Part shown: in pieces, positions 1 through 64,000 of the stretch
How positions within the stretch are numbered: the stretch's first letter is position 1
Layout of the letters: every line of letters begins with the position of its first letter
From: Minisyncoccota bacterium
Lineage (GTDB): Bacteria > Patescibacteriota > Minisyncoccia > Phycocordibacterales > UBA2100
NCBI GenBank assembly: GCA_965267345.1
Contig: OZ253947.1
Span: forward strand, 489,964 to 553,963
Length of the DNA stretch: 64,000 nt
Reading direction: 5' to 3'
The notes under the pieces: model-generated
Databases searched by the model: none
Told to the model about the DNA's origin: nothing
The model's input: the letters and a program-made list of their open reading frames with translations, nothing else
Position numbers and translations under genes: made by a program

Positions 1-173
1 CCAAAATAGAGCATTTTAGCCGCTTTCCAGCGTTTTGCAGAATCAGAAATTTCCTTTTCGGTGAGCACATCACCAAAAAAGGCACGCGCCTCTGAAAGAG
101 AGTTAAGCTCTAATACTGCACAAAAGAAATCGTCAGTATCGTTATTCATCCAACTGTGCTTTTTTGCTTTCAT
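1..173 (-). CDS. YerC/YecD-like TrpR-family protein, N-terminal part (ORF continues past window edge)
   Basis: Minus-strand translation from ATG ~173: MKAKKHSWMNNDTDDFFCAVLELNSLSEARAFFGDVLTEKEISDSAKRWKAAKML... resembles the conserved core of YerC/YecD Trp-repressor-like proteins; still open at position 1. Confidence 0.4.
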   Translation of the reverse strand, partial: MKAKKHSWMNNDTDDFFCAVLELNSLSEARAFFGDVLTEKEISDSAKRWKAAKMLYF

Positions 174-246
174 ATGCTTTAGTATATAAAATCATTTAAG
201 TAACTAAAGCATTTATCCACAGTTTTTTGTGTATTTTTGCACCTTT

Positions 247-579
247 TTAGTCTAAATGTGTCGCTACTGCCCCAGCGACTGACACTGCGAGTGCACCGAG
301 AAACGCCGCGAGGAAGCCTTCTACGGTAAATCCTTCCACAAAGGTGGAGAGAAGCCAGAAGATAAATGCGTTTATGAGGAATGCAGAGAGGCCGAAGGTG
401 AGCAGGTGTATTGGTAATGTGAGTATTGTGAGCAGTGGCTTGATGGTAATACTCGCCAACCCCAACAGCACGGCAACGATGAGTGCTGTGTAGAGTGAGT
501 CGATAGTGATGCTTGGTATCCAGTACGCTGCCGCAAACAGCGCAAGAACAACGAGAGCAAAGCGAATAAGCATAGGCAT
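247..579 (-). CDS. holin-family (phage_holin_4-like) small membrane protein
   Basis: 110 aa, 3-4 predicted TM helices, sequence style of PF04020 family (ORF track). Confidence 0.5.
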   Translation of the reverse strand: MPMLIRFALVVLALFAAAYWIPSITIDSLYTALIVAVLLGLASITIKPLLTILTLPIHLLTFGLSAFLINAFIFWLLSTFVEGFTVEGFLAAFLGALAVSVAGAVATHLD

Positions 580-582
580 TCC

Positions 583-1122
583 CTAGTTATGAGTAATGTG
601 GGCAAAGAGCCCGTCGAGCATGGTCTGCGTAAATGTAATGAGTTGCTCACCAGCTTTCAGCTCTGAGCCATGAGCAGTGAGGTCGGTGACGTTGCCCACT
701 GCAACGGTGTATGGGACAACGTACATCTTGAATGTGGCAAGCATGGCGAACAGGTGCTCGAGGGCGCGCGTGCCGCCGTATTGGCCGTTAGAGACACCTA
801 CAAGCCCGACAGGTTTGCCTTCGTACTCCTTAAACGCGCTGTCGAGCAGCAATTTGAGCTCTCCCGAGAAGGAATGGTTGTATTCGGGAACGACAAGAAT
901 AAACGCATCCACTTCTGCGGCTTTGTTTCGCCATTTTTGTGCATTTTCGTCCGCAACCCATGCGGGAACGGTAAACGGTGAGATGAGGTAGTCTTTGGGG
1001 TCTATGAGGTCAATTTCAGGCGATTCTGGGCGGTTTTTAAGCTCATTTGCGATAAAGTGCGCCACATGAATAGATTGGCGTTCTTCCCGCCCTGTACCAA
1101 TTACAACTGCCACACGTGTCAT
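583..1122 (-). CDS. NADPH-dependent FMN reductase / flavodoxin-like fold oxidoreductase
   Basis: 179 aa, N-terminal MTRVAVVIGTGREER... flavodoxin-like motif, 4-nt gap to upstream gene. Confidence 0.65.
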   Translation of the reverse strand: MTRVAVVIGTGREERQSIHVAHFIANELKNRPESPEIDLIDPKDYLISPFTVPAWVADENAQKWRNKAAEVDAFILVVPEYNHSFSGELKLLLDSAFKEYEGKPVGLVGVSNGQYGGTRALEHLFAMLATFKMYVVPYTVAVGNVTDLTAHGSELKAGEQLITFTQTMLDGLFAHITHN

Positions 1123-1192
1123 ACGTGGGAGTATAGCATATGACGCTCGGAGCCTTGAGCAATGGGCACGGAGCGTTGATGCGCACGATACA

Positions 1193-1348
1193 CTACACGT
1201 GCATGTCAGGGTAGTTTCCTTCCCTGCCGCACCATGGGCAGAACCATGTATGCTTGTCTGCAGGCGCGTCTCCTATCGTCCACCATTTATCACACGTCGT
1301 ACAGCGAAAGTGGTGCAGTACTTCTTGTGACCGCTTCGCGTCCGTCAT
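1193..1348 (-). CDS. small zinc-ribbon protein (CxxC-x17-CxxC), 51 aa, not in ORF track
   Basis: Manual translation: MTDAKRSQEVLHHFRCTTCDKWWTIGDAPADKHTWFCPWCGREGNYPDMHV; ATG 4 nt after secA stop, translationally coupled. Confidence 0.4.
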   Translation of the reverse strand: MTDAKRSQEVLHHFRCTTCDKWWTIGDAPADKHTWFCPWCGREGNYPDMHV

Positions 1349-1352
1349 GATG

Positions 1353-3911
1353 CTACGCAGATTGCGCAGTGCGCTGCTGGTGTGTCTGACTGTTGATCAG
1401 ACCACACTTCTTATATTTTTCGCCTGAGCCGCACGGACAGGAGTCGTTACGACCGACTTTCTCGCCGCTTTGTGTTTTTTGCGCTGACTGCTGCGCGGTC
1501 GTGTCTGCACCTGTGGTGCCAACAATGCTGGCATTTTCATGCACCTCGCGCATTTGACTGCGCTGTGGTCGCTGGAACATGTCGGCAGCTAACTGCGGCA
1601 GTAAGTGACACACATGGTCGGCATAGGCCTGCTCAAAGTCGTCAAACATGCGCTGCCCTTCCCGCTTGTATTCGATGAGTGGGTCACGCTGTCCGTAGGC
1701 ACGCAGGTTCACACTGCTGCGGAGGTAATCCATCATTTCAAGATGCTCAACCCACATCACATCGAGTGTCTGCAACATGACGCGACGGAGTACATTGTAA
1801 AATTCATCGTCCCCGAGCTCGTCGCGCTTTTTGGCAATAGTGTCATTGAGTTCCGTATCATCACCCACGAGGCTCTCTAATTCGCGCAGGAGTGTGTCGT
1901 GTTCGCCGAGCAAAATGGCATGGCGGCGATTGTAGAGGTTTTGGCGCTGGGCATTGAGCACGTCGTCGTAGGCAAGCACTTGCTTGCGGGAATCGAAATG
2001 GAATCCTTCGATTTTGCGCTGTGCCGACTCGAGTGAGCGCGTAATCATTTTGTTGCGGATCGGCTCATCTTCAGGGATACCAAAGCGCCCCATCATTCCC
2101 TTAATAGTGTCGCTGGCAAACACGCGCATGAGCATGTCCTCGAGTGAGACGAAAAATTGTGTCTCACCTGGATCACCCTGACGACCGGCGCGTCCGCGCA
2201 ACTGGTTGTCGGTGCGTCGTGCTTCGTGACGCTCAGTGCCGAGTACAAACAGCCCGCCAAGCTCGCGTACGTCCTGCTGTTGTTCGGGTGTAGCGCTCTC
2301 GCCGCCGAGCTTGATGTCGACACCGCGGCCGGCCATGTTGGTCGCCAGCGTCACCGCACTCCTACGGCCGGCATTGGCGATGATCGCGCCTTCTTGTTCA
2401 TGATTCTTGGCGTTGAGCATCTCGTGCTGGATGCCTGACTGGGTCAAATATGCGCTTAACAGCTCGTTTTTCTCAACTGATACCGTACCGATAAGGACCG
2501 GTTGCTGCTTTTCGTTGAGCTCTTTAACAAGCCGTGCGATAGCTTTAAATTTACCCTTTTCAGTCTGGTAAATGAGGTCGTCGTGATCGATACGCGCCAC
2601 TGGCTTATTCGTCGGAATCTCAACGGTATTGAGACCGTACACTTTGAAAAACTCCTCTGATGACGTGGTAGCAGTACCCGTCATACCGCTGAGCTTATCG
2701 TACAGGCGGAAGTAGTTCTGGTAGGTAATGGAGGCGAACGTGCGCGATTCCTGCTGGATTTTCACACCCTCTTTTGCCTCGATGGCCTGATGGAGTCCTT
2801 CACTCCAGCGACGCCCTGGCTGCATACGCCCCGTAAATTCGTCAACAATAACAACGTAGCCGTCGCGGACCACGTAGTCGCGATCGCGTTCAAAGAGTGC
2901 CTTTGCGCGCACAGCCGTTTCGAGGTGGTGCACATACTTAATACCGCGGTCGGTGTAGATATTATCGACACCGAGGATGCTTTCTGCTTTTTCAATACCG
3001 GCGTCAGTCAGCTGAATTGCTTTGAGTTTCTCGTCAACGGTGTAGTCGGTATCGCGTGTGAGCTGCGCAGCGATGCGTGAAAATTGCACGTAGAGCTCTT
3101 CGGCCTCGGCTGCCGGAGCGGAAATGATGAGTGGCGTGCGCGCTTCGTCAATGAGAATAGAGTCGATCTCGTCGACAATTGCAAAGTTGTACCCGCCCTC
3201 CTCAGGCGTGCGCTGTCGCAACTCGTCTTTGCTGTATGCAATATTGTCGCGCAGGTAGTCGAAACCGAATTCGTTGTTGGTACCATAGGTGATGTCGGCC
3301 ATATACGCCTCGTGGCGGGTGCACGGCGTGAGGTACTCATCAACCACTTCAAACGACCCCTTCTCGTCGCGCTCCTCGTCGGCCTCTTCCTCTTCAGCTG
3401 CCGGTACACGACTTTCGTCGTAGCGGAATGACGTTTCGTGATTGATAACCCCGACTGAAAGCCCTAAAAAGCTGTAAATTTGCCCCATCCACACTGCGTC
3501 ACGTCGTGAAAGGTAGTCGTTGACGGTCACTACATGCACCCCTTTTCCGGTGAGCGCATTCAAGTACACCGGCAGCGTTGCCACGAGCGTTTTTCCCTCT
3601 CCCGTGCGCATCTCTGAAATATCGCCATTGTGCATGACCGTACCGCCGAGTATCTGCACGTCGTAGTGCCGCTGGCCGAGCGTGCGCTTTGACGCTTCAC
3701 GTACGGCAGCGAATGCCTCGGGAAGGAGTTCGTCGAGTGTGGCGCCGTCGTCGAGCCGTGCCTTAAATTCGTCAGTTTTTGCTTTGAGCTGCTCATCAGA
3801 CAGTGCCTCAAATGCACTTTCGAGCGCATTGACACGCCCCACCATTGGCTTTGCCTTCTTGAGTGCTTTTGCGTTTTCGTCGCCGAGCAGCTTTTTGATT
3901 GCCGTGAGCAT
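1353..3911 (-). CDS. secA: preprotein translocase ATPase SecA
   Basis: 873-aa ORF with SecA DEAD-motor, PPXD and C-terminal zinc-binding CPCGSG..KYKKC motif; likely start is internal M22 (MLTAIKKLLG), ORF track start 3974. Confidence 0.95.
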   Translation of the reverse strand: MLTAIKKLLGDENAKALKKAKPMVGRVNALESAFEALSDEQLKAKTDEFKARLDDGATLDELLPEAFAAVREASKRTLGQRHYDVQILGGTVMHNGDISEMRTGEGKTLVATLPVYLNALTGKGVHVVTVNDYLSRRDAVWMGQIYSFLGLSVGVINHETSFRYDESRVPAAEEEEADEERDEKGSFEVVDEYLTPCTRHEAYMADITYGTNNEFGFDYLRDNIAYSKDELRQRTPEEGGYNFAIVDEIDSILIDEARTPLIISAPAAEAEELYVQFSRIAAQLTRDTDYTVDEKLKAIQLTDAGIEKAESILGVDNIYTDRGIKYVHHLETAVRAKALFERDRDYVVRDGYVVIVDEFTGRMQPGRRWSEGLHQAIEAKEGVKIQQESRTFASITYQNYFRLYDKLSGMTGTATTSSEEFFKVYGLNTVEIPTNKPVARIDHDDLIYQTEKGKFKAIARLVKELNEKQQPVLIGTVSVEKNELLSAYLTQSGIQHEMLNAKNHEQEGAIIANAGRRSAVTLATNMAGRGVDIKLGGESATPEQQQDVRELGGLFVLGTERHEARRTDNQLRGRAGRQGDPGETQFFVSLEDMLMRVFASDTIKGMMGRFGIPEDEPIRNKMITRSLESAQRKIEGFHFDSRKQVLAYDDVLNAQRQNLYNRRHAILLGEHDTLLRELESLVGDDTELNDTIAKKRDELGDDEFYNVLRRVMLQTLDVMWVEHLEMMDYLRSSVNLRAYGQRDPLIEYKREGQRMFDDFEQAYADHVCHLLPQLAADMFQRPQRSQMREVHENASIVGTTGADTTAQQSAQKTQSGEKVGRNDSCPCGSGEKYKKCGLINSQTHQQRTAQSA

Positions 3912-3974
3912 CGGCACATAGTAGCCCAAAACACGCGGCGATTCCACCGCTGAGCGCCACGCGCGCCTCGGCAA

Positions 3975-6197
3975 CTACCGGCTAAAGTACTGATCGAGTT
4001 CGGTGCGTATTTGTGCGGCCATTTGCTGCAATTGCGGCACTTCAGCGACGAGCCGATTGAGTTCAGCGTAGGCGCGTGTTTCGTCTCGCTGCTGCGCGTA
4101 GGCAGCAACAAGCGTGAAGTACGCATTCGGATCCTGCGGACGATGTGCAACGACAATGCGCCATACCGCACGTGCGGTGTCGTGACGGCCATGTTGCACT
4201 AAAATCGGTATCAGTCGTGCGTCATCTGCTACTTCAGGTTTTTCCTGTATGAGTGCGAGACCTTCTTCTGTCTGACCATTGAGCAGCAGTGCAGTTGCAT
4301 AGATGACCCGCCCCTCATCATATCCGGGTACAAGTTCAAATGCGGTTTGTGCGTATGGTACGGCCTCATCATAGCGCTCCATGTTAATGCTGCTCGCCGC
4401 AAGCCCCACTAACACCGATGGCTTGTTCGGGGTACGTTCGAGTGCCTCACGCTGAGCATCTCGTGCCGCGTCGTAGTTTTTAAAGCTCGTGTGGAGATTA
4501 CTCAGTAATGCCCACGGGCGTGCATCGGCAGGCACACGCTCAATTTGTCGCTCTATTGCTGCCTGCGCACTCGTGTACCATGCTTGTCGCTCACTTTCTG
4601 AGAGCCACGTGGCACCTGCCATTTGTCGCGCCGCTTCAACAAATTGCTCACGTACCTCCTGCGTGCCGTAGCTAGGTATCGTCTCAGCTTCCTGCACGAG
4701 GGTGAGTGCCTGCTCGCTCAGTGCAGGTGCACGCTCAGCGTTCCCCTGCTGCGCACGTGCCTCAGCCGTTGCTGCCGACGCAAGACCACGCAAAAGGGTT
4801 GTGTTTTTTGTGTACGCACCCGCATTAATGGCCCATACGAGACCAACTGCGAGCACACCGGCGCCGACGACGAGTGCAACGCGTACGCTGGGGGTGTAGA
4901 TCTCCGGAATCCGCTGTCGGCCGCTGGGTATGTGCCATACATCGGTTGCCGTAGCGTACACCCACGCAAGAATCGAGAAGAAGAGCACGTAGCTGACGAT
5001 GTTATCGAATACGGTCAGCAAGCTAAACCCATAGCCGACAAGCAGACCAACAAAGAGCCACTTTTGTGTGAGCGTGAATTGCTCGGTTCTATACAGCGTC
5101 CAGAGCAGCGCAAGATAGATAGCTATGTAGGCCAGCAGGCCGAGCAGGCCGGCGGCGATCGCCCAGTCGAAGATGACGTTGTGCGTACGATCGAACCACT
5201 GTTCTTGGTCGTACATACGTGGGTCGTAGTACTTGTTGAACACGAAATTGAAATTCGCCTGTCCCCAACCTAAGAGCGGACGCTCTTTGATACCCTCCCA
5301 CGCAATGCCCCACACGAGCGTTCGCGCGTATACGGTGCCTTCGGTGAGTGAAATGGTCGCAAAGCGCTTGAGCACCGGTGTTTCCTGCAAAAATGCACTG
5401 CCCCGTGCCGCATAAAATGACCCCACCAATACGAGGACCGCGACGAGTACGGTGATGGCAGCAGTGCGCACTTTTGTGTGGTGTCGCATTGAAAAAGCAA
5501 TGCCGGCTGAGGTGACGATCGCGCCGAGAATAAGGCCAATGCCGGCGCCGCGGGTCGCGGTGAAATACAGCACGAATAGGTGGAGCGGAATGATAAGTGC
5601 ATAGACGATGTACTCAAATGTGTTGCGCCGCGGCGATGCACCACGCCGCGCGAGCATGATGCACATCACGAAGATGTGAAAGAGTACGTACATTGCCAAG
5701 TAGATTGGATTGCCGAGCGTCGCGTCAAGCCGCCCTTTTTCTGTCAGCAGAAGCTGCCCTATAGCATTTACTGACACGGCAGCACTGACCGCAACTGAGG
5801 CTCGCCAGAACCACAACCAGAGTTTTTCCGTTGCCAAAACAGTTCCCGCTACAATGAAGTACGCAAGTAGGTGCAGGAGCGTAATGAGCCCTTCCATGCG
5901 CTCGTAGTTGCTCCAGATACTCTTGAATGGGTACACGCCGGCTATATCGGCAAGTGCAACAACGCCGATAAATACAACTACGGAGGACACAAGCGCTGTA
6001 ACCCGCGGCCGATAGGCGGCGTTAAACAGTGCGAGAGCTGCCCAGAGCGCCACTACAATTTCAACAATGACGCGAAAAAAGAAGTTCTTGCCCGTAATGT
6101 ACGGAAAAAAGAGACCGTCAATGACAATGAGGACCGTCAGCGGGAGCAAAAAAATGCCGGCAATAATGCTATAGCGCAGCGCTTTTTCTAATTGCAT
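3975..6197 (-). CDS. O-antigen ligase (Wzy_C) family polytopic membrane protein with C-terminal TPR repeats
   Basis: 740 aa, ~12 TM helices followed by TPR-like helical repeats; abuts secA. Confidence 0.65.
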   Translation of the reverse strand: MQLEKALRYSIIAGIFLLPLTVLIVIDGLFFPYITGKNFFFRVIVEIVVALWAALALFNAAYRPRVTALVSSVVVFIGVVALADIAGVYPFKSIWSNYERMEGLITLLHLLAYFIVAGTVLATEKLWLWFWRASVAVSAAVSVNAIGQLLLTEKGRLDATLGNPIYLAMYVLFHIFVMCIMLARRGASPRRNTFEYIVYALIIPLHLFVLYFTATRGAGIGLILGAIVTSAGIAFSMRHHTKVRTAAITVLVAVLVLVGSFYAARGSAFLQETPVLKRFATISLTEGTVYARTLVWGIAWEGIKERPLLGWGQANFNFVFNKYYDPRMYDQEQWFDRTHNVIFDWAIAAGLLGLLAYIAIYLALLWTLYRTEQFTLTQKWLFVGLLVGYGFSLLTVFDNIVSYVLFFSILAWVYATATDVWHIPSGRQRIPEIYTPSVRVALVVGAGVLAVGLVWAINAGAYTKNTTLLRGLASAATAEARAQQGNAERAPALSEQALTLVQEAETIPSYGTQEVREQFVEAARQMAGATWLSESERQAWYTSAQAAIERQIERVPADARPWALLSNLHTSFKNYDAARDAQREALERTPNKPSVLVGLAASSINMERYDEAVPYAQTAFELVPGYDEGRVIYATALLLNGQTEEGLALIQEKPEVADDARLIPILVQHGRHDTARAVWRIVVAHRPQDPNAYFTLVAAYAQQRDETRAYAELNRLVAEVPQLQQMAAQIRTELDQYFSR

Positions 6198-6209
6198 GAG
6201 CTGACTATA

Positions 6210-7037
6210 TCACGAATTTCCGTGGTGCCCAGATGCTACTGCAGAGAGAATTTCCTCATGGAGCACACCGTTAGTGGCAAGAATGCCGTGTTCGGCCTTT
6301 GGCACTTCTTTGTTGTAGACGAGCTGCTCACCAAACGCTCCCGTAACCTTCCCACCGGCTTCCTCGACAATGATGTGCGGTGCGGCAATGTCCCACTCGC
6401 CCATTTTGTTTGTCGGATTAATAAAGAAGTCCGCCCTGCCGTCTGCCACACACCCAGCTTTAATGCCATTGCTCCCAACGCGCACTTGCTGCGCAGGCGC
6501 AATAGCCTTGAGGAGTTCTGCAAGGCGCCCCGTAAGGTGCGTGCGGCTTGTGACTGCATGTGCTGCGTGTGGATTGCTTTGTTCCGAAACTGAGATGCGC
6601 GTTTCGCTCTCCTGTTCTTGTACATACGCACCCTTGTCTTTCTCCGCATAGTAGAGTGTATCCTGCACCGGTAGATATACTGCACCAAACACCGGCTTGT
6701 CATGATGCAGCAGCGCCACCATGATGCAAAACTCATCATTTCGCCGTATGAAACTACCGGTCCCATCGAGCGGATCGACCAGCCACACATACTCAGCACC
6801 CAAACGATTCTTATCATCTTCGCTCTCTTCTGAGAGAATCGGGTAGCCACTTTTTGACAGCTCTTCAAGCAAAACGCGATTTGCTTCTAAATCAGCCTTG
6901 GTGACCGGATCTCTGAACCCCTTCCACTCGACATCAAAATTGGTTTTGTAGACTTCTGTAACTGCATCACCAGCACGGTACAAAAGTGGTATTAGAAAAG
7001 AAAAATTTTGCATGTTGTAATTATCTATACAATACAC
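6210..7037 (-). CDS. inositol monophosphatase / CysQ family phosphatase
   Basis: WLVDPLDGT and AAG..IVEEAGG motifs typical of IMPase/FIG family. Confidence 0.75.
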   Translation of the reverse strand: MYCIDNYNMQNFSFLIPLLYRAGDAVTEVYKTNFDVEWKGFRDPVTKADLEANRVLLEELSKSGYPILSEESEDDKNRLGAEYVWLVDPLDGTGSFIRRNDEFCIMVALLHHDKPVFGAVYLPVQDTLYYAEKDKGAYVQEQESETRISVSEQSNPHAAHAVTSRTHLTGRLAELLKAIAPAQQVRVGSNGIKAGCVADGRADFFINPTNKMGEWDIAAPHIIVEEAGGKVTGAFGEQLVYNKEVPKAEHGILATNGVLHEEILSAVASGHHGNS

Positions 7038-7362
7038 TTATTATCCCAGCTTGGACATTGGCGCGCTCTAACCTATAACACATCAAATATGATAAAGTGC
7101 AGACACATGTCATTTTTTGAAAAGCGTCCGTGGGGATGGATGATTAAGCCTTTGCACACAAAACGACGATGGTTAAAGCTTATCCGCGTTACTGGACGTA
7201 CAAGTCTACAATCGCACCGCGAGCGTATTGAATACCATATAAACATAAGGGGAATACAGCGCATCGAACGTGAAGAAGTGCATCGCATGGGACCCGGTTG
7301 GTATGTCGAGTACGCATACGGGTCGCCCAGAGAAAACGACATTGTGCGGTATGAGGATGATT

Positions 7363-7812
7363 ATGGCAGGATATAAAAGTAAACCAACGGTAGTAGCAGT
7401 TTCTGGCTACTTTAACCCGCTGCATAAAGGGCACGTTGATTTACTTACTGCAGCCGCAAAGCTAGGCGATACTCTTGTTGTTATTGTAAATAACGACGAA
7501 CAAGTGCTGCTTAAGGGTCGCGTGCCGTTTATGGATGAAAAGGAACGTGCCTATATTGTAAGCGCACTTGAGTGCGTTGATGAAGTTGTGATCGCGATAG
7601 ATACCGATCGTAGTGTTTGCAAAACTCTTGAATACATTCATCCAAACATTTTTGCAAATGGTGGCGACCGCCGTAATGCCGCCGATATACCAGAAGCGGG
7701 TATCTGTAGCCAATTAGGCATAGAAATGGTGTTCGCTGTGGGCGGTAAAAAAATACAGAGTTCCTCAACACTTATCGAAAATGCCACAAATAAAACACGA
7801 AAAAATGCCTAG
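7363..7812 (+). CDS. cytidylyl/adenylyltransferase (RfaE domain II / TagD-like, HxGH motif)
   Basis: VAVSGYFNPLHKGHVDLL nucleotidyltransferase motif; start chosen at ATG 7363 preceded by GAGGA. Confidence 0.75.
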   Translation: MAGYKSKPTVVAVSGYFNPLHKGHVDLLTAAAKLGDTLVVIVNNDEQVLLKGRVPFMDEKERAYIVSALECVDEVVIAIDTDRSVCKTLEYIHPNIFANGGDRRNAADIPEAGICSQLGIEMVFAVGGKKIQSSSTLIENATNKTRKNA

Positions 7813-7845
7813 CACACACTGGTATCGTACGCACACTGCCAAATT

Positions 7846-8598
7846 ATGAAAGCTAAAGTCAAAGGTGCAAAACCTCGGGTGAGCGTTATTATTCCCGTGT
7901 ACAATGGCTCTCTTTTCTTGCGCGAAGCAATAGAGAGCATACTGAAGCAAACCTATACCGATTTTGAATGTATCATTGTCGACGATGGTTCCGCCGACGA
8001 TTCCGTTGCCATTGTAGAGTCATTCAAAAATGACTCTCGAGTCGTTCTTCTTCAGCAACAACATGGGGGTATCGTCCGCGCGCTAAATGCAGGAATACGT
8101 GCCTCAAAAGGAATCTATATAGCGCGCATGGACGCCGACGACATTGCCGAACCCCGCAGACTAGAGAAGCAGGTTCGTTTTCTTGAAGAATCGGATGCGT
8201 GCCTGTGCGGTACGTACGCCACACTCATTAATAAGGAGGGGGCGGCCTCTGGTACACTCCGTCCACCAACAACACATACTGCGATTGTCCGCCACGCCCT
8301 CCTTCACAACCCATTCATTCATCCAACCGTCATGATGCGCCGCTCACTTCTTGAGGCAGTCGGCTTCTATCGCGAGAAATACCGGCATGTCGAAGACTAC
8401 GAGCTTTGGACGCGTATTCTCCCCCGTTGCCACACTGCGAATATACCAGAGACATTACTTCAATACCGAGTAACAGATACTAGTGTTACACGAACGCACC
8501 ACATGCTTATGCGATACCTCGGTATACTGGTACGCATTCTTTACGCAATGCGACGTCTTAAGGCGCTCACTCGACTTCTCATATCATGCAAAAAGTAA
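7846..8598 (+). CDS. glycosyltransferase family 2
   Basis: VSVIIPVYNGSLFLREAIESILKQTYTDFECIIVDDGSADDS GT-A signature. Confidence 0.8.
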   Translation: MKAKVKGAKPRVSVIIPVYNGSLFLREAIESILKQTYTDFECIIVDDGSADDSVAIVESFKNDSRVVLLQQQHGGIVRALNAGIRASKGIYIARMDADDIAEPRRLEKQVRFLEESDACLCGTYATLINKEGAASGTLRPPTTHTAIVRHALLHNPFIHPTVMMRRSLLEAVGFYREKYRHVEDYELWTRILPRCHTANIPETLLQYRVTDTSVTRTHHMLMRYLGILVRILYAMRRLKALTRLLISCKK

Positions 8599-9680
8599 CT
8601 ATATGCTCCCCACAGTACGGCCTTTCCCCACATTCGCATGCGGGCGGTGAGGTACATGACGAAGCCGTACTCAAAGGTCTCGCTCAACGCGGGTATCACA
8701 TTGAGATACTTCTCCCCTACAAAAAACCGTACGATACAAAGCAGAAAAACTGGCGTGTGGAGCATGTTTCTTTGCCGTATATACACACGTCCTATTTATT
8801 TAATGTTGTGTCTTTTTTGCACCTTGTGCGCACGTACAAGCGCCAACCGTTCCATATAGTGCGCATTCATTCACCGTATCTCGTGGGCATCGGGGCATAC
8901 CTTTTTAAGCGCCTCATTGCGCCAGAAGTAAAACTTTTTGCCACTTACCACCACATTGAGCCAAACTGGATATACACACTCATCGACAAAGTCTTGGCTA
9001 ACAAATGGGACCATATATTTATTGATTCCGAGTACAGCAAGCACGACCTCATGCAGCGATATAGCGTTGAGGATGCAAATATAACTGTTACTTACAATGG
9101 TGTCCCGGAGCATTATTTCTCCACACAAAAGAATTCCCCCACAAGTAATAAAGGCTTGTCTCTTGTATTTTGTGGACTGCTTATACAGAGAAAGCGAGTT
9201 GATTTTCTACTACACCTCATGACCAAACTTGATCATGATACTCACCTCACGATCATTGGTGACGGCCCTCTTAAAAGAAAGCTGGAAGCGCTCGCCCGCA
9301 CACTCGACATATCAGAAAAGGTGACTTTCAAGGGGAGTGTGTCAGAGGAACAAAAACTGGACATACTTCGTGCAAGCGACGTGTTTGTATTCCCTTCACG
9401 AATGGAGGGCTTCGGCCTCGCACCAGCAGAAGCCATGGCTCTCGGACTACCGGTTATTGCGAGCAATCAAGGGTCGTTGCCAGAAGTCATCGGTAATGGA
9501 GGCATTGTACTCCCTCATGATGAAGAGATGTGGATTTCCACTATAACTAGGCTAAAGACAGAAAAAGACACGCTCAGACACTACGGGCAAGAAGCCCGAA
9601 AACAAGCACAACAGTTCCGATGGGAACATGTGATTGATACTATCAATACGTATATACAACGTACGCTGCAGCGCGACTAG
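8586..9680 (+). CDS. glycosyltransferase family 4 (GT-B)
   Basis: C-terminal FPSRMEGFGLAPAEAMALGLPVIASNQGSLPEVI motif. Confidence 0.8.
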   Translation: MQKVTICSPQYGLSPHSHAGGEVHDEAVLKGLAQRGYHIEILLPYKKPYDTKQKNWRVEHVSLPYIHTSYLFNVVSFLHLVRTYKRQPFHIVRIHSPYLVGIGAYLFKRLIAPEVKLFATYHHIEPNWIYTLIDKVLANKWDHIFIDSEYSKHDLMQRYSVEDANITVTYNGVPEHYFSTQKNSPTSNKGLSLVFCGLLIQRKRVDFLLHLMTKLDHDTHLTIIGDGPLKRKLEALARTLDISEKVTFKGSVSEEQKLDILRASDVFVFPSRMEGFGLAPAEAMALGLPVIASNQGSLPEVIGNGGIVLPHDEEMWISTITRLKTEKDTLRHYGQEARKQAQQFRWEHVIDTINTYIQRTLQRD

Positions 9681-9683
9681 CAT

Positions 9684-10676
9684 ATGAACATACACATTCT
9701 GTATTCATTTAAAAAAGGACCTTGGGGAGGGGGTAATCAGTTTCTAAAAGCACTGAAAAAAGAACTCGTCACAATGGGCGCCTATTCTGATGAAATACAG
9801 CATGCCGACGTCGTACTTTTTAACAGCTTTCAGGACAGCCTCGCTGCCATTATCGCCCGCTGCCGCAACCCGCAGGCAGTATTTGTACATCGTGTCGACG
9901 GACCGGTACTGTATGTACGCGGCACCGACAGCATCGTCGACAAAAAGACGTTTGCTTTCAATGCACTCATTGCCGATGCGACAGTATTTCAATCACAATG
10001 GTGTAGAGAAATGTGCATTCGTGAAGGACTCACTCCTACACCACAGTCGACAGTAATCTACAATGCACCTGACGCCCAGCTCTTTACACCAAAAAAACGA
10101 AGTATCTTAGATGGGAAAATAAAGCTGGTTGCAACAAGTTGGTCATCAAACATGCGCAAAGGATTTGAGTACTATAAAGCACTCGATGAACAACTCGACT
10201 TTGATCGCTACACCATGACCTTCGTCGGCAATTCCCCCATTTCCTTCAAAAACATCGCTCATAAAAAGCCGATGTCATCTAAAGAACTCTCTCACGAACT
10301 ACGCCAGCACGACATTTACATCACCGCGAGCCAAACTGAACCGTGCTCAAACGCACTCATTGAAGCGCTCGCATCGGGACTTCCCGCAGTAGCGCACAAT
10401 AGTGGCGGTCACCCTGAACTCGTGCAAAAAGGTGGCGTCCTCTTTTCCACCACTGATGAATTGCTCGGTGGCATTGATGAGGTGGTGCAGCATTATGAGC
10501 ATTACACTTCGCACCTACCTGTTTTCGATAGCACCAAAACTGCACAGCAGTATCTTGCTTTTGCCGAAGAGACGCAGCGCGAGCGACGTACTATATTCCC
10601 TCTATTACTACGGTTTCTATGGTACGCTGCGCTGGAAGTGGCATCGCGCATCATGCGCAAATTCAAATTAGTATGA
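9684..10676 (+). CDS. glycosyltransferase (GT-B, GT4-like)
   Basis: EPCSNALIEALASGLPAVAHNSGGHPELV motif. Confidence 0.65.
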   Translation: MNIHILYSFKKGPWGGGNQFLKALKKELVTMGAYSDEIQHADVVLFNSFQDSLAAIIARCRNPQAVFVHRVDGPVLYVRGTDSIVDKKTFAFNALIADATVFQSQWCREMCIREGLTPTPQSTVIYNAPDAQLFTPKKRSILDGKIKLVATSWSSNMRKGFEYYKALDEQLDFDRYTMTFVGNSPISFKNIAHKKPMSSKELSHELRQHDIYITASQTEPCSNALIEALASGLPAVAHNSGGHPELVQKGGVLFSTTDELLGGIDEVVQHYEHYTSHLPVFDSTKTAQQYLAFAEETQRERRTIFPLLLRFLWYAALEVASRIMRKFKLV

Positions 10677-11782
10677 ACCTAGCAATTTTCCTCGCATTCA
10701 AGGAAGGCGCACAACAACTTGAAGACACTGGGCAACTTGAACGCATGCTCACCTACTATGTATATCCATACGCCAAGCACTTTGAGCACGTCTACATCTT
10801 CGGCTGGAACACACAGCCTTACAGTGTACCTAACGCACGTGTTACGTATGTACCTAATCCGGGGTGGCCTTTGTACATCTATCCGTTCGTACTCCCGTTT
10901 GTACATAGAAGCATTCTCGCCCATTGTGCACGTATTCGACTCATGCAAGCGACTGCGGTTATACCTGCCGTTATCGCGAAAATACGCTTCAAAAGTGCTG
11001 TGATTGCAACATATGGTTTCCCCTACGGTGCATTCCTGCGTATACGAAAACGATATGTACAGGCACTCCTTTGGACTATTGTGGAGCGACTATTCCTCTC
11101 GTTCGTTGATGTCTATATAACTACGTATGCTGGCACTGCAACTTATTTAAAAGAGCACGGTATACCTACAATGCGCATCCACCTTGCCCCGAATGGTGTC
11201 GACATCAATACGTTTAAGCCTTCATCAAAACCGAAATCTTCTGACACCATTGAACTGCTCTTTGTGGGGAGATTCGAACCTGAGAAAAACATCCTCGCGC
11301 TCGCGCATGCGCTCGCGCTCCTTGCTCAACATTACTCATTCCACATAACCCTCATTGGACGCGGGGCACTCGAAGATGCAGCGCGAGACATCCTTGATGA
11401 CAACGGAGTGTCCTATACGCTCACCGGGACGGTACCTCACGCTTCCCTAGTTCAGCATTACCAAAACACCGACATTTTCGTACTTCCTTCGCTTGCTGAA
11501 GGTTACCCCAAGGTTCTCGTTGAAGCACTTGCTTGCGGGTGTGCATGTGTTGTGGGCGCATATCTTGGACATGAACAAATTATAGAGGATGGCACAAATG
11601 GAATCGTGTGCGGTCACACACCAGAGGAAATTGCCGATGCGCTTAGTGCGCTTATCGAAGACCAGCAGCTTCGACAAAAAATTGGTGCCTCTGCGCGCCA
11701 ATTCGCCGTCGCACACAACAACATACACACTATTGTTGCCGAAGAAATAAAATTGATACAATCGCCTTATGAAAACACTTAA
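10673..11782 (+). CDS. glycosyltransferase family 4
   Basis: LPSLAEGYPKVLVEALACGCACVV motif; ATG overlaps upstream stop (ATGA), ORF track start 10619. Confidence 0.75.
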   Translation: MNLAIFLAFKEGAQQLEDTGQLERMLTYYVYPYAKHFEHVYIFGWNTQPYSVPNARVTYVPNPGWPLYIYPFVLPFVHRSILAHCARIRLMQATAVIPAVIAKIRFKSAVIATYGFPYGAFLRIRKRYVQALLWTIVERLFLSFVDVYITTYAGTATYLKEHGIPTMRIHLAPNGVDINTFKPSSKPKSSDTIELLFVGRFEPEKNILALAHALALLAQHYSFHITLIGRGALEDAARDILDDNGVSYTLTGTVPHASLVQHYQNTDIFVLPSLAEGYPKVLVEALACGCACVVGAYLGHEQIIEDGTNGIVCGHTPEEIADALSALIEDQQLRQKIGASARQFAVAHNNIHTIVAEEIKLIQSPYENT

Positions 11783-12542
11783 ACGACTACTGATTCGAAC
11801 TGTCCGTTACATTAACTGGCTTGGGTCTGGCCTCTCTATCAGGCTCACCTACTGGACGAGAAAGTCGCCTCAACCAATCCACCCGAAGCATTTCCTCTCG
11901 GAAACACCTATGTGGCTCCCATACTTTGAGCGCAAGGATCGAGTACTTGATATCGGGTGCCACAATGGGCAGCGCGACTTCAAACTTGCACCGTACGTCG
12001 AGCACATTACAGCATTCGACTATGATGAGACCATGCTTGCGCAAGCAAGGGCATGGGGCACGCAAAACGGTGTCACAAATATTGAATTTCTGGAGCTCTC
12101 CGCTGAGGAGAAGCTGCCGTTTCCTGATCACTCGTTTGATAAAATCCTTTTTTTGGACGTACTTGAGCATCTCTACAACCGGGAACAAATCATGCGAGAG
12201 TGCCGCAGGGTACTGAAGCCAGGCGGAAAGATGATTGTCACCATTCCAAATACAGAGACGACATGGAAAAAATTCCAGCGGAGTGCCGGCATGAATTCAT
12301 TCTCGGATCCGGATCATAAAATAGAATACTCCGAGCAGGAAATACGCGCAGTGCACAAAGAGGCAGGATTCACCATTGTAGAAGTACATCCGATTGTATA
12401 TGACTTCCCACTCAATGGCCTCATCGACTTCACTGGCGGCATCAATCTTTGGCTATATCGCCACCTTGCCGCATGGCGCCGCGATGCAGTGAAGCAGCAC
12501 CCCGAGGAAACAATAGGATTTATGGTGATTTCAAACACATGA
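11769..12542 (+). CDS. class I SAM-dependent methyltransferase
   Basis: VLDIGCHNGQ (motif I) ... ILFLDVLEHL motif. Confidence 0.75.
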   Translation: MKTLKRLLIRTVRYINWLGSGLSIRLTYWTRKSPQPIHPKHFLSETPMWLPYFERKDRVLDIGCHNGQRDFKLAPYVEHITAFDYDETMLAQARAWGTQNGVTNIEFLELSAEEKLPFPDHSFDKILFLDVLEHLYNREQIMRECRRVLKPGGKMIVTIPNTETTWKKFQRSAGMNSFSDPDHKIEYSEQEIRAVHKEAGFTIVEVHPIVYDFPLNGLIDFTGGINLWLYRHLAAWRRDAVKQHPEETIGFMVISNT

Positions 12543-13654
12543 CAAATATACTCTGCATCTTCTCTAAGAAAAAAGATTTCGAGCACATGGGGCCATACTC
12601 GTTCCCCGTCACTTTTTTTGGGTACGATTCGCTCGTAGCCGACCCTGCGTTCACAACGAAGCGCCTTGATATATACAAAGAGGCTAGCTTTCGCTGGCTG
12701 ATACGCTACCCAATTTGGATTCTGTGGCGCCCTTTTGAACTTCTCTTCTATCGCCTCACTGGTGTGGGATTCGCCCTTGGACAAATTCTTCACCATCGCC
12801 GCTATATCAACACGTTTGATATCGTCTACGGCATTAATGACACCTCGGGCATCCCACTCTCGCTTCTAAAGCGACTACATCTCATCAAACCACCAGTAGT
12901 ATTTGTCTCAGCGGGATTGATAAATAATATGTATGCGCACCCTCGCGATCCTCGCACGCACCTACTGCGCTTTGCGTTGTGCGGTGCAACGTGCGTCTTT
13001 GCGTGGTCACCACACGAGCAGCACCTGTTTGAAGCGTGGGGTATATCTTCGACGCACCTGCCACTTGAAGCAGATACTCGCCTTTTCAGCCCAGACCCCT
13101 CTATTCCACGAGAAGACTTCATTCTTTTTTCTGGACGCGATATTGGTCGGGACACTGCAACCCTTATTGAGGTACTGAAAGAAACGGGGCTCCCCGCAGT
13201 ATTCATTACCAACAGAAGTCTTTTACCAAAAGGCGAGCTTCCAGCGAATATCACACTTATCACCGATTATATTTCATACGATGAACTGAAGAACTACTAC
13301 AATCGCGCGCGACTTGTCGTGGTGCCTGTAAAAGAAATCGGTCGTTTCTCAGGACAAACGTCACTCCTTGAAGCACTCGCCATGGGTAAGGCGACAATCG
13401 CTGCGCGCACAAAGGCATGCACAAGTGCATACCCTACCCTCACTGGCAACACACACCTGCTCTGGTACGAGCCGGAGAACGAACGCGACCTCAAAGAGAA
13501 GGTGCTCGCTCTTCACAACGATCCTTCCATGCAAGAGTCCCTTGGCGAACACGGAAGAGAATTCGTTGAATTATTGCCTCAAGAGTGGCTTTATACGACT
13601 CTTAAGAAAAATCTCTTTACGTTCGCGAAAAAGTTACGTACGCCAGAGGTATAG
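12539..13654 (+). CDS. glycosyltransferase (GT-B fold, GT4-like)
   Basis: C-terminal GT-B Rossmann-like region; ATGA overlap with upstream stop; ORF track start 12449. Confidence 0.55.
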   Translation: MTNILCIFSKKKDFEHMGPYSFPVTFFGYDSLVADPAFTTKRLDIYKEASFRWLIRYPIWILWRPFELLFYRLTGVGFALGQILHHRRYINTFDIVYGINDTSGIPLSLLKRLHLIKPPVVFVSAGLINNMYAHPRDPRTHLLRFALCGATCVFAWSPHEQHLFEAWGISSTHLPLEADTRLFSPDPSIPREDFILFSGRDIGRDTATLIEVLKETGLPAVFITNRSLLPKGELPANITLITDYISYDELKNYYNRARLVVVPVKEIGRFSGQTSLLEALAMGKATIAARTKACTSAYPTLTGNTHLLWYEPENERDLKEKVLALHNDPSMQESLGEHGREFVELLPQEWLYTTLKKNLFTFAKKLRTPEV

Positions 13655-14446
13655 TGGAGCTTTGATTGCAATACTTTTTCCAAAACGCTCCGCAACAGCA
13701 TAATTAAAGTCCATATCCGCCCCCCTGCCTTTTCTACTCGGTCGTGTACGTTCCCAGAGTGGACGAAAACAAACCGCATCAAAAACCTCACGGCGCACCA
13801 TAGCCGTATTCCCTGAACATGGATAGGGCTTTATATCACACCAAAACAACTTCCTCCCCAGGCGTTTAATAAGCCGAATAGGGTGTATATTTATAGACCG
13901 GTACGAAAGTGGGTCCCGCAACCATCGAGGAATAGGTTTATTTTCTTTGGCTAGTTTGTTTATCTCATCAAATCCAAGTACTCCAACTGTATTAAGGTCT
14001 ACGGGCAGTTCTCTCCCAACCATCTCCTCAACACCCTCTTGTGGGTGCTCATAGTCGACCACTGCGTGCATCGCCCCATACTTCTGCAGCAATTCATACT
14101 GTATTTCTATACGATTAGCATACGACAGGTCGTCAGCATCCTGAAAAGTGATGACTTCCCCGTTCGCTTTTTCAACTCCATGGTTACGTGCACTGTATCC
14201 AGCGTTAATGTTCACTCCAATTCTGTTGAGTCGATATGGATCATCGCTCTCTATCTCAACACGGTGAATGCGACTGTCTTTAGCAACACACTTGTCCACG
14301 ACAGTCTGCGTCCCGTCTGTACTCTTGTCGTCGACAACGATTATCTCAATATGCGGATATGTTTGAGTACATAACGATTCGAGCGCGGCAGCAATAGTTG
14401 GGGCATTATTATGCGTCGGGACGATAATGGAAATAAGTGGCTTCAT
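13634..14446 (-). CDS. glycosyltransferase family 2
   Basis: ISIIVPTHNNAPTIAAALESLCTQTYPHIEIIVVDDKSTDGT. Confidence 0.8.
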   Translation of the reverse strand: MKPLISIIVPTHNNAPTIAAALESLCTQTYPHIEIIVVDDKSTDGTQTVVDKCVAKDSRIHRVEIESDDPYRLNRIGVNINAGYSARNHGVEKANGEVITFQDADDLSYANRIEIQYELLQKYGAMHAVVDYEHPQEGVEEMVGRELPVDLNTVGVLGFDEINKLAKENKPIPRWLRDPLSYRSINIHPIRLIKRLGRKLFWCDIKPYPCSGNTAMVRREVFDAVCFRPLWERTRPSRKGRGADMDFNYAVAERFGKSIAIKAPLYLWRT

Positions 14447-14448
14447 GG

Positions 14449-16005
14449 CTACCGAAATATCTTACTTAAAACAAAGTTTTGCTCCGACTTTAACAGACCA
14501 CATCGAAATGTAACGTAGAGGAATGCACATATATGTATCATGGCAACGCCAGCACTCCATACACTTATTTCAAGATGCTGCATAAGCACCACGCCAACGA
14601 AAGAAAAAACTAATACGGGCACAAACATCCGACGCACAAAGTCAAAAAAGACTTTGTGCGGATGCACGCCCAATCTTCGATAAAGCATGAGTGGGAGCCA
14701 CACTCCGACGATTAGCATATTCGCCACCGCCATGGCAATGGGTATGCCAGCGATTCCTAATTTTGGTACAAAAAAGATGTATAGGAGCACTGCCGCAGCA
14801 AGATGGATAATTGAAACGCCTGCTAGCATACGGTACCAGCCCATAGCTTGGGAAAATTCCACGTGCGGCCCCGTCCATCCATACGTAATGAATAAAGCTG
14901 CTAACCCTAAGAGAACATCAAAGCCCATAAGGAAATCTTCGCCTACCCACAACACTATTGCCGGGCGTGCATATATAAATATGACTGCGACAATGCTGAC
15001 ACGAGCCACAAGGCTTAAGCGCAACATTCTTTGGTAAAGTAGCTGGAGCGTCTTGGTATCTTGTTTAGTGGAAATCTCAACCGCACTCGAAAAAAGAGCA
15101 TCCGTCACCTTTGTCCCCATTGAGGGAAGTTGGAAAAGACGAAAGGCTACGTAGTAAGCTGCAAGAGACGAAAGTCCCAAAAAGTAAGACGCTGCCAGCG
15201 CGTCACTCTTTCCAATGAACGCCGCAGCGCCAGCACTCACAACAAGGGCTGGGCTATATTGCAATAATTTTCGTACAGAGCGAAAAGAGTCTTTCGTTAC
15301 TTTCCATGACACTAGTGCATTAAATCGACTCCATTCATACATCAGCAACGCAAAGCGTATCAGGGCGCTCCCGAACAAAAACCAGGTAATAGAAATGAGC
15401 GAAGGCTGTGTTAGCAAAAATAGTACATACGCTACTCCAAAGACTGCAGTGTATAGAATGGAGACTCCATTATACGTAGGGACTTGGTTGCAACCCTGAA
15501 ATCCTGCTCGAATGACTCCCGATAAGAGCGTATTTACCGCCCATGTCCCTGCCGTAAGAAAAAAGACGAAACCTGCTATGGTTTGCAGCGCGCTTGGCAC
15601 ACCTAATATACTTAGTATCGGAATACCCGCTAACTGAAGTACCGCAACCAATGTAATTGCAAAAAATGCAACGGCCACTAGCAATCCCATTGCAACTATT
15701 AACACACCTCCGCTTTGGGCTAGACGCTGCTTAGCACGATCTCCACTAACTGCATGAACAAGTGTTCTGAGTAAACCGAGATCTGCAAATCCTAGTATAC
15801 CCACGAAAGACCCAGCGAGAATCAACAACCCATATTGCTCCTTCCCCACGGCATTAATAACTAGCGGGATAGTGACGAAAGCAATGAATGCCGATACCAA
15901 AGAATGCAATGTGTTAGTGATTGACCCTCGTGCAATGAGTTTTGCATGATCAGCCTCACTGACTGCTCGATGGATGCTAAATATATGTTGTAGGTTAGAC
16001 CACAT
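14449..16005 (-). CDS. Wzx-like oligosaccharide flippase / polysaccharide biosynthesis membrane protein
   Basis: ~12-14 TM helices, polysaccharide-export flippase architecture, in glycan cluster; ORF track start 16050 overlaps upstream gene. Confidence 0.65.
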   Translation of the reverse strand: MWSNLQHIFSIHRAVSEADHAKLIARGSITNTLHSLVSAFIAFVTIPLVINAVGKEQYGLLILAGSFVGILGFADLGLLRTLVHAVSGDRAKQRLAQSGGVLIVAMGLLVAVAFFAITLVAVLQLAGIPILSILGVPSALQTIAGFVFFLTAGTWAVNTLLSGVIRAGFQGCNQVPTYNGVSILYTAVFGVAYVLFLLTQPSLISITWFLFGSALIRFALLMYEWSRFNALVSWKVTKDSFRSVRKLLQYSPALVVSAGAAAFIGKSDALAASYFLGLSSLAAYYVAFRLFQLPSMGTKVTDALFSSAVEISTKQDTKTLQLLYQRMLRLSLVARVSIVAVIFIYARPAIVLWVGEDFLMGFDVLLGLAALFITYGWTGPHVEFSQAMGWYRMLAGVSIIHLAAAVLLYIFFVPKLGIAGIPIAMAVANMLIVGVWLPLMLYRRLGVHPHKVFFDFVRRMFVPVLVFSFVGVVLMQHLEISVWSAGVAMIHICAFLYVTFRCGLLKSEQNFVLSKIFR

Positions 16006-17029
16006 GTGTTCCCAGTGATGACTGTATTTCTTTCCAAGTACGTTCAGCATTAAATTTTTTCAGTGCCTGAACGGCTTGCTTATTCATATCTTGTAGTACA
16101 CTTGGTTGCAAAGAAGAGGCCTTTCGCACCTTTTGATATAAATCATAGTAACTTCGGTCCTTTGCAATAAAGCTATTTGAATGATTCATCCATTCCCAAT
16201 CACCATTTTTAGCAAAACCTACTATCACGCAACCGCTCAGCGCCGCTTCGGCTGGCGGAAGTGGGAAACCTTCATCGTAGCGACTACCCGCATACGTAAC
16301 CTTGGTGCGTCGATCAACACACCCCTTTGTGAGCAAATACTTTCCCCATGCGCGTAATTTCTTTTTTAGATTTGGTTGGTATCCAATGGCAGTATGGAGA
16401 AAGAGATTTCTGTGCGACGCCTCCGCGGCAAAATCGTCCTCAGTAAATTTACCACTAAGTAAATGTATGTTTTCTTTTCCGAATATGCCCCTAATGAATG
16501 TAACGTACATAGCTCCTTTGCGAGAAAGCGCCAACGTCCCTGAACGCTCTTTGTTTTTGCGGACGTTAGCATAGTACTGGTGATCGAAGTACGGGTGCAC
16601 AATATCGCATTGTACTTGGTATTTTTTTTCCAAAATATTCTTGTTGCTCTCGCTCACAGACCAGAAGTGGGTATATCCCGAGTCAGAGTTGAAAACTCTA
16701 TCTCCAACGAGAGTCTCTCCTTCTAAGAAAAAATTGCACTGCGGATAAAATATCTTAACATCAGCCGGACAATCCCTAACAAGTTCCATGGCCTCCTTGT
16801 CTGGCCATGTGCCAATAACAATATCGCTCGACGTACACATTTCCGCCATTGCGTCATTACTTAGTATTGGCGCTGATCCGCGAAGCCACGAAGGAGTGTA
16901 TACTTCTTTTCTAGGTGAAAAAATGAAAGCATCAAAACCATTGCGTAAAAATAGACACGCAAGCATATGATTCACTTTTCCACCACCCGACGGCCGATTG
17001 TGGGCACTTTGTATAAAGACTCTTTTCAT
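15995..17029 (-). CDS. glycosyltransferase-like protein (uncertain family)
   Basis: 344 aa in glycan cluster, 4-nt overlap with neighbours. Confidence 0.5.
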   Translation of the reverse strand: MKRVFIQSAHNRPSGGGKVNHMLACLFLRNGFDAFIFSPRKEVYTPSWLRGSAPILSNDAMAEMCTSSDIVIGTWPDKEAMELVRDCPADVKIFYPQCNFFLEGETLVGDRVFNSDSGYTHFWSVSESNKNILEKKYQVQCDIVHPYFDHQYYANVRKNKERSGTLALSRKGAMYVTFIRGIFGKENIHLLSGKFTEDDFAAEASHRNLFLHTAIGYQPNLKKKLRAWGKYLLTKGCVDRRTKVTYAGSRYDEGFPLPPAEAALSGCVIVGFAKNGDWEWMNHSNSFIAKDRSYYDLYQKVRKASSLQPSVLQDMNKQAVQALKKFNAERTWKEIQSSLGTHVV

Positions 17030-17889
17030 TTCAACTTGGAAGGTGCAGGAATGAAGAATACATTTTGTATGCGATCATGGTCGCCATCCGTATATGAACG
17101 AAGGGTACGTGAAGAGCGATCGATGACAAAAGGTTTGTAATTAAACTCCTGCATGAATTTAAGAACATCCGTTATCGTAACATTGTACGCGTTCAGGTTC
17201 TGAGAGAATAGCTCAATCAACAAAAGATCAACTGCCTCTCTCCTCAATAAACCAGCGGCTCCGCGCAATACTGCCATCTCACTCCCTTCTACATCAATCT
17301 TTAAGAAATGGATCTTAGATATGCTTTTGTTGCTAGCGTACATATCTAAGGTGGTTGTTTCGACTGTACATCTCGCATCCTCGCGAACCCGACCCGTACC
17401 CCTAAAAGATGAAAAGCCGGAATCTCTCGCGATAGAAAAATTTTGCGTCCCGGCTTTATCAGAAAGAGCGACTTGATTAAGGAGTGCTCGACGATCCCAT
17501 CCATTTAAACATATATTCGTCTCGCAGAGCGCCTTGGGTAAGGGTGCTGGTTCGAAACAATGAACTCTAGCTTTAGGTGCAACACTCGCACATAACAAAG
17601 ACCAGTATCCGACGTTGGAACCCACATCAACCACTGTCGCATTTCGGTCTAATGTGGAAGTTACATACGTTGCCTCTAAGCTTTCAAACCTACCGAGTGC
17701 CTTAAGCTGAATGCCCACACTGTCGTGAACCAGAACGAGCATACGAAAATTTCCCAGAGAAGCCTCTGCAACACGTTGTTTCTTAAATGCAGCACGCACT
17801 AGAACAATACGAAATTGGTCGGAAATATTTATAAGTCTCACCGCCAAACTCTGCCACGCAGATGCGACAAACCGAAACAATCTTTTCAT
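17026..17889 (-). CDS. FkbM-family methyltransferase
   Basis: VVDVGSNVGYWS ... FLKIDVEGSEMAVLRG motifs characteristic of FkbM family. Confidence 0.75.
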   Translation of the reverse strand: MKRLFRFVASAWQSLAVRLINISDQFRIVLVRAAFKKQRVAEASLGNFRMLVLVHDSVGIQLKALGRFESLEATYVTSTLDRNATVVDVGSNVGYWSLLCASVAPKARVHCFEPAPLPKALCETNICLNGWDRRALLNQVALSDKAGTQNFSIARDSGFSSFRGTGRVREDARCTVETTTLDMYASNKSISKIHFLKIDVEGSEMAVLRGAAGLLRREAVDLLLIELFSQNLNAYNVTITDVLKFMQEFNYKPFVIDRSSRTLRSYTDGDHDRIQNVFFIPAPSKLK

Positions 17890-18869
17890 GTTGCATCACT
17901 TTTCCTAGCTTGTGCGGCAACCCAGACATACGTCTTCTCAAGACCCGTAGAAAGCTTCTGCGTTGGCGCCCAGTCAAGCTCTTTCTTAATGAGAGCGTTG
18001 TCAGACGTTCTACCACGCACGCCAAGTGGGCCCTCTACATGTTTAATAGAAATTTCCTTGTTTGCAATAGCGGCAACCATTTCCGCTAACTCGTTAATAC
18101 TTACCATTTCGTCCGAGCCAATATTTACTGGCCCATGGAAATCCGGATGCTCCATAAGGCGACACACCCCTTCAAGACACTCGTCGACGTAAAGAAATGA
18201 GCGCGTTTGTTTACCATCCCCCCACACTTCGATTTCTCCCCCGTCTTCAGCCTCGGCAACCTTGCGGCACATCGCAGCAGGTGCTTTCTCGCGCCCGCCA
18301 CGCCATGTGCCCTCTGGTCCAAAAATATTATGAAAGCGCGCTATGCGTACATCAAGCCCATGATTGCGCAAAAAGGAAAGATACAGCCGCTCGCTAAAGA
18401 GCTTCTCCCATCCATACTCACTATCAGGTGCCGCTGGATACGCTGAGGCTTCTTCGCAATGAGGATTGTCAGGGTCAAGCTGGTTGCGTTCTGGATATAT
18501 ACACGCAGAGGAAGAATAAAATACTTTTCCTACTTTTCTCTCAACACCGAAGTGCGCCATATGTAAATTTATCATGGCTGAGTTATGCATGACGTGTGCA
18601 TCATTTTCACCAGTGAAAATGTACCCTGCACCCCCCATATCAGCTGCGAGTTGATATGCTTCGTCAAACGGCCTGTCAAGAATGTACTCCCAGACCTTTA
18701 CGTCACGCAAATCACCAACCACAAAATCGTCGGCGGCTGACGTAGAGAATTCAGGCTCTTTTAAATCAACGCCGCGCACCCAATATCCTTCGCTTTTAAG
18801 ACGACGGACGAGGTGGCTTCCAATAAAACCACCAGCTCCACACACCAAGGCTGTCTTTTGTTTGCTCAT
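17886..18869 (-). CDS. NAD-dependent epimerase/dehydratase (extended SDR)
   Basis: ALVCGAGGFIGSHLV Rossmann motif, YxxxK region. Confidence 0.8.
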   Translation of the reverse strand: MSKQKTALVCGAGGFIGSHLVRRLKSEGYWVRGVDLKEPEFSTSAADDFVVGDLRDVKVWEYILDRPFDEAYQLAADMGGAGYIFTGENDAHVMHNSAMINLHMAHFGVERKVGKVFYSSSACIYPERNQLDPDNPHCEEASAYPAAPDSEYGWEKLFSERLYLSFLRNHGLDVRIARFHNIFGPEGTWRGGREKAPAAMCRKVAEAEDGGEIEVWGDGKQTRSFLYVDECLEGVCRLMEHPDFHGPVNIGSDEMVSINELAEMVAAIANKEISIKHVEGPLGVRGRTSDNALIKKELDWAPTQKLSTGLEKTYVWVAAQARKSDAT

Positions 18870-18913
18870 ATACCCTTTTAGATTATATTCAGCTTAGCAC
18901 ACTAAAATAGAGA

Positions 18914-20053
18914 TCAGCTATATATTTGAAGATACTCTTGCGCCTGCTTTGATGTACTAAATTGGGCCGCATGTGCCGAATTACCAACCGCAAGCTCCTG
19001 CCTAAGCTCTGGATGCTCGTAGAGGCGAATAAGGCGCTCATTGAACGCCTGATGATCGTTCAGAGGAAATACTTGAAACAACGCATGCGCAAACTGTTCA
19101 CGAGCGCCACCAACATCACTTGCAAGCACAGGCACTCCAACATGCAATGCTTCTGTAAGCGAGATGGAAAATCCTTCAAAACGCGATGGCAACACAAATA
19201 CGTCAAACGCCTTCATATAGGTGGCGGCATTAGGTATCCCTCCTGCAAAAAGCACCTTTTCACACACGCCTTTGTCCTGCGCCCGCTTTAAAAGAAACGC
19301 CCGCTCAGGACCATCGCCAAGGAGCAATACACGAAGGTCTCTGTACGCTGCAGGCAGCTGTGCAAGTGCATCAATAAGAAATTCATAGTTCTTGGGCGTA
19401 TCTAAACGGCCGATTGATCCAACAATGAACTCTGGTAGCCTTTTCCCAAGACACGTTTCGAGCCATGCACGCGCCTGTTTTCGTGAAAGTAGAGTGTCGC
19501 CTAGTTCAATGCCATTGAAAATGATATGACCTTTATTCACTATATGGTGTGCTTTCGCGTCAACATAATTGCGCTCACTTACAAATACACACTCGTCCAC
19601 CCATCTCAACGTCGCCTGCAACACGAGTGCGTATACTACCTTGAGCATCAAGGGATCTCGTGCGGTTTCCTCTAACAGCGAAAGGCCGTGAAAAGTAAAT
19701 ATTGTTTTCGGCTTTTGAGGAACCAACTTCGCAGCAACGGCGGCAAATAGTGCGTTTGAGCTGTTGATGTGCACCGTTGTGAAGTGCTTTTGTTTGATGA
19801 AGCGTCGCGCCTCAAAAATGAAAAAGAGGTTCGCGAATGGATTGTATGTACGCCCGAGCCAGGCAAAGCGATGTGTCGGAATTCCCTCTTTTTTGCACTC
19901 ACCCTCAAGCCACTCCCCATCCCCGAAGGCGACCGTGACGTTTTCGCTTCTTCGCTGCAGTTCTCGTGCGAGATTCAAGACGGATGTTTGTGCTCCTCCT
20001 ACCACAGCTCGTGTAACGATAATTAGGATATTCTTATCCGACGAAGCCTTCAT
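18914..20053 (-). CDS. glycosyltransferase family 4
   Basis: LPSRFEGFSISLTEALHVGVPVLASDVGG motif. Confidence 0.8.
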   Translation of the reverse strand: MKASSDKNILIIVTRAVVGGAQTSVLNLARELQRRSENVTVAFGDGEWLEGECKKEGIPTHRFAWLGRTYNPFANLFFIFEARRFIKQKHFTTVHINSSNALFAAVAAKLVPQKPKTIFTFHGLSLLEETARDPLMLKVVYALVLQATLRWVDECVFVSERNYVDAKAHHIVNKGHIIFNGIELGDTLLSRKQARAWLETCLGKRLPEFIVGSIGRLDTPKNYEFLIDALAQLPAAYRDLRVLLLGDGPERAFLLKRAQDKGVCEKVLFAGGIPNAATYMKAFDVFVLPSRFEGFSISLTEALHVGVPVLASDVGGAREQFAHALFQVFPLNDHQAFNERLIRLYEHPELRQELAVGNSAHAAQFSTSKQAQEYLQIYS

Positions 20054-20064
20054 AATGAGAGAGT

Positions 20065-20958
20065 TTAAGATCTTAATCTGAAAGGATTTTTGTTGGCACG
20101 CGCCCAGTGATTGTTTTCAGTATCATATACAACAAAACGATGAGAAAACCTAGACACAAAAGGTAAATATTCAAAAGCGCGATCGGGAATGAATCTCCAA
20201 ATCCACCGCGTTGCATATAAGAATCGATAGGAAAACGTTTCTGCCCTGAAGCTTAACGAGGTGCGTTTTTTGAGTCGCTTTACGGCTCGTGTAGCGTACG
20301 ACATAAATTCGGCGCGCCGCAAGACACTCTGTCCCTCCGCGATCTTTCGATAGGCACCAACAATGCTTGGGACGTGATAGAGTTCGAATCCTGCGCGGAA
20401 TAATTCAACCCAGAGACCAATGTCAAAGGCCCATGTATCTTCATCTTGCAACCCACCCACCTTCTTCCAGGCAATGCTCCTGACAAAGGTTGATTCCTGC
20501 TGTATGATTTGCCACTTCCCAATTGCAAAATCATATTTATTTTTCCTGAACGAACGAACATTCACCACCATGCCCTCCTCGTTAATGGTTGTAGCGAGTC
20601 CGGTGAGCCAATGTATGTCTCGATGTGCCCTGAAGATTGCCCCTACTGTCGACAAACTTTTGGGCAAAAGTATGTTTTTATCATTGAGCCAGCCATATAT
20701 TTCTCCTGTCCCCTTACTAAATCCATAATTAATCGCATGAATTGGACTCTTGCGATACCCAGGAAGCTGTTCGCAATAGGTAAGCTTCTCTCTATATTCT
20801 TGGATTATATCCCAGCTTTTATCTGTCGATCCGTCGTCAATAACTATGTACTCAAGGTTCGGATAGTCTTGTGCAAGAACAGACTCTATGGTTTCTCGTA
20901 TATATCGTTCTCGATTAAAACACGGAGTTACTATCGTTATCTTCGGAAGTGCACTCAT
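20065..20958 (-). CDS. glycosyltransferase family 2
   Basis: ITIVTPCFNRERYIRETIESVLAQDYPNLEYIVIDDGSTDKS. Confidence 0.8.
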   Translation of the reverse strand: MSALPKITIVTPCFNRERYIRETIESVLAQDYPNLEYIVIDDGSTDKSWDIIQEYREKLTYCEQLPGYRKSPIHAINYGFSKGTGEIYGWLNDKNILLPKSLSTVGAIFRAHRDIHWLTGLATTINEEGMVVNVRSFRKNKYDFAIGKWQIIQQESTFVRSIAWKKVGGLQDEDTWAFDIGLWVELFRAGFELYHVPSIVGAYRKIAEGQSVLRRAEFMSYATRAVKRLKKRTSLSFRAETFSYRFLYATRWIWRFIPDRAFEYLPFVSRFSHRFVVYDTENNHWARANKNPFRLRS

Positions 20959-22298
20959 ATATCTCTCCGACCAAGAGGTACGTACTGCAGTCCGTCAGTA
21001 AAATCTGCAGAAGAGAACATGCCCCATGGGTCGATAATCATGCTAACGTTTTTTCCGTGGATCAAATCACTTAAGCGGAGGAGGTCTTCTTCAGGGTTGC
21101 CAATAAAGACCACGTCGGCCTTTACAAGAAAATCCTCAAGGTCAGTAAGATATTCTGCCACACCGCCCAAGCGAGCCTTGCTATCCGCATACCCAAACGA
21201 GTCAAACGCCACCAAGGGGTAACTCTTTCCAAGCTCTCTCGCAATCTCTATTGACTGCGACTCTTCCGCAAAAGGTGTTCCTGTTTTATAACCCAGACTA
21301 AGTACCCCGACAACAGTTTTCTCTCCCATGCCGTTCTTTTTCATTTCTTCCTGTATAGTTTTAGCTATATACTTTGGCATATGCGCATTCAGGGCATGTG
21401 TTTGCCTAGCTAACGGAGCATCAACTCCCCGATCTTCCGCCATGGACGCAAATGCGAAGTTGTCACGCGGGAAACATGGACCCCCATACCCCAGACCACT
21501 GCGAAAAAAGCGAGACCCTATACGAGAATCCTTACCAATTGCGTTTGTGACATCATCAACATTCGCATAAGGTATTTTTTCGCACACTCTTCCAAGAGTG
21601 TTCGCGAATGTAATTTTCATTGTAACGTACGAATTGAGGCTTATCTTTGCAACTTCCGCACTCTCAATGCTCATATTGCACACCTTCTCTTCTGCGTATG
21701 CTTTCCCGTAAAGTTTTTCAAATATAACCTTCAATTTCTTTTCAGCATTTGTATCCGAGGCACCAAGAAACAGGAAATCAGGTTTCCGAAGGTTGTTCAC
21801 AATATTCCCAATGGCAATAAGGCTCGGGCTGTAGCAATAGCCAAAATCCACTCCGCATTTTTTTCCAGATGCTTTTTCAATAGCCGGAATAATTTTGTTA
21901 CGTGAATCACCTGGCAATACAGTGCTCACAAGTACAAAAAGGTGATAAGATTCTTTCGTCCGCAATGCCTCCCCCAGGCTTTGCATTGCTGCTTGCACGT
22001 ATTGAACAGAAAAGGACCCGTCATCATTACTCGGCGTCGGCACAACTAAAAAAGTAACGTCTGTCTCTTTTACCAATTCGTGAGGGTCGTTTGTCGCAGA
22101 TAGCAGCGTCGGGTAAGAATCAATTATCTCTTGCAGGTGTGGTTCTACAACAGGCGCCTTTTTTTTGTTGACCGCATCAACTTTTGTCGAATCAACATCA
22201 TATCCAATAACTTCAAAGCCTTTTTCTGCGCAAAAAGCAGCATAGCAGGAACCAAGCTTCCCAAGGCCCATCATTGAAATTTTAGAGGGATTTTTCAT
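20955..22298 (-). CDS. nucleotide-sugar (UDP-glucose/GDP-mannose family) dehydrogenase
   Basis: N-terminal GLGKLGSC Rossmann motif, GGPCFPRD catalytic-Cys motif. Confidence 0.85.
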   Translation of the reverse strand: MKNPSKISMMGLGKLGSCYAAFCAEKGFEVIGYDVDSTKVDAVNKKKAPVVEPHLQEIIDSYPTLLSATNDPHELVKETDVTFLVVPTPSNDDGSFSVQYVQAAMQSLGEALRTKESYHLFVLVSTVLPGDSRNKIIPAIEKASGKKCGVDFGYCYSPSLIAIGNIVNNLRKPDFLFLGASDTNAEKKLKVIFEKLYGKAYAEEKVCNMSIESAEVAKISLNSYVTMKITFANTLGRVCEKIPYANVDDVTNAIGKDSRIGSRFFRSGLGYGGPCFPRDNFAFASMAEDRGVDAPLARQTHALNAHMPKYIAKTIQEEMKKNGMGEKTVVGVLSLGYKTGTPFAEESQSIEIARELGKSYPLVAFDSFGYADSKARLGGVAEYLTDLEDFLVKADVVFIGNPEEDLLRLSDLIHGKNVSMIIDPWGMFSSADFTDGLQYVPLGRRDI

Positions 22299-22326
22299 AG
22301 AAAAGTTGTGCGAATTGCATATAACA

Positions 22327-23283
22327 TCATACGTTATACACCATAAGTGTGTCTTCGACCATCATTCTAAGTGAGCACCCTGGCTTCCAATTAAGATCGT
22401 TTTGGGCTTTTGTTGCGTCAGCGAGAACCATGGCGGGGTCGCCAGAGCGACGCGGGGCAATTACTGTTTTGAGTGATTTTCCTGATACTTCCTCAAGTGC
22501 AGTAACAATTTCTTTCACTGAATAGCCCCCACCGCTACCAAGGTTATATATGCCGCCTGCGTTTGTTGAAAGAGCTCGCAGGTGTGCCTCGACAATATCG
22601 GCTATGTGAATGTAGTCGCGCACGCACGTGCCATCGGTTGTCGAATAGTCGTCACCAAAAATGCTGAAAGGTAGCCCTTTCCCGAGTGCATTAGCAAGTA
22701 TCGGAAACACGTTCTGCGGGTCGGCGTCCTTGAAGTGCACGTCGGCATCGCCGACAACATTGAAGTAGCGAAATATGGTGTAGCTGGGAAGTTTTTTGGT
22801 ACGCGCAAACTCAGTGATGAGCTGCTCAGCGAGCATTTTACTGGTGCCGTAGACACTCATTGGTGCCAGCGGCGTGTCCTCTGCACAGACGCCATCGGAC
22901 GGCGCTTCGTATACTGCAGCCGTTGAAGAAAATATGACGTGCGCTGTGCCATGGGCTGCTGCTTGTACGAGTACGTTGAGCGTACCCGTGACGTTTGTTG
23001 CAAAGTATTCCTCAAGCTTTTCTTCACTTTCGGAAACCGACTTGAGTGCCGCGGCATGAATAACTGCCTGTGGCCGATGTATCGCAAACACATCACGCAG
23101 CGCAGCAATATCGAGAATATCGACTTCGACAAACGTTGCACGCTCATCGACGTAGTGCCTCTCCCCTTTTGAAAGATTGTCGAGGGCCACTACTGCATAG
23201 CCCTGTTCGCAGAGCGCTTTGACGCACGCCGAGCCAATGTAGCCAGCGCCACCCGTAACCAGTATCGTGTGCGTATCGTTCAT
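22327..23283 (-). CDS. galE: UDP-glucose 4-epimerase
   Basis: ILVTGGAGYIGS...DNLSKG motif, YGTSK catalytic motif. Confidence 0.85.
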   Translation of the reverse strand: MNDTHTILVTGGAGYIGSACVKALCEQGYAVVALDNLSKGERHYVDERATFVEVDILDIAALRDVFAIHRPQAVIHAAALKSVSESEEKLEEYFATNVTGTLNVLVQAAAHGTAHVIFSSTAAVYEAPSDGVCAEDTPLAPMSVYGTSKMLAEQLITEFARTKKLPSYTIFRYFNVVGDADVHFKDADPQNVFPILANALGKGLPFSIFGDDYSTTDGTCVRDYIHIADIVEAHLRALSTNAGGIYNLGSGGGYSVKEIVTALEEVSGKSLKTVIAPRRSGDPAMVLADATKAQNDLNWKPGCSLRMMVEDTLMVYNV

Positions 23284-24833
23284 GTTTTCTCTTCGATAGT
23301 GAATTCGTCGGCTGGGTCAGTACTGCGCCGTGCAAGGAGCATACCGGCACCTCCCGTGAGTATAAGGGCAGTGAGGGCTAAATACCACCAGAAGGAGCTG
23401 TGAGCAGTAGGTTTTGAGCTATGAGCAGTGGCGGCGAGTTGCGAGTGGGTAGTAGTTGGACGTGTGGGGTTGGTAGTTCGGAGTTGGGTGCTTGCAGTTG
23501 GGAGTGATGACGTGTCTCGATTAATCGAGGCACGAGCGGCATCGACAGCTGGTGATGGCGACTGCTGTGGCACGGGCGTGCCGATAAGTGCGTTGTGTGA
23601 GCGAGAGGTGGTCAGCTGAGGATTGGTAGGCTTCTGCATAGAGCGGGGCGGTGAGGCATTAGTACTCGTCGCCGGTGAGGTAGTTTCTGTAGTCGTTGCC
23701 TGCGGTGATACAACGGTTCCCACGAGCGCAGTGCTTCCGTCGGGAAACAGCAAGCTCGCTTCTTTGTCGACGCGAACAAATGGCAGCTCGAGCACCTCGG
23801 TTGCAAGGCGGATCGTGCTACTGGCAGCGACGGTGGTGCCGATGGGCAATTCCGCCGTGCGCACCGGTGAGCGCACGCGCCACTCGGATAGATCGAGCGG
23901 CGCATTACCGTGATTAGTGATCGCAATCCACTTCCCTGCTGCACCAATGCGCAAGGCGGCATCAAGCTGCGTAATACGTGCAGTGATGGTGTGTTCGTCG
24001 CGCAATGCGCCGTGCTCAAGCGTTGCCGTAATTACGTACTCACCCGCATAGCGATACGCATGACGCACGTCGTAACCAACTGCTTCTGTTCCGTCGCCAA
24101 AGGCCCACCGAACAACACCATTCGTGAGCGCGCGTCCTCGCGCATCGTACATTTCCGCATGCAGCGCGATGGGCGCACCAGCGACTCCCACAATCTGTTC
24201 GGGAAGTCGCAAGTGCACGTCTTGCGGCGGCTCAACACTTAGTGGCTCATAGGTGTACTGCGTGATATTTGTTACCGTTGCATCAGTTTCGTTGGTATTC
24301 GTATCGTTAGTGTCGGTCGTATCGCCAGTTTCGCCAGTGTGCTGCGCTTCGTTTGGTGTTGGCGTGCCTGCAACAAGCGCATCACCATCGCGATGCAAAC
24401 TGTTGCCGTCATTGGCTGCGCCGTCACTCTCGCTGTACGTCACCGAGTCGACAATGTCACCCGCGGCATTTTTTAGTGCAAGTGTTTCGCCAGTGTTTTT
24501 GAGGCTGAATGCGCTATCAATGAGCGTGCCACTTACTGACGGATAGTCGTCTTGGAAGGTAGTTGCATCGTCGGCAATAATCGCACAGGTTCCACTCTCA
24601 AGACTCCACAAGCCGCTGACGAGCTCAAGGCCGTGATTAGTTTCATTTTCATAAAAGACCCACCCGTCGAGTGTATGGTCGCCGTCGCTCGCGCACACTT
24701 CAATCCACTCATGATCGGCATCAGTGCTCTCGGGCGCATACATAATTTCGGTAATACGCACGTCCGCCGCAGCGATTGCCGGCGCGCACAGCAAGCACAC
24801 AATGAAAAGCGTGTACGCGCTACGCGCCATCAT
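23280..24833 (-). CDS. secreted lamin-tail-domain (LTD) protein with Thr/Pro-rich linker and C-terminal TM anchor
   Basis: Signal peptide MMARSAYTLFIVCLLCAPAIAA; LTD-like ITEIMYAP...EWIEV...GETLAL blocks; C-terminal WWYLALTALILTGGAGMLLARR helix. Confidence 0.7.
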   Translation of the reverse strand: MMARSAYTLFIVCLLCAPAIAAADVRITEIMYAPESTDADHEWIEVCASDGDHTLDGWVFYENETNHGLELVSGLWSLESGTCAIIADDATTFQDDYPSVSGTLIDSAFSLKNTGETLALKNAAGDIVDSVTYSESDGAANDGNSLHRDGDALVAGTPTPNEAQHTGETGDTTDTNDTNTNETDATVTNITQYTYEPLSVEPPQDVHLRLPEQIVGVAGAPIALHAEMYDARGRALTNGVVRWAFGDGTEAVGYDVRHAYRYAGEYVITATLEHGALRDEHTITARITQLDAALRIGAAGKWIAITNHGNAPLDLSEWRVRSPVRTAELPIGTTVAASSTIRLATEVLELPFVRVDKEASLLFPDGSTALVGTVVSPQATTTETTSPATSTNASPPRSMQKPTNPQLTTSRSHNALIGTPVPQQSPSPAVDAARASINRDTSSLPTASTQLRTTNPTRPTTTHSQLAATAHSSKPTAHSSFWWYLALTALILTGGAGMLLARRSTDPADEFTIEEKT

Positions 24834-26574
24834 TTAAGATACGTTCAAGCACCTCACGTGGTACTTCGTCACGGCGTGCATCGCCTGCGTCCTCCTTCCC
24901 ACTTTCTTGCGGCGTGTCGTCACGCTTGCCAATGCGGGGAAATAAATCTGGATAGCTCTGTTGCGGCTCAGATGGTGTCGTTGCTTCGCGCGATTCTGTC
25001 GCCTCGTCAGACGACTGTTTGCTTTTGGGTGTTGTATTGCTCCGCTCCGGTGCTTCTTCAGGTGCATCAGGAGCTGGTGTTTCGTGCTCGTCGGACTTGC
25101 TGGGCGGCTGTGGTTCCGCAGCGGCTGCAGCAGGCACCGCAGTGATAGCGCCGAGTGCTTCGCGCAGCGCGTTGCGCTGTGCGTCAGTACGCGGCTGCGC
25201 TGTTGGGTCGGCAGGTGTCTCTCCTCCGCCACCGCCTTTCTTCTTCTTTTTCTTCTTCTTTTTCTTGGTGGTCATCATCTCCTCATTCTGTGCGCGAATC
25301 GCATCTTCGATTTGCGCTCTGATGCGCGCGTACTTCTCGCGCGAACTCTCAACGATGCGATTGACGAAATTAAACGGCGGGTGCTCCACCGGCGGCAGTG
25401 TTGTTGCAGAAAATGGCTGCGAGCCGATCCCGTCAATCATGAGCGTCAGGTAAATTTGCGCAAATCCGAGATTCACTAAATCCTCCACGTAGAACGTCGG
25501 CTCAAAAATGGGCTTGAGCGTTTCCGCATCAAACGGCCCAACACGGAACGTGATGGTGGTGCCAACGTTCCCAAACACGGCCGAGCGAATGTGTTCGTCG
25601 ACTTGTTCGATGTACTGGTGCGCAATGGTGAGTGCGAGTTTGTACTTACGCGCTTCCGAGAGAATGTTGGCGAATGAGTCGTTCACCACTGACTGAAATT
25701 CGTCGACGTAAAGATAGAACGGCGGGAGCTGTGCCAGTTCAGCCTGTGTATTTTCAGCGCGACTCATCGCCGAGAGGTACATTTTTGTGGTGAGGATGCT
25801 CCCGAGCAGATCGGCATTTTGTTCACCCATGCGCCCTTTCGAGAGGTTCACAATGAAGATCTTACGCTCGTCCATGATGCGGCGTAAATCAAACGACGAG
25901 TGTGGCTGCCCGATGATGTTGCGCACAAGCGGATTCGAGACAAATTGCCCGATCTTGTTTTGAATGGCAGGTGTCGCCTCTTGTGTGTATCGGTCGGTGT
26001 AGCCGGCAAACTCTTCCTGCCAAAAGCGTTTGACGATCGGGTCGGTGACGTACTCGGTTACTTTTGCACGAAACTCTTTGTTGATGAGCATGCGGTTCAC
26101 GTCAATGAGCGTCGTGTCGGGATACTCGAGCAGCGCCAGCAGCACGTTTTGCAAAATGTATTCCATGCGGGCACTCCACGCATCAACCCAAATGCGCTGA
26201 AAGGCACTCATGAGACCCGCCACCACGAGGTGGCGCTTGTCGTACCCGACGTCCTCCATTACATTGAAGCCGACGGGAAACTCAGTATCAAATGGCGCAA
26301 AATAGACGACGTCTTCAATGCGTGACTCAGGCACAAATTCGAGCAACTTCTCAGCCGTTGAACCGTGCGGATCAATGAAGGCAATACCCTCACCGTTTTG
26401 AATATCCTGAATGGCCATGTTCTCGAGCATGGTTGATTTACCCATACCCGTTTTACCAATGATGTACATGTGGCGCATTCGATCGAGCGCCTTGATGCCA
26501 AACGGTACTTGCCCGCCGCGCGCGTCGGTGGCACCAAAATAGATAATACGCTCAGGATCGTATTCGTACGGCAT
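24820..26574 (-). CDS. TraG/TraD/VirD4-family coupling-protein-like P-loop ATPase (soluble, no N-terminal TM) with Lys/Gly-rich disordered C-terminus
   Basis: Walker A IIGKTGMGKST, ...IDPHG..., Walker B-like YLYVDEFQ; 14-nt overlap with downstream LTD gene. Confidence 0.6.
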   Translation of the reverse strand: MPYEYDPERIIYFGATDARGGQVPFGIKALDRMRHMYIIGKTGMGKSTMLENMAIQDIQNGEGIAFIDPHGSTAEKLLEFVPESRIEDVVYFAPFDTEFPVGFNVMEDVGYDKRHLVVAGLMSAFQRIWVDAWSARMEYILQNVLLALLEYPDTTLIDVNRMLINKEFRAKVTEYVTDPIVKRFWQEEFAGYTDRYTQEATPAIQNKIGQFVSNPLVRNIIGQPHSSFDLRRIMDERKIFIVNLSKGRMGEQNADLLGSILTTKMYLSAMSRAENTQAELAQLPPFYLYVDEFQSVVNDSFANILSEARKYKLALTIAHQYIEQVDEHIRSAVFGNVGTTITFRVGPFDAETLKPIFEPTFYVEDLVNLGFAQIYLTLMIDGIGSQPFSATTLPPVEHPPFNFVNRIVESSREKYARIRAQIEDAIRAQNEEMMTTKKKKKKKKKKGGGGGETPADPTAQPRTDAQRNALREALGAITAVPAAAAAEPQPPSKSDEHETPAPDAPEEAPERSNTTPKSKQSSDEATESREATTPSEPQQSYPDLFPRIGKRDDTPQESGKEDAGDARRDEVPREVLERILNDGA

Positions 26575-26590
26575 GGTATGTAGTATAGCA

Positions 26591-26820
26591 GTAGTGAGTT
26601 AGGAGTTTAGGAGTTGGAAGTGGGTAGTTGGAAGTTCGGAGTGAGGAGTTCGGAGTTGGTAGTGTGGAGTAAGTAGTGAAGAGTTGTTTCGATTAATCGA
26701 AACATGATGCAAAGTGACCAGTGGAAAGTGAGAAACTTAGTACATCGGATGTACTAAGTGTGGAATGATTTGTTTCGATTAATCGAAACAACTCACGCCA
26801 CACTACTCACTACCAACTCC
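26591..26820. repeat. composite inverted-repeat element: GGAGTT-rich imperfect ~50-bp terminal inverted repeats, each ending in TGTTTCGATTAATCGAAACA, flanking a 23-bp inner palindrome
   Basis: left arm ...GGAGTTGGTAGTGTGGAGTAAGTAGTGAAGAGTTGTTTCGATTAATCGAAACA; right arm is its approximate reverse complement; inner CTTAGTACATCGGATGTACTAAG at 26736-26758. Confidence 0.7.
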
Positions 26821-26827
26821 CGACTGT

Positions 26828-28087
26828 CTATTCTGCTGGCTCCAGCGCAGCTCGTGTATACCTATTCGCCGGGTCCCAGAGCATCCATGAGTGCAGGCCT
26901 GCATCGTAGGCTGCCTGAATTTGTGCACGCACTTCTGTCGGGCCGTAGTCACCGCCGTAGTCAAAGTCTTGCAGCCACGGGCGCAAAATATTCGGATCGC
27001 GCGCAGGTTTCTCGTACACGGCTGGTGTACTGGTGCCGATACGCGTATAGGCAAGCGCTCCAATGGTCGTGGTCGTTGCCGTCACGCGCTCGACAGCACG
27101 GTCCATTGAATACTTAATCACGCCGTAGACTTCGGTGTTTGGATTCGCGTAGCCGTTGAAGCCGCGTGGATAGTGCGACGGGTACACCATTGGGGCGATG
27201 TAGTCGAAGTACGGCGTCGCGCGCTCAAGTACCTGCCCGATAGTGAGGTCGTCTTTGTTGGTTGTCGTCATACCAAAAAGGTCTGCCGAGAGCGTCGGTG
27301 AGTGACCATTGGCATCAGCAACACGTACCTTTGACTCAAGGTACCGGAAAAACTTCTCAAGCTCTTGCGCACGGTTGTTGTAATCGGAATGATCAAACGA
27401 CACGTCGCTCATTGGCCCATCTGACGGATAGCGGACATAATCGTAATTGAGCTCGTCAAATCCAATAGCGTGCGAGTCGTGTGAAATGTCGACAATGTAG
27501 TCCCAAAATGGTTTCGCGCCGACATCAACAAACGATAACCCTTTGTGGTCTTTCCATGGCTCACCGACACGACTTTTGCTCTGTACCGCACGTGCAGGGT
27601 ACACCGATGTGTAGAGCGGGTCTTGGAACACGGCGATGCGACCGATAACATAGATGTCTTTTTCGTGCAGAAGCGCGATGAAGTCTTCCATGTCAGGCAC
27701 GGTGCATCCGGTACCATCGAGCACCTCTCCACTGCCGTCATCCTCGCGCGGAAAGCTCACCGTGCCCGTGTAGTCTTTAATATCAATAATAATCGCATTC
27801 AGTTCGGTATCGTCGATGAGTGAGATGAAGTGGTCGCGAAAATCGCTGCTCGATGCTGCACACTGGCTCATGTAGACGGCACGCACGTGCTCGGGTGTAT
27901 CCATATGCGCCACAGGCGGCACCACGTCCTCCTCGGGTTTCGTCACCTGTGGGTGCTCGGGGCGCAGATACACTAACTCGCTGCCGCCAAATACAAAGTG
28001 GGCAACAAGCGTGACACTTGCCACAATGAGCACTGCCACGCCGATGATGAGCGCGACACCTTTGTGTGACCGTACGAGGTTAGGCAT
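26828..28087 (-). CDS. membrane-anchored TIM-barrel glycoside-hydrolase-like protein (DUF4015/GHL type)
   Basis: N-terminal TM then ...IIDIKDYTG...IGRIAVFQDP... motifs; start at internal ATG 28087 that overlaps stop of upstream small ORF. Confidence 0.55.
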   Translation of the reverse strand: MPNLVRSHKGVALIIGVAVLIVASVTLVAHFVFGGSELVYLRPEHPQVTKPEEDVVPPVAHMDTPEHVRAVYMSQCAASSSDFRDHFISLIDDTELNAIIIDIKDYTGTVSFPREDDGSGEVLDGTGCTVPDMEDFIALLHEKDIYVIGRIAVFQDPLYTSVYPARAVQSKSRVGEPWKDHKGLSFVDVGAKPFWDYIVDISHDSHAIGFDELNYDYVRYPSDGPMSDVSFDHSDYNNRAQELEKFFRYLESKVRVADANGHSPTLSADLFGMTTTNKDDLTIGQVLERATPYFDYIAPMVYPSHYPRGFNGYANPNTEVYGVIKYSMDRAVERVTATTTTIGALAYTRIGTSTPAVYEKPARDPNILRPWLQDFDYGGDYGPTEVRAQIQAAYDAGLHSWMLWDPANRYTRAALEPAE

Positions 28088-28313
28088 GGTGCTCTTCAAC
28101 TGTCTCGTCGACTGGAGCGGTATTTTGCTGATAGCTCTCCGGCTCTGCATCGCGCTCCATTGCCGCGGCGAGCATCATGATGCGAATCGCCAGTGTGGCG
28201 ACTGCAAGACCAAGGACTACGAACATCACCGTATCCCAACTCGCGGGGAACCCCAAGAACGGCAGGATCGCAACGGCAAATCCGAGTGTAATAATGGCCT
28301 TGATGTGCTTCAT
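28080..28313 (-). CDS. small membrane protein (2 TM), hypothetical
   Basis: 77 aa, two hydrophobic helices, stop overlaps ATG of downstream gene (ATGCCTAA). Confidence 0.4.
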   Translation of the reverse strand: MKHIKAIITLGFAVAILPFLGFPASWDTVMFVVLGLAVATLAIRIMMLAAAMERDAEPESYQQNTAPVDETVEEHHA

Positions 28314-28330
28314 ACGTACGCAATTATATA

Positions 28331-29008
28331 CTACTTTTCACTCACAATCACGACGAATTCTCCCTTCTGCTTCACCGGATCAACCTCAAGCTGCGCAGCG
28401 AGTTCAGCGGCCGTGCCACACAGTAGCTCTTCGTGCATTTTGGTAAGCTCACGGGCAATGCATACGCGCTTTTCGTCGCCACCGTGTTCCGTGATTTCTG
28501 CCATGAGTTTGGTAATGCGGTGTGTTGACTCGTAGAGCACCACTGGCCGACTTGTTGCGGCGATTTCTTTAAGCAGCGTCTGCCGCCCCTTTTTGTGTGG
28601 CAGGAAGCCTAAGAAAAGAAACTCGCTACTCGGCACACCTGCAATAGAGAGTGCTGCCGTAAGTGCTGACGGACCGGCAATTGCTTCAACTGTATGTCCT
28701 GCCGCACGCGCGTGATTCACCAAAAACGTTCCCGGATCAGAGATGCCGGGAGTTCCCGCATCAGAGACGTAGGCAACATGCTGCCCTGCGTCGAGCAATT
28801 CGAGCACGCGGGGTGTCTTGTCGTGCTCAGTGCGAGCATTCAGACTCTCGAGCTGTGCATCAATACTGTGGCGCTCGAGGAGGCGCTTGGTCACACGCGT
28901 ATCTTCACAAAAAATGATGTCGGCTGCGCTCAGAGTAGTGAGTGCGCGCAGCGTGATGTCGTCGAGGTTGCCGATAGGCGTGGCAACGATTGAAAGCGTG
29001 CCCGTCAT
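28331..29008 (-). CDS. rsmI: 16S rRNA (cytidine1402-2'-O)-methyltransferase
   Basis: LSIVATPIGNLDDIT...FCEDTR tetrapyrrole-methylase-fold signature. Confidence 0.85.
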   Translation of the reverse strand: MTGTLSIVATPIGNLDDITLRALTTLSAADIIFCEDTRVTKRLLERHSIDAQLESLNARTEHDKTPRVLELLDAGQHVAYVSDAGTPGISDPGTFLVNHARAAGHTVEAIAGPSALTAALSIAGVPSSEFLFLGFLPHKKGRQTLLKEIAATSRPVVLYESTHRITKLMAEITEHGGDEKRVCIARELTKMHEELLCGTAAELAAQLEVDPVKQKGEFVVIVSEK

Positions 29009-30300
29009 ACGCTCACCTGTTCAGCTACGTGGTAAATGTCGCCCGCCCCCATAAACACAAGTACATCTGCCTCACTTTTGTCGGCAAGCATGGCGGGAAT
29101 ATCGTCGAGATGCTCTGCCGAGCGCACATTGTCGTGCTGCTGTGCCGTTGCCTGAGCAAGCTTGGCCGCGGTGATTGATTCGTCGTCGGGCTCACGGGCT
29201 GCGTAGATCGGAGCAATGATCACGCTCTGTGCGTCGTCGAAACTTGCCGCAAAATCACTAAAGAGAGCACGTGTGCGGGAAAAGGTGTGCGGTTCAAAAA
29301 TGGCGGTGATGCGCGCATCGGGGTGCTTGGCCCGCGCCGCGCGGAGCGTGGCTTTAATTTCTGTCGGGTGGTGCGCGTAGTCGTCGTACACAAGCGCCCC
29401 GCCGGCGGTCGTACCCTTGTACTCAAAGCGGCGCCATGTACCCGTAAATTGTGTGAGCGCGGTGCGTACTCCATGCTCATCAGCGTCGAGTATGTCGGCG
29501 ACCGCAAGTACGCGAGCGGCATTTTGCTGGTTGTGTGCTCCCGGAACCGCCAGCACCGGCACGCGCGCAAGGAAAGGCTGTACGTCAACCACGCGGCCTT
29601 CTGCGTCGGCAATGACGGGCGCAAGACTCGGGTCCTCCATGTCGCAGACGATACGCTTTGACTGCGCCACGAGCGAGCGAAAGGCATCCTGCACGTCGGC
29701 AAGGTTTTCGTAGTAGTCGGGGTGATCCATTTCAACGTTCGTGATGACAAGAATATGTGGCGTAAAGTGGAGAAAGTGGCGTTTATACTCACATGCTTCA
29801 ACGATTAAGTATTCGTCGCCGCCATTGCGGAAGTTGGTGCACTCACCCTCAAAGTCAACGAGTGAGCCAACAATTGCCGTGGGGTCGAGACCGGCAGCGG
29901 CGAGTGCCTGCGCGGCCATTGCCGTCGTGGTCGTTTTGCCGTGGGTGCCGGCAATGGCAATGGTTTTATACTCTTTGCTGAGTTCGCCGAGTGCTTCAAA
30001 GTAGTTAAGAACGGGCTTGCCGGTGGCACGGGCTGCTGCGAGCACCTCGGGGCCGCGCTCTTCCCACGCGACGCTGTAGACAAATGCGTCGGCTTCGTCA
30101 GGTATGGTGTGCCCGCTTCCGTCAGGAGCAATGTCGATTACCACACCCAGCGACCGAAGCCCATCGAGCGTGTCGCCGCTTTCATTGTCATTCACCCCCG
30201 TCACTGTTTTGCCCTGCGCCACAAGCATACGCGCCAAGGCTGAGATACCGATGCCACCGATACCGATGATGTGAATGTGTTGTGCGTCGTTAATTCCCAT
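29005..30300 (-). CDS. murC: UDP-N-acetylmuramate--L-alanine ligase
   Basis: HIIGIGGIGISALA ... IAGTHGKTTTTAM Mur ligase motifs. Confidence 0.9.
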   Translation of the reverse strand: MGINDAQHIHIIGIGGIGISALARMLVAQGKTVTGVNDNESGDTLDGLRSLGVVIDIAPDGSGHTIPDEADAFVYSVAWEERGPEVLAAARATGKPVLNYFEALGELSKEYKTIAIAGTHGKTTTTAMAAQALAAAGLDPTAIVGSLVDFEGECTNFRNGGDEYLIVEACEYKRHFLHFTPHILVITNVEMDHPDYYENLADVQDAFRSLVAQSKRIVCDMEDPSLAPVIADAEGRVVDVQPFLARVPVLAVPGAHNQQNAARVLAVADILDADEHGVRTALTQFTGTWRRFEYKGTTAGGALVYDDYAHHPTEIKATLRAARAKHPDARITAIFEPHTFSRTRALFSDFAASFDDAQSVIIAPIYAAREPDDESITAAKLAQATAQQHDNVRSAEHLDDIPAMLADKSEADVLVFMGAGDIYHVAEQVSV

Positions 30301-31603
30301 ACTGTGCTACCAATTGCGTAAACATATCATTTCTTTCGTACTCATTCTTAAAGTGGCCAAATGACGCAAACGCCGGACTAAACAGCACGGTGCCGTCAGG
30401 CTGTGCTGCGTCGAGCGCAGCTGTAACGAGTGCCGCGAAATCATCATAGTAGTGCGCATTTGGGAGGTGCTCTTTGAGGTGTACCGTTCCGGTACCATTC
30501 AACAAATACACGTCTGCGCACGTGTCGGCAATCATCTGTGCCAACTCCCCCGTCGGCAAACCCTTGTCAGCACCGCCGGCAATGAGAATGGGTCGATCGT
30601 CGCGCAGTGCATTGAGTGCAGCGATTGTCGCCGTTGGTGTCGTGGCATTGTTGTCGTTATAGATGGTAAGTGCCCCCGTGTTTTCCATGAGCTGCAAGCG
30701 CCCCTCAACGCCGGTGAAACTCTCAAGGCCACGTCGTATGTCACCCGCTTCAATACCAAGGGCGCGCAGGGCGGCGGCGGCCAGTGCCGCATTTTCACGA
30801 TTGTGGTCACCCACTACGCGCAGCTGCCAATCTTCGGGAAGCGCTTCGGGTACAACAGGAGCAGCGGGCGGGTTTTCAGCAGCAATTTGTCCATTCACTG
30901 ATGCGCCAACAATGAGCGTATCGCCATCTTGCTGGAAGCGGGCAATGTTCATTTTGTCGCTAAAGTATGTCTGCATGTCGGGATAGTAGTTGAGGTGGTC
31001 TTCCATAAAGTTTGTAAACACAGCAATGGTGGGGCTAATGAACTCATACCCAAAGCCCTGCAGCTGCCATGAGTCGAGCTCGAGTACGAGCACGTCCCCT
31101 TCGCTGAGCTCAGGGAGTAGCTGCAGTGTCGAGACACCGCGCGTGTTGCCGCCCAAATGCGCGGGCACTCCTGCGTGCACGAGTGTGTGATAGATCATGG
31201 TGGTAACCGTGCTTTTGCCACGCGTGCCCGTTACCCCTACGACGATAACGCCGTGATTGAGTGCATAGGTTGCGGCCAGTGCTGCACTCATCGTGACAGG
31301 CACACCCGATGCTTTTGCTGCGGCGATGTACGATGAATCAAGTGGTGTTGCGGGCGCCTGTACCACTAAGTCGGTATCGGTAAAGTCTTCTTCGCGGTGT
31401 TCGCCCAGGACAAACGTGATGTTGTCGTACTCTTTGAGTTGCTCAAGTGAGTCTGCAAGCTCGTCCTCGGTTTTCAGGTCAGTGACAGTGAGTTGCGCAC
31501 CGCAGTCAGCTAGAAAGCGCGCGTCACCGAGACCGCGACCGAGGCGACCGAGACCCATAAGGGTGATACGTTTATTGGCAAGTGGTTCGCAGTATGCAGG
31601 CAT
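30290..31603 (-). CDS. murD: UDP-N-acetylmuramoylalanine--D-glutamate ligase
   Basis: VGVTGTRGKSTV Mur ligase P-loop; start at internal ATG 31603 (ORF track start 31687). Confidence 0.85.
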   Translation of the reverse strand: MPAYCEPLANKRITLMGLGRLGRGLGDARFLADCGAQLTVTDLKTEDELADSLEQLKEYDNITFVLGEHREEDFTDTDLVVQAPATPLDSSYIAAAKASGVPVTMSAALAATYALNHGVIVVGVTGTRGKSTVTTMIYHTLVHAGVPAHLGGNTRGVSTLQLLPELSEGDVLVLELDSWQLQGFGYEFISPTIAVFTNFMEDHLNYYPDMQTYFSDKMNIARFQQDGDTLIVGASVNGQIAAENPPAAPVVPEALPEDWQLRVVGDHNRENAALAAAALRALGIEAGDIRRGLESFTGVEGRLQLMENTGALTIYNDNNATTPTATIAALNALRDDRPILIAGGADKGLPTGELAQMIADTCADVYLLNGTGTVHLKEHLPNAHYYDDFAALVTAALDAAQPDGTVLFSPAFASFGHFKNEYERNDMFTQLVAQYGN

Positions 31604-31689
31604 AGCTATGTGAGTGCATTGTATGCGAAGTGGTGGGGTTATGGAAGCATGCAAACGTCTTTCGAGCCCTCTTCCGGCAATACACATAA

Positions 31690-31716
31690 AAACCCAGAGT
31701 CATGCTCTGGGGTCTA
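31690..31716 (-). terminator. rho-independent terminator after tRNA-Leu
   Basis: minus strand: CCCCAGAGCATGACTCTGGG followed by TTTTTAT. Confidence 0.6.
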
Positions 31717-31726
31717 CGTGTGTTAG

Positions 31727-31808
31727 TGCCGGAGAGAGGACTCGAACCTCCACGTCTTGCGACATACGCACCTGAAGCGTACGCGTCTACCAATTCCGCC
31801 ACTCCGGC
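31727..31808 (-). tRNA. tRNA-Leu (anticodon CAG)
   Basis: GCCGGAGTGGCGGAATTGGTAGACGC...anticodon loop TTCAGGT...long variable arm...GGTTCGAGTCCTCTCTCCGGCA; CCA not encoded. Confidence 0.9.
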
Positions 31809-31862
31809 ATATATTCAGAGTATCGTTACCCTGCTGCTAGCCTCTCTAGCAATGCGGCTATA

Positions 31863-32858
31863 TTACGCGTCGTTGCTCTCTTTGGCAAACTTCCGCATGT
31901 CCGCATGGATGTCACGCTCGTCAACAATTTCCGTGCGGATGATTTCCTCCAAAACGTCTTCGAGCGTAAGGACACCCGCCATGCCCCCAAACTCATCCTG
32001 CACAATGGCGAGGTGCTTATGTGTCTTGATGAATGATTGCAGCGCGTCATCGAGCGGCAAGTCGTCCTGCAAAAAGCGCACGTCACTTGAGGCCACCTCC
32101 CCCACTTTCTGGCCGATACACTCACCTCCAATGAGTTGCGAGCTATAGAGCATACCAACAATTGAATCCATCTCGTCGTCGTAGACGGGAAAACGTGAGA
32201 GCCCTGAGTCGCGCACCTCCTCAAGTAGCGCGTCGTTGATGACGGCCTCCCGCTCAAATGCGTGCACGACGGTGCGCGGCGTCATGATGTCACGTACCTT
32301 TTTGTCGGAAAACGTGAGGGCACCTTTAATGATGCGCTCTTCGTCTTCATCGAGGTCAGATTCGTTCGCGTCTTCGTGCTCTTCAATGAGCTTCATGAGT
32401 TCCTGTTTTGAATAGATATTCGGCAATTCGCTGCCGAGTGTTTTGTCGAGCGCGACGGCAATGGGTTTCGTAATTGGATACAGCACAATGAGAAACAGAC
32501 GCACGAGCCACGTAAGGCGCGCACCGAGCTTGATGGCGTGGCGGTTAAAAATAGCCTGCGGGAGAATCTCACCGAAGATAACAATGAGCGCAGTGGCGAC
32601 TACAACGGCAATAAGGCCAGTGGTGATTGAACCAAGAAAGACCGACAGTACGGCATTCACCAATACGTTGCCGACGAGCAGCGTGGTGAGGAGCAAGTTG
32701 CCGTCTTTGCGAATCGGGTAAATAGCCGCCGCGTCAGTGTCTCCCGCGTCTGCCTTACGCTTCAGTTCCTGAGCATCCCAGCCCATAAGGCCGAGCGTTA
32801 AACCAGAAAAAAGCGCTGAAAGCGCCAATAATATAATGACTATAGAGTACTCTTCCAT
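31863..32858 (-). CDS. CNNM/CorC/HlyC-family transporter (DUF21 + CBS pair + CorC_HlyC)
   Basis: N-terminal DUF21 TM domain, CBS pair, C-terminal transporter-associated domain. Confidence 0.85.
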   Translation of the reverse strand: MEEYSIVIILLALSALFSGLTLGLMGWDAQELKRKADAGDTDAAAIYPIRKDGNLLLTTLLVGNVLVNAVLSVFLGSITTGLIAVVVATALIVIFGEILPQAIFNRHAIKLGARLTWLVRLFLIVLYPITKPIAVALDKTLGSELPNIYSKQELMKLIEEHEDANESDLDEDEERIIKGALTFSDKKVRDIMTPRTVVHAFEREAVINDALLEEVRDSGLSRFPVYDDEMDSIVGMLYSSQLIGGECIGQKVGEVASSDVRFLQDDLPLDDALQSFIKTHKHLAIVQDEFGGMAGVLTLEDVLEEIIRTEIVDERDIHADMRKFAKESNDA

Positions 32859-32901
32859 TTCCGATTGCCGCTATTATACTAGAAAAAAGCGTCTTGGGAA
32901 G

Positions 32902-32941
32902 CGCTAAACCGCTATTTTGACGTCAAAATAGCGGTTTAGCG
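32902..32941. repeat. 40-bp perfect palindrome (CGCTAAACCGCTATTTTGAC|GTCAAAATAGCGGTTTAGCG)
   Basis: Read directly; overlaps 3' end of the wHTH gene and lies ~45 nt upstream of the CorC start / TATAAT-like box. Confidence 0.85.
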
Positions 32942-33237
32942 GGGTGTGTAGTAAACGTTGCGGCCGCTCTCCCCGTGCTGGATGGGCTTGCCATCTTTCT
33001 CAAGTTCGCTGAGATAACTACGAGCTGTCGAGTCTGAAATGCAAAAAGATCCTCTACATCGTTATTGGTGATGCGGCCATGTTGTTTCGCCTGTTCGAGA
33101 ATGCGCCCTTTGCGCTTTGCGGTACGCGCATACACAGCTTCGCGGGCTTCGGTGCGATTAAGATCGTTAGGTTCGCCAACATGCATGAAACGGGCACCCG
33201 ATGCCAATGCCAATAACAAGAGTGAGGAACGCGACAA
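32923..33237 (-). pseudogene. TM + winged-HTH protein with apparent frameshift at an A5 run (33043-33047)
   Basis: ORF-track frame loses HTH signal after ...ITNNDVEDLF; +1 frame reads CISDSTARSYLSELEKDGKPIQHGESGRNVYYTPR (classic wHTH) ending at stop ~32936. Confidence 0.4.
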
Positions 33238-33364
33238 TAATACCGATAAGGGTCATGGGTGCAGTGTAGCAGGAGTGAGTTGGTCGTTTGAAGACACGAG
33301 TGTGGAGTGAAAAGAGTCAACGGCCGCTGTGAGGCGGCCGTTGAAGTGTGTGCGCTGGCGGGTG

Positions 33365-33763
33365 TTACTCTTCAGGAGTGTTCCCCGCCTCTGCGAAGCC
33401 GGCGGCGTACTGTTCTTCTGCGTCCGCAAGCTCCTCCTCATCGCGAACGCGCTGCACATAAGCGACGAACATCGGCACGTACCAACTGACGAGGATGAGA
33501 GCGACCGCACCGACGGCAGTCCCCCAGTACGGCGCTGTGAACAGCATGTTTGTATCGATGATGGTGTCGACGAGCCACAGCGCCATCCCGAGTAGGGTTG
33601 CGAGCGCCAGTGCGGGCTTTGCGCGCACTTTCGCCTTCTCCTCATTATAGTGCATCGTCACTGCTTCGGTGAATGTCATATAGACGAAAGGTGTCAGCAC
33701 AACCAGTGCCGTCACCCACACGACGATGAGTACATCGCTGGCATCTATTTGGTTTTCCATCAC
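33365..33763 (-). CDS. hypothetical membrane protein
   Basis: 132 aa, 3 TM helices, acidic C-terminus. Confidence 0.45.
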   Translation of the reverse strand: MMENQIDASDVLIVVWVTALVVLTPFVYMTFTEAVTMHYNEEKAKVRAKPALALATLLGMALWLVDTIIDTNMLFTAPYWGTAVGAVALILVSWYVPMFVAYVQRVRDEEELADAEEQYAAGFAEAGNTPEE

Positions 33764-33876
33764 GTACCTCCCTTGGTTTGATGGTTTTTACGCACGTACT
33801 TCTTAACTCAGCATGCTGCATGGTGCAGGTGGTGTCAATAGAAAGAGTGGCTTTTGCATGGCGGGTACCAACTTTT

Positions 33877-33934
33877 TGTTTCGATTAATCGAAACAATTA
33901 ATTTGGCCGGGGTGTCTCGATTAATCGAGACACC
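33877..33934. repeat. two adjacent perfect palindromes of the TCGATTAATCGA family (20 bp and 24 bp)
   Basis: TGTTTCGATTAATCGAAACA (33877-33896) and GGTGTCTCGATTAATCGAGACACC (33911-33934). Confidence 0.85.
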
Positions 33935-34020
33935 TCATGCGTGTAAAAAGCTGTTGTTAAAAAAGAGCGGGCGCTGTGAGGCGTCCGCTCTTTGTTACGT
34001 ATTGTTGTGTAGTGCCGTCG

Positions 34021-34404
34021 TTAGGCGGTAGTGGTCAAAGCCATCTCGCCGTAGGCTTTGGATGCATTGTGTCGATGCCGCCGCGCTGTCCGCGGCGCAA
34101 ACACACCCGAAACGATAGCGCCGATGCCGCAAAGCACGATGACGATGCCGTAGAACAGCTCTTCCCCATAGGAATGCGCGAAGAGTGTGTCGAAGAACAG
34201 CATACCCGCCATGTAGTAGAGCGTCAGCGCGCACATAGCGAAGGCGCCGCCGCCGAAAACGGCATGAGCGAACATGAGGATGACTGGCGGTGTTTCGCCG
34301 ACCGACCTGAAACTCAGAGCAGCATTCGTCCATGCCGTGAGCAGCCACAGTACGAACCATCCTGCTGCAAACAAAGGTTCATAGGTGTTGAACATCTCGT
34401 CCAT
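34021..34404 (-). CDS. hypothetical membrane protein
   Basis: 127 aa, 3-4 TM helices. Confidence 0.45.
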   Translation of the reverse strand: MDEMFNTYEPLFAAGWFVLWLLTAWTNAALSFRSVGETPPVILMFAHAVFGGGAFAMCALTLYYMAGMLFFDTLFAHSYGEELFYGIVIVLCGIGAIVSGVFAPRTARRHRHNASKAYGEMALTTTA

Positions 34405-34543
34405 CTCGTTACCTCTCTTTCCAAAGTTTTTGACTTACACAACTCTGCGCGTGATAGTGCGCTTTTTTACGTAGTGTGTCAAGTGTAGCTCAAAACTGCT
34501 TCCCCATGCAAATTACGCGCCAATGCAATGGGTTTCACCTTTC

Positions 34544-34614
34544 GCGTAAGGACCGCCCTTACGCGAAACAAACAGAAAAACCGCAACGCTTCTCGTTGCG
34601 GTTTTTCTGTTTGT
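34544..34614. other. two consecutive strong hairpins (9-bp stem; 21-bp stem with 5-nt loop) distal to tRNA-Ile on the rRNA transcript strand
   Basis: CGCGTAAGG-ACCGC-CCTTACGCG and ACAAACAGAAAAACCGCAACG-CTTCT-CGTTGCGGTTTTTCTGTTTGT. Confidence 0.7.
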
Positions 34615-34616
34615 AG

Positions 34617-34660
34617 TGCAGCTGCCAGGACTCGAACCTGGGACCTCAGTCTTATCAGGA
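34617..34660 (-). repeat. 44-nt duplicate of the 3' half of tRNA-Ile (anticodon stem-loop through acceptor 3' strand), no 5' half
   Basis: Identical to 34706-34749; preceded on the tRNA strand by unrelated sequence, so not a functional tRNA. Confidence 0.8.
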
Positions 34661-34705
34661 CAAATGAGTCGGATCGCGAGCGTATGTGTTCCCTATCGTC
34701 TTGCG

Positions 34706-34779
34706 TGCAGCTGCCAGGACTCGAACCTGGGACCTCAGTCTTATCAGGACTGCGCTCTAACCACCTGAGCTACAGCTGC
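34706..34779 (-). tRNA. tRNA-Ile (anticodon GAT)
   Basis: GCAGCTGTAGCTCAGGTGGTTAGAGCGCAGTCCTGATAAGACTGAGGTCCCAGGTTCGAGTCCTGGCAGCTGCA; CCA not encoded. Confidence 0.9.
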
Positions 34780-34905
34780 ACGCAAGAAAATATAAAAGAA
34801 CACATACGCTCATGATCGACGAGTGCCGTTCTGATGTGACACATTTTATCAGGACTGCGCTCTAACCTACCTGATACAGCTGCGTGGCGCCCATACTAGC
34901 AAAAA

Positions 34906-35160
34906 GTGACGTGTTTTGGTAGTATCGCGGATGGAAGACGCTGGGATGGTCTGGCGTCATTCAAACCAAAGAGGATACTCGTGGGACGAGGAAATAACAA
35001 CGGTCCCGACAAGGATGCAGCGCGGCGGCAAAGGCTTATCGACGCGTCACAGAGAAAGGCGCGACCGATTCACACTGCCGTTACCAACTCCGGCGGCCGT
35101 AAGGGTCGCACTATTCGCCGACAGCCTGTCGGGGTCGACACTTCCCGTCGTATTGAGTAA
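34906..35160 (+). CDS. possible small Arg-rich protein (55-84 aa depending on start) inside the 16S-tRNA-Ile spacer, opposite strand
   Basis: ...KRILVGRGNNNGPDKDAARRQRLIDASQRKARPIHTAVTNSGGRKGRTIRRQPVGVDTSRRIE; followed by a strong plus-strand terminator; no recognisable family. Confidence 0.25.
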   Translation: MTCFGSIADGRRWDGLASFKPKRILVGRGNNNGPDKDAARRQRLIDASQRKARPIHTAVTNSGGRKGRTIRRQPVGVDTSRRIE

Positions 35161-35184
35161 CCAAGCGTACCTTTTGGTTTTATG

Positions 35185-35220
35185 GGGGTCGAATCGCTCG
35201 TGCGATTCGACCCCTTTTAC
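35185..35220 (+). terminator. rho-independent terminator (plus strand)
   Basis: GGGGTCGAATCG-CTCGTG-CGATTCGACCCC followed by TTTTAC. Confidence 0.6.
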
Positions 35221-35639
35221 TTCATCAAAATTACCCTGTAGGATACATGCTGGCATGTCAAAGGAGATGTGCTTGCTCATTCAATTGGAGGACATTATGG
35301 GTCATGCTTGCGGTGGTACACGCACCAAACTACGCGAAGGTCCTGATCCTGCTGTTGTCGCGGCGTGCAAATGTGCGCTAAAAACACAGGAAAAGCACTG
35401 TCAGCGGTGCGGCGATCCGAGAAAGCCGAACAAAAGATGATTGACCTTACACTCCTCGATTTCAACGCCAGCTCGCATGCGAGCTGGTGTTTTTTTCTGA
35501 TGTGTGCTCTTTTGTTCCGTTCACATACTCGTCTTTCCGAGTCGTCACGTGTAGAGAGAAAGTACAACACGATTGCTCTTCTGCACTCAGCTGAGATGCA
35601 GAAATCGCCGGTCAATTCTGCCTAAAGCAGAACGGGTTC

Positions 35640-37095
35640 CAATCGGAATGAATCCACGACCACCTTCCGGTAGCCGTACCTTGTTACGACTTAGTCCTTG
35701 TCACTGAATTTACCTTAGGCCGCCACGAGGACGGACGTCGGGTACTCCCAGCTTCCCTGACTTGACGGGCGGTGAGTACAAGGCTCGAGAACGTATTCAC
35801 CGTGGTGTGCTGACCCACGATTACTAGCGATTCCAACTTCAAGTGGTCGAGTTGCAGACCACTATCCGAACTGAGGATACTTTTTTAGGATTTGCTCAGC
35901 CTTACGGCGTCGCGCCCCGTTGTAGTACCCATTGTAGCGCGTGTGCAGCCCGAGATGTCAAAGGGACATGCTGACTTGGCGTCATCCTCACCTTCCTCTC
36001 CCGTAAGGGAGCAGTCTCGCCTGACACTTGTAACAGGCAACGAGGGTTGCGTTCGTTACCCCACTTAAGGGAACAATTCAAACCACGAACTGACGACAGC
36101 CATGCATCACCTGCCCAACACCCTCGAAGGAACCTAGGTTTCCCTAGGCGTGCAGTTGGGTTTCAAACCTCGGTAAGGTTTTTCGCTTATCGACGAATTA
36201 AGCCACACGCTCCACCGCTTGTGCGAGCCCCCGTCTATTCCTTTGAGTTTTAAGCTTGCGCTCGTACTACCCAGGCGCCCCGCTTAACGCGTTAGCTTCG
36301 CCTCTGAAAGGGTCGATACTTCCAAAAGCCAGCGGGGAGTGTTTAGGGCGTGGACTACTGGGGTATCTAATCCCATTCGCTACCCACGCTTTCGTGTCTC
36401 AGCGTCAGAAATGCGCCAGTCTGCTGCCTTCGCCTTCGGTGTTCCCCATGATATCAACGGATTTCACCCCTACACCATGAGTTCCACAGACCTCTCGCAC
36501 CCTCTAGCTTAGCCGTTTCGCATGCGATTCTAGGGTTAAGCCCCAGGCTTTAACATGCGACTAACTAGGCCGCCTACACACCCTTTACGCCCAGTGAATC
36601 CGGGTAACGCTCGAGGCTCACGTATTACCGCTCCTGCTGGCACGTGATTAGGAGCCTCTTATTCATAGAGTAACGTCAATAGCTTCCTCCTCTATAAAAG
36701 GTGTTTACGCACCGAAGTGCTTCATCCACCACGCGGCATCGCTCCGTCAGACTTTCGTCCATTGCGGAAGATTCTCGACTGCAGCCTCCCGTAGGAGTTT
36801 GGACCGTGTCTAAGTTCCAATGGTGGGGGCCAGGCTCTCACCTCCCCTAAGCGTCTAAGCCTTGGTAGGCCATTACCCTACCAACTAGCTGATACTGCGC
36901 AGGCCGCTCCAGAAGCGAAAAATCTTTACCCTTGCGGGACTATCGGGTATTATCTCGGATTTCTCCGAGTTATTCCCGACTTCTGGGTACGTTCCTACGT
37001 GTTACTACCCCGTTTGCCGTGGGTCTAAACCCACTCGACTTGCATGCCTTATCCATGCCGCCAGCGTTCACCCTGAGCTAGGATCAAACTCTGAT
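35640..37095 (-). rRNA. rrs: 16S ribosomal RNA
   Basis: 5' AGAGTTTGATCCTAGCTCAGGGTGAACGCTGGCGGCATGG...; 3' ...AAGTCGTAACAAGGTACGGCTACCGGAAGGTGGTCGTGGATTCATTCC; universal 16S blocks throughout. Confidence 0.95.
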
Positions 37096-37422
37096 CTAAG
37101 ACGCACGATGTGCGCCTTTTCATGTGAACGAAACAAAAGAATACACATTCTATTTGTTCGTTTTGGATTCTCTTTCGTAAAAGAATATTTTAAGGGGCAA
37201 GTACAAAAATGTACTTGCGTGCATGATATGCCCGCTCCTAAAGTGGGCACGTCATGTGATGATGGTACTATACCGATGCTCTTTCAAGCTCGGTACGTTC
37301 ATCTGTATTCGGTTGTCAAAAAACAAACTAAAAACCGCCCTTGAGCGGTAGACGGAATTGTACGGGTTTTTTATCCCGAGTCAAGGAAAACCTGCACGTC
37401 ACGACCGTGCTATTCTTGGCGC

Positions 37423-37959
37423 ATGGACATTGCATTTATTGTCGTCGGTGCACTGGCAGTGGAGCTGCTCACCTTGCAGTTTCGGCTTCTGCATAAGCTG
37501 TGTAGTGTTGAGGTAAAAGAGAAGCTCGGCCTCCCCCGCATTCACCACAGCTACTTCGGTGCACTCTTCATTCTCGCCTCATTCACGACGCTCCCTGAAC
37601 CGCACTGGCTCTGGATCATCGGCTGGTCACTCGTACTCTCCGACATCGCGCATCACTACGTGGTCCTTCCGTTACTGAAACTAACCAAAACTGACATTGC
37701 GATGAAATACAGTCGCGCAAGTCGCGCATTTTTTCTGCGCCTGTCGTTTATCGTCACTGCAGCACTAGGGGTGATGATTGCCTTTGCGTCGATGAGCAAC
37801 ACGCTCTGGGGTGTGGTTATTGCGCTTGCCATGATTACCGTGTCGGAACGTTTGCATATCTTGCTGCCCCGTATCGGCTGTCCGCAGACTATTGCGGTGC
37901 ACTTCGACTCACGGCGTACTGGGTATCGTAGCCCTGTGCGGCGGCGACGGCGTCGGTAG
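37423..37959 (+). CDS. hypothetical membrane protein (only plus-strand ORF in this region, divergent from 16S)
   Basis: 178 aa, 4-5 TM helices, Arg-rich tail; followed by family palindrome at 37990. Confidence 0.35.
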   Translation: MDIAFIVVGALAVELLTLQFRLLHKLCSVEVKEKLGLPRIHHSYFGALFILASFTTLPEPHWLWIIGWSLVLSDIAHHYVVLPLLKLTKTDIAMKYSRASRAFFLRLSFIVTAALGVMIAFASMSNTLWGVVIALAMITVSERLHILLPRIGCPQTIAVHFDSRRTGYRSPVRRRRRR

Positions 37960-37989
37960 GTAGCTCTGTGTAATTGAAAAATATTCAAG

Positions 37990-38011
37990 GTGTCTCGATT
38001 AATCGAGACAC
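37990..38011. repeat. 22-bp perfect palindrome GTGTCTCGATTAATCGAGACAC
   Basis: Read directly; between secF stop and the 16S upstream region. Confidence 0.85.
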
Positions 38012-38324
38012 TTCTGGTCAAGTTCATTACCTCAGTGCATTTAAAAGAGCGAGCGATCCCAGTGTATCGGGTGCGTTCGCCCTTTCGTGTTGTCGTGGTT
38101 GACTAGAAGCCCACGCAAGCCTGTGCACGAACGTCCTGTCCATGCTCAGCGTCAGAGTGCGCCACGTACGGACCGATTGCTTCCTACTCGCTTCTTTGGC
38201 GTAGCGCCAAGCCGGCCGCGCGACGCCGCTTTCGTATATCAGCCACACCTGCAACATGCACAAAATCCATCTATTTAACTGGATGGGTTCAGTATGAAAT
38301 TAACTCTAGAGTTAACTCTGTACT

Positions 38325-39212
38325 TTATTTCTTCCACTTTTGGATGGTGACAAGCAGTGGTGTCGCAAGAAAGATTGACGAGTACGTTCCCGCGATGACT
38401 CCGGCGATGAGCACCAGTGCAAAGTCTTGTGTCACATCTGAGCCAATGAAAAACAGTGCGAGCAGTACCAACAGTGTGGTGAGTGACGTGTTGATACTGC
38501 GCACATACGTCTGATTGAGGGATTTGCCGACGGTAAGTTCAAACTCTTCTTTACGGTTCTTCTCGGCATTGTCGCGCAAGTTCTCACGTACGCGATCAAA
38601 TACGACGATGGTGTCGTTAACCGAGTAACCGAGAATCGCGAGCAGTGCCATCACAAAGAGAACATTGATTTCGGCGCCGAAGAGATAGCCAAGTATGGCA
38701 AAGACACCGACTGGCACGATCACGTCGTGCAGCAGTGCGACGATTGCGATAACGCCATACTTCCACGAACTCACGGGGGCAGACACCTTGCGAAATGCAA
38801 TAGCAATGAATGCAATGATGGCCAGCACGACGGCGATAAGTGCCACCCACGCTTTTGCGCGCAATTCGTTCCCAATGGTTGGTCCCACTGAGGTGAAGCG
38901 CTCAATCGTGCCTGTCTCCCCTGTTGCCGCGGCAAAGACCGCGTCACGCTGCGTCTCAGACAGAGGTGGTACGCGCAAGATAAACTGATCTTCTCCTGCA
39001 GCGCGGAGTGAGTAGGCGCCGATGTCGAGTGCATCGAGGCGTTCGGTGATAGCGGCTTTCTCGGGACGTTCCGTGTAGGACACTTCGGCAAGCTCACCGC
39101 CCGTAAACTCAATGCCAAATCGCAGCCCAAACACGGCAACCGCAGCAATAGCGCCAGCAACGATAATGCCGCTCAGTATAAAGAAAATTTTTCGGTGCGT
39201 TACAACAAACAT
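38325..39212 (-). CDS. secF: protein translocase subunit SecF
   Basis: 295 aa, 6 TM, SecD/SecF C-terminal domain. Confidence 0.9.
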   Translation of the reverse strand: MFVVTHRKIFFILSGIIVAGAIAAVAVFGLRFGIEFTGGELAEVSYTERPEKAAITERLDALDIGAYSLRAAGEDQFILRVPPLSETQRDAVFAAATGETGTIERFTSVGPTIGNELRAKAWVALIAVVLAIIAFIAIAFRKVSAPVSSWKYGVIAIVALLHDVIVPVGVFAILGYLFGAEINVLFVMALLAILGYSVNDTIVVFDRVRENLRDNAEKNRKEEFELTVGKSLNQTYVRSINTSLTTLLVLLALFFIGSDVTQDFALVLIAGVIAGTYSSIFLATPLLVTIQKWKK

Positions 39213-39213
39213 A

Positions 39214-39597
39214 TTAGCTATTGATTACTTTTGCGACATCGGCTTCTTTATATGAAGTGCCCTTGACCGCCTTTACATTGCGTGGCTCTTCAATTTCTTC
39301 AGGAAGGTCTTTGCTCATGTTACTCGCATGTACCTCATTAAAAATTGCTTCCATCTTGTCGGCAAGGCCGTACGCACCAATCGTACCGTACACTGTGTAG
39401 AGCACGTCGGCGAGCTCTTTTGCTACATCAGCAATATCCTCTTCTTTCTCCATTGCCTCAACTGCTTCCTCAAGCTCTTCGCGCATGAGGTGGATGCGGA
39501 TAGCACGCACGTCGTCGTCGACAAATCCCGGAGTTTCTCGCCACAGCGAGAAAAACTTGTCGTGAAAATCCTTCATTTGTGCAAGCTGCTTTTGCAT
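39214..39597 (-). CDS. MazG-like nucleotide pyrophosphohydrolase (all-alpha NTP-PPase)
   Basis: ...IRIHLMREELEEAVEAMEKEEDIADVAKELADVLY motif (EExxE...D) typical of MazG/dUTPase-like fold. Confidence 0.7.
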   Translation of the reverse strand: MQKQLAQMKDFHDKFFSLWRETPGFVDDDVRAIRIHLMREELEEAVEAMEKEEDIADVAKELADVLYTVYGTIGAYGLADKMEAIFNEVHASNMSKDLPEEIEEPRNVKAVKGTSYKEADVAKVINS

Positions 39598-39599
39598 AC

Positions 39600-40934
39600 T
39601 TATTTCAAACCTGAACCAAAGAAAAAGCGTGTCCAGCCACGGTGTTCGTAGTCGCCAAGGGCAAGCAAGAATGTGCGACTCACAGTGATAGCGGTGAGCA
39701 TGCTGACGATGACACCAATGCCAAAGACGAGGGCAAACCCTTCAACAAGTGACGTACCGAACCAGAAGAGGATGACGGCGGTGATAATGCTCGAGAGGTT
39801 GCCGTCGCGGATCGCGAGCCATGCGCGGGCGAAGCCATCGCGGACGGCGTTGCGTGTCCACTTGCCTCCCGCCAGTTCTTCTTTGATACGCTCAAAGATG
39901 AGCACGTTCGCGTCTACAGCCAAACCAATCGAGAGAATGAAACCCGCAAGTCCTGCTGCGGTGAGCGTCACCGGAATAAGCTTAAAGATGGCAAGCATGA
40001 GCACAATGTAGAGTGTCAGTGACACCACCGCGATCGCGCCCAGAACGCGATACCAGAGAATGAGAAAGATCGCGACTGCGGTAAGCCCCCATAGTGCAGC
40101 CATAATGCCGTGCTCCAGTGTATCGGCGCCGAGCGAGGCACCAATAGTCTGACTTGAGAGCAGTGTGATTGGCACCGGTAGCGCACCGAAGTTGAGATTG
40201 CGCACGAGCTCGCGCGCTTCGTCAGGTTGGAAGCCGCCGGAAATGACTGCGGTGCCACCGTAAATCGGTTCGCGGACCACCGGCGCCGAAATGAGTCGGC
40301 CGTCGAGGAAGATGCCAAAGACGTCACCAACGTGTTCGGTGGTAAAGTCTTCAAAGATTTGTGCGCCTTCACTCGTGAAATCAACAACGACGAGCGGCTC
40401 GTTCGAGAGACCACCCTGCCCCGCTTGGCCGAACTGCAGTGTTGCGCGCTCAAGATGCGCACCGGTAAGCACCGCCGGTCCAAAACCATCCTGCGCATCA
40501 AGTGTGAGCTCGCCGTCTTCGAATTGCTCAGGAGTCACCGTCGATTCATTTGTCTGGAGACGAAACTCCATGACGGGCGTTTCGCCCAGCGTGCGAATCG
40601 CTTCTTGCGTATCGGTGACTCCTGGCAACTCGACAATGAGACGTTGTTGCGGGTCACCCGTGATGGCGCCACCCTCTTCCGTCTGGACGATCGGCTCGGC
40701 AACACCGAAGAGGTTCACGCGCTGTTCAATCGTATCGCGAAGCGCGGCCATCGACTGTTCGATGTCTGCAGGTGCGAGATTGCTGGTGTCGGCCTCGTAG
40801 ACAAGGTGTGTGCCGCCGGAGAGATCAAGTCCGTAGCGAAAGTTAAAAGCATCTCCCTGTTCAGTGCTGTAGATAAACCACCCTGTGGCTGCGCCGGCAA
40901 TCAGTATGGCGAGGGCTATGAGTCTGCTTTTCAT
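39600..40934 (-). CDS. secD: protein translocase subunit SecD
   Basis: 444 aa, periplasmic domain + SecD/F TM bundle. Confidence 0.9.
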   Translation of the reverse strand: MKSRLIALAILIAGAATGWFIYSTEQGDAFNFRYGLDLSGGTHLVYEADTSNLAPADIEQSMAALRDTIEQRVNLFGVAEPIVQTEEGGAITGDPQQRLIVELPGVTDTQEAIRTLGETPVMEFRLQTNESTVTPEQFEDGELTLDAQDGFGPAVLTGAHLERATLQFGQAGQGGLSNEPLVVVDFTSEGAQIFEDFTTEHVGDVFGIFLDGRLISAPVVREPIYGGTAVISGGFQPDEARELVRNLNFGALPVPITLLSSQTIGASLGADTLEHGIMAALWGLTAVAIFLILWYRVLGAIAVVSLTLYIVLMLAIFKLIPVTLTAAGLAGFILSIGLAVDANVLIFERIKEELAGGKWTRNAVRDGFARAWLAIRDGNLSSIITAVILFWFGTSLVEGFALVFGIGVIVSMLTAITVSRTFLLALGDYEHRGWTRFFFGSGLK

Positions 40935-40976
40935 GTGTGGGCAGTATACCTATGCACAGGTGCGATGTCTATGGAA

Positions 40977-41018
40977 CGAGTGCGGGCTGTTTCGAGTACT
41001 CGAAACAGCCCGCACTCG
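40977..41018. repeat. 42-bp perfect GC-rich palindrome with GTTTCGA-GTAC-TCGAAAC core
   Basis: CGAGTGCGGGCTGTTTCGAGT|ACTCGAAACAGCCCGCACTCG; between sugar-transferase stop and secD start. Confidence 0.85.
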
Positions 41019-41025
41019 CATGCGA

Positions 41026-42378
41026 TTAACTTCCTTTGCTGGTGACAAGTGTGCGTATCGTTAACAGAGCAATATACACATCAAGCCACAAGCTGCGCTC
41101 TTTAATGTAGTAGAGGTCATGAGCAAGCTTTTCTTTTGTGATATCGACGTCGACACCATGGTGTGCGTGCCGTGCGTGAATTTGCGCCCAGCCTGAGAGT
41201 CCGGGCTTTACCACATGGCGTATGTTGTAGTGGCGGATGTGGGCACGATACTCTTGCACCAATGCGGGGAGCTCCGGCCGCGGACCAATAAATGAGAGCC
41301 TCCCCGTCACCACGCTCCAGAGCTGTGGTAGCTCGTCGAGGCGTGTTCGGCGCAAGATACGCCCCACGCGCGTGACCGCAAGCTTGCTGTCGAGCACGGC
41401 GGTGCCTGAGTCAGTACCCGTCATGCTGCGGAATTTATGAAACGCAAATGGGATACCCCCCTTCCCGATGCGTTGTGTGGTGTAAAAAATGGGCCCTGCA
41501 CTCTCGAGTTTGATTGCAAGAATAATAAACGGATACAGGGGCAGTGTGAGTATGCCGAGTACGAGCGCGCCAATGATATCGATGAGACGCTTACTTGCAC
41601 TATAGAGCATATGTTCATTCAGTGAGAGGTAGCGCAGCACCCAGCGCTCATCAATGAGCGTCAGCGGGAGTCGCTGGAATACTTCCTGATAGACATCGCG
41701 CACGTCAATAAATTCGGCACTCCGCTCGATGAACGTTAGGTCGTAAATATACTGGAGAAAATCGTCGAGTGCATGATTGCTCATGTCGGCAACAATCGCG
41801 TCGATGGTGCCGTTTTCAATTAGGGTACGTAGGGTGTGCTTCGCCTCAGCGGCCGAGGTGAGCTCGGGGTGAATAATCGCACGAAACTCAAGTGGATAGA
41901 GCGGATCACGATTCACTTCATCAGCGAGTTCGGTGAGCTCATGGCTGGTGCCGATAAGCACCGCGCCGATTTCGCGCCGCACCAAAATGTGCGGGTAGAT
42001 CAGCACGCGCCACACGTAGAGCAGTAGCGTTGAAACAACCAAGTAAATGACGAGTACCACTTTTGGTGTAATCTGGAAAAACGGAATGAAGAAAAAAAAC
42101 AGTACCGCTATGACGATGTTAATCGCCTGCGCGGCAAACAGGACGTTCGGAAGATTTCGACGGAACAAGAGCGTGTACCGGCCGTAGAGCCCCGCAAGAA
42201 AATACACGACAAACCATGCGAGGAATAGTACCGAAAATGAGACGAGGTGTACGAGTGCCGTGTTGAGTGCAGGCACTTCAAAATGTCGCACTGCGAGCGT
42301 GAGCCAGACCGATGCGTACAGCGCGCTGATGTCCCCGATAAGGAGCGTCAGGTACGCCTTTTTGCTTAACACATTCAC
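41026..42378 (-). CDS. polyprenyl-phosphate sugar phosphotransferase (bacterial sugar transferase, WbaP/CpsE-like)
   Basis: C-terminal KRLIDI...LSFIGPRP...DELPQLW bacterial sugar transferase signature; 4-5 N-terminal TM. Confidence 0.85.
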   Translation of the reverse strand: MNVLSKKAYLTLLIGDISALYASVWLTLAVRHFEVPALNTALVHLVSFSVLFLAWFVVYFLAGLYGRYTLLFRRNLPNVLFAAQAINIVIAVLFFFFIPFFQITPKVVLVIYLVVSTLLLYVWRVLIYPHILVRREIGAVLIGTSHELTELADEVNRDPLYPLEFRAIIHPELTSAAEAKHTLRTLIENGTIDAIVADMSNHALDDFLQYIYDLTFIERSAEFIDVRDVYQEVFQRLPLTLIDERWVLRYLSLNEHMLYSASKRLIDIIGALVLGILTLPLYPFIILAIKLESAGPIFYTTQRIGKGGIPFAFHKFRSMTGTDSGTAVLDSKLAVTRVGRILRRTRLDELPQLWSVVTGRLSFIGPRPELPALVQEYRAHIRHYNIRHVVKPGLSGWAQIHARHAHHGVDVDITKEKLAHDLYYIKERSLWLDVYIALLTIRTLVTSKGS

Positions 42379-42468
42379 ACCAAACTAGTACCACACTTAT
42401 ATTCTTGACACAATAGATTTACATTGTCTTGTTGTTTCAGTGTTATTTTGTGGCTCTATTGCAACGTT

Positions 42469-43659
42469 TTATGAGCGCGTGCTGCCAAGTCCGACGAACT
42501 CGCGCTGGGTATCTTCTTTGTGCACCACGCGCGCATAGCGATACATGCTCATGAGCATGCCCAGTGCCGCAAACTCGGTCACCAAGTGCGAACCGCCATA
42601 ACTCATAAACGGCAGCGTCACACCTGTCACCGGCAACAGGCCGATATTCATACCTACGTGTACCGTAAAGTGACTCAAAAACAGTATGGCTAACCCGAGC
42701 GCAAAGAGCGTCTCGAAGTTTGTCGCGCCGATGTGTGCGTGAGCAAGGATGCGCCAGAATAAAATACCAAACAGCGCAAACAAAAGCACAACGCCAATGA
42801 ATCCCCACTCTTCGGCAAAGGATGCGAAGATGAAGTCGGTTTCGTACTCGGGCAAGAACTGCAGCTTACTCTGGGTGCCGTAGCCAATTCCCTTACCCAA
42901 GAGCTGACCAGAGCCGACGGCGATAGTTGATTGATATGCGTTGTATCCTGTCCCCTGCACGTCAGCAAGTGGATGCAAGAAGGTGATAATACGCTGCTTT
43001 TGGTACTCTTTCAGCAACGGCTCCTGCGTGTCGAGTGCATGATGGAGCGGGGCGAACCATAAACTCAAGGCGGTAACGGTGCCGAGCACCATCACCAGTG
43101 CAAAGTGCTTTTTTGAAATGCCTGAAACGAGTACCATGCCGAGCCACACAAAGAAAATCATAATCGCCGATCCAAAGTCCGGCTGCAGTGCAATAAGTAC
43201 AAACAGTGCAAATGCGTACGCGCCCGAAACGAGAATGTGTCGTATGTTAGCGATGGCAATATGACGCCGCGTGAAATACTTCGCCAACAGTGCGATGATG
43301 ACAATTTTTGCGGGGTCTGCCGGCTGCAGTGCAAAAAAACCGAGATCGAAACGACTCTGCGCACCTTTAACGACATCACCAAACACAAACACCGCGATAA
43401 GGGCAAGTGCCGTCAGTGCAAAAAGCAGTACGACAATACTCGTACGCCGCAGGAAGCGAAAATCAAGAAGGCTGAATAGGACGAACACGCTGAGGGCCAC
43501 CGCGAGCCAAATGAGCTGCCGCTCAAAAAAGATGTTTTCGCTGGCATACGAATGCATGGTGACAATACCAGCAAGCGTAATGAGTACCGCACTGCCAACG
43601 AGCGGCACATCAAGTGAGTGCCAGTAGTGGCGCAGCGAACGAAAAACCCCAGTGTGCAT
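42469..43659 (-). CDS. ftsW: SEDS-family peptidoglycan glycosyltransferase FtsW/RodA
   Basis: 10 TM, FtsW/RodA/SpoVE conserved blocks; start at internal M18, ORF track start 43710. Confidence 0.85.
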   Translation of the reverse strand: MHTGVFRSLRHYWHSLDVPLVGSAVLITLAGIVTMHSYASENIFFERQLIWLAVALSVFVLFSLLDFRFLRRTSIVVLLFALTALALIAVFVFGDVVKGAQSRFDLGFFALQPADPAKIVIIALLAKYFTRRHIAIANIRHILVSGAYAFALFVLIALQPDFGSAIMIFFVWLGMVLVSGISKKHFALVMVLGTVTALSLWFAPLHHALDTQEPLLKEYQKQRIITFLHPLADVQGTGYNAYQSTIAVGSGQLLGKGIGYGTQSKLQFLPEYETDFIFASFAEEWGFIGVVLLFALFGILFWRILAHAHIGATNFETLFALGLAILFLSHFTVHVGMNIGLLPVTGVTLPFMSYGGSHLVTEFAALGMLMSMYRYARVVHKEDTQREFVGLGSTRS

Positions 43660-43669
43660 ACGGGCGACT

Positions 43670-44446
43670 CTAGCGTGGGTTCTCGGGGAGTGCAAGCGGC
43701 ACAATATCAACGCGCGTCACCGGTGTGCCAAAGGGTGCAGGCCACGTGAATACAATTTGTTGCTCTGCTCCACCGGCAATCGTTTCGACAATCGTTCGTG
43801 ACGAGCCGACGGCGTTGCCGTCGCTATCGAATACAGTGGCAATAACGACCACATCGTCTTTTGTACGCACGTTAGTGTTCTCAAGGATTGCGTCGACCCG
43901 CGGCGCAGTATTGCCTTGGGTAAATCGCTCGCCCTTAATCCGAATCCCTGCCGTCGGATTTTCCATACGTTCCCAGACGAGATCGTCAACGAATGCGAAG
44001 AATGTGCGTGCAGGAATACGCTCGCCAGTGTCGATGCGTGTTTCAAAGATTGGGAACACTTTTCCGGGAAACAGCGGCACACTCCCGTACCGCTCAGCAA
44101 TGAGTATGTTGTCTTTGTCGTAGAGTTTAAATTGGTATGCCGCACTGTACACGCCCGCACTCGTGTTCGGATTTTCAATGTAGGCAACCGCATTATAGAA
44201 CCCTTCACGTACCAAGAACGAGCGCGCCCAGAGTACCGCGTGCGGCTGCAAGTACTGTTCATCAAGCAGCTGGCACGGCCCACCGCGATCAATGGCCGTT
44301 TCATTTTGGTTCTGGATACCATCAAAACAACTTGCGGGTTCGTGCAGTGCAAAGAAGACGAGCGGTGCAATAATAGCGACGAGTACAAAGAGAATGCTCC
44401 CTGCGTACATCATTTGCCGACGACGTGCCCATGCTGACCTTGCCAT
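43670..44446 (-). CDS. hypothetical secreted/membrane-anchored protein
   Basis: 258 aa, N-terminal TM, no recognisable domain. Confidence 0.45.
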   Translation of the reverse strand: MARSAWARRRQMMYAGSILFVLVAIIAPLVFFALHEPASCFDGIQNQNETAIDRGGPCQLLDEQYLQPHAVLWARSFLVREGFYNAVAYIENPNTSAGVYSAAYQFKLYDKDNILIAERYGSVPLFPGKVFPIFETRIDTGERIPARTFFAFVDDLVWERMENPTAGIRIKGERFTQGNTAPRVDAILENTNVRTKDDVVVIATVFDSDGNAVGSSRTIVETIAGGAEQQIVFTWPAPFGTPVTRVDIVPLALPENPR

Positions 44447-44500
44447 AGTAGTTGACAGTATACCAAAAACACCCGCGATACGCGGGTGTTTTTGGTATCA

Positions 44501-44610
44501 AATACTCTGTGTTGGCGCCTACCTACTCTCCCCAAAGAATGAGTACCATCGGCGCTAGTGGGCTTGACTGCCGAGTTCGGAATGGGATCGGGTATACCCC
44601 CACCGCCAAA
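44501..44610 (-). rRNA. rrf: 5S ribosomal RNA
   Basis: ...CCCGATCCCATTCCGAACTCGGCAGTCAAGCCCACTAGCGCCGATGGTACTC...GGGGAGAGTAGGTAGGCGCC. Confidence 0.85.
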
Positions 44611-44814
44611 GCACCAACACACAGTATTCGAACGCATATGAAGCACTCTATACGAGACCCGATCCTCCTCACAATGAAGATCAGGCCTGGTCGCCGAGGG
44701 AGGGTTCGGACCTCCATCAAAGGGCCATGCCCAATGGTCTTACGTTAAACGACTCGCCGTATTCCCATACAGAATACTTCATGTAATCAATAGCACTGAA
44801 ATCGACATGCAAGG

Positions 44815-47925
<3,111 letters not shown>

Positions 47926-48203
47926 CCTGTGAGGAGTTCCACTAACCGCTTTAATTTTTATGCATGTGTGTTTCGCACGGAAAGACCGAGGTCGGCTAGA
48001 CCTCATAATCAAACGAAACACACGTCCTGCATGTCGATTTCAATGCTATTAAATTGTCAAAGATCATTCTGCGTGTTTTCTGTACATCCACGAGCGGCAC
48101 TAAAAATGACCGCTTGAGCGCGGCCCTTCGAGTGCTTTCAAAAAAAGCCCTCTACGGACGCACGCTTTTCTTGGACAAACTACTCATAAACACGTGGGCG
48201 CTA

Positions 48204-48230
48204 TTATATAGAGCCGCGCTCAAAAGTCAA
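48204..48230 (-). promoter_or_regulatory. sigma70-like promoter upstream of 23S rRNA (TTGACT-N16-TATAAT)
   Basis: minus strand TTGACTtttgagcgcggctctaTATAATagc about 280 nt upstream of 23S 5' end. Confidence 0.5.
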
Positions 48231-48264
48231 CAAAAATGCCTGTTTCTTCCGCATGCAACTGCAC

Positions 48265-48298
48265 CACAAAACACCCCGCTTTTCAGCGGGGTGTTTTG
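48265..48298 (-). terminator. rho-independent terminator after the MscS-like gene
   Basis: AAAACACCCCGC-TTTTCA-GCGGGGTGTTTT hairpin with flanking T/A runs. Confidence 0.65.
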
Positions 48299-48318
48299 CA
48301 ACAAGATAAGCACGTCGC

Positions 48319-49011
48319 TTACTTCTTGTCGTGGCGAATCTCTTCGCGCAGCTTCTCAATGTAGCGCGCTGCTGCTTCCTGCCCACCGAGTCCGAACGCG
48401 AGTCCGAAACCGAGTGACAGTGCCACAACGACACCAGCAAAGAGTGTCTGCACAAATGCAGCCCCGACACCCAACTGTGCGAGTGCCACGAGGAATGCAA
48501 AGATCCAGATTGACCACTTTGCGACACTTCCGAGGAAGTGTGCGCTGTGCATGTCTGCGGCGCGTGCTGCACCGGCAACCAAGTTCTTCACGAACTCAGC
48601 AAGTACTGCTGCAATCAGAAGTACCAAGACCGCAACAATCACCTGTGGGAGGTAGACGAGTACCACCTCGCGCAGGAAGACGCTCACCAAGTCGAGGCCG
48701 AGTACCTCAAGTGATGCCATCAAGAATACGACGATGACGAACCACTTTACGAGGCCACCAAGCAGCCCTCCCGCACTCAAGCGGAAGCCGCCGCGGTTGA
48801 TTGCCTCTTCAAAGCCGGCACTGCGGAGTGCGTTGTCAACTTTCAGCGCATCAATAATCTGCGCGACAACACGGCCAAGAATGGCACCAACGACCCAACC
48901 AATGATGAAGATAAGGATCGCCGCAGCGATACTTGGAAGGTAGACGATGAAGTTCGTCCAGACATCTTGGAATGACTGCTGAATAGCAACAGTCCACGAT
49001 TGAATCAACAT
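48319..49011 (-). CDS. small-conductance mechanosensitive-channel-like membrane protein (conserved TM-helix repeats)
   Basis: 230 aa, repeated TM helices with Gly/Ala-rich packing resembling MscS N-terminal TM_helix repeats. Confidence 0.55.
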   Translation of the reverse strand: MLIQSWTVAIQQSFQDVWTNFIVYLPSIAAAILIFIIGWVVGAILGRVVAQIIDALKVDNALRSAGFEEAINRGGFRLSAGGLLGGLVKWFVIVVFLMASLEVLGLDLVSVFLREVVLVYLPQVIVAVLVLLIAAVLAEFVKNLVAGAARAADMHSAHFLGSVAKWSIWIFAFLVALAQLGVGAAFVQTLFAGVVVALSLGFGLAFGLGGQEAAARYIEKLREEIRHDKK

Positions 49012-49119
49012 AACGATATCTTTTGCCTAGGCGTTATATCAAAACTAGTAAGTTGTACGTACGACCTACCTTAATGATAGCATCGCCGTTTTGTATGTAA
49101 GAGGGTGCTGTGGAGAGCG

Positions 49120-49785
49120 CTAGACGTTGCGGTTAGGCCGTTTTTGCATGTTCACGCCGCGCCAGTCACTCGCAAGTTTGTCCACCAATACTTGGTGCGG
49201 ATAATCCAAAATATCGCGAATCAAACGGTCGTAGACGCCCAAGCGGTATGTAAAATCGCGCGTACTAAATGAGGCAAATCGTAGCTCGCGCCCAATCTGT
49301 GCTTCCAAGTCGCGAATCGACTCTTTCAGCTGTGCGTCCTTTATCGCGTCACCCACGATGAGCAAATCAACGCGGCTGTCAGCGTCTTGAATGAACACCC
49401 CCGAGACCAGCACGAGCTTGAGCTTCCCTGCCGTGCCGAGCTTCTTGACGATACTGTCATTATCGGTCGGTGCAATATTGAGCACAAAACTGCGCAATGC
49501 AAAAAAGTGCTCAAACCGCGTATCGGCAGCAACACCGGCAACGCGTTTCGTCTTTTCTTTTTTATTTTTCCCACGGCCGGTCGTCACCACCTGCTCACAC
49601 GTATCTTTTCGCAACAGTCCAACCTTCAAAAAACTATTCACTTCTTTGCGCACCACACGCGAATCTACTTTTGCGTGCTTCGCAATCTCCGCTATCGTGT
49701 AGCACGTTTCCGGATTCCCGAGAAACAACCGCAGTATTTTCACACGTGCCGTGCTCCCAAACAGTGTACCGAGTACGTCGTTCAT
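49120..49785 (-). CDS. winged-HTH (ArsR-like) + minimal nucleotidyltransferase-fold fusion protein
   Basis: N-terminal ARVKILRLFLGNPETCYTIAEIAKHAKVDSRVVRKEVNSFLKVGLL; C-terminal ...LVLVSGVFIQDADSRVDLLIVGD (GS...DxD NTase-like). Confidence 0.5.
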   Translation of the reverse strand: MNDVLGTLFGSTARVKILRLFLGNPETCYTIAEIAKHAKVDSRVVRKEVNSFLKVGLLRKDTCEQVVTTGRGKNKKEKTKRVAGVAADTRFEHFFALRSFVLNIAPTDNDSIVKKLGTAGKLKLVLVSGVFIQDADSRVDLLIVGDAIKDAQLKESIRDLEAQIGRELRFASFSTRDFTYRLGVYDRLIRDILDYPHQVLVDKLASDWRGVNMQKRPNRNV

Positions 49786-49950
49786 CCTGTAGTGAAAAAC
49801 AGCAACTGAGTCGCGCTCAGTTTTACTGTCGATAGTTATGGGTACGAATAACGTCGACCGCCACAGTCTCCCGCTTCGTCACAAGTACGCGTGTGCTGTT
49901 TTCTACTACGGGATTCATTGCGGCTCATTCTACCACTAACCGCACAGGCA

Positions 49951-49984
49951 GACAAAAACGCCCCGTCGCAGGGCGTTTTTGTAC
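49951..49984 (-). terminator. rho-independent terminator after rplL
   Basis: AAAACGCCC-CGTCGCA-GGGCGTTTT followed by TTTTTG. Confidence 0.7.
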
Positions 49985-50002
49985 TCCAGAACAAGCGGCA
50001 AA

Positions 50003-50464
50003 CTACTTAAGCTCAATTGAAGCACCTGCTTCCTCAAGCTTCGTCTTCCACTCTTCTGCTTCGTCTTTCTTCACATCGCTCTTCAGGTCAGCCGGTGCGC
50101 TCTCAACGAGCTCCTTCGCTTCCTTCAGACCGAGGCCGAGAATTTCCTTCACCGCCTTGATGACACCGATCTTCGAGTCACCAACTGAGGCAAGGTGCAC
50201 GGTGAATTCGCTCTTCTCTTCAGCAGCGTCACCGCCTGCGGCACCACCAGCAACAGCAACGGCAGCAGCTGATACACCGAACTTCTTCTCAAGTACCTTC
50301 ACGAGGCCGTGAAGCTCGAGTACGGTCATGTTCTCGATCTTTTCGATGAGATCCTTGTATTCGTCAGGAACCTCAACCTCTTCTGCTTCATCAGCAGCTT
50401 CTTCAGTGGTTTCTTCGGCAGCTTCTTCAGTAGCTGCGTCGTCCTTTTTCTCTTCGTCAGTCAT
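50003..50464 (-). CDS. rplL: 50S ribosomal protein L7/L12 with ~35-aa acidic N-terminal extension
   Basis: ...[23 protein letters not shown]...[26 protein letters not shown]... Confidence 0.9.
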
Positions 50465-50513
50465 ATTTTTTAGTTAACAGCTATGAGCTATGAACTCAGA
50501 GCGTACGAGTAAT

Positions 50514-51017
50514 TTATGATTGCTTCTTTTCGGCAACGCCGTTCAGGGCAATAACCAAACCTTGAATTGGTGAGTTGATGACGTTGGCAAACATACCACG
50601 GAGTGTGTCCACTGGCGGAATGGTTGCAACCTCATTCATCTCAGCTGCGTCCATGAAGCGGCCCTCAAAGACACCGCCGACGATCGAGAGTTTCTCACCG
50701 TACTTCTTCACGAACGTGTACACGCCGCGTGCTGGCCCCGTTGGGTCAGTGCTGTCCGCATCAGCGTAGGCAACGGCCATCTCGCCGTCAATTGCCGGCT
50801 GCTCGCCGTCAATCTTGGCAGCGTCTGCCGCGCGACGCATCAGCGTCTTACGCGCAACGAAGTACGAGATGCCGTCGTCGCGCAGTGCGCCACGCATCTC
50901 AGCCTCTTCGTCAACCGGAAGTCCCGCAAAGTGTACAAAGACCGTCGAAGGCGACGTCGTAAATGCATTTTGAAGACGCTCAACGATCTGCTGTTTCTGC
51001 TCTTTTGTTTTTGCCAT
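50514..51017 (-). CDS. rplJ: 50S ribosomal protein L10
   Basis: MAKTKEQKQQIVERLQNAF...; start at internal ATG 51017 (ORF track start 51251 includes leader). Confidence 0.85.
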   Translation of the reverse strand: MAKTKEQKQQIVERLQNAFTTSPSTVFVHFAGLPVDEEAEMRGALRDDGISYFVARKTLMRRAADAAKIDGEQPAIDGEMAVAYADADSTDPTGPARGVYTFVKKYGEKLSIVGGVFEGRFMDAAEMNEVATIPPVDTLRGMFANVINSPIQGLVIALNGVAEKKQS

Positions 51018-51250
51018 AGCAAATAAAAAAGCCGTATAAATACGGGCATTGAAACTAAGAGTTCGACCTCGGCATGTCTGACCCCAGCCCTGCAAGCAAG
51101 ACTGGGTGCACGCTGTCTTAAGCCCGTTCCGCGACACTATACCAGAGTTTATCATCGATGCAACGCAAATATTGACTAAGAGATACACAAGTGTCACTAT
51201 TTGGTCGCCCAATCGTATCGTGGGGCACAATACGCGATACGCAGATACCA
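51018..51250 (-). promoter_or_regulatory. candidate rplJ (L10) leader / promoter region
   Basis: ~230-nt untranslated region upstream of rplJ; L10 leaders are autoregulatory in other bacteria. Confidence 0.3.
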
Positions 51251-51262
51251 CGAGGTACTAGT

Positions 51263-51472
51263 ATGGCTGAATTGTCTGAAGACGAGCGTGCCCTCATTGG
51301 GAACGCGCAGCATATCGGTCAAGAAGCAGGGGCAATGGTGGAATGCATCATCACGTCGATCGCATCGCCAGCAGAGCGAGCAAAAGCGATCGACCAGATG
51401 TTCGAAAACGATCCCAATACGCGCAAGCGGATATACGCTCTCGCGTGCCAAGAAGGTGTTCCGCTCGCCTGA
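51263..51472 (+). CDS. hypothetical small acidic protein
   Basis: 69 aa MAELSEDERALIGNAQHIGQEAGAMVECIITS...; followed by clean terminator. Confidence 0.4.
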   Translation: MAELSEDERALIGNAQHIGQEAGAMVECIITSIASPAERAKAIDQMFENDPNTRKRIYALACQEGVPLA

Positions 51473-51502
51473 AACAGCAACCTGCCTCTATTCCTCTCAA
51501 AC

Positions 51503-51536
51503 CACGGGCCCAGAACAGGCCCGTGGTTTTCTTTTT
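51503..51536 (+). terminator. rho-independent terminator
   Basis: CCACGGGCC-CAGAACAG-GCCCGTGG followed by TTTTCTTTTT. Confidence 0.75.
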
Positions 51537-51645
51537 ACACACGACTGTGCAGTACCAAATTGACACCCACCAGAGCAGGGAGCATCATTAATGCTAGACC
51601 CATTCCTACGGGGATAGAATACGTAGGAGTAACGTTTATGGGGAC

Positions 51646-51861
51646 ATGGTATGCCATCTGGCGAAAAAACCTTACCGCCTTCAAGAGAGGCTCTGCCAAA
51701 AAATTGGCGAGAGCGATGAGCGCATTCGACAGGCACTCGAGTCTTACTTCCGCGACACAGACAACACGTCGCTTGAAAAATACCTTCCCGACGACACCGA
51801 ACGCGCATTCGCTACCGATTTCGCCGAGGACATGGGAGTCTCTCTCAAGCATCAACGTTAG
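51646..51861 (+). CDS. hypothetical small protein
   Basis: 71 aa, convergent with downstream gene, followed by bidirectional terminator. Confidence 0.35.
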   Translation: MVCHLAKKPYRLQERLCQKIGESDERIRQALESYFRDTDNTSLEKYLPDDTERAFATDFAEDMGVSLKHQR

Positions 51862-51895
51862 AAAACGTGGGCGCCTCGGCGCCCACGTTCTTTGT
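51862..51895. terminator. bidirectional terminator hairpin between convergent genes
   Basis: AACGTGGGCGCC-TCG-GCGCCCACGTT with T-runs on both sides. Confidence 0.65.
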
Positions 51896-51897
51896 CC

Positions 51898-52422
51898 CTA
51901 CGAACCGCTTTTCACAATAACGTCACGCACCTCACCTAAAAAGTCTCTGAGGGTTTTAATAACAAAATCAGATTTTTGTTGCGTTACGGCATCATCAGAC
52001 CCCCCTTCGTTCGAGAGCCACAACTCCTCATATCTACGCCGTATACCCTGCAACGACTGCTTGAGTTTGAGCTTCGTCTCTGCGTCCCCGTTTTCTTGCA
52101 TCAAAAACAGCTCAACACGCGGAAGGACGGCACCAATCGTATTACCGCGCAGCGCATTTCGTTCGTAGGCCGCCCGTGTTTCCTTTGGCAATGAGCTGCG
52201 CCATGCACGTCGCTCTTCATGTGTCGCAAACGCATTTGGCTTGTCCACGACAAGCGGCAGCTGCAGGTATGCATCAATTGCCTCAGCACACTGCTTAGCT
52301 GCGGCAGATGCAGACTCAGGTACCGGAGGAAGATCAAGGTCGGGCACACCGAGAATATAAGCCACCTTCTTCGTTTCCATGAGGTCTGCTTCCTTTTCTT
52401 TATTGCTGAATCCCTCCTTCAT
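51898..52422 (-). CDS. hypothetical protein
   Basis: 174 aa, no recognisable domain. Confidence 0.45.
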   Translation of the reverse strand: MKEGFSNKEKEADLMETKKVAYILGVPDLDLPPVPESASAAAKQCAEAIDAYLQLPLVVDKPNAFATHEERRAWRSSLPKETRAAYERNALRGNTIGAVLPRVELFLMQENGDAETKLKLKQSLQGIRRRYEELWLSNEGGSDDAVTQQKSDFVIKTLRDFLGEVRDVIVKSGS

Positions 52423-52772
52423 ACAGAAAACACTAATTACTGCATAAACAGCAACGTCGCCGCTGCCTGTTTCAATTCACTAAACGTCACGTCGTAGTAG
52501 TTCACGGCAAGAATGAGCACCAAGCTTGTCGAGAGAATGAAAATAAACCCAAAAACAAAGTTAAAGAATGTGGTGTTAAAAAGCGAATTCCTGTTCATAC
52601 AAACCATTATAGTAGCCACACGCCCCTACCGCCACCCACCAATACAAGGACCGACCTTGTTCATACAAGGTCGGTCCTTGTTGACTTTTGCTGTTATCTC
52701 TTGGGGTGGTTTAGTGGAGTTGGTTGGGGGTGGGTGCTTGGAGATGTTGTCGGTTGGGGGTGGGTGGTTAGA

Positions 52773-53414
52773 CTAGAGCTCGAGGATGAGGAATTCGCCT
52801 GCTTGGGCATTGTACGCAAAGCGCACACGGAATGGCAGTTGCGACCCTTTAGGGTACACAGCGATCTCGTAGATGCCGTACTCAGGGTCAACGAGCTCAA
52901 CGTCAGCAACGTCCCCTGTGTAGTACGCCTGTACCACGGGGTGTAGCGCTTCGCGTGCTGCGCGCTGCTCGAAAGCGACGCGGTATGAGGCACGTGCCGA
53001 TGGCTCAATGTACGTCAGCGCGCGCTCCGTGTCCTTTACACTCATTGCTCGTGCAAAGTAGTAAAGTGCTGATGCGGGTGAATCTGCTACCTGTCGGGGT
53101 CCTAAATCTACCTGTGGTACTTGCTGGGTGTTCTGTGCCGTACCGGCACCGGCCGCTGCAGCAGGCTGCGTGTTCGTTGTTTGGCTCTGCGCGGTTTCGG
53201 TGCGTGGTGTATCTGCACTCTCGTCGCTCTGTGGCGTTGTGGTCGCCGATTCGTCACCTGTAGTTTCTCTCTGCTCTTCTTCTACCATGCCTGTGTCAGC
53301 AGGAAGCGCAACCTTCTTATTTGCAGTATAAGCGTACAGCCCGATACCGACAGCGAGTAGAATGATCACCGCCGTGAGTGCGTACAGTGCGTCTTTGTTT
53401 TTTAATTTTTCCAT
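52773..53414 (-). CDS. hypothetical membrane-anchored protein (N-terminal TM, Thr/Gln-rich linker, C-terminal globular domain)
   Basis: start at internal ATG (MEKLKNK...), ORF track start 53513. Confidence 0.5.
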   Translation of the reverse strand: MEKLKNKDALYALTAVIILLAVGIGLYAYTANKKVALPADTGMVEEEQRETTGDESATTTPQSDESADTPRTETAQSQTTNTQPAAAAGAGTAQNTQQVPQVDLGPRQVADSPASALYYFARAMSVKDTERALTYIEPSARASYRVAFEQRAAREALHPVVQAYYTGDVADVELVDPEYGIYEIAVYPKGSQLPFRVRFAYNAQAGEFLILEL

Positions 53415-53456
53415 ATAGGCACTATGGTACCTTCTTCTGTGCGCTGCGCCAAGTAC

Positions 53457-53545
53457 GCAAAAACCCGCACGGATATGTGCGGGTTTTTGCTTTTCTTTTT
53501 TTCGGGCAAGCATAGGAAAACCCCCTCAGTTGAGGGGGTTTTCCG
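53457..53545 (-). terminator. two tandem terminator hairpins downstream of the giant surface-protein gene
   Basis: GCAAAAACCCGCAC-GGATAT-GTGCGGGTTTTTGC and AAAACCCCCTC-AGTT-GAGGGGGTTTT, T-rich flanks. Confidence 0.65.
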
Positions 53546-53584
53546 TTACTCAGCTAACCAAAGTTAGAAGAGTGAGACTTACTA

Positions 53585-56500
53585 CTACGATGGGTTGACG
53601 TGGGTTGGTCCGAAGATGTCACCCTTGAATACGTCGTCACCCTCTGAGTAGTACGAGCTGTCACCTTCAATTTGGTACTTGAGGTTACCAGCTGCGTCGT
53701 CTGAGAGCCATGCCTGAAGCGTGTTACCGTCGGTTGCAAGACCTGCGGTGTTTACACGAATCTGGATCTCCTTCGAGCTTCCTGCAGGAATGGTCAGTTC
53801 GTTGTCTGCAAAGACAATGTCTGCTGACGTGCTTCCTGTAGTTGAGCCCATGTCGACAGTGTCGAGAGTCAAACCAGTACTGGTCTCGATAGCCTTAACA
53901 GCGTTGGTTGCTGAAGTAAGGGTACCTGCAATCTCGAAGTTTACCTGCAGTGAGCTTGTTGCGTTGAAGGTAATGTCTTCGTCACCTGAGTTGGTGATCA
54001 CAATCTTCGCTGCAAGGTAGTTTGAGCTTGGACCAAGCACGGTGCTGACGCCACTGTTGTTGAATGCGAAGCTTGGGATAGCCTCGTAAATGGTGTGGGT
54101 TGCAGCGTCAACTGAGGTGTCAGTTGAGTCGACTGCTGAACCTGAACCGTTACCGGTTGTTTCAACGTCGCCTGCTGCTGCAATCGTTACCTTAACAGTG
54201 TCACCGTTCTGAACGCCGTTGGTTACAACGTCGTTCATGACACCCTTAACGGTTACCTTCACGTTGCCGTTTGCCGGAACGGTGAGTGAACCGTCAGTGA
54301 GGAATACCTCTGCGGTACCGCTCGTTGGGAATGCTTCACCCAACTTGGTTGAGCCGTTGTACAGAACGTACTTCGATACTGGCTCGGTACCGTTAGTGGT
54401 TGTACCGTCGTCCGTAATCTTGATGCTGTCAACGTCGAGTGATTCAACGTTGTTTGCTGCAAGACGGAATACACCGAGTGTCTGCTCGCTTGACGCGTTG
54501 TCAAGAACGAGTGATGCCTTTGGTGATGAGTTGTCAACGGTTACCGTCAATGTACCACCGCTTGATACGGTCATGGTCTGACCTGCTCCTGATGGTGTTA
54601 CACCAGTGATGGTACTACCAGAGGTCAGGCCTACAGCCGTAACTGCATTCACAGCCTGGTCAAGGCTGATGGTGTGGGTATCACCAGTGGTTGCGCCTGA
54701 CGCAAGGTCAGCAACAATCGCAATTTCAACTGCGCTGTTTTTCGCAATGGTGATGTGAGTGTCAAGCGTAATGCTCAACGTTTTGTCTGGGTTTCCACCG
54801 TCGGTGAGTTGCTCAGCGTCAGCAACGCGCGTTTCGAACTTGTCGCCACGTACTGAGTCGTTGCTTGAGCCACCTGAAAGGTTTGCCCAAATTTCAACGT
54901 TGTCAATCGTACCTGCATCGTCACCTGCGTCACCGAGAGTGTCCTCAATCACGAGTGCGGTTACACGTACGTCCTCACCTGAGTTTGCTGCGTTCAATGA
55001 CGCTGTCGCAAAGACAAAGTCGTTCTGACCAGCCACGATTGAACGTGCTGCAGGTGTGGTGAGCGTGGTTGCAGTAAAGGTTGCTGTCTTCACCGTCATG
55101 GTGTTTGCAGTAGCCGTTGAACCTGGAAGGGTCACGGTGTCACCAGTGCTGTCACCGGTAGCGTCAGACCAGTCCGAGTTCGGGTTGGTACTGAGTGCAA
55201 GCGTGTCGTTTGCTGCCCAGTCTGAGTCAAGCTGACCACGTACGTATACGGTGGTTACACCTGTTGGGAATGACACGTTGCTGAATGTCAGCGCGTCGGT
55301 TGTCGTCGTGCTGCTGCCGAGACTCGATGATGAGTCAACAGGACCTGCAAGCACTGCACCGTTCTGGTCAACCAGCGTTACGTTGGTCAACGAACGAGTC
55401 GTGACACCAGCGTCAACGGTTACGTCGAAATTCAGGGTCTGAACGGTTACGCCCTCACCCTTAATGTCAACGTTGAATGCACCGAGGAGCTCGTCAGACT
55501 TCTGCTTTGCAATGTTTGCTGCAGGAGCTGCGTTACTCTTCGATACTGAGCTGAATGAACCAGCTGAAATGGTAACGACTGATGCGTCGTATACCGGTGT
55601 GCTTGAAGTGAAGCCAGTACCAGCTGTTGGCGTCAAGCCGTAGCCGTAGGTTTCACCCGTTGCGTAGATGTCGGTGAATCGGTACACGTCGAAGGCAACG
55701 GTACGGCTGGTGCCGCTGATGATGTCGCCCTTAACTACCAACTCTTTCGAACGTCCTTCCTCGATTACGAGGCCTGAACCGAAGTTTACGGTGTAGTAGT
55801 CACCGCTTACGGTTGGTGTGTAGGTTGTACCGTCAACGATTACCTTCACGTCAGCAAGGTCACTTGCTGATGCTGAACCGCTCTGCTCGAAGCGAACTGA
55901 GTGAAGACGTACGTCCTCCTCTGAACCTGCGGTGAGCTTAATTGCGGTAAAGGTGTAGTCGTTGGTTCCGATTTCCTTCGTCTGTGCTGCGTTTGGATCT
56001 TCTACACCACGTGCTGCAGTAACGCTACCAATCGACAGTGTCGCGTTGATAGTGTGGGATGCTCCTGAAATTGGGAGTGATCCTGCAACTGAAGCTGAGG
56101 TGTTGATGCCAACAACAGAGAATGATGCAACTTCACCAGCGTAGTTGGTGAGGGTGCTCTCCATGTTTGCTGCAACGGTGAAGGTGTGGGTCTCACCTGG
56201 CTGAAGCGTTACCGCCTCGCCGATGGTTGCACGGTGGTTTGAACCAAGTACGCGTGCGTTACCAAGCTGAAGACCGTTCTGGTTCAACAGTACGATGCCG
56301 TCGAAGGCATTGTCCTGTGCAAGACCGGTTCGCTCAACCGTTACTGAGTTGATCGTCTGAACTGAACCTGAGTTGTTGGTCAATGTGAACTTGGTGAATG
56401 GTACGCGTGCCGCACCAGCTGGTGCGAGTGCGTTACCCGGCTGTGCAGCCGCTGAAACCGTTACACCTGTGCCGGTTGGCGTGGTGCCGGTACCAGTTCC

Positions 56501-56989
56501 TGTTCCGGTGCCTGCGCCACCACCGAGGGTGTTAGCGTATGCACGTGTACTTGGACCCCAGTAACCAGTTCCCTGTGAGAGACCAACTGGTGCAAGAATC
56601 TGTGCTGCGTTTGCGTTCTGGAACGCAATCACTGCGGCACGAGTTCGTGAACCGAAGTATGATGTCTCGTTACCCGGTGAACCTGCTCCTGAAGTAGCAA
56701 CAGTGAATCCCTGTGCGTTCAGAAACTTCTGGATTTCCATAACCTCACCTCCCTGGTCACCAAGCTCGTGGTTGAGAGTGAAGTTGTAGCTTGCTGAAGT
56801 TGAGCCTCCACCCTGAAGGTTTGAGAGCTGCGACTGCAAGCCTGCGATTGTTGAGAGCAGTGAGTTGATCTGTGCGGTGAGTTCTTCAACTGTCTGTGCC
56901 TGTGCCGGTGTGACAAAAGCAAAACTGAAGACCATCGCAACACCAACAGCTGCTGCTGCAACTTTGTGTGTTGATAATGCAATACTCAT
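53585..56989 (-). CDS. giant secreted cell-surface protein: signal peptide, PG_binding_1-like domain, (GT)n linker, long beta-rich Thr/Ser/Val-rich body
   Basis: 1134 aa; MSIALSTHKVAAAAVGVAMVFSFAFVTPAQA signal; LGDQGGEVMEIQKFLNAQGF...TRAAVIAFQ peptidoglycan-binding-like; GTGTGTGTGT linker. Confidence 0.7.
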   Translation of the reverse strand: MSIALSTHKVAAAAVGVAMVFSFAFVTPAQAQTVEELTAQINSLLSTIAGLQSQLSNLQGGGSTSASYNFTLNHELGDQGGEVMEIQKFLNAQGFTVATSGAGSPGNETSYFGSRTRAAVIAFQNANAAQILAPVGLSQGTGYWGPSTRAYANTLGGGAGTGTGTGTGTTPTGTGVTVSAAAQPGNALAPAGAARVPFTKFTLTNNSGSVQTINSVTVERTGLAQDNAFDGIVLLNQNGLQLGNARVLGSNHRATIGEAVTLQPGETHTFTVAANMESTLTNYAGEVASFSVVGINTSASVAGSLPISGASHTINATLSIGSVTAARGVEDPNAAQTKEIGTNDYTFTAIKLTAGSEEDVRLHSVRFEQSGSASASDLADVKVIVDGTTYTPTVSGDYYTVNFGSGLVIEEGRSKELVVKGDIISGTSRTVAFDVYRFTDIYATGETYGYGLTPTAGTGFTSSTPVYDASVVTISAGSFSSVSKSNAAPAANIAKQKSDELLGAFNVDIKGEGVTVQTLNFDVTVDAGVTTRSLTNVTLVDQNGAVLAGPVDSSSSLGSSTTTTDALTFSNVSFPTGVTTVYVRGQLDSDWAANDTLALSTNPNSDWSDATGDSTGDTVTLPGSTATANTMTVKTATFTATTLTTPAARSIVAGQNDFVFATASLNAANSGEDVRVTALVIEDTLGDAGDDAGTIDNVEIWANLSGGSSNDSVRGDKFETRVADAEQLTDGGNPDKTLSITLDTHITIAKNSAVEIAIVADLASGATTGDTHTISLDQAVNAVTAVGLTSGSTITGVTPSGAGQTMTVSSGGTLTVTVDNSSPKASLVLDNASSEQTLGVFRLAANNVESLDVDSIKITDDGTTTNGTEPVSKYVLYNGSTKLGEAFPTSGTAEVFLTDGSLTVPANGNVKVTVKGVMNDVVTNGVQNGDTVKVTIAAAGDVETTGNGSGSAVDSTDTSVDAATHTIYEAIPSFAFNNSGVSTVLGPSSNYLAAKIVITNSGDEDITFNATSSLQVNFEIAGTLTSATNAVKAIETSTGLTLDTVDMGSTTGSTSADIVFADNELTIPAGSSKEIQIRVNTAGLATDGNTLQAWLSDDAAGNLKYQIEGDSSYYSEGDDVFKGDIFGPTHVNPS

Positions 56990-57842
56990 AATTTTGTTTA
57001 TTACTGTATCTCACCTCTTAACTGAAGTGGGATACACCTTATAGACCTTGTAACTACGAAGTCCGAGCTGTCCTCGGGATAATCCCCGAGACATTCGTAT
57101 GCCCGGAGACCCATAGCCGCGATGCCAAGTCTGTTCGACCAAACTCAACGCCGCGTTTTGTGTGGTGCCAGTACTGAAAGTGAGTGCGAAAAATTACTAC
57201 TAATAAAATGTGTAATGGATCGCGCCTCGCTTCGTTCCCGACCGAACCTATTAATCGCTATCTTGCCGGTACCTTTATTTCGACTCGGTACCAGTGCAAG
57301 GCAGCTGACAAATGTTTTGTCTGTGTGTCTGCGTTTCTTTCGATGGAGTGCGTTGAATACACACTCGCGGGACAGTGCTTCCGTTTCGGTATCTGTTCTG
57401 TAGCGTATAGACGACCAACGTCGCCAACGCTTACGCGCATGCCACGCACCTTTTGTGCGAAGCCATGCGTACACAACCGTCTGTGTTATTCAGTTGTCAA
57501 TGAACATCTGAAGTAGTGGCATACACGCACACTACTTACCCAACATTATAGCGTCATGACCCCTTTGGGCAACGAACAAAGCGCCATAATGTGGATAGCG
57601 CACTACAACGCAAAGGCGGCTCGCAGAGCGAGCACGCACAGTGGTTATAGTTAGGCTGCAGCATAGCGAAAAAAGGCTCTAAGAGCAAGGGTTGGTGGGA
57701 CCGTGCAAGCAATTCCCCACTACGATGTGTCAGGCACATTTCGGTTGCACCGCATCGCGCACATCGTGGTAGCTGTGTGCGACACCACTACGCCCTCGTG
57801 CGGCGACCGTGGTAGTACCACCCGACTCACCGCCTCCTTGCG

Positions 57843-58664
57843 CTACAGTGCCAGTGCGTACGTTGTCCACCGCTTCTCACCCTCCTTCGTCACCACACCG
57901 TCGGCCACGAGTGCGGCCAATTCACGTTGAATTGTCTTCTCGCTCACGCCCGTCACCTCGCGCGCAATGTCCTTTACGTGCACCTGCTTCTTTTTAGAAA
58001 TAACATCGAGGATGCGCATGCGACGGTTATCGCTACGGCGACGTGTGCGCACCGATGTATTGGTTCCTTTTTTTACCGAGTCAGAATCAGTTTTTGTGTC
58101 CTTTATATTTTTTGTGTCCTTTTTAGTGTCCGTTACAGACGTGTCCTTTACATTGTTATTTTGTCCTTTAGAAATATGTCCGTGGGTATCAGTGAGTGGC
58201 GCTGCAAAATAGTCGCGCGGCAACTCAACCGGATCAGTGTGTACGCCGTCACTGGCACCGACGAGGAAGTGCGCAAAGTCTGCGTACGCATACTTCACCA
58301 CATCGGCATTCATATCAGACACCCAGCCCGCTGCATGGAGCACGTCAATGAGCGACATAATCAAACGCGTAGCTGCGACGACATCGTACACTGCGGCACC
58401 GGCTGCAAAGCGCACGCCCTTGCGCAAGCGGAGGGTGTGCGTCAGCAGTTCCTGCACTGCCGTGCGCACCGCAGCGCGCGCCGGCTCATCAGCTGCAACG
58501 CCGTTGGTAATTAAATGCGTGGCAATGGCCAGACGTTCCGCTTTTCGATACGCAATGTCGGCAGTGCGATTCGCGCCGAATGGTGCTGCACTCTGGTTTG
58601 CATCACTACTGCGCTGACGATATACGTCCAATTGATTTTCAGTGTTAAAGCTGTTCTTTTTCAT
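57843..58664 (-). CDS. transcriptional regulator with C-terminal winged HTH and Lys/Asp/Thr-rich linker
   Basis: C-terminus ...ILDVISKKKQVHVKDIAREVTGVSEKTIQRELAALVADGVVTKEG...; N-terminal domain unassigned. Confidence 0.55.
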   Translation of the reverse strand: MKKNSFNTENQLDVYRQRSSDANQSAAPFGANRTADIAYRKAERLAIATHLITNGVAADEPARAAVRTAVQELLTHTLRLRKGVRFAAGAAVYDVVAATRLIMSLIDVLHAAGWVSDMNADVVKYAYADFAHFLVGASDGVHTDPVELPRDYFAAPLTDTHGHISKGQNNNVKDTSVTDTKKDTKNIKDTKTDSDSVKKGTNTSVRTRRRSDNRRMRILDVISKKKQVHVKDIAREVTGVSEKTIQRELAALVADGVVTKEGEKRWTTYALAL

Positions 58665-58666
58665 GT

Positions 58667-58743
58667 TATGTCCGTTATATAACGGACATATGTTTACATA
58701 TTTTGTCCGTTACAAAACATGTCCGTTATGCTGTCCGTTACAC
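58667..58743. promoter_or_regulatory. operator-like array: 22-bp perfect palindrome ATGTCCGTTATATAACGGACAT abutting the regulator start codon plus three direct TGTCCGTTA repeats
   Basis: Read directly in the divergent intergenic region between the wHTH regulator and ftsK. Confidence 0.6.
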
Positions 58744-58896
58744 TTCTTTCCATAATACGAATTTGTCCTTTAAAAGCAAGAGATTCGCTTTTTCCGCTTT
58801 TTGTGTTTTCTGCCACCGCTACAGTAAATAGGTAGCCGCTGCACGCACTGTGCATGTGGTATCATTGCACTATATTTCCCTAAACGTGAAGCGACA

Positions 58897-61263
58897 ATGA
58901 CTCGAAAGACGACCGCCAAAAAACGCACCGCGCGTAAAACAACACGAGCAACCAAACGGACCACCCGCACACCAAAGAAAACTGAAACCTCCGAGGAACA
59001 GGAATCGTTTTTTGAAGGTGGGCTGCAGTCGGAAACCATGCGTGGCGTCTGGGGCATCCTTGCTATCGCCGCTGCTATCTTTTTCACCCTCGCCGGCTTT
59101 GAGCTCGCAGGAAAATTCGGGCACAGCGTGCACGTCTGGCTGAATGCACTGTTCGGTGTCGGCTACGCACTCATTCCCCTCTTCTTTCTGCTGTTGGCCG
59201 TTATGCTCTTCCGCTCATTTAACAACCACGAACTGGGCGCTGTGCGTATTGCAAGCGCGTTTGTGTTTGTGCTCGCCGGTCTTGGCCTCATCGGCACACT
59301 TGCCGACGCACGTGGCGGCCTACTCGGGCAGCTCGTCTCGGCACCGCTCGTGTACTTCGTCGACCGGCTGGCAACTATCGTCATCCTCATTGCCATTGCT
59401 GCCGTGTCACTGGTCATTGCATTCGATGCACATCCACTGAGCTTCTTCTCACGTGTCCGTGACCGCCTGAACGACGATGAAGAGGACGAGGACCTGCTGG
59501 AAGAAGATGAAGCAGCACGCGTCGATCAATCGCAACCTGAAGACGACGAGCCTGAAGCGGAGCCGGCACCCGCCCCTGAACCGGAAGAAAAGAAAGAGAA
59601 AAAGGGTGGCATCTTTACCTTTGGCGGCGACACTGAGAAAAGCGAGGGCGACGGCATGTTCGCCTTCCCGACCGTTGCCGTTGCCGGAGCGTACACCCCA
59701 CCACCAATCTCACTCCTGCAGAAAGACAAAGGGCGCCCGTCAGTTGGTGACGTCAAAGCAAGTGCCAACACCATCAAGCGCACGCTCCACAACTTTGGTA
59801 TCGACGTTGAAATGGACGAAGTCGCCATCGGCCCAACGGTCACCCAGTATGCAATGAAGCCGGCAGAAGGCGTTCGCTTGGCAAAAATTGTCTCTCTGCA
59901 GAGCAACCTCGAGCTCGCGCTGGCGGCGACACCAATTCGCATCGAAGCACCGATTCCCGGTAAATCGCTCGTGGGTATCGAAGTGCCGAACAACACCAAA
60001 TCAATGCTGGGGCTGGGATCGCTCTTTGGTAGCAAGGAGTTCCAGAGTTCCGACAAGCCGCTGCTGATTGCCCTCGGGCGTGACATTGCCGGCAACCCGC
60101 ACTTTGCTAACATTTCAAAAATGCCCCACTTGTTGATCGCCGGTGCGACGGGTGCCGGAAAATCGGTCACCGTGCACGACCTCATTGTGTCACTCCTCTA
60201 CCGTCGCAGCCCGCAGGAGCTCCGCTTTATCATGGTTGATCCAAAGCGTGTTGAGCTCACCCTCTACAACAGCATTCCGCACCTGCTCACGCCGGTGATT
60301 ACCGATCCGAAAAAGGCAATTCTGGCGCTGAAGTGGCTCGCGAAAGAGATGGACCGACGCTACGATATCCTCGAAGCCGAGAAAGTGCGCGACATCGGCT
60401 CATACCACAAGAATGTGTACGAACCCGCACTGGCAAAACACAAGAAAAGCGGCGATGAAGACGCGAGCGATGTCCCTGAGCCAATGCCGTACATTGTCGC
60501 CATTATCGACGAGCTCTCCGACCTTATGCAGGCGTACCCACGCGAGCTCGAAGCTGCAATTGTGCGTCTCGCGCAGATGAGTCGTGCGGTTGGTATCCAC
60601 CTCATTCTCAGCACGCAGCGTCCGAGTGTGCAGGTTATTACGGGGCTCATTAAGGCAAACATCCCCGCACGCATTGCGCTGCAGGTCTCCTCACAAATCG
60701 ACTCGCGTACCATTCTCGATATGGGTGGCGCCGAGAAACTGCTGGGTGCAGGTGACATGCTCTACCTCTCCGGTGAGATGAGTAAGCCACGCCGTATTCA
60801 GGCACCGTACATCTCTGAGGAAGAGCTCAAAGCAGTGGTCAAGCACCTCGCCGACACCCACGCCGAAGAGCTGACCGACGAAATCGACCTCTCAGACGTT
60901 CAGCACGACACGAGCATCTTCTCTGCCTCAATGGGCGGTGGCGGTGACGACGATGATGACGAGCTCTACGAAGAAGCCAAGCAAGTCATCATCGAAGCCG
61001 GCAAAGGCTCAACATCATTCCTACAACGCAAGCTCCGCATCGGCTACGCCCGCGCAGCGCGCCTCATGGACATCCTCGAAGAACGCGGCGTCGTCGGACC
61101 GGCCGACGGCTCAAAGCCGCGCGAAGTCATCATGGAGCCGGATGTCGACGATGCTGACACTGACGACTATGACACCTCGGAGGAAGATGGTAGTGACGAC
61201 GAACCCGACGACGACGCGGTACGCTACGACGATGATGAAGACGAGGAGGACGAGCGCCGCTAG
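58897..61263 (+). CDS. ftsK: DNA translocase FtsK/SpoIIIE
   Basis: 4 TM N-terminus, Pro/Glu linker, motor domain with Walker A GATGAGKS, C-terminal gamma wHTH; poly-acidic C-terminal tail. Confidence 0.9.
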   Translation: MTRKTTAKKRTARKTTRATKRTTRTPKKTETSEEQESFFEGGLQSETMRGVWGILAIAAAIFFTLAGFELAGKFGHSVHVWLNALFGVGYALIPLFFLLLAVMLFRSFNNHELGAVRIASAFVFVLAGLGLIGTLADARGGLLGQLVSAPLVYFVDRLATIVILIAIAAVSLVIAFDAHPLSFFSRVRDRLNDDEEDEDLLEEDEAARVDQSQPEDDEPEAEPAPAPEPEEKKEKKGGIFTFGGDTEKSEGDGMFAFPTVAVAGAYTPPPISLLQKDKGRPSVGDVKASANTIKRTLHNFGIDVEMDEVAIGPTVTQYAMKPAEGVRLAKIVSLQSNLELALAATPIRIEAPIPGKSLVGIEVPNNTKSMLGLGSLFGSKEFQSSDKPLLIALGRDIAGNPHFANISKMPHLLIAGATGAGKSVTVHDLIVSLLYRRSPQELRFIMVDPKRVELTLYNSIPHLLTPVITDPKKAILALKWLAKEMDRRYDILEAEKVRDIGSYHKNVYEPALAKHKKSGDEDASDVPEPMPYIVAIIDELSDLMQAYPRELEAAIVRLAQMSRAVGIHLILSTQRPSVQVITGLIKANIPARIALQVSSQIDSRTILDMGGAEKLLGAGDMLYLSGEMSKPRRIQAPYISEEELKAVVKHLADTHAEELTDEIDLSDVQHDTSIFSASMGGGGDDDDDELYEEAKQVIIEAGKGSTSFLQRKLRIGYARAARLMDILEERGVVGPADGSKPREVIMEPDVDDADTDDYDTSEEDGSDDEPDDDAVRYDDDEDEEDERR

Positions 61264-61275
61264 TATACGCCGCCT

Positions 61276-61698
61276 ATGCTCCCCCACCACACCAAATTCA
61301 CGAAATACTTCTTCGCACTGTTTGTGCTCGTCGTTCTCGTCTATGCATACTTTAAAGCGCAGAGCTTCCTCTTCGGGCCGAGTGTCATCATTGACGCAAC
61401 CGACAATACCATCACCGTGCAGGATGAGCTCATTGATATCTCGGGCGCGACCGAAAACGTCGTTGACATCACTCTTAGCGGCCGGCCGATCATTATCGAC
61501 GACACCGGTGCCTTTACCGAGCGTGTATTACTGGCACCCGGCATGAACACCTTTGTATTTGAGGCACGCGACCGCTTCGATCGCCACACCCGCGAAACGC
61601 TCTATATCCTCTACGAGACAGACGGCACATCGCCGACGGCCGTTCCTGAAGTGCCACACACCGCGCCCATCACTGCCACGAGTACCCCCGAGCAGTAG
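61276..61698 (+). CDS. hypothetical membrane-anchored protein
   Basis: 140 aa, one N-terminal TM helix. Confidence 0.45.
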   Translation: MLPHHTKFTKYFFALFVLVVLVYAYFKAQSFLFGPSVIIDATDNTITVQDELIDISGATENVVDITLSGRPIIIDDTGAFTERVLLAPGMNTFVFEARDRFDRHTRETLYILYETDGTSPTAVPEVPHTAPITATSTPEQ

Positions 61699-61750
61699 CG
61701 CGTTGTACCTCACGCATATTCCGTTACAATGAGGAGATAATCAGCAATAT

Positions 61751-62809
61751 ATGGCAGCAAAAAAATCCGCAGCGAAGAAAAGTGCACCAAAAAAGTCAGC
61801 TCCCGCAAAACCAACAAAGCCGGAGAAAGACACGAGCAAGATTGAAGCCGCTGTCTCGGCGATAAAGACAAAGTTCGGCGACGAGGCAATCATGATGCTC
61901 GGCGATACCGGCAAAGTGAATGTCGACGCCATCCCTACCGGCTCCATTGGTGTGGACTGGGCACTGGGTATTGGCGGATTCCCGCGCGGCCGCGTTATCG
62001 AAATTTACGGACCGGAATCATCCGGTAAGACCACACTCTCGCTGCACGCCATTGCCGAATCACAGAAAAAAGGCGGTGTGTGTGCCTTCATCGACGCCGA
62101 GCATGCCCTCGACCCTGAGTACGCGCGCAAGATTGGCGTCAAAATTAACGACCTGCTCATTTCCCAACCGGACACGGGTGAACAGGCACTTGAAATTGTT
62201 GAGAGCCTCGTGCGCAGCGGCAACATCGACCTCATCGTCGTCGACTCAGTTGCTGCCCTCACCCCGAAAGACGAGATCGAGGGCGAAATGGGTGCCCACC
62301 ACGTCGGCAAGCAGGCACGCTTGATGAGTCAGGCGCTACGCAAACTCACGGCAATCACGGCAAAAACCAAAACGACCGTTATCTTCATCAACCAAGTGCG
62401 CATGAAAATCGGCGTTATGTTTGGCAACCCTGAAACCACACCCGGTGGTAAGGCGCTCAAATTCTACTCATCCGTGCGCCTCGATATTCGTCGCATTGCC
62501 CAAATCAAAAAAGGCACTGAAGTAATGGGTGGCCGTCACCGCGTCAAAGTGGCAAAAAACAAAATTGCTGCGCCATTCCGCACGGCAGAATTCGACCTAC
62601 TCTACAACGAAGGTATTTCACGCGAAGGCGAACTCCTCGCCCTTGGTGAGAAAATGGAGGTTATCGAAAAAGCGGGTGCCTCATACCGGTTTGATGATGT
62701 GGCACTGGGCCGCGGGTACGATGCCGCGCGCACTTTTCTGCGCGAAAACAGCAAAATTGCAACTGCCGTCCTCAAAGAGATCCGCACGAAACTGAAAGAG
62801 GAATCATAG
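61751..62809 (+). CDS. recA: recombinase RecA
   Basis: [17 protein letters not shown] Walker A, canonical RecA blocks throughout. Confidence 0.97.
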
Positions 62810-63232
62810 ATCAAGCCAACGCTGCGCGTGCCTTTTATGGTCTGAGATCTCGCCAAGTAGACGTGCATACTGGACCCGAACGTCTTCAAGCATGTCTGCA
62901 AGCTCTCCATACAATACACGATCGCGTATATCCTGTGATGCTCTTTTTCTGCGGACCTCGGACGCAACCGACTCAAGTTCAATCATGAGCCCCATGAGCT
63001 GCTTGTCAATACGCGCAAACAGCTGCGAAACATCTTGCTTAAATTGACGCAATGAGTCGTCACGCTTGGCAGTCTCGCCTGCATCAAAGCCATCGGTTGA
63101 CTGCTTCAGTTTCTCAAAAAATGAAGCAAACTCTTTATAGTGGCTCTCGACTTCAGCGACACGCAGTGCAATCTGCTCATACGTCGACTCGCGCTGTATG
63201 TTCCCTTCAAATTTCATACTACTCTTGCGCAC
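62804..63232 (-). CDS. hypothetical alpha-helical protein
   Basis: 142 aa, predicted coiled-coil-like, overlaps recA stop by 6 nt on opposite strand. Confidence 0.4.
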
Positions 63233-63899
63233 GACGCTCCCCTGCTGCTGGATCGTCTTTACCGTCTAGTAATTGGCGTACTTCCTTTTGCTGTTTCTTG
63301 AGTTGCTCCCTTTTCTCGATGATGTCCTTGTATAGTCCTTCGTGCGAGGCGTCGAATTGCACGTTTGCAACATGCTCGAGCAGTTCACTTGCATAGTGTC
63401 CGTATTCGTCCGTACGCGCATCCCATGCCGCCAGCTGAGCCGCCAGCTCATCGGTGAGCGGCTGGTCACTGAGCGCTCCGAACCTTGTGCGTTCATTCAC
63501 ATATGATTCAAGGCCAGCTGATACACTTACGAGAATTTCAGTAATAAGGCGGTTTAGTTCAGCATTCACGTCCTGGTAGACTTCCTCGATTGGAGTTGTG
63601 ACGCGCTTGAGCTTTTCTCTAAGCTCTCTGCTTTCATAGGGCTCCAGAGCTGCCTCAGCATGATCAAGCGGTTTAAGAAACCTATTGAGCTGCTTCAGCT
63701 TTCCTGCATACGTATCAAGTGCTTCGAGTGCAGACGTCACATCACCGTGTTCATCAATACCTGATGGCGTGATACTGAAATTTTTCTTTGAGAAAAAGTG
63801 TGCCTGCTCGATCGCTGTCGTGACCTGCGCCGCCACCGACTCAGGTGGTTTCATTCGCACATTATCATTCGCGAGGTGTTTTGGTTCTATGCCTTCCAT
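63219..63899 (-). CDS. hypothetical alpha-helical protein
   Basis: 226 aa, overlaps downstream gene by 14 nt (operon). Confidence 0.4.
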   Translation of the reverse strand: MEGIEPKHLANDNVRMKPPESVAAQVTTAIEQAHFFSKKNFSITPSGIDEHGDVTSALEALDTYAGKLKQLNRFLKPLDHAEAALEPYESRELREKLKRVTTPIEEVYQDVNAELNRLITEILVSVSAGLESYVNERTRFGALSDQPLTDELAAQLAAWDARTDEYGHYASELLEHVANVQFDASHEGLYKDIIEKREQLKKQQKEVRQLLDGKDDPAAGERRAQE

Positions 63900-64000
63900 A
63901 CGTGCATAGTACCATCTCGCGCGACACTACTGCAGTGTCTCCCCTGATGCCAGCGTAGCATCCTCTTCTCCTAGCACCTCTTTAATGGACTGAATGTCTA

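Follow-up and report, generated by a model that had tools for sequence, protein, structure and literature searches.

Introduction

Conjugative type IV secretion systems (T4SSs) of Gram-positive bacteria employ surface adhesins with a C-terminal anchor, and the F-plasmid coupling protein TraD binds TraM through its C-terminal tail. Lamin-tail domains (LTDs) are borne by extracellular nucleases of the ExeM/Xds type. In haloarchaea, an LTD is present in ComA-like metallo-beta-lactamase proteins (Hlac_1867) and in the extracellular DNA (eDNA) metabolism protein Hvo_1477, where its presence is described as one that would "likely afford membrane association", and extracellular nuclease and eDNA proteins of these archaea are accompanied by LTDs (PMC5118699). 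The extracellular DNA-binding domain of canonical ComEC is an OB fold (DUF4131) (PMC5031224).

ComEC has been reported in 86% of CPR genomes. The competence core listed for CPR bacteria consists of ComEC, DprA, and ComFC, and names neither ComEA nor ComFA (PMC10633639). A survey of T4SSs in Patescibacteria recorded VirB4 in 2417 of 3035 assemblies and homologues of type IV coupling proteins (T4CPs) in 2918; most of these homologues are distant from virB4 and may be exapted, and no PrgB-like adhesin was found (PMC12102498). In Southlakia, the T4SS is essential and the distant t4cp homologue is not (PMC12102498); according to the Cell paper, this T4SS has no recognisable coupling protein.

Results

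We analysed two minus-strand genes in the core chromosome of Candidatus Kaiserbacteria (Paceibacteria/CPR), located in a 64-kb window (the whole stretch of DNA analysed). One gene (24820..26574, minus strand, 584 aa) encodes an anchorless coupling-protein-like (VirD4/TrwB-fold) P-loop ATPase, as assigned from its ORF, Pfam, AF2, Foldseek, and homologues. The other (23280..24833, minus strand, 517 aa; ORF, Pfam, AF2, and Foldseek) encodes a type I surface protein, hereafter the partner, and overlaps the ATPase gene by 14 nt (24820-24833). Both ORFs are real genes, with more than 8000 close homologues for the ATPase and 27 detectable ones for the partner besides the window protein. According to Pfam, a DUF4015 gene adjoins the ATPase gene upstream and the pair is followed downstream by an array of glycan genes, with GalE and glycosyltransferase genes among the neighbours of the partner. 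The GC content of the partner gene is core-like (0.56, versus 0.43-0.49 in the glycan island). The Pfam scan of the window covered 46 non-nested ORFs of at least 150 aa, skipping nested alternative-frame ORFs and those on rRNA genes; no T4SS, pilus, or competence domain (ComEC included) and no relaxase was found among them. In these respects, the locus is as the original prediction had described it: overlapping minus-strand genes sharing 14 nt, at the edge of a glycan cluster beside DUF4015, with no T4SS or competence genes nearby. The window also encodes a canonical FtsK (4TM, alpha, motor, and gamma domains; 58897-61263). The intergenic leader 5' of the ATPase gene (26575..26827) carries the palindrome GTTTCGATTAATCGAAAC twice, along with G+T-rich repeats of 14-nt periodicity.

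Pfam detected TrwB_AAD_bind (31.6 bits, cut-off 20.5; alignment covering aa 32-346), DUF87 (24.3 bits, cut-off 23.2), and TraG-D_C (23.6 bits, cut-off 22) in the ATPase. Only about 30 residues stand ahead of the Walker A motif GKTGMGKS (aa 40-47; 26434..26457, minus strand), identified from sequence and alignment, in which most positions are invariant and the remainder at least 90% conserved among 73 homologues. Helices of the AF2 model define an all-alpha insert (aa 111-235; 25870..26244, minus strand), positioned after Walker A and before Walker B, that is a hallmark of coupling proteins. Within Walker B (FYLYVDEFQ, aa 286-294; 25693..25719, minus strand), residues V290, D291, E292, F293, and Q294 are invariant in the alignments. 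The disordered C-terminal extension (aa 437-568; 24871..25266, minus strand), delimited by AF2 pLDDT and alignment, opens with a run of 10 Lys residues and GGGGG and includes a conserved helix, RNALREALGAI (aa 467-477); pLDDT is below 50 at residues 452-463, 478-501, and 506-568. At the extreme C-terminus lies a helix motif, DEVPREVLERILNDGA (24823..24870, minus strand), whose consensus E-V-P-x-x-V-L-x-x-L-L is conserved in the alignments and kept with or without a partner gene downstream; AF2 models helix 573-581 with a pLDDT of about 82.

In the fold search with Foldseek, the best matches of the ATPase were DotL, Cagbeta, and TrwB (E-values 8e-11 to 6e-9), with a TM-score of 0.60 on TrwB and alignment over approximately 415-449 columns, and HerA (TM-score 0.3-0.4), VirB4, and TcpA ranked below the coupling proteins. 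A match to NCBIfam CedD is weak and restricted to the Walker A region. The AF2 model of the window ATPase contains no transmembrane (TM)-like helix, and a crude scan of hydrophobic windows detected no TM segment in short-form ATPase representatives. At the N-terminus, sister clades possess another module, which combines a TM hairpin with a domain of approximately 350 aa (PF26449 in precomputed annotation) and is either fused or encoded by a separate upstream gene. Core identity is 57-85% among the best 120 of more than 8000 homologues, and this, together with the many invariant residues in the alignments, indicates strong purifying selection. The ATPase belongs, as a soluble representative, to a very large clade of ring translocase ATPases of the coupling-protein type (VirD4/TrwB fold) that spans the Patescibacteria. 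The predicted VirD4-type ATPase without a membrane anchor, assigned to the coupling family rather than to HerA/FtsK, is thereby borne out.

The partner is arranged as a signal peptide, an LTD, a PKD domain, a second LTD, a Ser/Thr/Pro stalk, a C-terminal TM helix, and a short acidic tail, in agreement with the secreted, C-terminally anchored LTD protein that had been predicted. Pfam scored LTD at 62.6 bits over two stretches and PKD at 30.7 bits, and the AF2 model shows helices for the signal peptide (residues 3-15) and the TM segment (479-503), along with three beta-sandwich domains and two linkers that are disordered. The signal peptide (aa 1-23, MMARSAYTLFIVCLLCAPAIAAA; 24765..24833, minus strand) is also supported by its sequence and by equivalent N-termini in homologues. 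The first LTD, or "head" (aa 24-160; 24354..24764, minus strand; Pfam LTD aa 20-134; pLDDT above 90), is very acidic (pI 4.05, net charge -23), and the median ectodomain pI across 24 partner homologues is 4.39. The constant "body" (23718..24227, minus strand; pLDDT about 95) comprises PKD (aa 203-290; Pfam PKD aa 214-276) and a second LTD-like domain (aa 291-372). The stalk (aa 373-478; 23400..23717, minus strand) is 50% Ser, Thr, and Pro and is disordered, with pLDDT below 50 at 380-476. The TM helix (aa 479-503) and the cytoplasmic tail STDPADEFTIEEKT (together 23283..23399, minus strand) were located by AF2 and alignment. The tail bears an acidic-aromatic motif, [DE]-x-F-x-I-x-E, that is conserved in most close homologues; one partner subclade stops at the TM helix without a cytoplasmic tail, and one has an LPYLG-type motif, a TM helix, and a short basic tail, resembling a sorting signal. 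Foldseek matched the partner to multi-Ig surface proteins, S-layer proteins (SbsB and Sap), Hoc, and the PKD domains of collagenases.

In 53 of 76 evaluable loci of related species and in 20 of 57 metagenome loci, the partner gene immediately follows the ATPase gene on the same strand; the ATPase stands without it in the other 23 and 37, respectively. Adjacency holds for ATPase identities between 85% and 49%, with partner identity down to 29%, although the outer flanks vary among approximately 20 gene families on each side. The close partner family, whenever present in a locus, sits directly after the ATPase. We read the two genes as an envelope module conserved in Paceibacteria, and the co-occurrence in relatives anticipated by the original prediction was found. 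There were at least 17 gains or losses of the partner while the ATPase stayed; since the partner was lost repeatedly with the ATPase retained, the ATPase does not need it. Distant LTD-PKD proteins are also found apart from the ATPase. In a sister clade, PGK overlaps the ATPase stop by approximately 20 nt, and gene overlap is therefore no evidence of coupling in these genomes.

The most informative result of the analysis is a swap of the head. In 15 related loci, the gene that directly follows the ATPase encodes a ComEA-type HhH DNA-binding domain in place of the first LTD. Ten of the 15 were scanned with Pfam and matched HHH_3 (E-values 2e-11 to 4e-22); nine of these keep the PKD body, and L064 consists of HhH only. 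Our own domain models gave HhH-PKD-LTD2 in 10 loci, HhH only in two, and a truncated HhH-PKD in one, and two further loci are cut by contig ends. One HhH head matched the solved ComEA chains 8dfk and 8dss with E-values of 1e-14 to 1e-16, among them a value of 3e-16. No HhH domain was found elsewhere than at the partner position in 160 loci. Loci with LTD heads and loci with HhH heads intermingle across the ATPase tree, and parsimony gives approximately nine switches. HhH heads account for 15 of 77 partners and a third, Ig-like type for three, and such variety could mean that exchange reflects ligand diversification and not a shared ligand. Because HhH heads are also mildly acidic, acidity is a weak argument against DNA binding by the LTD head.

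Discussion

We tentatively favour, while holding it to be somewhat short of probable, a pair formed by a surface DNA receptor and a cytoplasmic translocase motor, possibly filling a ComEA/ComFA-like gap in CPR competence. The replacement of LTD by HhH on the same PKD-LTD-stalk-TM body lends independent support to DNA handling. The body, with its PKD, LTD, glycosylation-type stalk, and TM helix, would present an exchangeable distal head that captures DNA at the cell surface, a function that domain identity supports for the HhH-headed orthologues and that we infer for the LTD head. DNA would then cross the membrane via a channel encoded elsewhere, probably ComEC. Judging from its fold, the ATPase may engage the DNA on the cytoplasmic side of the membrane and power or couple translocation, in a role akin to that of ComFA in Firmicutes or TrwB in conjugation. 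In most subclades, the acidic-aromatic receptor tail could conceivably bring the anchorless ATPase to the membrane, a step that cannot be universal. As the tip of the surface protein is swapped for a DNA-catching domain in relatives, the two genes may encode a device for DNA uptake in ultra-small bacteria that has so far gone unrecognised. The original prediction of a module for DNA uptake/transfer or attachment is upheld in part, by the fold, the co-occurrence, and the HhH heads. Its premise that the LTD forms the extracellular DNA-binding domain of ComEC fails on the OB fold of canonical ComEC, and the acidic LTD head, the partner losses, and a possible T4SS elsewhere in the genome also weigh against it.

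Counted against the DNA-handling reading were the acidic LTD head, the restriction of HhH to 15 of 77 partners, the partner events numbering at least 17, and the tail-less subclade, as well as the lack of a competence gene in the window, the PGK overlap, and the distant LTD-PKD proteins away from the ATPase.

The frequent absence of the partner, its gains or losses, the overlap of the ATPase stop by housekeeping genes such as PGK in a sister clade, and an ATPase C-terminal motif independent of partner presence would also suit two functionally unrelated neighbours, a cytoplasmic housekeeping translocase and an adhesin/S-layer-like glycoprotein, adjacent by operon inertia in compact genomes. RsmI, DUF4015, and GT4 genes are likewise frequent near the ATPase, and the GalE/glycosyltransferase genes adjoining this Ser/Thr/Pro-stalked, S-layer/adhesin-like partner perhaps serve to decorate it. 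We regard this explanation as rather unlikely, given that adjacency persists across ATPase divergence despite variable flanks, that the close partner family, wherever present in a locus, directly follows the ATPase, that ComEA-like heads are restricted to the partner position, and that the GC content of the partner gene is core-like.

The coupling-protein fold could instead mean that the ATPase serves a chromosomal Patescibacteria T4SS encoded elsewhere, with the partner as its missing target-cell adhesin and the module acting in host contact and protein/DNA delivery in episymbiosis. VirB4 and T4CP genes are usually far apart in Patescibacteria, where no PrgB-like adhesin is known from the survey (PMC12102498). 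The sorting-signal-like C-terminus of one subclade recalls the anchored conjugative adhesins of Gram-positive bacteria. We consider this role improbable: the ATPase is anchorless, the 64-kb window contains no T4SS gene, more genomes have a T4CP homologue than have VirB4, the Southlakia t4cp homologue is dispensable and its T4SS has no recognisable coupling protein, and a ComEA-type head suits DNA capture better than host adhesion. It is very improbable that the ATPase is a HerA/FtsK-type enzyme of DNA repair, segregation, or anti-phage defence with superficial coupling-protein resemblance. DUF87 is the HerA central domain, PADLOC reported mad8 (9e-17) and HerA models, HerA structures match the ATPase (E-values 1e-8 to 1e-4), and phages encode homologues (phrog_5156, 2e-57; Bacillus phage G gp156, 27% identity). 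However, DotL, Cagbeta, and TrwB surpass HerA in coverage and TM-score, the all-alpha insert is present, the window already has a canonical FtsK, the neighbourhood lacks NurA, Sir2, and other HerA partners, and the setting is core chromosome and not a defence island.

Among known systems, the ATPase is closest to the type IV coupling proteins (VirD4/TrwB/TraD/DotL/Cagbeta), sharing a P-loop domain with an all-alpha insert and giving its best fold and Pfam matches to them; its long disordered C-terminal extension, which closes with a short conserved motif, recalls F-plasmid TraD. It differs in having no N-terminal TM domain, in not being encoded beside VirB4, relaxase, or T4SS genes, in being core-chromosomal with 57-85% identity among the close homologues listed, and in having sister clades with a TM hairpin and PF26449 module. 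ComFA and the archaeal Ced ATPases are similar in proposed role, as cytoplasmic NTPases driving DNA import, whereas ComFA is a DEAD-box helicase of unrelated fold and the Ced ATPases are membrane-associated proteins resembling VirB4/HerA. The partner resembles Hvo_1477 and Hlac_1867 as a secreted or membrane-associated LTD protein of DNA-related extracellular context (PMC5118699). Nucleases of the ExeM/Xds type are comparable in this respect. The partner has no nuclease or metallo-beta-lactamase domain, however, and any DNA-binding role of the LTD in those proteins is putative. Its stalked, C-terminally anchored string of Ig-like domains is reminiscent of PrgB-type adhesins and S-layer/Ig-like surface proteins, although it has no LPXTG motif, PrgB sequence homology, or adjacent T4SS. 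Compared with ComEA, the window partner has an LTD head instead of HhH, has its anchor at the C-terminus, as a TM helix beneath the PKD-LTD-stalk body, and not at the N-terminus, and is encoded after a coupling-type ATPase and not in a comE operon with ComEC. Nevertheless, 15 related partners carry a bona fide ComEA-type HhH head (HHH_3 in the ten scanned with Pfam) and, like Gram-positive ComEA, are surface-exposed and membrane-anchored.

Gene pair and its genomic surroundings

The two overlapping minus-strand genes of the original prediction were found at exactly the coordinates claimed. The ATPase gene (24820..26574, minus strand) is an ORF of 584 aa, and the gene of its partner surface protein (23280..24833, minus strand) is an ORF of 517 aa. 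They have 14 nt in common, with the partner ATG lying within the final ATPase codons (…AAATGATGGCGCGTAG). Database homology marks both as real genes: there are >8000 close relatives of the ATPase, the best match being 100% identical, and 27 relatives of the partner (itself excluded) were detected, at least 8 of them on contigs whose lengths match those of contigs with ATPase relatives. The window belongs to the core chromosome and contains the genes for SecA, FtsK, RecA, SecDF, FtsW, Mur ligases, ribosomal proteins, and unlinked 16S and 23S rRNAs. The GC contents of the partner (0.56) and ATPase (0.54) genes are core-like. A Pfam scan of 46 of the ORFs of ≥150 aa in the 64-kb window detected no domain of a T4SS, relaxase, pilus, or competence system, in agreement with the prediction that T4SS and competence genes are absent nearby, and none of the ComEC channel (Competence domain), ComFC, and DprA is encoded there. 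A mobile element or conjugative island was rejected in view of the core-gene surroundings (SecA, FtsK, RecA, rRNA, Mur ligases, and FtsW), the core-like GC, and the lack of a relaxase or VirB4 among the scanned ORFs.

A big glycan-synthesis array is located downstream of the pair at ~7270–22298 and encodes GT2 and GT4 glycosyltransferases, epimerases, UDP-glucose dehydrogenase, FkbM and other methyltransferases, and a Wzx-like flippase. The array looks island-like by GC (0.43–0.49, measured over 13634–22298, versus 0.53–0.58 in neighboring core genes). A Wzy_C+TPR protein is encoded at 3975–6197, and a 1134-aa protein at 53585–56989 (minus strand) has an N-terminal peptidoglycan-binding domain as its sole recognizable domain. 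Between the RsmI and DUF4015 genes, a small two-TM protein with a conserved LPFLGFPxSW loop and an acidic tail is encoded in the window (28083–28337, minus strand) and in 45 related loci, where its position, one to three genes ahead of the ATPase, is conserved. The 16S (35642–37099) and 23S (44849–47927) rRNA genes are separated by a gap of ~7.7 kb filled by protein genes (SecD/F, sugar transferase, and FtsW). The 23S rRNA gene exceeds the model length by ~150 nt and has a tRNA-like Rfam match within it at 46596–46669, which suggests an insertion in this gene.

An 18-bp palindrome, GTTTCGATTAATCGAAAC, occurs in six copies with 0–2 mismatches (26686–26703, 26772–26789, 33878–33895, 33914–33931, 37992–38009, and 40989–41006), where none is expected, and the sites look intergenic. 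Two of the copies, both perfect, are in the ATPase gene leader. Possible identities are a REP-like element, a terminator, or an operator serving a global regulator. Also upstream of the ATPase gene (26595–26678 and 26788–26825) are G+T-rich repeats (GGAGTT/GTAGT units, 14-nt period), with a stretch partly complementary to them beyond the palindromes.

Sequence and predicted structure of the ATPase

The Walker A (GKTGMGKS, aa 40–47) and Walker B (FYLYVDEFQ, aa 286–294) motifs are intact and (near-)invariant across 73 homologs. Matches to the Pfam families TrwB_AAD_bind, DUF87, and TraG-D_C are each slightly over the cut-off, and the sole match in a PDB sequence search was the Walker A region of TrwB. 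An AlphaFold model with the 73 homologs as input was confident over residues 1–445. In a Foldseek search of the PDB, this model matched DotL (8e-11), Cagbeta (3e-9), and TrwB (6e-9), the last with a TM-score of 0.60 on TrwB over ~415–449 columns. HerA (TM-score 0.3–0.4), VirB4, and TcpA (E 0.08) scored lower. The helical block between the Walker motifs in the model (aa 111–235) corresponds to the arrangement of coupling proteins. The N-terminus lies only ~30 residues ahead of Walker A, and no TM-like helix is present in the AlphaFold2 model or, by a crude hydrophobic-window scan, in short-form representatives; therefore, we regard the protein as a soluble coupling-protein-like ATPase, in line with the original prediction. 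A coupling-type ATPase, rather than a helicase solely of the HerA/FtsK type, is supported by the fold ranking, in which coupling proteins outscore HerA. The HerA N-terminal barrel and the alpha/beta/gamma and 4TM features of FtsK are not found in the ATPase, and it has no NurA-like neighbor. Because a canonical FtsK is encoded by a separate gene in the window (58897–61263), a role as an FtsK substitute was ruled out. A defense function was also rejected; PADLOC gave only weak mad8 and HerA matches, and the MADS preprint is silent on mad8.

Past residue 445, the ATPase has a disordered extension with a 10-Lys run, a conserved helix (RNALREAL), and an extreme C-terminal helix (EVPxxVLxxLL). The last motif is kept with or without a downstream partner gene and therefore probably binds something other than the partner. 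The tail opens with 10 consecutive Lys codons (AAG/AAA) at 25237–25266 (minus strand), followed by five Gly codons, and homologs are also Lys-rich there.

Short, long, and split forms of the ATPase family

The identity of the ATPase core is 57–85% among the 120 best homologs listed. Searching 1.84 billion cluster representatives yielded 21,913 relatives, including 5853 at E <1e-30, with two architectures: a short form, as in the window, and a long form with a TM hairpin and a ~350-aa domain N-terminal to the ATPase. This domain is PF26449 by precomputed annotation, and we found no paper mentioning the family. Long (fused) forms also occur in Bacillus phages (phrog_5156, phage G gp156, and CP-51 gp91); the neighborhood of the CP-51 homolog encodes hypothetical proteins only. 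In a sister clade of the short forms, the gene directly upstream of the ATPase encodes the N-terminal module on its own (24 metagenome loci). Neither the window nor any of the 80 closest species loci (L001–L080) gave a match to an N-domain HMM. Split or fused carriers of the module are the related loci L119, L125, L128, and L133–L160 and the family proteins P0212, P0220, P0221, P0229, and P0299–P0418.

Architecture of the partner surface protein

The partner was predicted to be secreted and C-terminally anchored with lamin-tail domains (LTDs), and its sequence and model agree with this. Pfam detected LTD (PF00932) in two stretches (62.6 bits, cut-off 34.3) and PKD (PF00801; 30.7 bits, cut-off 23.5). 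The AlphaFold model consists of a signal-peptide helix, an LTD1 β-sandwich head (residues 25–156, pLDDT >90), a disordered linker, a PKD and LTD2 body (206–372, pLDDT ~95), a stalk of ~100 disordered residues (50% Ser/Thr/Pro), a TM helix (479–503), and an acidic cytoplasmic tail of 14 residues. Its fold neighbors are strings of Ig-like domains, namely phage Hoc, the S-layer proteins SbsB and Sap, and collagenase PKD domains (TM-score up to 0.86 on the target). The LTD1 head gave no informative PDB sequence match. The protein diverges far faster than the ATPase; for one contig, partner identity is 44% where ATPase identity is 85%.

The tail of most close homologs contains the motif [VA][DE][GQ]F[ET][IV][IV]E, KEWDIIEE, or EEFDIE. 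In other subclades, the protein stops at the TM helix or closes with LP[YW]LGL, a TM helix, and a short basic tail, resembling a sorting signal (L017, L025, L038, L042, L046, L047, and L077). This LP[YW]LGL subclade co-occurs with the ATPase C-terminus LERMMRV..DKxP, and ATPase C-terminus classes generally correlate with partner tail classes, a correlation confounded by phylogeny. Tethering of the ATPase by the partner tail is untenable as a general mechanism, given this confounding and the tail-less subclade.

Exchange of the head domain

At 15 related loci, the protein directly after the ATPase opens with a signal peptide followed by a ComEA-type helix-hairpin-helix (HhH) domain (…LVNINTAD…LPGIGP.KAQAIIDYR…VSGIG…). 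Pfam HHH_3 was detected in 10/10 of these loci scanned (E 2e-11 to 4e-22). Nine of the 10 scanned proteins run into the PKD body, four of them with a weak second LTD, and L064 has the HhH domain only. A stalk and TM helix were observed separately for most of these proteins. One HhH head matched solved ComEA structures (8dfk, E 3e-16; 8dss, E 2e-14). No other position in the 160 loci has an HhH domain; HHH_3/HhH is absent from the window partner and the entire window.

Custom domain models were used to classify 75 partners. LTD1-PKD-LTD2 is the architecture of 45, and 11 have LTD1 only (some truncated), 10 HhH-PKD-LTD2, three a truncated LTD1-PKD, two HhH only, and one a truncated HhH-PKD. PKD-LTD2 with a third, Ig-like head accounts for three (L008, L011, and L016), where a domain of ~130 aa (…GQFSSSATGWNPVTVLTMNKNTANKNFYYKD…) without a significant PDB sequence match takes the place of LTD1 or HhH. 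Two further HhH heads, outside the 75, are interrupted by contig ends.

On the ATPase tree, the LTD appears to be the ancestral head. The HhH heads are scattered over it, with nine parsimony switches, compared with 14 on average when labels are shuffled, by a rough count on an NJ tree. Among otherwise orthologous partners, the distal head has therefore alternated repeatedly between an LTD and a DNA-binding domain. We know of no role for ComEA-type HhH domains other than DNA binding. The partner ectodomain is very acidic (LTD1 pI 4.05, net charge −23; median ectodomain pI 4.39 across 24 homologs), and the HhH heads are mildly acidic too (pI ~4–5). The acidity of LTD1 is therefore weak evidence against DNA binding, and the argument that an acidic ectodomain excludes it is weakened.

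Conservation of the gene pair

Loci were scored by a family HMM on six-frame translations. The partner is directly downstream on the same strand in 53 of the 76 evaluable GTDB species loci and in 20/57 evaluable metagenome loci, a set picked around a divergent query; the expected co-occurrence of the two genes is thus found in relatives despite varying flanks. Across partner-positive loci, the gene before the ATPase comes from ~20 families and the gene after the partner from ~20, so that the pair exceeds general synteny in stability. It persists at ATPase identities as low as 49% (L162) and also in L163 and L164, and in L119 the N-domain, ATPase, and LTD genes are consecutive. In loci without the partner, the next gene encodes a GT4 glycosyltransferase, a GalE-like epimerase, or another protein. 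Partner presence changes at least 17 times on an NJ tree of ATPase cores, which counts against strict dependence of the ATPase on the partner. The more distant LTD-PKD proteins P0144, P0145, and P0148 are not adjacent to the ATPase. The 14-nt overlap was rejected as a sign of coupling because, in a sister clade, a phosphoglycerate kinase gene similarly overlaps the ATPase stop codon by ~20 nt.

Proposed function of the pair

The pair combines an anchorless ATPase of coupling-protein fold and a type I surface protein whose head is exchangeable and, in a minority of orthologs, of the ComEA type, and their adjacency is conserved. We tentatively propose, short of favoring it outright, that the pair handles DNA, with a DNA-binding head at the surface and an ATPase acting on DNA at the cytoplasmic face. 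The LTD head would bind DNA as well; LTDs are found alongside extracellular nucleases and eDNA proteins (PMC5118699). DNA would pass the membrane via a ComEC encoded elsewhere, and the ATPase would engage it at the cytoplasmic side in the manner of TrwB-type motors. The acidic-aromatic tail of the partner might, speculatively, recruit the ATPase, which cannot hold universally.

The ATPase and partner could be functionally unrelated neighbors, a rather unlikely explanation that accords with the repeated partner loss and with the overlapping genes of compact genomes but leaves unexplained why the adjacency outlasts change of both flanks and why ComEA-like heads occur at the partner position only. 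It is unlikely that the pair represents a T4SS coupling protein with an adhesin: although the ATPase fold and the wide distribution of VirB4 in Patescibacteria agree with this, the ATPase has no anchor, genomes bearing T4CPs outnumber those bearing VirB4, and a ComEA-type head fits poorly. A HerA/FtsK-like ATPase for repair, segregation, or defense is highly improbable, since the fold ranking and the presence of a canonical FtsK in the window both speak against it.

As a somewhat doubtful extension of the DNA-handling proposal, the pair may form the missing front and back ends of natural competence in CPR bacteria, i.e., a surface DNA receptor and an exapted cytoplasmic motor. The front end would be a receptor with an LTD or ComEA-type head. 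The back end would be a coupling-protein-derived motor, turned from conjugation-type export to ComEC-dependent import as a functional analog of ComFA. CPR/Patescibacteria have no nucleotide synthesis and are thought to depend on DNA uptake, and only ComEC, DprA, and ComFC, the core listed in PMC10633639, are recognized as widespread competence proteins, with ComEA annotated in ~1/3 of genomes (PMC6744442, PMC10633639). If true, the competence proposal would explain DNA binding in the ~70% of CPR genomes without an annotated ComEA.

Comparison with known systems

A survey of Patescibacteria found 5713 VirD4-like homologs in 2918/3035 genomes, just 148 of them near virB4, leaving unexplained coupling-protein homologs far from any T4SS in nearly every genome; its authors raised exaptation as a possibility (PMC12102498). 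Our proposal offers one testable hypothesis for two puzzles in CPR bacteria, the orphan T4CP homologs and the missing DNA receptor. We found no description of an ATPase-LTD/ComEA pairing in the open-access literature. If a large ATPase clade is indeed tied to an LTD/ComEA-headed surface protein, the coupling-protein motor would have been put to a new use. Should the link prove only operonic, the data still define a modular family of surface proteins and a large, highly conserved orphan ATPase family that exists in long, split, and short forms.

The modeled ATPase resembles type IV coupling proteins in its fold, its P-loop with both Walker motifs, and its all-alpha insert. However, it has neither the N-terminal TM domain that anchors the hexamer in the membrane nor a linkage to a T4SS (VirB4) or relaxase within the 64-kb window, for which reason it is described here as coupling-protein-like and not as a T4CP. 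Unlike the long and split forms in Patescibacteria and phages, it has no N-domain, fused or upstream. The window partner differs from sortase-anchored proteins in having no LPXTG motif and an acidic tail, and thus no sortase-type signal, whereas the related LP[YW]LGL subclade resembles one. The original prediction cited the LTD as the DNA-binding domain of ComEC, which is wrong for canonical ComEC, where this domain is an OB fold (PMC5031224). The window partner is an LTD/PKD protein and not a ComEA, whereas its orthologs at the 15 loci carry ComEA-type HhH domains.

What the first reader, a model, noticed from the sequence alone, without database searches (positions are those of the whole stretch)
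26685..26790. Dispersed family of perfect palindromes with core TCGATTAATCGA (GTTTC.../GTGTC... flanks)
At least six copies were seen: 26685-26704 and 26771-26790 (TGTTTCGATTAATCGAAACA), 33877-33896, 33911-33934 and 37990-38011 (GTGTCTCGATTAATCGAGACAC), and an imperfect copy at 23512-23533. A relative sits at 40977-41018 (GTTTCGA-GTAC-TCGAAAC inside a 42-bp palindrome). Except for 23512, which lies inside the LTD gene, all are intergenic. They lack the T-tracts of intrinsic terminators. They look like operator sites for a dimeric DNA-binding protein, or a REP/MITE-like repeat family.
Basis: seen in the sequence. Interest (0 to 1): 0.6.

Follow-up and report, generated by a model that had tools for sequence, protein, structure and literature searches.

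The report
Trp-repressor-type operator palindromes in CPR bacterium
A 20-base perfect palindrome repeated six times in this candidate-phyla-radiation (Parcubacteria) chromosome is most likely the binding site of a small Trp-repressor-family protein, because in a distant relative the identical sequence sits on both sides of such a gene; this gives a rare testable regulator–site pair for a poorly understood group of bacteria, but it is an ordinary kind of element.

Summary
The core TCGATTAATCGA occurs 6 times against 0.01 expected, all between 23.5 and 38 kb, with consensus TGTYTCGATTAATCGARACA. A seventh relative at 40977-41018 has the centre GTAC. There are no degenerate copies: 7 sites have ≤2 mismatches and none has 3-5.

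The window comes from a Parcubacteria (Kaiserbacteria-like) chromosome. The identical 20-mer recurs in a distant 36% GC Patescibacteria MAG. There, two copies bracket a 138-aa gene of a large CPR family related to Trp repressor/YerC (Pfam PF01371).

In 9 of 9 family lineages examined, the gene is bracketed by two ~20-bp perfect palindromes. One overlaps or abuts its likely promoter; the other lies at or just after the stop. The palindromes differ between lineages but match within each locus. TrpR/HisR operators are known to be 20-bp palindromes.

So the sites are most likely operators of a TrpR-family dimer (confidence about 0.55). No bracketed gene lies in the window. Only the truncated start of a different TrpR-family gene sits at its left edge.

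Three copies (s1-s3) share flanking homology, one lies in-frame inside the LTD gene, and the closest syntenic relative lacks them. Spread by duplication is therefore real as well.

Verdict: new member of a known kind, moderate interest.

The parts
23512..23533 (.). s1: imperfect copy GTGTCTCGATTAATCGAGGCAC. It lies in frame inside the LTD/PKD gene (23280-24833, - strand), in the variable Thr/Pro-rich linker before the C-terminal membrane anchor.
23400..23511 (-). G-poor CCAACT/CCGAACT-rich tract following s1 on the - strand. It codes for the linker and is homologous to the tract after s2.
   Evidence: z=5.9 against dinucleotide shuffles
26685..26704 (.). s2: perfect 20-bp palindrome TGTTTCGATTAATCGAAACA, 110 nt upstream of the ATG of the VirD4/TrwB-like ATPase gene (24820-26574, - strand).
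26575..26684 (-). Non-coding G-poor tract between s2 and the ATPase start. It is homologous to the s1 tract and ends in a TATACT -10 box 8 nt before the ATG.
26735..26759 (.). Unrelated 25-bp palindrome ACTTAGTACATCGGATGTACTAAGT between s2 and s3. It belongs to a family seen three times around a Y1 transposase gene in relative L020.
26770..26791 (.). s3: perfect 22-bp palindrome TTGTTTCGATTAATCGAAACAA, 38 nt downstream of the DUF4015 gene stop (26828). Its centre is 86 bp from that of s2.
26792..26827 (+). Short inverted copy of the G-poor tract on the outer side of s3.
   Evidence: z=3.3
33876..33897 (.). s4: perfect 22-bp palindrome TTGTTTCGATTAATCGAAACAA, 113 nt upstream of the DUF350 gene start (33763, - strand) and about 37 nt upstream of a TTGACA hexamer.
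33911..33934 (.). s5: perfect 24-bp palindrome GGTGTCTCGATTAATCGAGACACC. Its centre is 36 bp from that of s4. It lies just downstream of the intrinsic terminator (33958-33995) of the small membrane-protein gene 34021-34404.
37990..38011 (.). s6: perfect 22-bp palindrome GTGTCTCGATTAATCGAGACAC. It lies 31 nt after the stop of the + strand membrane-protein ORF 37423-37959 and 314 nt after the stop of secF (38325, - strand).
40977..41018 (.). s7: 42-bp perfect palindrome with TGTTTCGA-GTAC-TCGAAACA at its centre. It lies between the sugar-transferase stop (41026) and secD. It abuts the -35 of the secD promoter-like site TAGACA-17-TATACT. The RNA hairpin is -39.8 kcal/mol.
1..173 (-). 5' part (57 codons) of a TrpR/YerC-family gene cut off by the window edge. 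It is a candidate binder of the family type, but it is a different subfamily from the bracketed one and has no TCGATTAATCGA site upstream.

Best explanation
The palindromes are operators: double-stranded DNA sites bound by a homodimer of a small Trp-repressor-family (TrpR/YerC-like) helix-turn-helix protein typical of Parcubacteria.

Each HTH reads one half of TGTYTCGATT|AATCGARACA. The invariant TCGA-TTAA-TCGA core has the same layout as CTAG-TTAA-CTAG in the E. coli trp operator.

Bound protein would repress or insulate transcription of the co-directional units that the sites precede or delimit: VirD4-like ATPase-LTD, DUF350, and secD-mazG-secF.

Shown: the repeat family itself. Also shown: the identical 20-mer brackets a TrpR-family gene in another CPR genome, and palindromes co-vary with the protein across 9 lineages.

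Inferred: the window's genome encodes a protein of that specificity; the sites are bound; binding affects transcription.

At least three copies (s1-s3) arrived by duplication of a 60-130-nt segment that carries the site. The present set is therefore partly a product of repeat spread rather than site-by-site selection.
For: 1. The 12-bp core occurs 6 times against 0.01 expected. All copies are perfect dyads through the centre, and s7's centre GTAC is also self-complementary. This is expected for a symmetric dimer on duplex DNA and is not required of an RNA loop.

2. The exact 20-mer occurs 4 times in Patescibacteria MAG H52-bin007_1, with an orthologous site in a Parcubacteria MAG. Two of these copies, 483 bp apart, bracket one 138-aa gene.

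3. That gene's family is TrpR-like. Homologues score above the PF01371 cut-off (44, 46.6 and 47.3 bits). JGI names two of them YerC. The best structural matches of the AF2 model are E. coli TrpR (probability 0.9). The family has 1216 clusters at E≤1e-10.

4. In 9/9 lineages the gene has a ~20-bp perfect palindrome within 25 nt of the ATG, overlapping or abutting candidate -10 boxes read by eye. A second lies at or within about 50 nt after the stop. The sequences are lineage-specific but concordant within a locus.

5. Closely related proteins keep TCGRTTAAYCGA and vary the outer bases. This matches the two flavours seen in the window.

6. In the literature, TrpR and HisR(YerC) operators are 20-bp palindromes with lineage-specific consensus (PMC9413887). 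The trp operator is TGTACTAGTTAACTAGTACA (PMC2504314).

7. A TrpR-family gene starts at window position 173.
Against: - No gene of the bracketed subfamily is in the window. The rest of the 644-kb genome could not be fetched.
- The truncated TrpR-like gene at the window edge has no such site upstream.
- Apart from s7, the window sites do not sit in the classic repressor position. s2 and s4 are about 110 nt from the start codons, s6 lies between convergent genes, and s1 is intragenic.
- There is no tail of degenerate sites, which is unusual for a regulon.
- s1-s3 share flanks and are absent at syntenic positions in the nearest relative, whose ATPase is 85% identical.
- The genes next to sites differ between the two genomes: RecO, secY/adk and the TF gene in one; ATPase, DUF350 and secDF in the other.
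- Six copies within 15 kb is denser than in any of the other lineages' loci.
Confidence: 0.55

Rival explanations
1. A selfish or duplicative palindromic repeat (REP-, MITE- or RPE-like) that spreads in this lineage and has no dedicated regulatory role. Any protein binding would be that of its mobilising enzyme.
For: - s1 and s2 share about 110 nt of flanking homology (z=5.9). s3 carries a shorter inverted copy, giving an inverted-repeat composite at 26575-26827.
- s1 is inserted in frame in a variable linker of a coding gene, as Rickettsia palindromic elements are (the RPE comparison is from memory).
- The syntenic relative L020 lacks all copies.
- The copies are all-or-none in sequence and clustered.
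- L020 carries a Y1 (IS200/RAYT-like) transposase with its own palindrome family. One member of that family lies between s2 and s3.
Against: - No Pfam transposase hit among the 65 window ORFs scanned (Pfam).
- The palindromes are perfectly symmetric and lack the asymmetry or GTAG head of REPs. No target duplications were seen.
- s4-s6 and all four copies in H52-bin007_1 share nothing beyond the palindrome.
- Identity of a 20-mer between a 52% GC and a 36% GC genome is hard to explain by local repeat spread. It is easy to explain by a conserved binding protein.
- The bracketing of a stably syntenic TrpR-like gene in 9 lineages is not mobile-element behaviour.
- There are no hits in viral contigs.
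Confidence: 0.2
2. The sites act at the RNA level. The transcribed hairpins would serve as factor-dependent or U-tract-less terminators, RNase III/processing sites, or 3'/5' stabilisers at operon boundaries.
For: - All copies fold as hairpins better than shuffles, at -8 to -20 kcal/mol (z -4.4 to -5.7 for the five perfect copies, -2.0 for the imperfect s1). s7 folds at -39.8 kcal/mol.
- s3, s5, s6 and s7 lie shortly after stop codons.
- In other lineages the downstream bracket copy sits at the apex of a terminator-like hairpin with a T-tract (L028), or after the L28 gene (L024).
- Sporadic hits in unrelated genomes are terminator stems.
Against: - There are no U-tracts, and the genome has clear canonical terminators elsewhere.
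- The loop is always itself palindromic and the sequence is identical between copies. Neither is needed for hairpin function.
- The upstream bracket copies overlap or abut candidate core-promoter elements rather than 3' ends.
- s2 and s4 are weak hairpins at -8 and -12 kcal/mol.
Confidence: 0.12
3. The sites are centromere-like or chromosome-organising, a parS/NBS-type cluster bound by a ParB-like or other structural protein. This was suggested by the tight cluster and by the outer arms TGTTTC...GAAACA, which are shared with parS TGTTTCACGTGAAACA.
For: - Six to seven near-perfect copies lie in 17.5 kb and none in the other 46 kb. An all-or-none sequence pattern is typical of parS sets (from memory).
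- The arms resemble parS.
- rRNA genes, ftsK and recA are nearby.
Against: - The site is 20 bp rather than 16, with 4 extra central bases.
- No canonical parS is found even at ≤3 mismatches.
- No Pfam ParB or ParA hit among the 65 window ORFs scanned (Pfam).
- There is no GC-skew turn in the window.
- The demonstrated gene association of the 20-mer is with a TrpR-like gene, not parB.
Confidence: 0.05

Closest known systems
E. coli TrpR and its trp/aroH/trpR operators (TGTACTAGTTAACTAGTACA; PDB 1tro)
   Same: - It is a 20-bp perfect dyad with TGT...ACA ends.
- Two 4-bp palindromic submotifs are separated by a central TTAA (CTAG-TTAA-CTAG against TCGA-TTAA-TCGA).
- The operator overlaps the regulator's own promoter, giving autoregulation. 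This is seen in the CPR bracketed genes.
- The protein family is PF01371.
   Different: - The recognised bases differ.
- The CPR proteins are about 135 aa and carry a conserved Trp-rich C-terminal extension (GMPEMGKNRWKWL) that TrpR lacks.
- A second operator copy sits at the stop codon.
- CPR bacteria are generally reported to lack most amino-acid biosynthesis (background knowledge; not tested here), so the ligand and regulon must differ.
- In the window most sites are not at promoters.
HisR (B. subtilis YerC) regulons of Firmicutes (PMC9413887)
   Same: - It is a TrpR-family repressor with 20-bp palindromic operators whose consensus is lineage-specific.
- It was identified by comparative genomics.
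- The truncated gene at window 1-173 resembles this canonical YerC type.
   Different: - The HisR consensus is cacTTTAnnnnnnTAAAgtg, and its sites lie upstream of his genes.
- No his genes are involved here, the motif is different, and the copies are perfect and clustered.
REP elements with RAYT (Y1) transposases, and in-frame palindromic elements such as Rickettsia RPEs
   Same: - They are short dispersed palindromes, mostly extragenic.
- One copy is in frame in a coding gene.
- Some copies share flanks.
- They are lineage-specific in presence.
   Different: - The dyad is perfect and loop-less, with no orientation-defining asymmetry.
- There is no RAYT in the window.
- The same 20-mer occurs in a very distant genome, where it is tied to a DNA-binding protein gene.

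Membership tests
Operator of a TrpR-family (TrpR/HisR/YerC) repressor | 20-bp inverted repeat with exact dyad symmetry | tested here: met
   Five perfect copies and one imperfect copy; consensus TGTYTCGATTAATCGARACA. The 20-bp palindromic structure of family operators is taken from PMC9413887.
Operator of a TrpR-family (TrpR/HisR/YerC) repressor | A TrpR-family protein is encoded in the same genome | tested here: inconclusive
   The truncated ORF at window 3-173(-) hits PF01371 at E=5.9e-5 and 23.5 bits, below the 27-bit cut-off because only 57 aa are present. It belongs to a different subfamily from the bracketed genes. The rest of the genome was not retrievable.
Operator of a TrpR-family (TrpR/HisR/YerC) repressor | The site is associated with the regulator's own gene (autoregulation) and co-varies with the protein | tested here: met
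   This was met in other genomes, not in the window. The identical 20-mer brackets the TrpR-like gene in H52-bin007_1. Nine of nine lineages have lineage-specific bracketing palindromes. The window's own TrpR-like gene has no such site.
Operator of a TrpR-family (TrpR/HisR/YerC) repressor | Sites overlap promoters of regulated genes | tested here: inconclusive
   s7 abuts a -35. s2 and s4 are about 110 nt upstream of start codons. s6 lies between convergent genes. s1 is intragenic.
Operator of a TrpR-family (TrpR/HisR/YerC) repressor | Specific binding by the protein | not testable with these tools
   This needs EMSA, DAP-seq or ChIP.
REP/RAYT repeats | Imperfect palindrome with a conserved asymmetric head (GTAG-like) that defines orientation | tested here: not met
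   The copies are perfect loop-less dyads with no asymmetric head. The REP definition is from memory.
REP/RAYT repeats | A cognate Y1 (RAYT) transposase gene flanked by the repeats | tested here: inconclusive
   No PF01797 hit among the 65 window ORFs scanned; several short ORFs were not scanned. The whole genome was not available. Relative L020 has a Y1_Tnp, but it is associated with a different palindrome.
MITE | Terminal inverted repeats plus target-site duplication around a 50-500-bp unit present in many copies | tested here: not met
   Only the composite at 26575-26827 has inverted arms. No target-site duplication was recognised. s4-s6 have no shared flanks.
Intrinsic (Rho-independent) terminator | GC-rich hairpin followed by a U-tract | tested here: not met
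   The stems are AT-rich at the core and no T-tract follows. Only s4 is weakly flagged on the + strand. Canonical terminators are present elsewhere.
parS / ParB centromere | 16-bp TGTTNCACGTGAAACA sites near parB/oriC | tested here: not met
   No match at ≤3 mismatches. The sites are 20 bp with a different core. No Pfam ParB hit among the scanned ORFs of the window (Pfam calls). No GC-skew inflection.

The most novel reading that the evidence does not exclude
The CPR-specific TrpR-like family may not be an ordinary metabolite-sensing repressor. It may instead be a boundary or insulator system, or possibly a DNA self-recognition system.

Its gene is always bracketed by two copies of its own perfect operator. 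It lies next to DNA-uptake or DNA-processing genes in five of the nine lineages (Lactamase_B in L004, L024 and probably L026; RecJ, RNase H, ComEC and Lactamase_B in L028 and L029).

In some genomes, such as this one, operator copies have multiplied to mark the ends of transcription units: ATPase-LTD flanked by s2/s3 and s1, and secD-secF flanked by s7 and s6. The protein would then act as a roadblock terminator or looping element, with the same sequence doubling as an RNA hairpin.
Probability: 0.1. Interest if true: 0.7.

Novelty: new member of a known kind. Interest (0 to 1): 0.45.

Why it matters
Almost nothing is known experimentally about transcription control in candidate-phyla-radiation bacteria, which have very few regulators.

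This work yields a concrete, cheaply testable pairing. One partner is a large family of ~135-aa TrpR-like proteins (1216 clusters at 50% identity with E≤1e-10). The other is a set of lineage-specific 20-bp palindromes found on both sides of each gene examined (9 of 9 lineages). Nine protein-operator pairs are already in hand, which makes a natural data set for a recognition code.

For this window it explains an eye-catching repeat family without invoking anything exotic. It also flags which units may be co-controlled: the T4SS-like ATPase-LTD pair, DUF350, and secDF.

Tried and rejected
- **Canonical parS.** No match at ≤3 mismatches. Only the outer arms resemble it.
- **LexA/SOS box.** There is no copy upstream of recA at 61751. 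The Patescibacteria LexA paper was not held in the library.
- **Known RNA families.** Rfam found nothing at any site, at gathering threshold or at E≤1.
- **Phage or mobile origin.** The 20-mer has 0 hits in viral contigs.
- **Conserved operator in synteny.** The closest retrievable relatives (L020/L021 with 85% ATPase identity; L022/L023 with 83%) have no TCGATTAATCGA core in the same gene neighbourhood.
- **Bracketed TrpR-like gene in the window.** tblastn and six-frame HMM searches were negative, apart from the truncated, different-subfamily ORF at 3-173.
- **Direct sequence hits for the H52-bin007_1 protein.** Pfam, NCBIfam and PDB gave none. Family assignment came only through homologues and a profile.
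- **Fetching the window's own genome.** This failed: exact-protein look-ups found no record, even though an identical protein exists on a 644,490-bp contig.
- **Sporadic exact 20-mer hits.** Hits in Pedobacter, Carnobacteriaceae, Anaerolineae and others are single copies, several being the tips of ordinary terminator stems. I judged them to be chance among abundant palindromes.
- **Literature search for the motif.** It returned only an unrelated primer.

Full report
**Observation**

The repeat family is real. The 12-mer TCGATTAATCGA occurs six times: at 23517, 26689, 26775, 33881, 33917 and 37995. Dinucleotide-preserving shuffles give 0.01.

Reading the flanks gives two flavours.
- TTGTTTCGATTAATCGAAACAA: s2 at 26685-26704, s3 at 26770-26791, s4 at 33876-33897.
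- GTGTCTCGATTAATCGAGACAC: s5 at 33911-33934, s6 at 37990-38011, and the imperfect s1 at 23512-23533.

Both fit TGTYTCGATTAATCGARACA. The 42-bp perfect palindrome at 40977-41018 (s7) has the same arms around a GTAC centre.

Against the 20-mer consensus the window holds 7 sites with ≤2 mismatches, none with 3-5, and only background from 6 upwards. All copies lie within 17.5 kb of the 64-kb window.

**Context**

The window is chromosomal DNA of a candidate-phyla-radiation bacterium.
- The 16S rRNA (35642-37099) and the 23S-5S genes (44510-47927) are unlinked.
- The genes are typical of the group: secA, Mur ligases, secDF, ftsW, ftsK, recA, and many glycosyltransferases.
- The VirD4/TrwB-like ATPase at 24820-26574 has its best named relatives in Candidatus Kaiserbacteria and Parcubacteria.
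- Nearly all genes from 13.6 to 51 kb are on the - strand.

Seen on the - strand:
- s3 lies 38 nt after the DUF4015 stop.
- s2 lies 110 nt before the ATPase ATG.
- s5 and s4 lie between an intrinsic terminator (33958-33995) and the DUF350 gene.
- s6 lies between the 3' ends of a + strand membrane-protein ORF and secF.
- s7 abuts the -35 of a promoter-like site for secD.
- s1 is in frame inside the LTD/PKD gene. It sits in a Thr/Pro-rich linker that is variable among homologues, before a C-terminal membrane anchor.

**Related sequences**

One scan of 185,579 species genomes for the 20-mer gave 8 loci.
- Four sites were in a single 36% GC Patescibacteria MAG, H52-bin007_1.
- One orthologous site was in a Parcubacteria MAG.
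- The rest were single copies in unrelated bacteria. Several of these are tips of ordinary terminator stems, which I take as chance among abundant palindromes.

The metagenome scan returned the same groundwater organism again, plus sporadic hairpins. Viral contigs gave nothing.

In H52-bin007_1, two perfect copies 483 bp apart bracket one small gene. The other copies lie after recO and between secY and adk. These copies share nothing beyond the palindrome.

**The bracketed gene**

Its 138-aa product had no direct Pfam, NCBIfam or PDB sequence hit. Family assignment came through its homologues:
- Homologues are found, and JGI calls two of them YerC.
- Many homologues score above the gathering threshold of Pfam PF01371, Trp_repressor: P0160 at 44 bits, P0164 at 46.6, P0168 at 47.3, P0158 at 32.6.
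- An AlphaFold model has pLDDT 62.7 overall and 80-87 over the core. Its best PDB matches are E. coli Trp repressor (1trr, 1tro; probability 0.9). The E-values are weak, as expected for a monomer model of an intertwined dimer.
- A profile search of 1.84 billion representatives finds 1216 clusters at E≤1e-10. The family is therefore large.
- It has a conserved Trp-rich C-terminal extension that TrpR lacks.

**Co-variation test**

I fetched DNA for eight further family members, at 29-79% identity to the first. In every locus the gene is bracketed by two ~20-bp perfect palindromes. One lies within 25 nt of the ATG, overlapping or abutting candidate -10 boxes that I read by eye in the upstream sequences. 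The other lies at, or within about 50 nt after, the stop codon.

The palindromes differ between lineages but agree within each locus:

| Locus | Palindrome |
|---|---|
| L004 | TGTTTCGATTAATCGAAACA |
| L024, L026 | TATTTCGGTTAACCGAAATA |
| L027 | TGCTTCGGTTAACCGAAGCA |
| L025 | TAGTACAGTTAACTGTACTA |
| L028 | TCATGTGATTAATCACATGA and TCGTACGATTAATCGTACGA |
| L029 | TAGTGCGATGCATCGCACTA |
| L030 | ACATCGATATATCGATGT |
| L031 | TCGATGATTCGAATCATCGA |

Gene neighbourhoods are conserved: L28 and Lactamase_B in one group, RecJ-RNase H-ComEC in another. These are therefore stable chromosomal genes, not cassettes. In several loci the downstream copy also precedes a candidate -10 box of the next gene.

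This is the pattern expected of a repressor and its co-evolving operator.

It also matches published knowledge. TrpR and HisR(YerC) operators are 20-bp palindromes with lineage-specific consensus (PMC9413887). The trp operator in PDB 1tro is TGTACTAGTTAACTAGTACA (PMC2504314). That has the same layout as the present site: CTAG-TTAA-CTAG against TCGA-TTAA-TCGA.

**Inference for the window**

The window's repeat is base-for-base the operator type of the H52-bin007_1 lineage. Close relatives of that protein keep TCGRTTAAYCGA while varying the outer bases, as the window's two flavours do. The most economical reading is that this genome encodes a TrpR-family protein of the same specificity, and that the palindromes are its binding sites.

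The perfect symmetry through the centre in all copies argues for recognition of duplex DNA by a symmetric dimer rather than for selection on an RNA hairpin. This includes the GTAC centre of s7.

**What is not shown**

- No gene of the bracketed subfamily is in the window.
- Only the first 57 codons of a different, canonical YerC-like TrpR-family gene lie at the left edge (window 173→1, - strand; PF01371 E=5.9e-5). It has no TCGATTAATCGA site upstream. It has its own inverted repeat, GCTTTAGT-N19-ACTAAAGC.
- The remainder of the 644-kb genome could not be retrieved.
- Most window sites are not in a classic repressor position.
- There are no degenerate sites.

**Evidence for spread by duplication**

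- s1 and s2 share about 110 nt of G-poor, CCAACT/CCGAACT-rich flank. The score is 78 against 42.8±5.9 for dinucleotide shuffles (z=5.9).
- s3 has a shorter inverted copy (z=3.3).
- Together these form an inverted-repeat composite at 26575-26827.
- A different palindrome lies between s2 and s3, at 26735-26759. It belongs to a family seen three times in and after a Y1 transposase gene of the nearest retrievable relative, L020.
- L020 is syntenic with the window from CNNM to the epimerase, and its ATPase is 85% identical. It has no TCGATTAATCGA at all.

So the sites near the ATPase-LTD pair are recent, lineage-specific acquisitions made by copying a segment that carries the palindrome. This does not contradict the operator reading, since binding sites can be spread by repeats. 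It does keep a purely selfish-repeat explanation alive. s4-s6 share no flanks.

**Other rivals**

*RNA-level function.* The hairpins are real but modest, at -8 to -20 kcal/mol; s7 is -39.8. They lack U-tracts, whereas the genome has clear A/T-flanked terminators elsewhere. Rfam finds nothing. A dual role is possible: DNA operator plus transcribed hairpin at unit ends, as in L028, where the downstream copy tops a T-tract terminator.

*parS-like centromere.* This was suggested by the arms and the clustering. It fails on length, on the absence of canonical parS, and on the lack of ParB among the scanned ORFs of the window.

**Verdict**

The repeat-element alternative is partly right for three copies.

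This is a new member of a known kind: a TrpR-family operator in a group where no regulator-site pair has, to my knowledge, been described. My two literature searches found none. Confidence in the main explanation is 0.55. Interest is moderate.

Noticed in passing
window 1-210: The start of a TrpR/YerC-family gene lies on the - strand (ATG at 173) and is cut by the window edge. It has its own upstream inverted repeat, GCTTTAGT-N19-ACTAAAGC (176-210), and a TATACT box 7 nt before the ATG. A perfect DnaA-box-like TGTGGATAA lies just upstream.
   Followed up: partly
window 57968-58741: A 24-bp perfect palindrome, TATGTCCGTTATATAACGGACATA, plus three direct TGTCCGTTAY copies lie between the DeoR/MarR-like HTH gene (57843-58664, -) and ftsK. 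Four near-copies lie inside the HTH gene (17 matches against 6.4 expected). This looks like an iteron or operator array for that regulator.
   Followed up: partly
window 26735-26759; L020 8498-9030: The palindrome ACTTAGTACATCGGATGTACTAAGT lies between s2 and s3. The relative L020 has three ACTTAGTAC-N5-GTACTAAGT copies. Two of them are in frame inside a 226-aa Y1 (IS200/RAYT-like) transposase ORF and one lies just after it. This may be a REP/RAYT-like system in this clade.
   Followed up: partly
window 44849-47927 (esp. 46593-46669): The 23S rRNA gene is unlinked from the 16S and is about 150 nt longer than the Rfam model. A tRNA-like element is called inside it (Rfam tRNA 53.8 bits; ARAGORN reports an abnormal anticodon loop).
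   Followed up: no
window 32902-32941 and 52644-52681: Two further long perfect palindromes of unique sequence. One is 40 bp, CGCTAAACCGCTATTTTGAC|GTCAAAATAGCGGTTTAGCG, upstream of the CNNM gene. The other has 17-nt arms, ACAAGGACCGACCTTGT, and is followed by a C-poor GGGGTGG-rich tract at 52686-52778.
   Followed up: no
window 26575-26590 and 40943-40971; L022 9985-10000: TATACT boxes lie 7-8 nt before the ATG of the ATPase and secD genes, with no Shine-Dalgarno sequence. The arrangement is conserved in a relative. This suggests leaderless mRNAs, although other genes (DUF350, 34021-34404) do have GGAGG-type sites.
   Followed up: partly
window 24820-26574: The VirD4/TrwB-like ATPase has a run of 11 Lys followed by 5 Gly and a long disordered acidic/Pro-rich tail. 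It overlaps the start of the LTD/PKD gene. Relatives keep the ATPase-LTD pair (L020, L022).
   Followed up: no
L017 3340-3359: In an unrelated 59% GC metagenome contig, the asymmetric variant TGTTTCGATTAATCGAGACA lies about 50 nt upstream of rplL (L7/L12). It is probably chance.
   Followed up: no

Follow-up and report, generated by a model that had tools for sequence, protein, structure and literature searches.

The 253-bp gap between a DUF4015 gene and the gene of a TrwB/TraG/VirD4-like ATPase, located at positions 26575-26827 of the 64-kb window (the whole stretch of DNA that was analyzed), is tentatively explained as a lineage-specific nest of repeats that may act as a transcript-end hairpin or insulator and may carry factor-binding palindromes. 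This explanation, which is read from the sequence, is the one we prefer, although we give it somewhat less than an even chance. We do not regard the element as a 5' leader or attenuator, nor can it be demonstrated to be a MITE, and REPIN-like mobility is the strongest rival.

Genomic context of the element

Both flanking genes are encoded on the minus strand. The DUF4015 gene (26828-28150; Pfam PF13200, E = 3.1e-84) ends with a TAG stop codon at 26830-26828. The ATPase gene (24820-26574), identified as T4CP-like by Pfam and NCBIfam, is followed by an LTD/PKD surface-protein gene and then by sugar-nucleotide genes. The distance from the DUF4015 stop codon to the start of the element is 2 to 6 nt, thereby placing the element at the 3' end of the DUF4015 gene. 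The next relatives of the ATPase are at most 85% identical, and several of them are labelled Candidatus Kaiserbacteria. The genome is of the Kaiserbacteria type within the Patescibacteria (CPR) and is compact, with a non-genic share of 13% in the window. The 16S and 23S rRNA genes are unlinked.

Opposed heptad arrays enclose three palindromes

The element contains two 24-nt arms (26681-26704 and 26771-26794), which are 100% complementary and 66 nt apart. The gapped alignment of the arms extends to 53 columns, with roughly four-fifths identity, and agrees with the paired inverted arms of about 50 bp described in the initial annotation. The outer parts of the arms alone showed a score of 29, compared with 14.7 ± 3.0 for shuffled sequences, and 1 of 1,000 shuffles scored as high. 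These outer parts are heptad arrays, for which pairing is possible in several registers. The family palindrome reported at the end of each arm and the palindrome reported in the center were also found. P1 (26685-26704) and P2 (26771-26790) are two perfect copies of the 20-bp palindrome TGTTTCGATTAATCGAAACA (hereafter palindrome P), with a start-to-start spacing of 86 nt, or about eight helical turns. Between them, Q (26735-26759; ACTTAGTACATCGGATGTACTAAGT) is a perfect 12+1+12 palindrome with the core CTTAGTAC..GTACTAAG.

The repeat extending the left arm had been described as a GGAGTT/GGAAGT hexamer, but it is really a degenerate heptamer. TRF analysis of 26597-26684 showed periods of 7, 14, and 21, with the heptads matching each other at 67 to 74%, and the trinucleotide AGT returns every 7 nt for 11 consecutive steps between 26612 and 26682. 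The left array (26590-26684) comprises about 13 to 14 degenerate heptads, which read nAGTnnG on the plus strand; in the gene-sense orientation, the array is a 96-nt tract whose C content is 44% and whose G content is 3%. Three in-phase heptads are present in the spacer between P1 and Q (26705-26734; AGTG at 26713, 26720, and 26727), and the right arm (26791-26827) has four to five inverted heptad units (ACT at 26802, 26809, 26816, and 26823). Thus, the composite consists of opposed heptad arrays enclosing P-Q-P.

Folding showed that both strands of the element are highly structured. The fold energy was -81 kcal/mol for the minus strand (z = -9.7) and -90.7 kcal/mol for the plus strand (z = -7.5), which were far below those of the shuffles, and -36.9 kcal/mol for the P-Q-P core (z = -8.6). 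The RNA hairpin of Q showed -11.1 kcal/mol, and bare P showed only -7.3 kcal/mol. The low stability of P alone favors sequence-specific recognition of this palindrome.

The element is located upstream of a probably leaderless transcript

On the gene strand, the gap ends with ...CTGCTATACTACATACCATG, which consists of an extended -10 box (TGnTATACT), 7 nt, and the start codon. The -10 box TATACT is located at 26582-26587 on the minus strand, with TGC before it and N7 after it, and is followed by the ATG at 26574-26572. The same geometry (TATACT or TATGAT, N7, ATG) was found in seven relatives with conserved synteny, and -10-N7-ATG starts were found at at least nine other genes of the window. 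As read from this arrangement, the ATPase mRNA is probably leaderless, and the element would be upstream of its start. Because the conserved -10 box is 7 nt before the ATPase ATG, the element is probably outside the transcript, which argues against a 5' attenuator, and the suggested attenuation of the ATPase/LTD operon was not supported. The frequent leaderless-type -10-N7-ATG starts matter for reading any upstream structured element in these genomes.

The element had also been proposed to be a highly structured noncoding RNA, for which no matching Rfam family was found. The gap gave no Rfam match at the gathering score, and at E ≤ 10 it gave only miRNA-hairpin matches of 14 to 20 bits against cut-offs of 70 to 130 bits, which are meaningless. 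A scan of 26300-27100 gave neither promoter-like nor terminator-like sites. The very low folding z scores of both strands and the approximately eight GGA motifs on the plus strand would agree with a small structured RNA or with a cis-acting leader of the attenuator or riboswitch-like kind. However, these Rfam and site-scan results, the position of the element upstream of the conserved -10 box of a leaderless gene, and its absence from all relatives make such an RNA barely credible. A CsrA sponge, considered for the eight plus-strand GGA motifs, was rejected because neither a promoter nor a terminator was found for an RNA from the plus strand. A phase-variable heptad tract was also rejected, as the repeats are too degenerate for slippage.

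Palindrome P forms a clustered family in the window

With three or fewer mismatches to TGTTTCGATTAATCGAAACA, seven P sites were found in the 64-kb window, compared with 0.00 expected. Six of the seven are intergenic, although the non-genic space is only 13% (probability of 3.5e-5). The sites span 23.5 to 41.0 kb and are thus clustered within 17.5 kb; the probability of this clustering is 0.02 when the sites are taken as five independent places. Palindrome P carries a conserved TTCGATTAATCGAA core, and its variants in the window are symmetric. A second P doublet, with one copy at 33877-33896 and the variant TGTCTCGATTAATCGAGACA, which was seen twice, at 33913-33932, is located upstream of a DUF350 membrane-protein gene. 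A single variant is present between convergent genes (37991-38010). In addition, the variant TGTTTCGAGTACTCGAAACA forms the apex of a 42-bp perfect palindrome (40977-41018; fold energy, -37.3 kcal/mol), which is 8 nt past the stop codon of a sugar-transferase gene; the secD -10 box follows 28 nt downstream of this palindrome. Many of the P sites are perfect palindromes lengthened to 26 to 42 bp by site-specific flanks, thereby indicating selection for self-pairing and not for protein contacts alone. The centers of P1 and P2 are at about -120 and -206 from the ATPase ATG, which is the putative transcription start. Altogether, P sites occur at -64, -120, and -206, between convergent genes, and in a coding region, and none is located over a core promoter.

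The site in the coding region belongs to a third module of a heptad array and P (23436-23532), which is placed in frame within the part of the LTD gene that encodes a low-complexity linker. The module's palindrome, TGTCTCGATTAATCGAGGCA, is translated as ASINRDT. The local alignment of the module with the left-arm copy scored 50, compared with 16.1 ± 2.7 for the shuffles, and the two share the same 25-nt register of heptads to palindrome. Because the LTD copy is homologous to the arm, the copying of the module of heptads and P has produced at least three examples of it in a span of 3.4 kb. The protein alignment showed that the LTD linker is hypervariable and that the C-terminal membrane anchor is intact despite the module.

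A canonical parS site was considered, since the ends of P resemble TGTTTC..GAAACA, but it was rejected because the window has no canonical parS and the P sites are paired and intergenic. The ParB family showed no match among the scanned ORFs, which were a subset of the window from 22 kb upward.

The element occupies the terminator slot of its relatives

The gene order rsmI, small ORF, DUF4015, gap, ATPase, and LTD is conserved in the relatives. The orthologous gaps are hypervariable in length (60 to 470 bp). In the long gaps, a conserved membrane ORF of about 55 amino acids is accompanied by a canonical GC-rich hairpin with a T-run, and the hairpin and T-run are located 25 to 45 nt upstream of the -10 box. 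P was absent from every orthologous gap examined. Short heptad arrays of the same type (CAACTAC/CAAACTA) were found only in L013 and L014, twice in each and with differing lengths. The absence of the element from the orthologous gaps indicates that it is lineage specific and that the small ORF and the terminator have been replaced. Canonical A-stem-T terminators are common elsewhere in the window, and no GC-rich stem-loop with a U-tract was found in 26300-27100. An unrelated gap at 52600-52780 shows the same design, in which an 81-nt tract (49% C, 5% G) and a 17-bp perfect hairpin are followed by a complementary G-rich arm and then by TATAAT-N7-ATG. This convergent architecture, together with the occupied terminator slot, is the main reason for the transcript-end or insulator reading.

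The element is built from two copies of P, one Q, and a pair of opposed arrays in which a 7-bp repeat has decayed. In the proposed mechanism, pairing between the arrays and between the P copies would fold the 3' end of the DUF4015 transcript into a hairpin of about 190 nt, with a predicted energy of -81 kcal/mol, followed by an almost G-free, C-rich tract. The element would then take the place, and probably the function, of the canonical terminator of the relatives and would shield the ATPase promoter from read-through. A sequence-specific factor is predicted to bind the P copies as well. The terminator or insulator role is suggested by position and folding, with an element that has no U-tract. 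Further counterpoints are that the long-range helix could form equally well on both strands or at the DNA level and that the heptad arrays are functionally unexplained.

Q-type palindromes are associated with RAYT-like genes in relatives

The Q core CTTAGTA..TACTAAG occurs once in the window. In the relatives L009/L010 and L032, several Q-type palindromes were found in and around a Y1_Tnp (PF01797) gene, which is located between the ATPase gene and the LTD/ComEA-like gene; L031 shares this gene order. The Y1 protein matched the NCBIfam family "REP-associated tyrosine transposase" weakly, with 30.5 bits, which is below the cut-off, and some Y1 homologues are labelled RayT by JGI. Two palindromes are in frame inside the Y1 gene. 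One of them encodes the conserved HQL[S/G]...[T/S]KLV, with S-T and G-S covariation across the family. REP units are known to flank tnpA-REP genes and also to occur in frame inside them (PMC6006769). The kinship of Q to the palindromes around the Y1 genes of the relatives indicates that Q is a REP-type unit of the clade. The palindromes flanking these Y1 genes are of the Q type and not of the P type. No Y1 gene was found in the 64-kb window, including the syntenic place beside the ATPase gene, and none on the source contig was among the 120 best homologues listed.

P-type palindromes flank a YerC/TrpR-like gene in other Patescibacteria

Scans for exact P found 8 loci in public genomes and 11 in metagenomes, and with only these loci P was rejected as a broadly conserved Patescibacteria motif. 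The singletons in Pedobacter, Anaerolineae, and others are located at the apex of terminator-like hairpins. By our own estimate, chance alone could account for the singletons in unrelated phyla, given one specific perfect 20-bp palindrome and this number of genomes. In an AT-rich Patescibacteria lineage, P is present on both sides of a gene encoding a 138-amino-acid YerC/TrpR-like protein, and the identical 20-mer adjoins the -10 box of this gene. The gene neighborhood (M50 peptidase, L28, the gene itself, and ComEC-like genes) is retained around the homologues with 67% and 74% identity. Across these three diverged lineages, palindromes are present at the same two to three positions and co-vary in sequence (TTTCGATTAATCGAAA, TTTCGGTTAACCGAAA, and CTTCGGTTAACCGAAG). 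The upstream copy adjoins the -10 box of a leaderless promoter at the AT-rich loci L004, L033, and L034. In addition, the relatives L032 and L009 have P-like cores CGATTAATCG at the same position in rsmI, without an indel.

Several members of the regulator family are labelled YerC by JGI. The first homologue search gave 12 members, and a profile search gave 1,292 clusters at 50% identity, with no member that was linked to the source contig. The YerC-like protein showed no Pfam or NCBIfam match; its structure model had a pLDDT of 63, and the best Foldseek matches were to E. coli TrpR with an E value of about 0.5. Searches by tblastn and with the family HMM found no YerC-like regulator gene in the window or at the loci of the relatives. 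Operators of the TrpR family consist of 20-bp palindromes, and autoregulation through them is frequent, as seen for about half of the hisR genes (PMC9413887).

Mobility and alternative explanations

The initial annotation of a MITE-like composite was borne out in part. The element consists of hairpin-forming palindromes of genome-wide families, is lineage specific, and has the terminal-inverted-repeat feature of a MITE in its 53-column arms with a perfect inner 24 nt. However, it is not a demonstrable MITE, because no second whole composite was found in 64 kb and no target-site duplication was found at the flanks of the best inverted repeat. Read directly, these flanks (..GAGGAGTTC before GGAGTTGG at one end, and CCAACTCC before CGACTGTC.. 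at the other) share no direct repeat. What look like terminal repeats are 7-bp repeat arrays in a decayed state, and single copies of the P and Q palindromes are found at other places. When public genomes and metagenomes were scanned for the exact core, no other P doublet with this spacing and sequence was seen. Among plasmids and phages, the sole similarity was to an Isosphaera plasmid, which carries a simple (GGGGAGT)n satellite. The features of REP/REPIN elements that are present are the multicopy extragenic palindromic units and the inverted doublet with a spacer that forms a hairpin. A REP/REPIN-like origin is plausible because sister genomes have RAYT-like Y1 genes with Q-type palindromes. 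The GT[AG]G guide tetranucleotide known at the foot of REP hairpins (PMC6006769) is absent, as P is flanked by GAGT/ACTC, and GTAG occurs only in heptads at least 12 nt away.

A REPIN-like, nonautonomous mobile element would have inverted units of GAGT and P that form a single-stranded DNA hairpin and are moved in trans by a RAYT-like Y1 (HUH) transposase. We consider this unlikely, and equally so that the Y1 enzyme is encoded elsewhere in the genome and that the LTD copy is an in-frame insertion. The inverted-doublet hairpin geometry agrees with such an element, with a spacing of 86 nt here and published REPIN spacings of 71 and 110 bp (PMC3116915), as do the second P doublet at 33877/33913, the intergenic bias of the sites, the symmetric variants within the genome, and the absence of the element from orthologous gaps. 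The module of heptads and P copied in frame into the LTD gene also fits, because in-frame REP insertions are known (PMC6006769), RAYT-like Y1 genes with flanking REP-like palindromes are present in the lineage, and a Q unit is nested in this element. On the other hand, Y1 genes were missing from the window and, among the 120 best homologues listed, from the source contig; the Y1 genes of the relatives are flanked by Q and not by P; and P is a loop-less perfect palindrome without the GT[AG]G foot. Only seven copies were seen, all within 17.5 kb, and diverged AT-rich Patescibacteria retain the P core at orthologous positions, which is unlike the fast turnover of REPs. More doubtful is a pair of double-stranded DNA operators for a dimeric TrpR/YerC-like regulator, 86 bp apart and acting on the ATPase-LTD operon from an upstream position, for example through looping, with the hairpin being incidental. 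P has the architecture of TrpR-family operators, which is a 20-bp palindrome with TGT...ACA ends (PMC9413887). The identical 20-mer at the -10 box of the YerC-like gene and the co-varying variants in two more lineages follow an autoregulation pattern, the regulator family is large, its members carry JGI YerC labels and have E. coli TrpR as the best fold match, and one further perfect palindrome of the window, beside an HTH gene, is clearly an operator. However, the window has no detected regulator gene, the structure model and its Foldseek matches are weak and without Pfam or NCBIfam support, and the P sites in the window lie off the core promoters. The site-specific extensions of the palindromes to 26 to 42 bp also point to hairpin selection.

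The element could also be functionless debris, a possibility that we rate as low as the operator pair. A 7-bp microsatellite would have expanded from the promoter-proximal ACTAACT and decayed, template switches would have made and perfected the palindromes and also made the inverted copy, and the gap would tolerate repeats because the ATPase gene has its own promoter. This history would account for the degenerate heptads with 67 to 74% matches, the short heptad arrays of different lengths in the L013 and L014 gaps, the hypervariable gap length in relatives, and the heptad satellites of similar sequence in unrelated DNA. However, it is at odds with the compact genome, with the independent origin of the same long-hairpin architecture at 52.6 to 52.8 kb, and with the conservation of the P core across lineages. 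The oriT regions of conjugative plasmids mix inverted and direct repeats, and the hairpins and iterons beside the T4CP-like ATPase gene could, by analogy, serve as an oriT-like site or another DNA-processing site at which a Y1 HUH enzyme would make the nick, within a DNA-translocation module of Patescibacteria. To our knowledge, no nic-site motif has been described for the Patescibacteria Y1/T4CP system. The conserved trio of T4CP-like ATPase, Y1 HUH, and ComEA-like/LTD genes in relatives and the absence of relaxases near most Patescibacteria T4CPs (PMC12102498) agree with such a site, but the window genome has no Y1 gene at the locus, the element is absent from relatives that have Y1, and the proposal is pure analogy; it is hardly probable. 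A broader version, which we hold to be very improbable, takes the P/Q hairpins and heptad iterons as oriT-like or uptake-signal-like sites of a Patescibacteria DNA-translocation module, which would comprise the T4CP-like ATPase, the Y1 HUH endonuclease as an unconventional relaxase, and the ComEA-like LTD surface protein. In the same very improbable version, P-type hairpins that other lineages have beside ComEC and YerC-like genes would be members of the same regulon for DNA uptake.

Implications

The element itself is a local curiosity, in which a repeat nest replaces a terminator. If confirmed, the observations on its parts would have wider meaning. Kaiserbacteria-type Patescibacteria would have families of REP-like palindromes together with RAYT-like Y1 genes; a limited literature search for RAYT in the Candidate Phyla Radiation found nothing relevant. 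The palindrome core TTCGRTTAAYCGAA would be common to very different Patescibacteria and, in one lineage, tied to uncharacterized YerC/TrpR-like regulators, which would form a large family located beside DNA-uptake genes. In addition, a Y1 HUH gene would be kept between the T4CP-like ATPase and ComEA-like genes, and this position bears on why Patescibacteria coupling proteins lack relaxases (PMC12102498).

Comparison with known systems

The element was compared with several known systems. It resembles the REP, REPIN, and BIME elements of RAYT systems in that several extragenic palindrome families are present per genome and clustered in one gap. An inverted doublet with a spacer can be folded into a long hairpin, and the Y1 gene of the relatives is flanked by REP-type units and contains them in frame (PMC3116915, PMC6006769). 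Unlike REPs and REPINs, P is loop-less, lacks the GT[AG]G foot, has few and clustered copies, and has a core conserved across distant lineages; moreover, the arms here are heptad arrays and the window has no RAYT gene. Rickettsia palindromic elements and Neisseria Correia elements are MITEs that tolerate in-frame insertion. The element shares with them a length of about 100 to 250 bp, a noncoding nature, inverted termini, a strong hairpin, and a related copy in frame within a gene, but it differs in having no target-site duplication, no second whole copy, and no autonomous partner and in being a composite of subunits that recur independently.

Compared with the operators of the TrpR family (TrpR and HisR/YerC), P is likewise a 20-bp palindrome with TGT..ACA ends, and copies are present at the promoter of the regulator in other Patescibacteria. 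In contrast, its core sequence is different, the sites are far upstream of promoters, and the palindromes exceed 20 bp. Heptad-repeat promoter arrays are represented by the 7-bp iterons of the omega repressor of pSM19035 and the 7-bp repeats upstream of H. influenzae hmw. The contiguous 7-bp units directly upstream of a -10 box are similar to these arrays, but the units here are degenerate and have no known binding protein. The 96-nt tract after the hairpin (C, 44%; G, 3%) resembles a Rho-dependent rut site, as a resemblance only. Unlike intrinsic terminators, the element has no U-tract and its hairpin is about 190 nt long. Like intrinsic and Rho-dependent terminators, it directly follows a stop codon, occupies the terminator site of the relatives, and forms a very stable hairpin.

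Palindromes and gene starts in the window

Many gene starts in the window carry a -10-like hexamer 6 to 8 nt before the start codon, without a Shine-Dalgarno sequence (for example, at 1122, 6197, 26574, 40934, 44446, 37423, and 63899). Leaderless-type starts seem to be frequent, both in this genome and in its relatives. At window positions 32902-32941, a perfect 40-bp palindrome without a loop, CGCTAAACCGCTATTTTGACGTCAAAATAGCGGTTTAGCG, precedes the TATAAT of a CNNM/CBS gene by 26 nt. Different long ATTAAT-centred perfect palindromes were found in the relatives, with lengths of 54 bp in locus L029 and 32 bp in locus L031, at a similar distance from the -10 box of rsmI.

A second composite hairpin, unrelated in sequence to the repeat nest, is located at window positions 52600-52780. 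It is built from an 81-nt tract that is rich in C and poor in G, a perfect 17-bp hairpin, and a complementary arm rich in G. The fold had an energy of -65.5 kcal/mol (z = -4.6), and the element is followed by the TATAAT-N7-ATG of a small membrane ORF. In addition, window positions 58640-58760 contain a 24-bp perfect palindrome, TATGTCCGTTATATAACGGACATA, and, farther upstream, three direct repeats, TAACGGACA. The palindrome directly precedes an ArsR/DeoR-like HTH gene on the minus strand (57843-58664), and together with the repeats it is probably an autoregulatory operator array.

Protein genes fill the 7.7 kb between the 16S and 23S rRNA genes (35642-37099 and 44849-47927). The 23S match is longer than the model (3079 versus 2925 nt) and contains a tRNA-like match with an odd anticodon loop (46593-46669), which suggests an insertion.

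Comparison with other bacteria

In five loci of relatives, a conserved single-pass membrane ORF of about 55 amino acids lies between the DUF4015 and ATPase genes (L011, 5774-5935; L014, ~5670-5855; L026, 2732-2905; L029, 2721-2885; L031, ~5950-6115). The window genome lacks this ORF and has the repeat nest in its place. The sole database similarity to the heptad arm, the degenerate 7-bp array beside the left copy of the 20-bp palindrome P, was in the Isosphaera pallida plasmid pISOP01, whose record ends in a near-perfect heptad satellite, (GGGGAGT/GAGGAGT)n (L035, 56165-56340).

Near-perfect palindromes resembling P and the 12+1+12 palindrome Q also occur within the rsmI coding sequence of L032 (1810-1838 and 2149-2170) and L009 (rsmI, 4732-5424). 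Both genes have the same length as their orthologues, and the P-like core occupies identical codon positions.

In AT-rich Patescibacteria, a YerC/TrpR-like gene of about 135 amino acids (L004, 3221-3723; L033, 2400-2960; L034, 1010-1530), from a family of 1292 clusters at 50% identity, adjoins ComEC-like genes. Palindromes flank it on both sides and covary between lineages (TTCGATTAATCGAA versus TTCGGTTAACCGAA), with the upstream copy directly abutting the -10 box.

Three relatives carry a RAYT-like Y1 (HUH) gene between the T4CP-like ATPase and ComEA-like/LTD genes (L009, 7840-8556; L031, 8001-8760; L032, 5960-6745). REP-like palindromes are found on its flanks, and two more lie in frame within it. 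A conserved DNA palindrome in the gene encodes the motif HQL[S/G]...[T/S]KLV, with S-T and G-S covariation. The RAYT-like Y1 gene could be the "very different relaxase" raised as a question in a previous study (PMC12102498).
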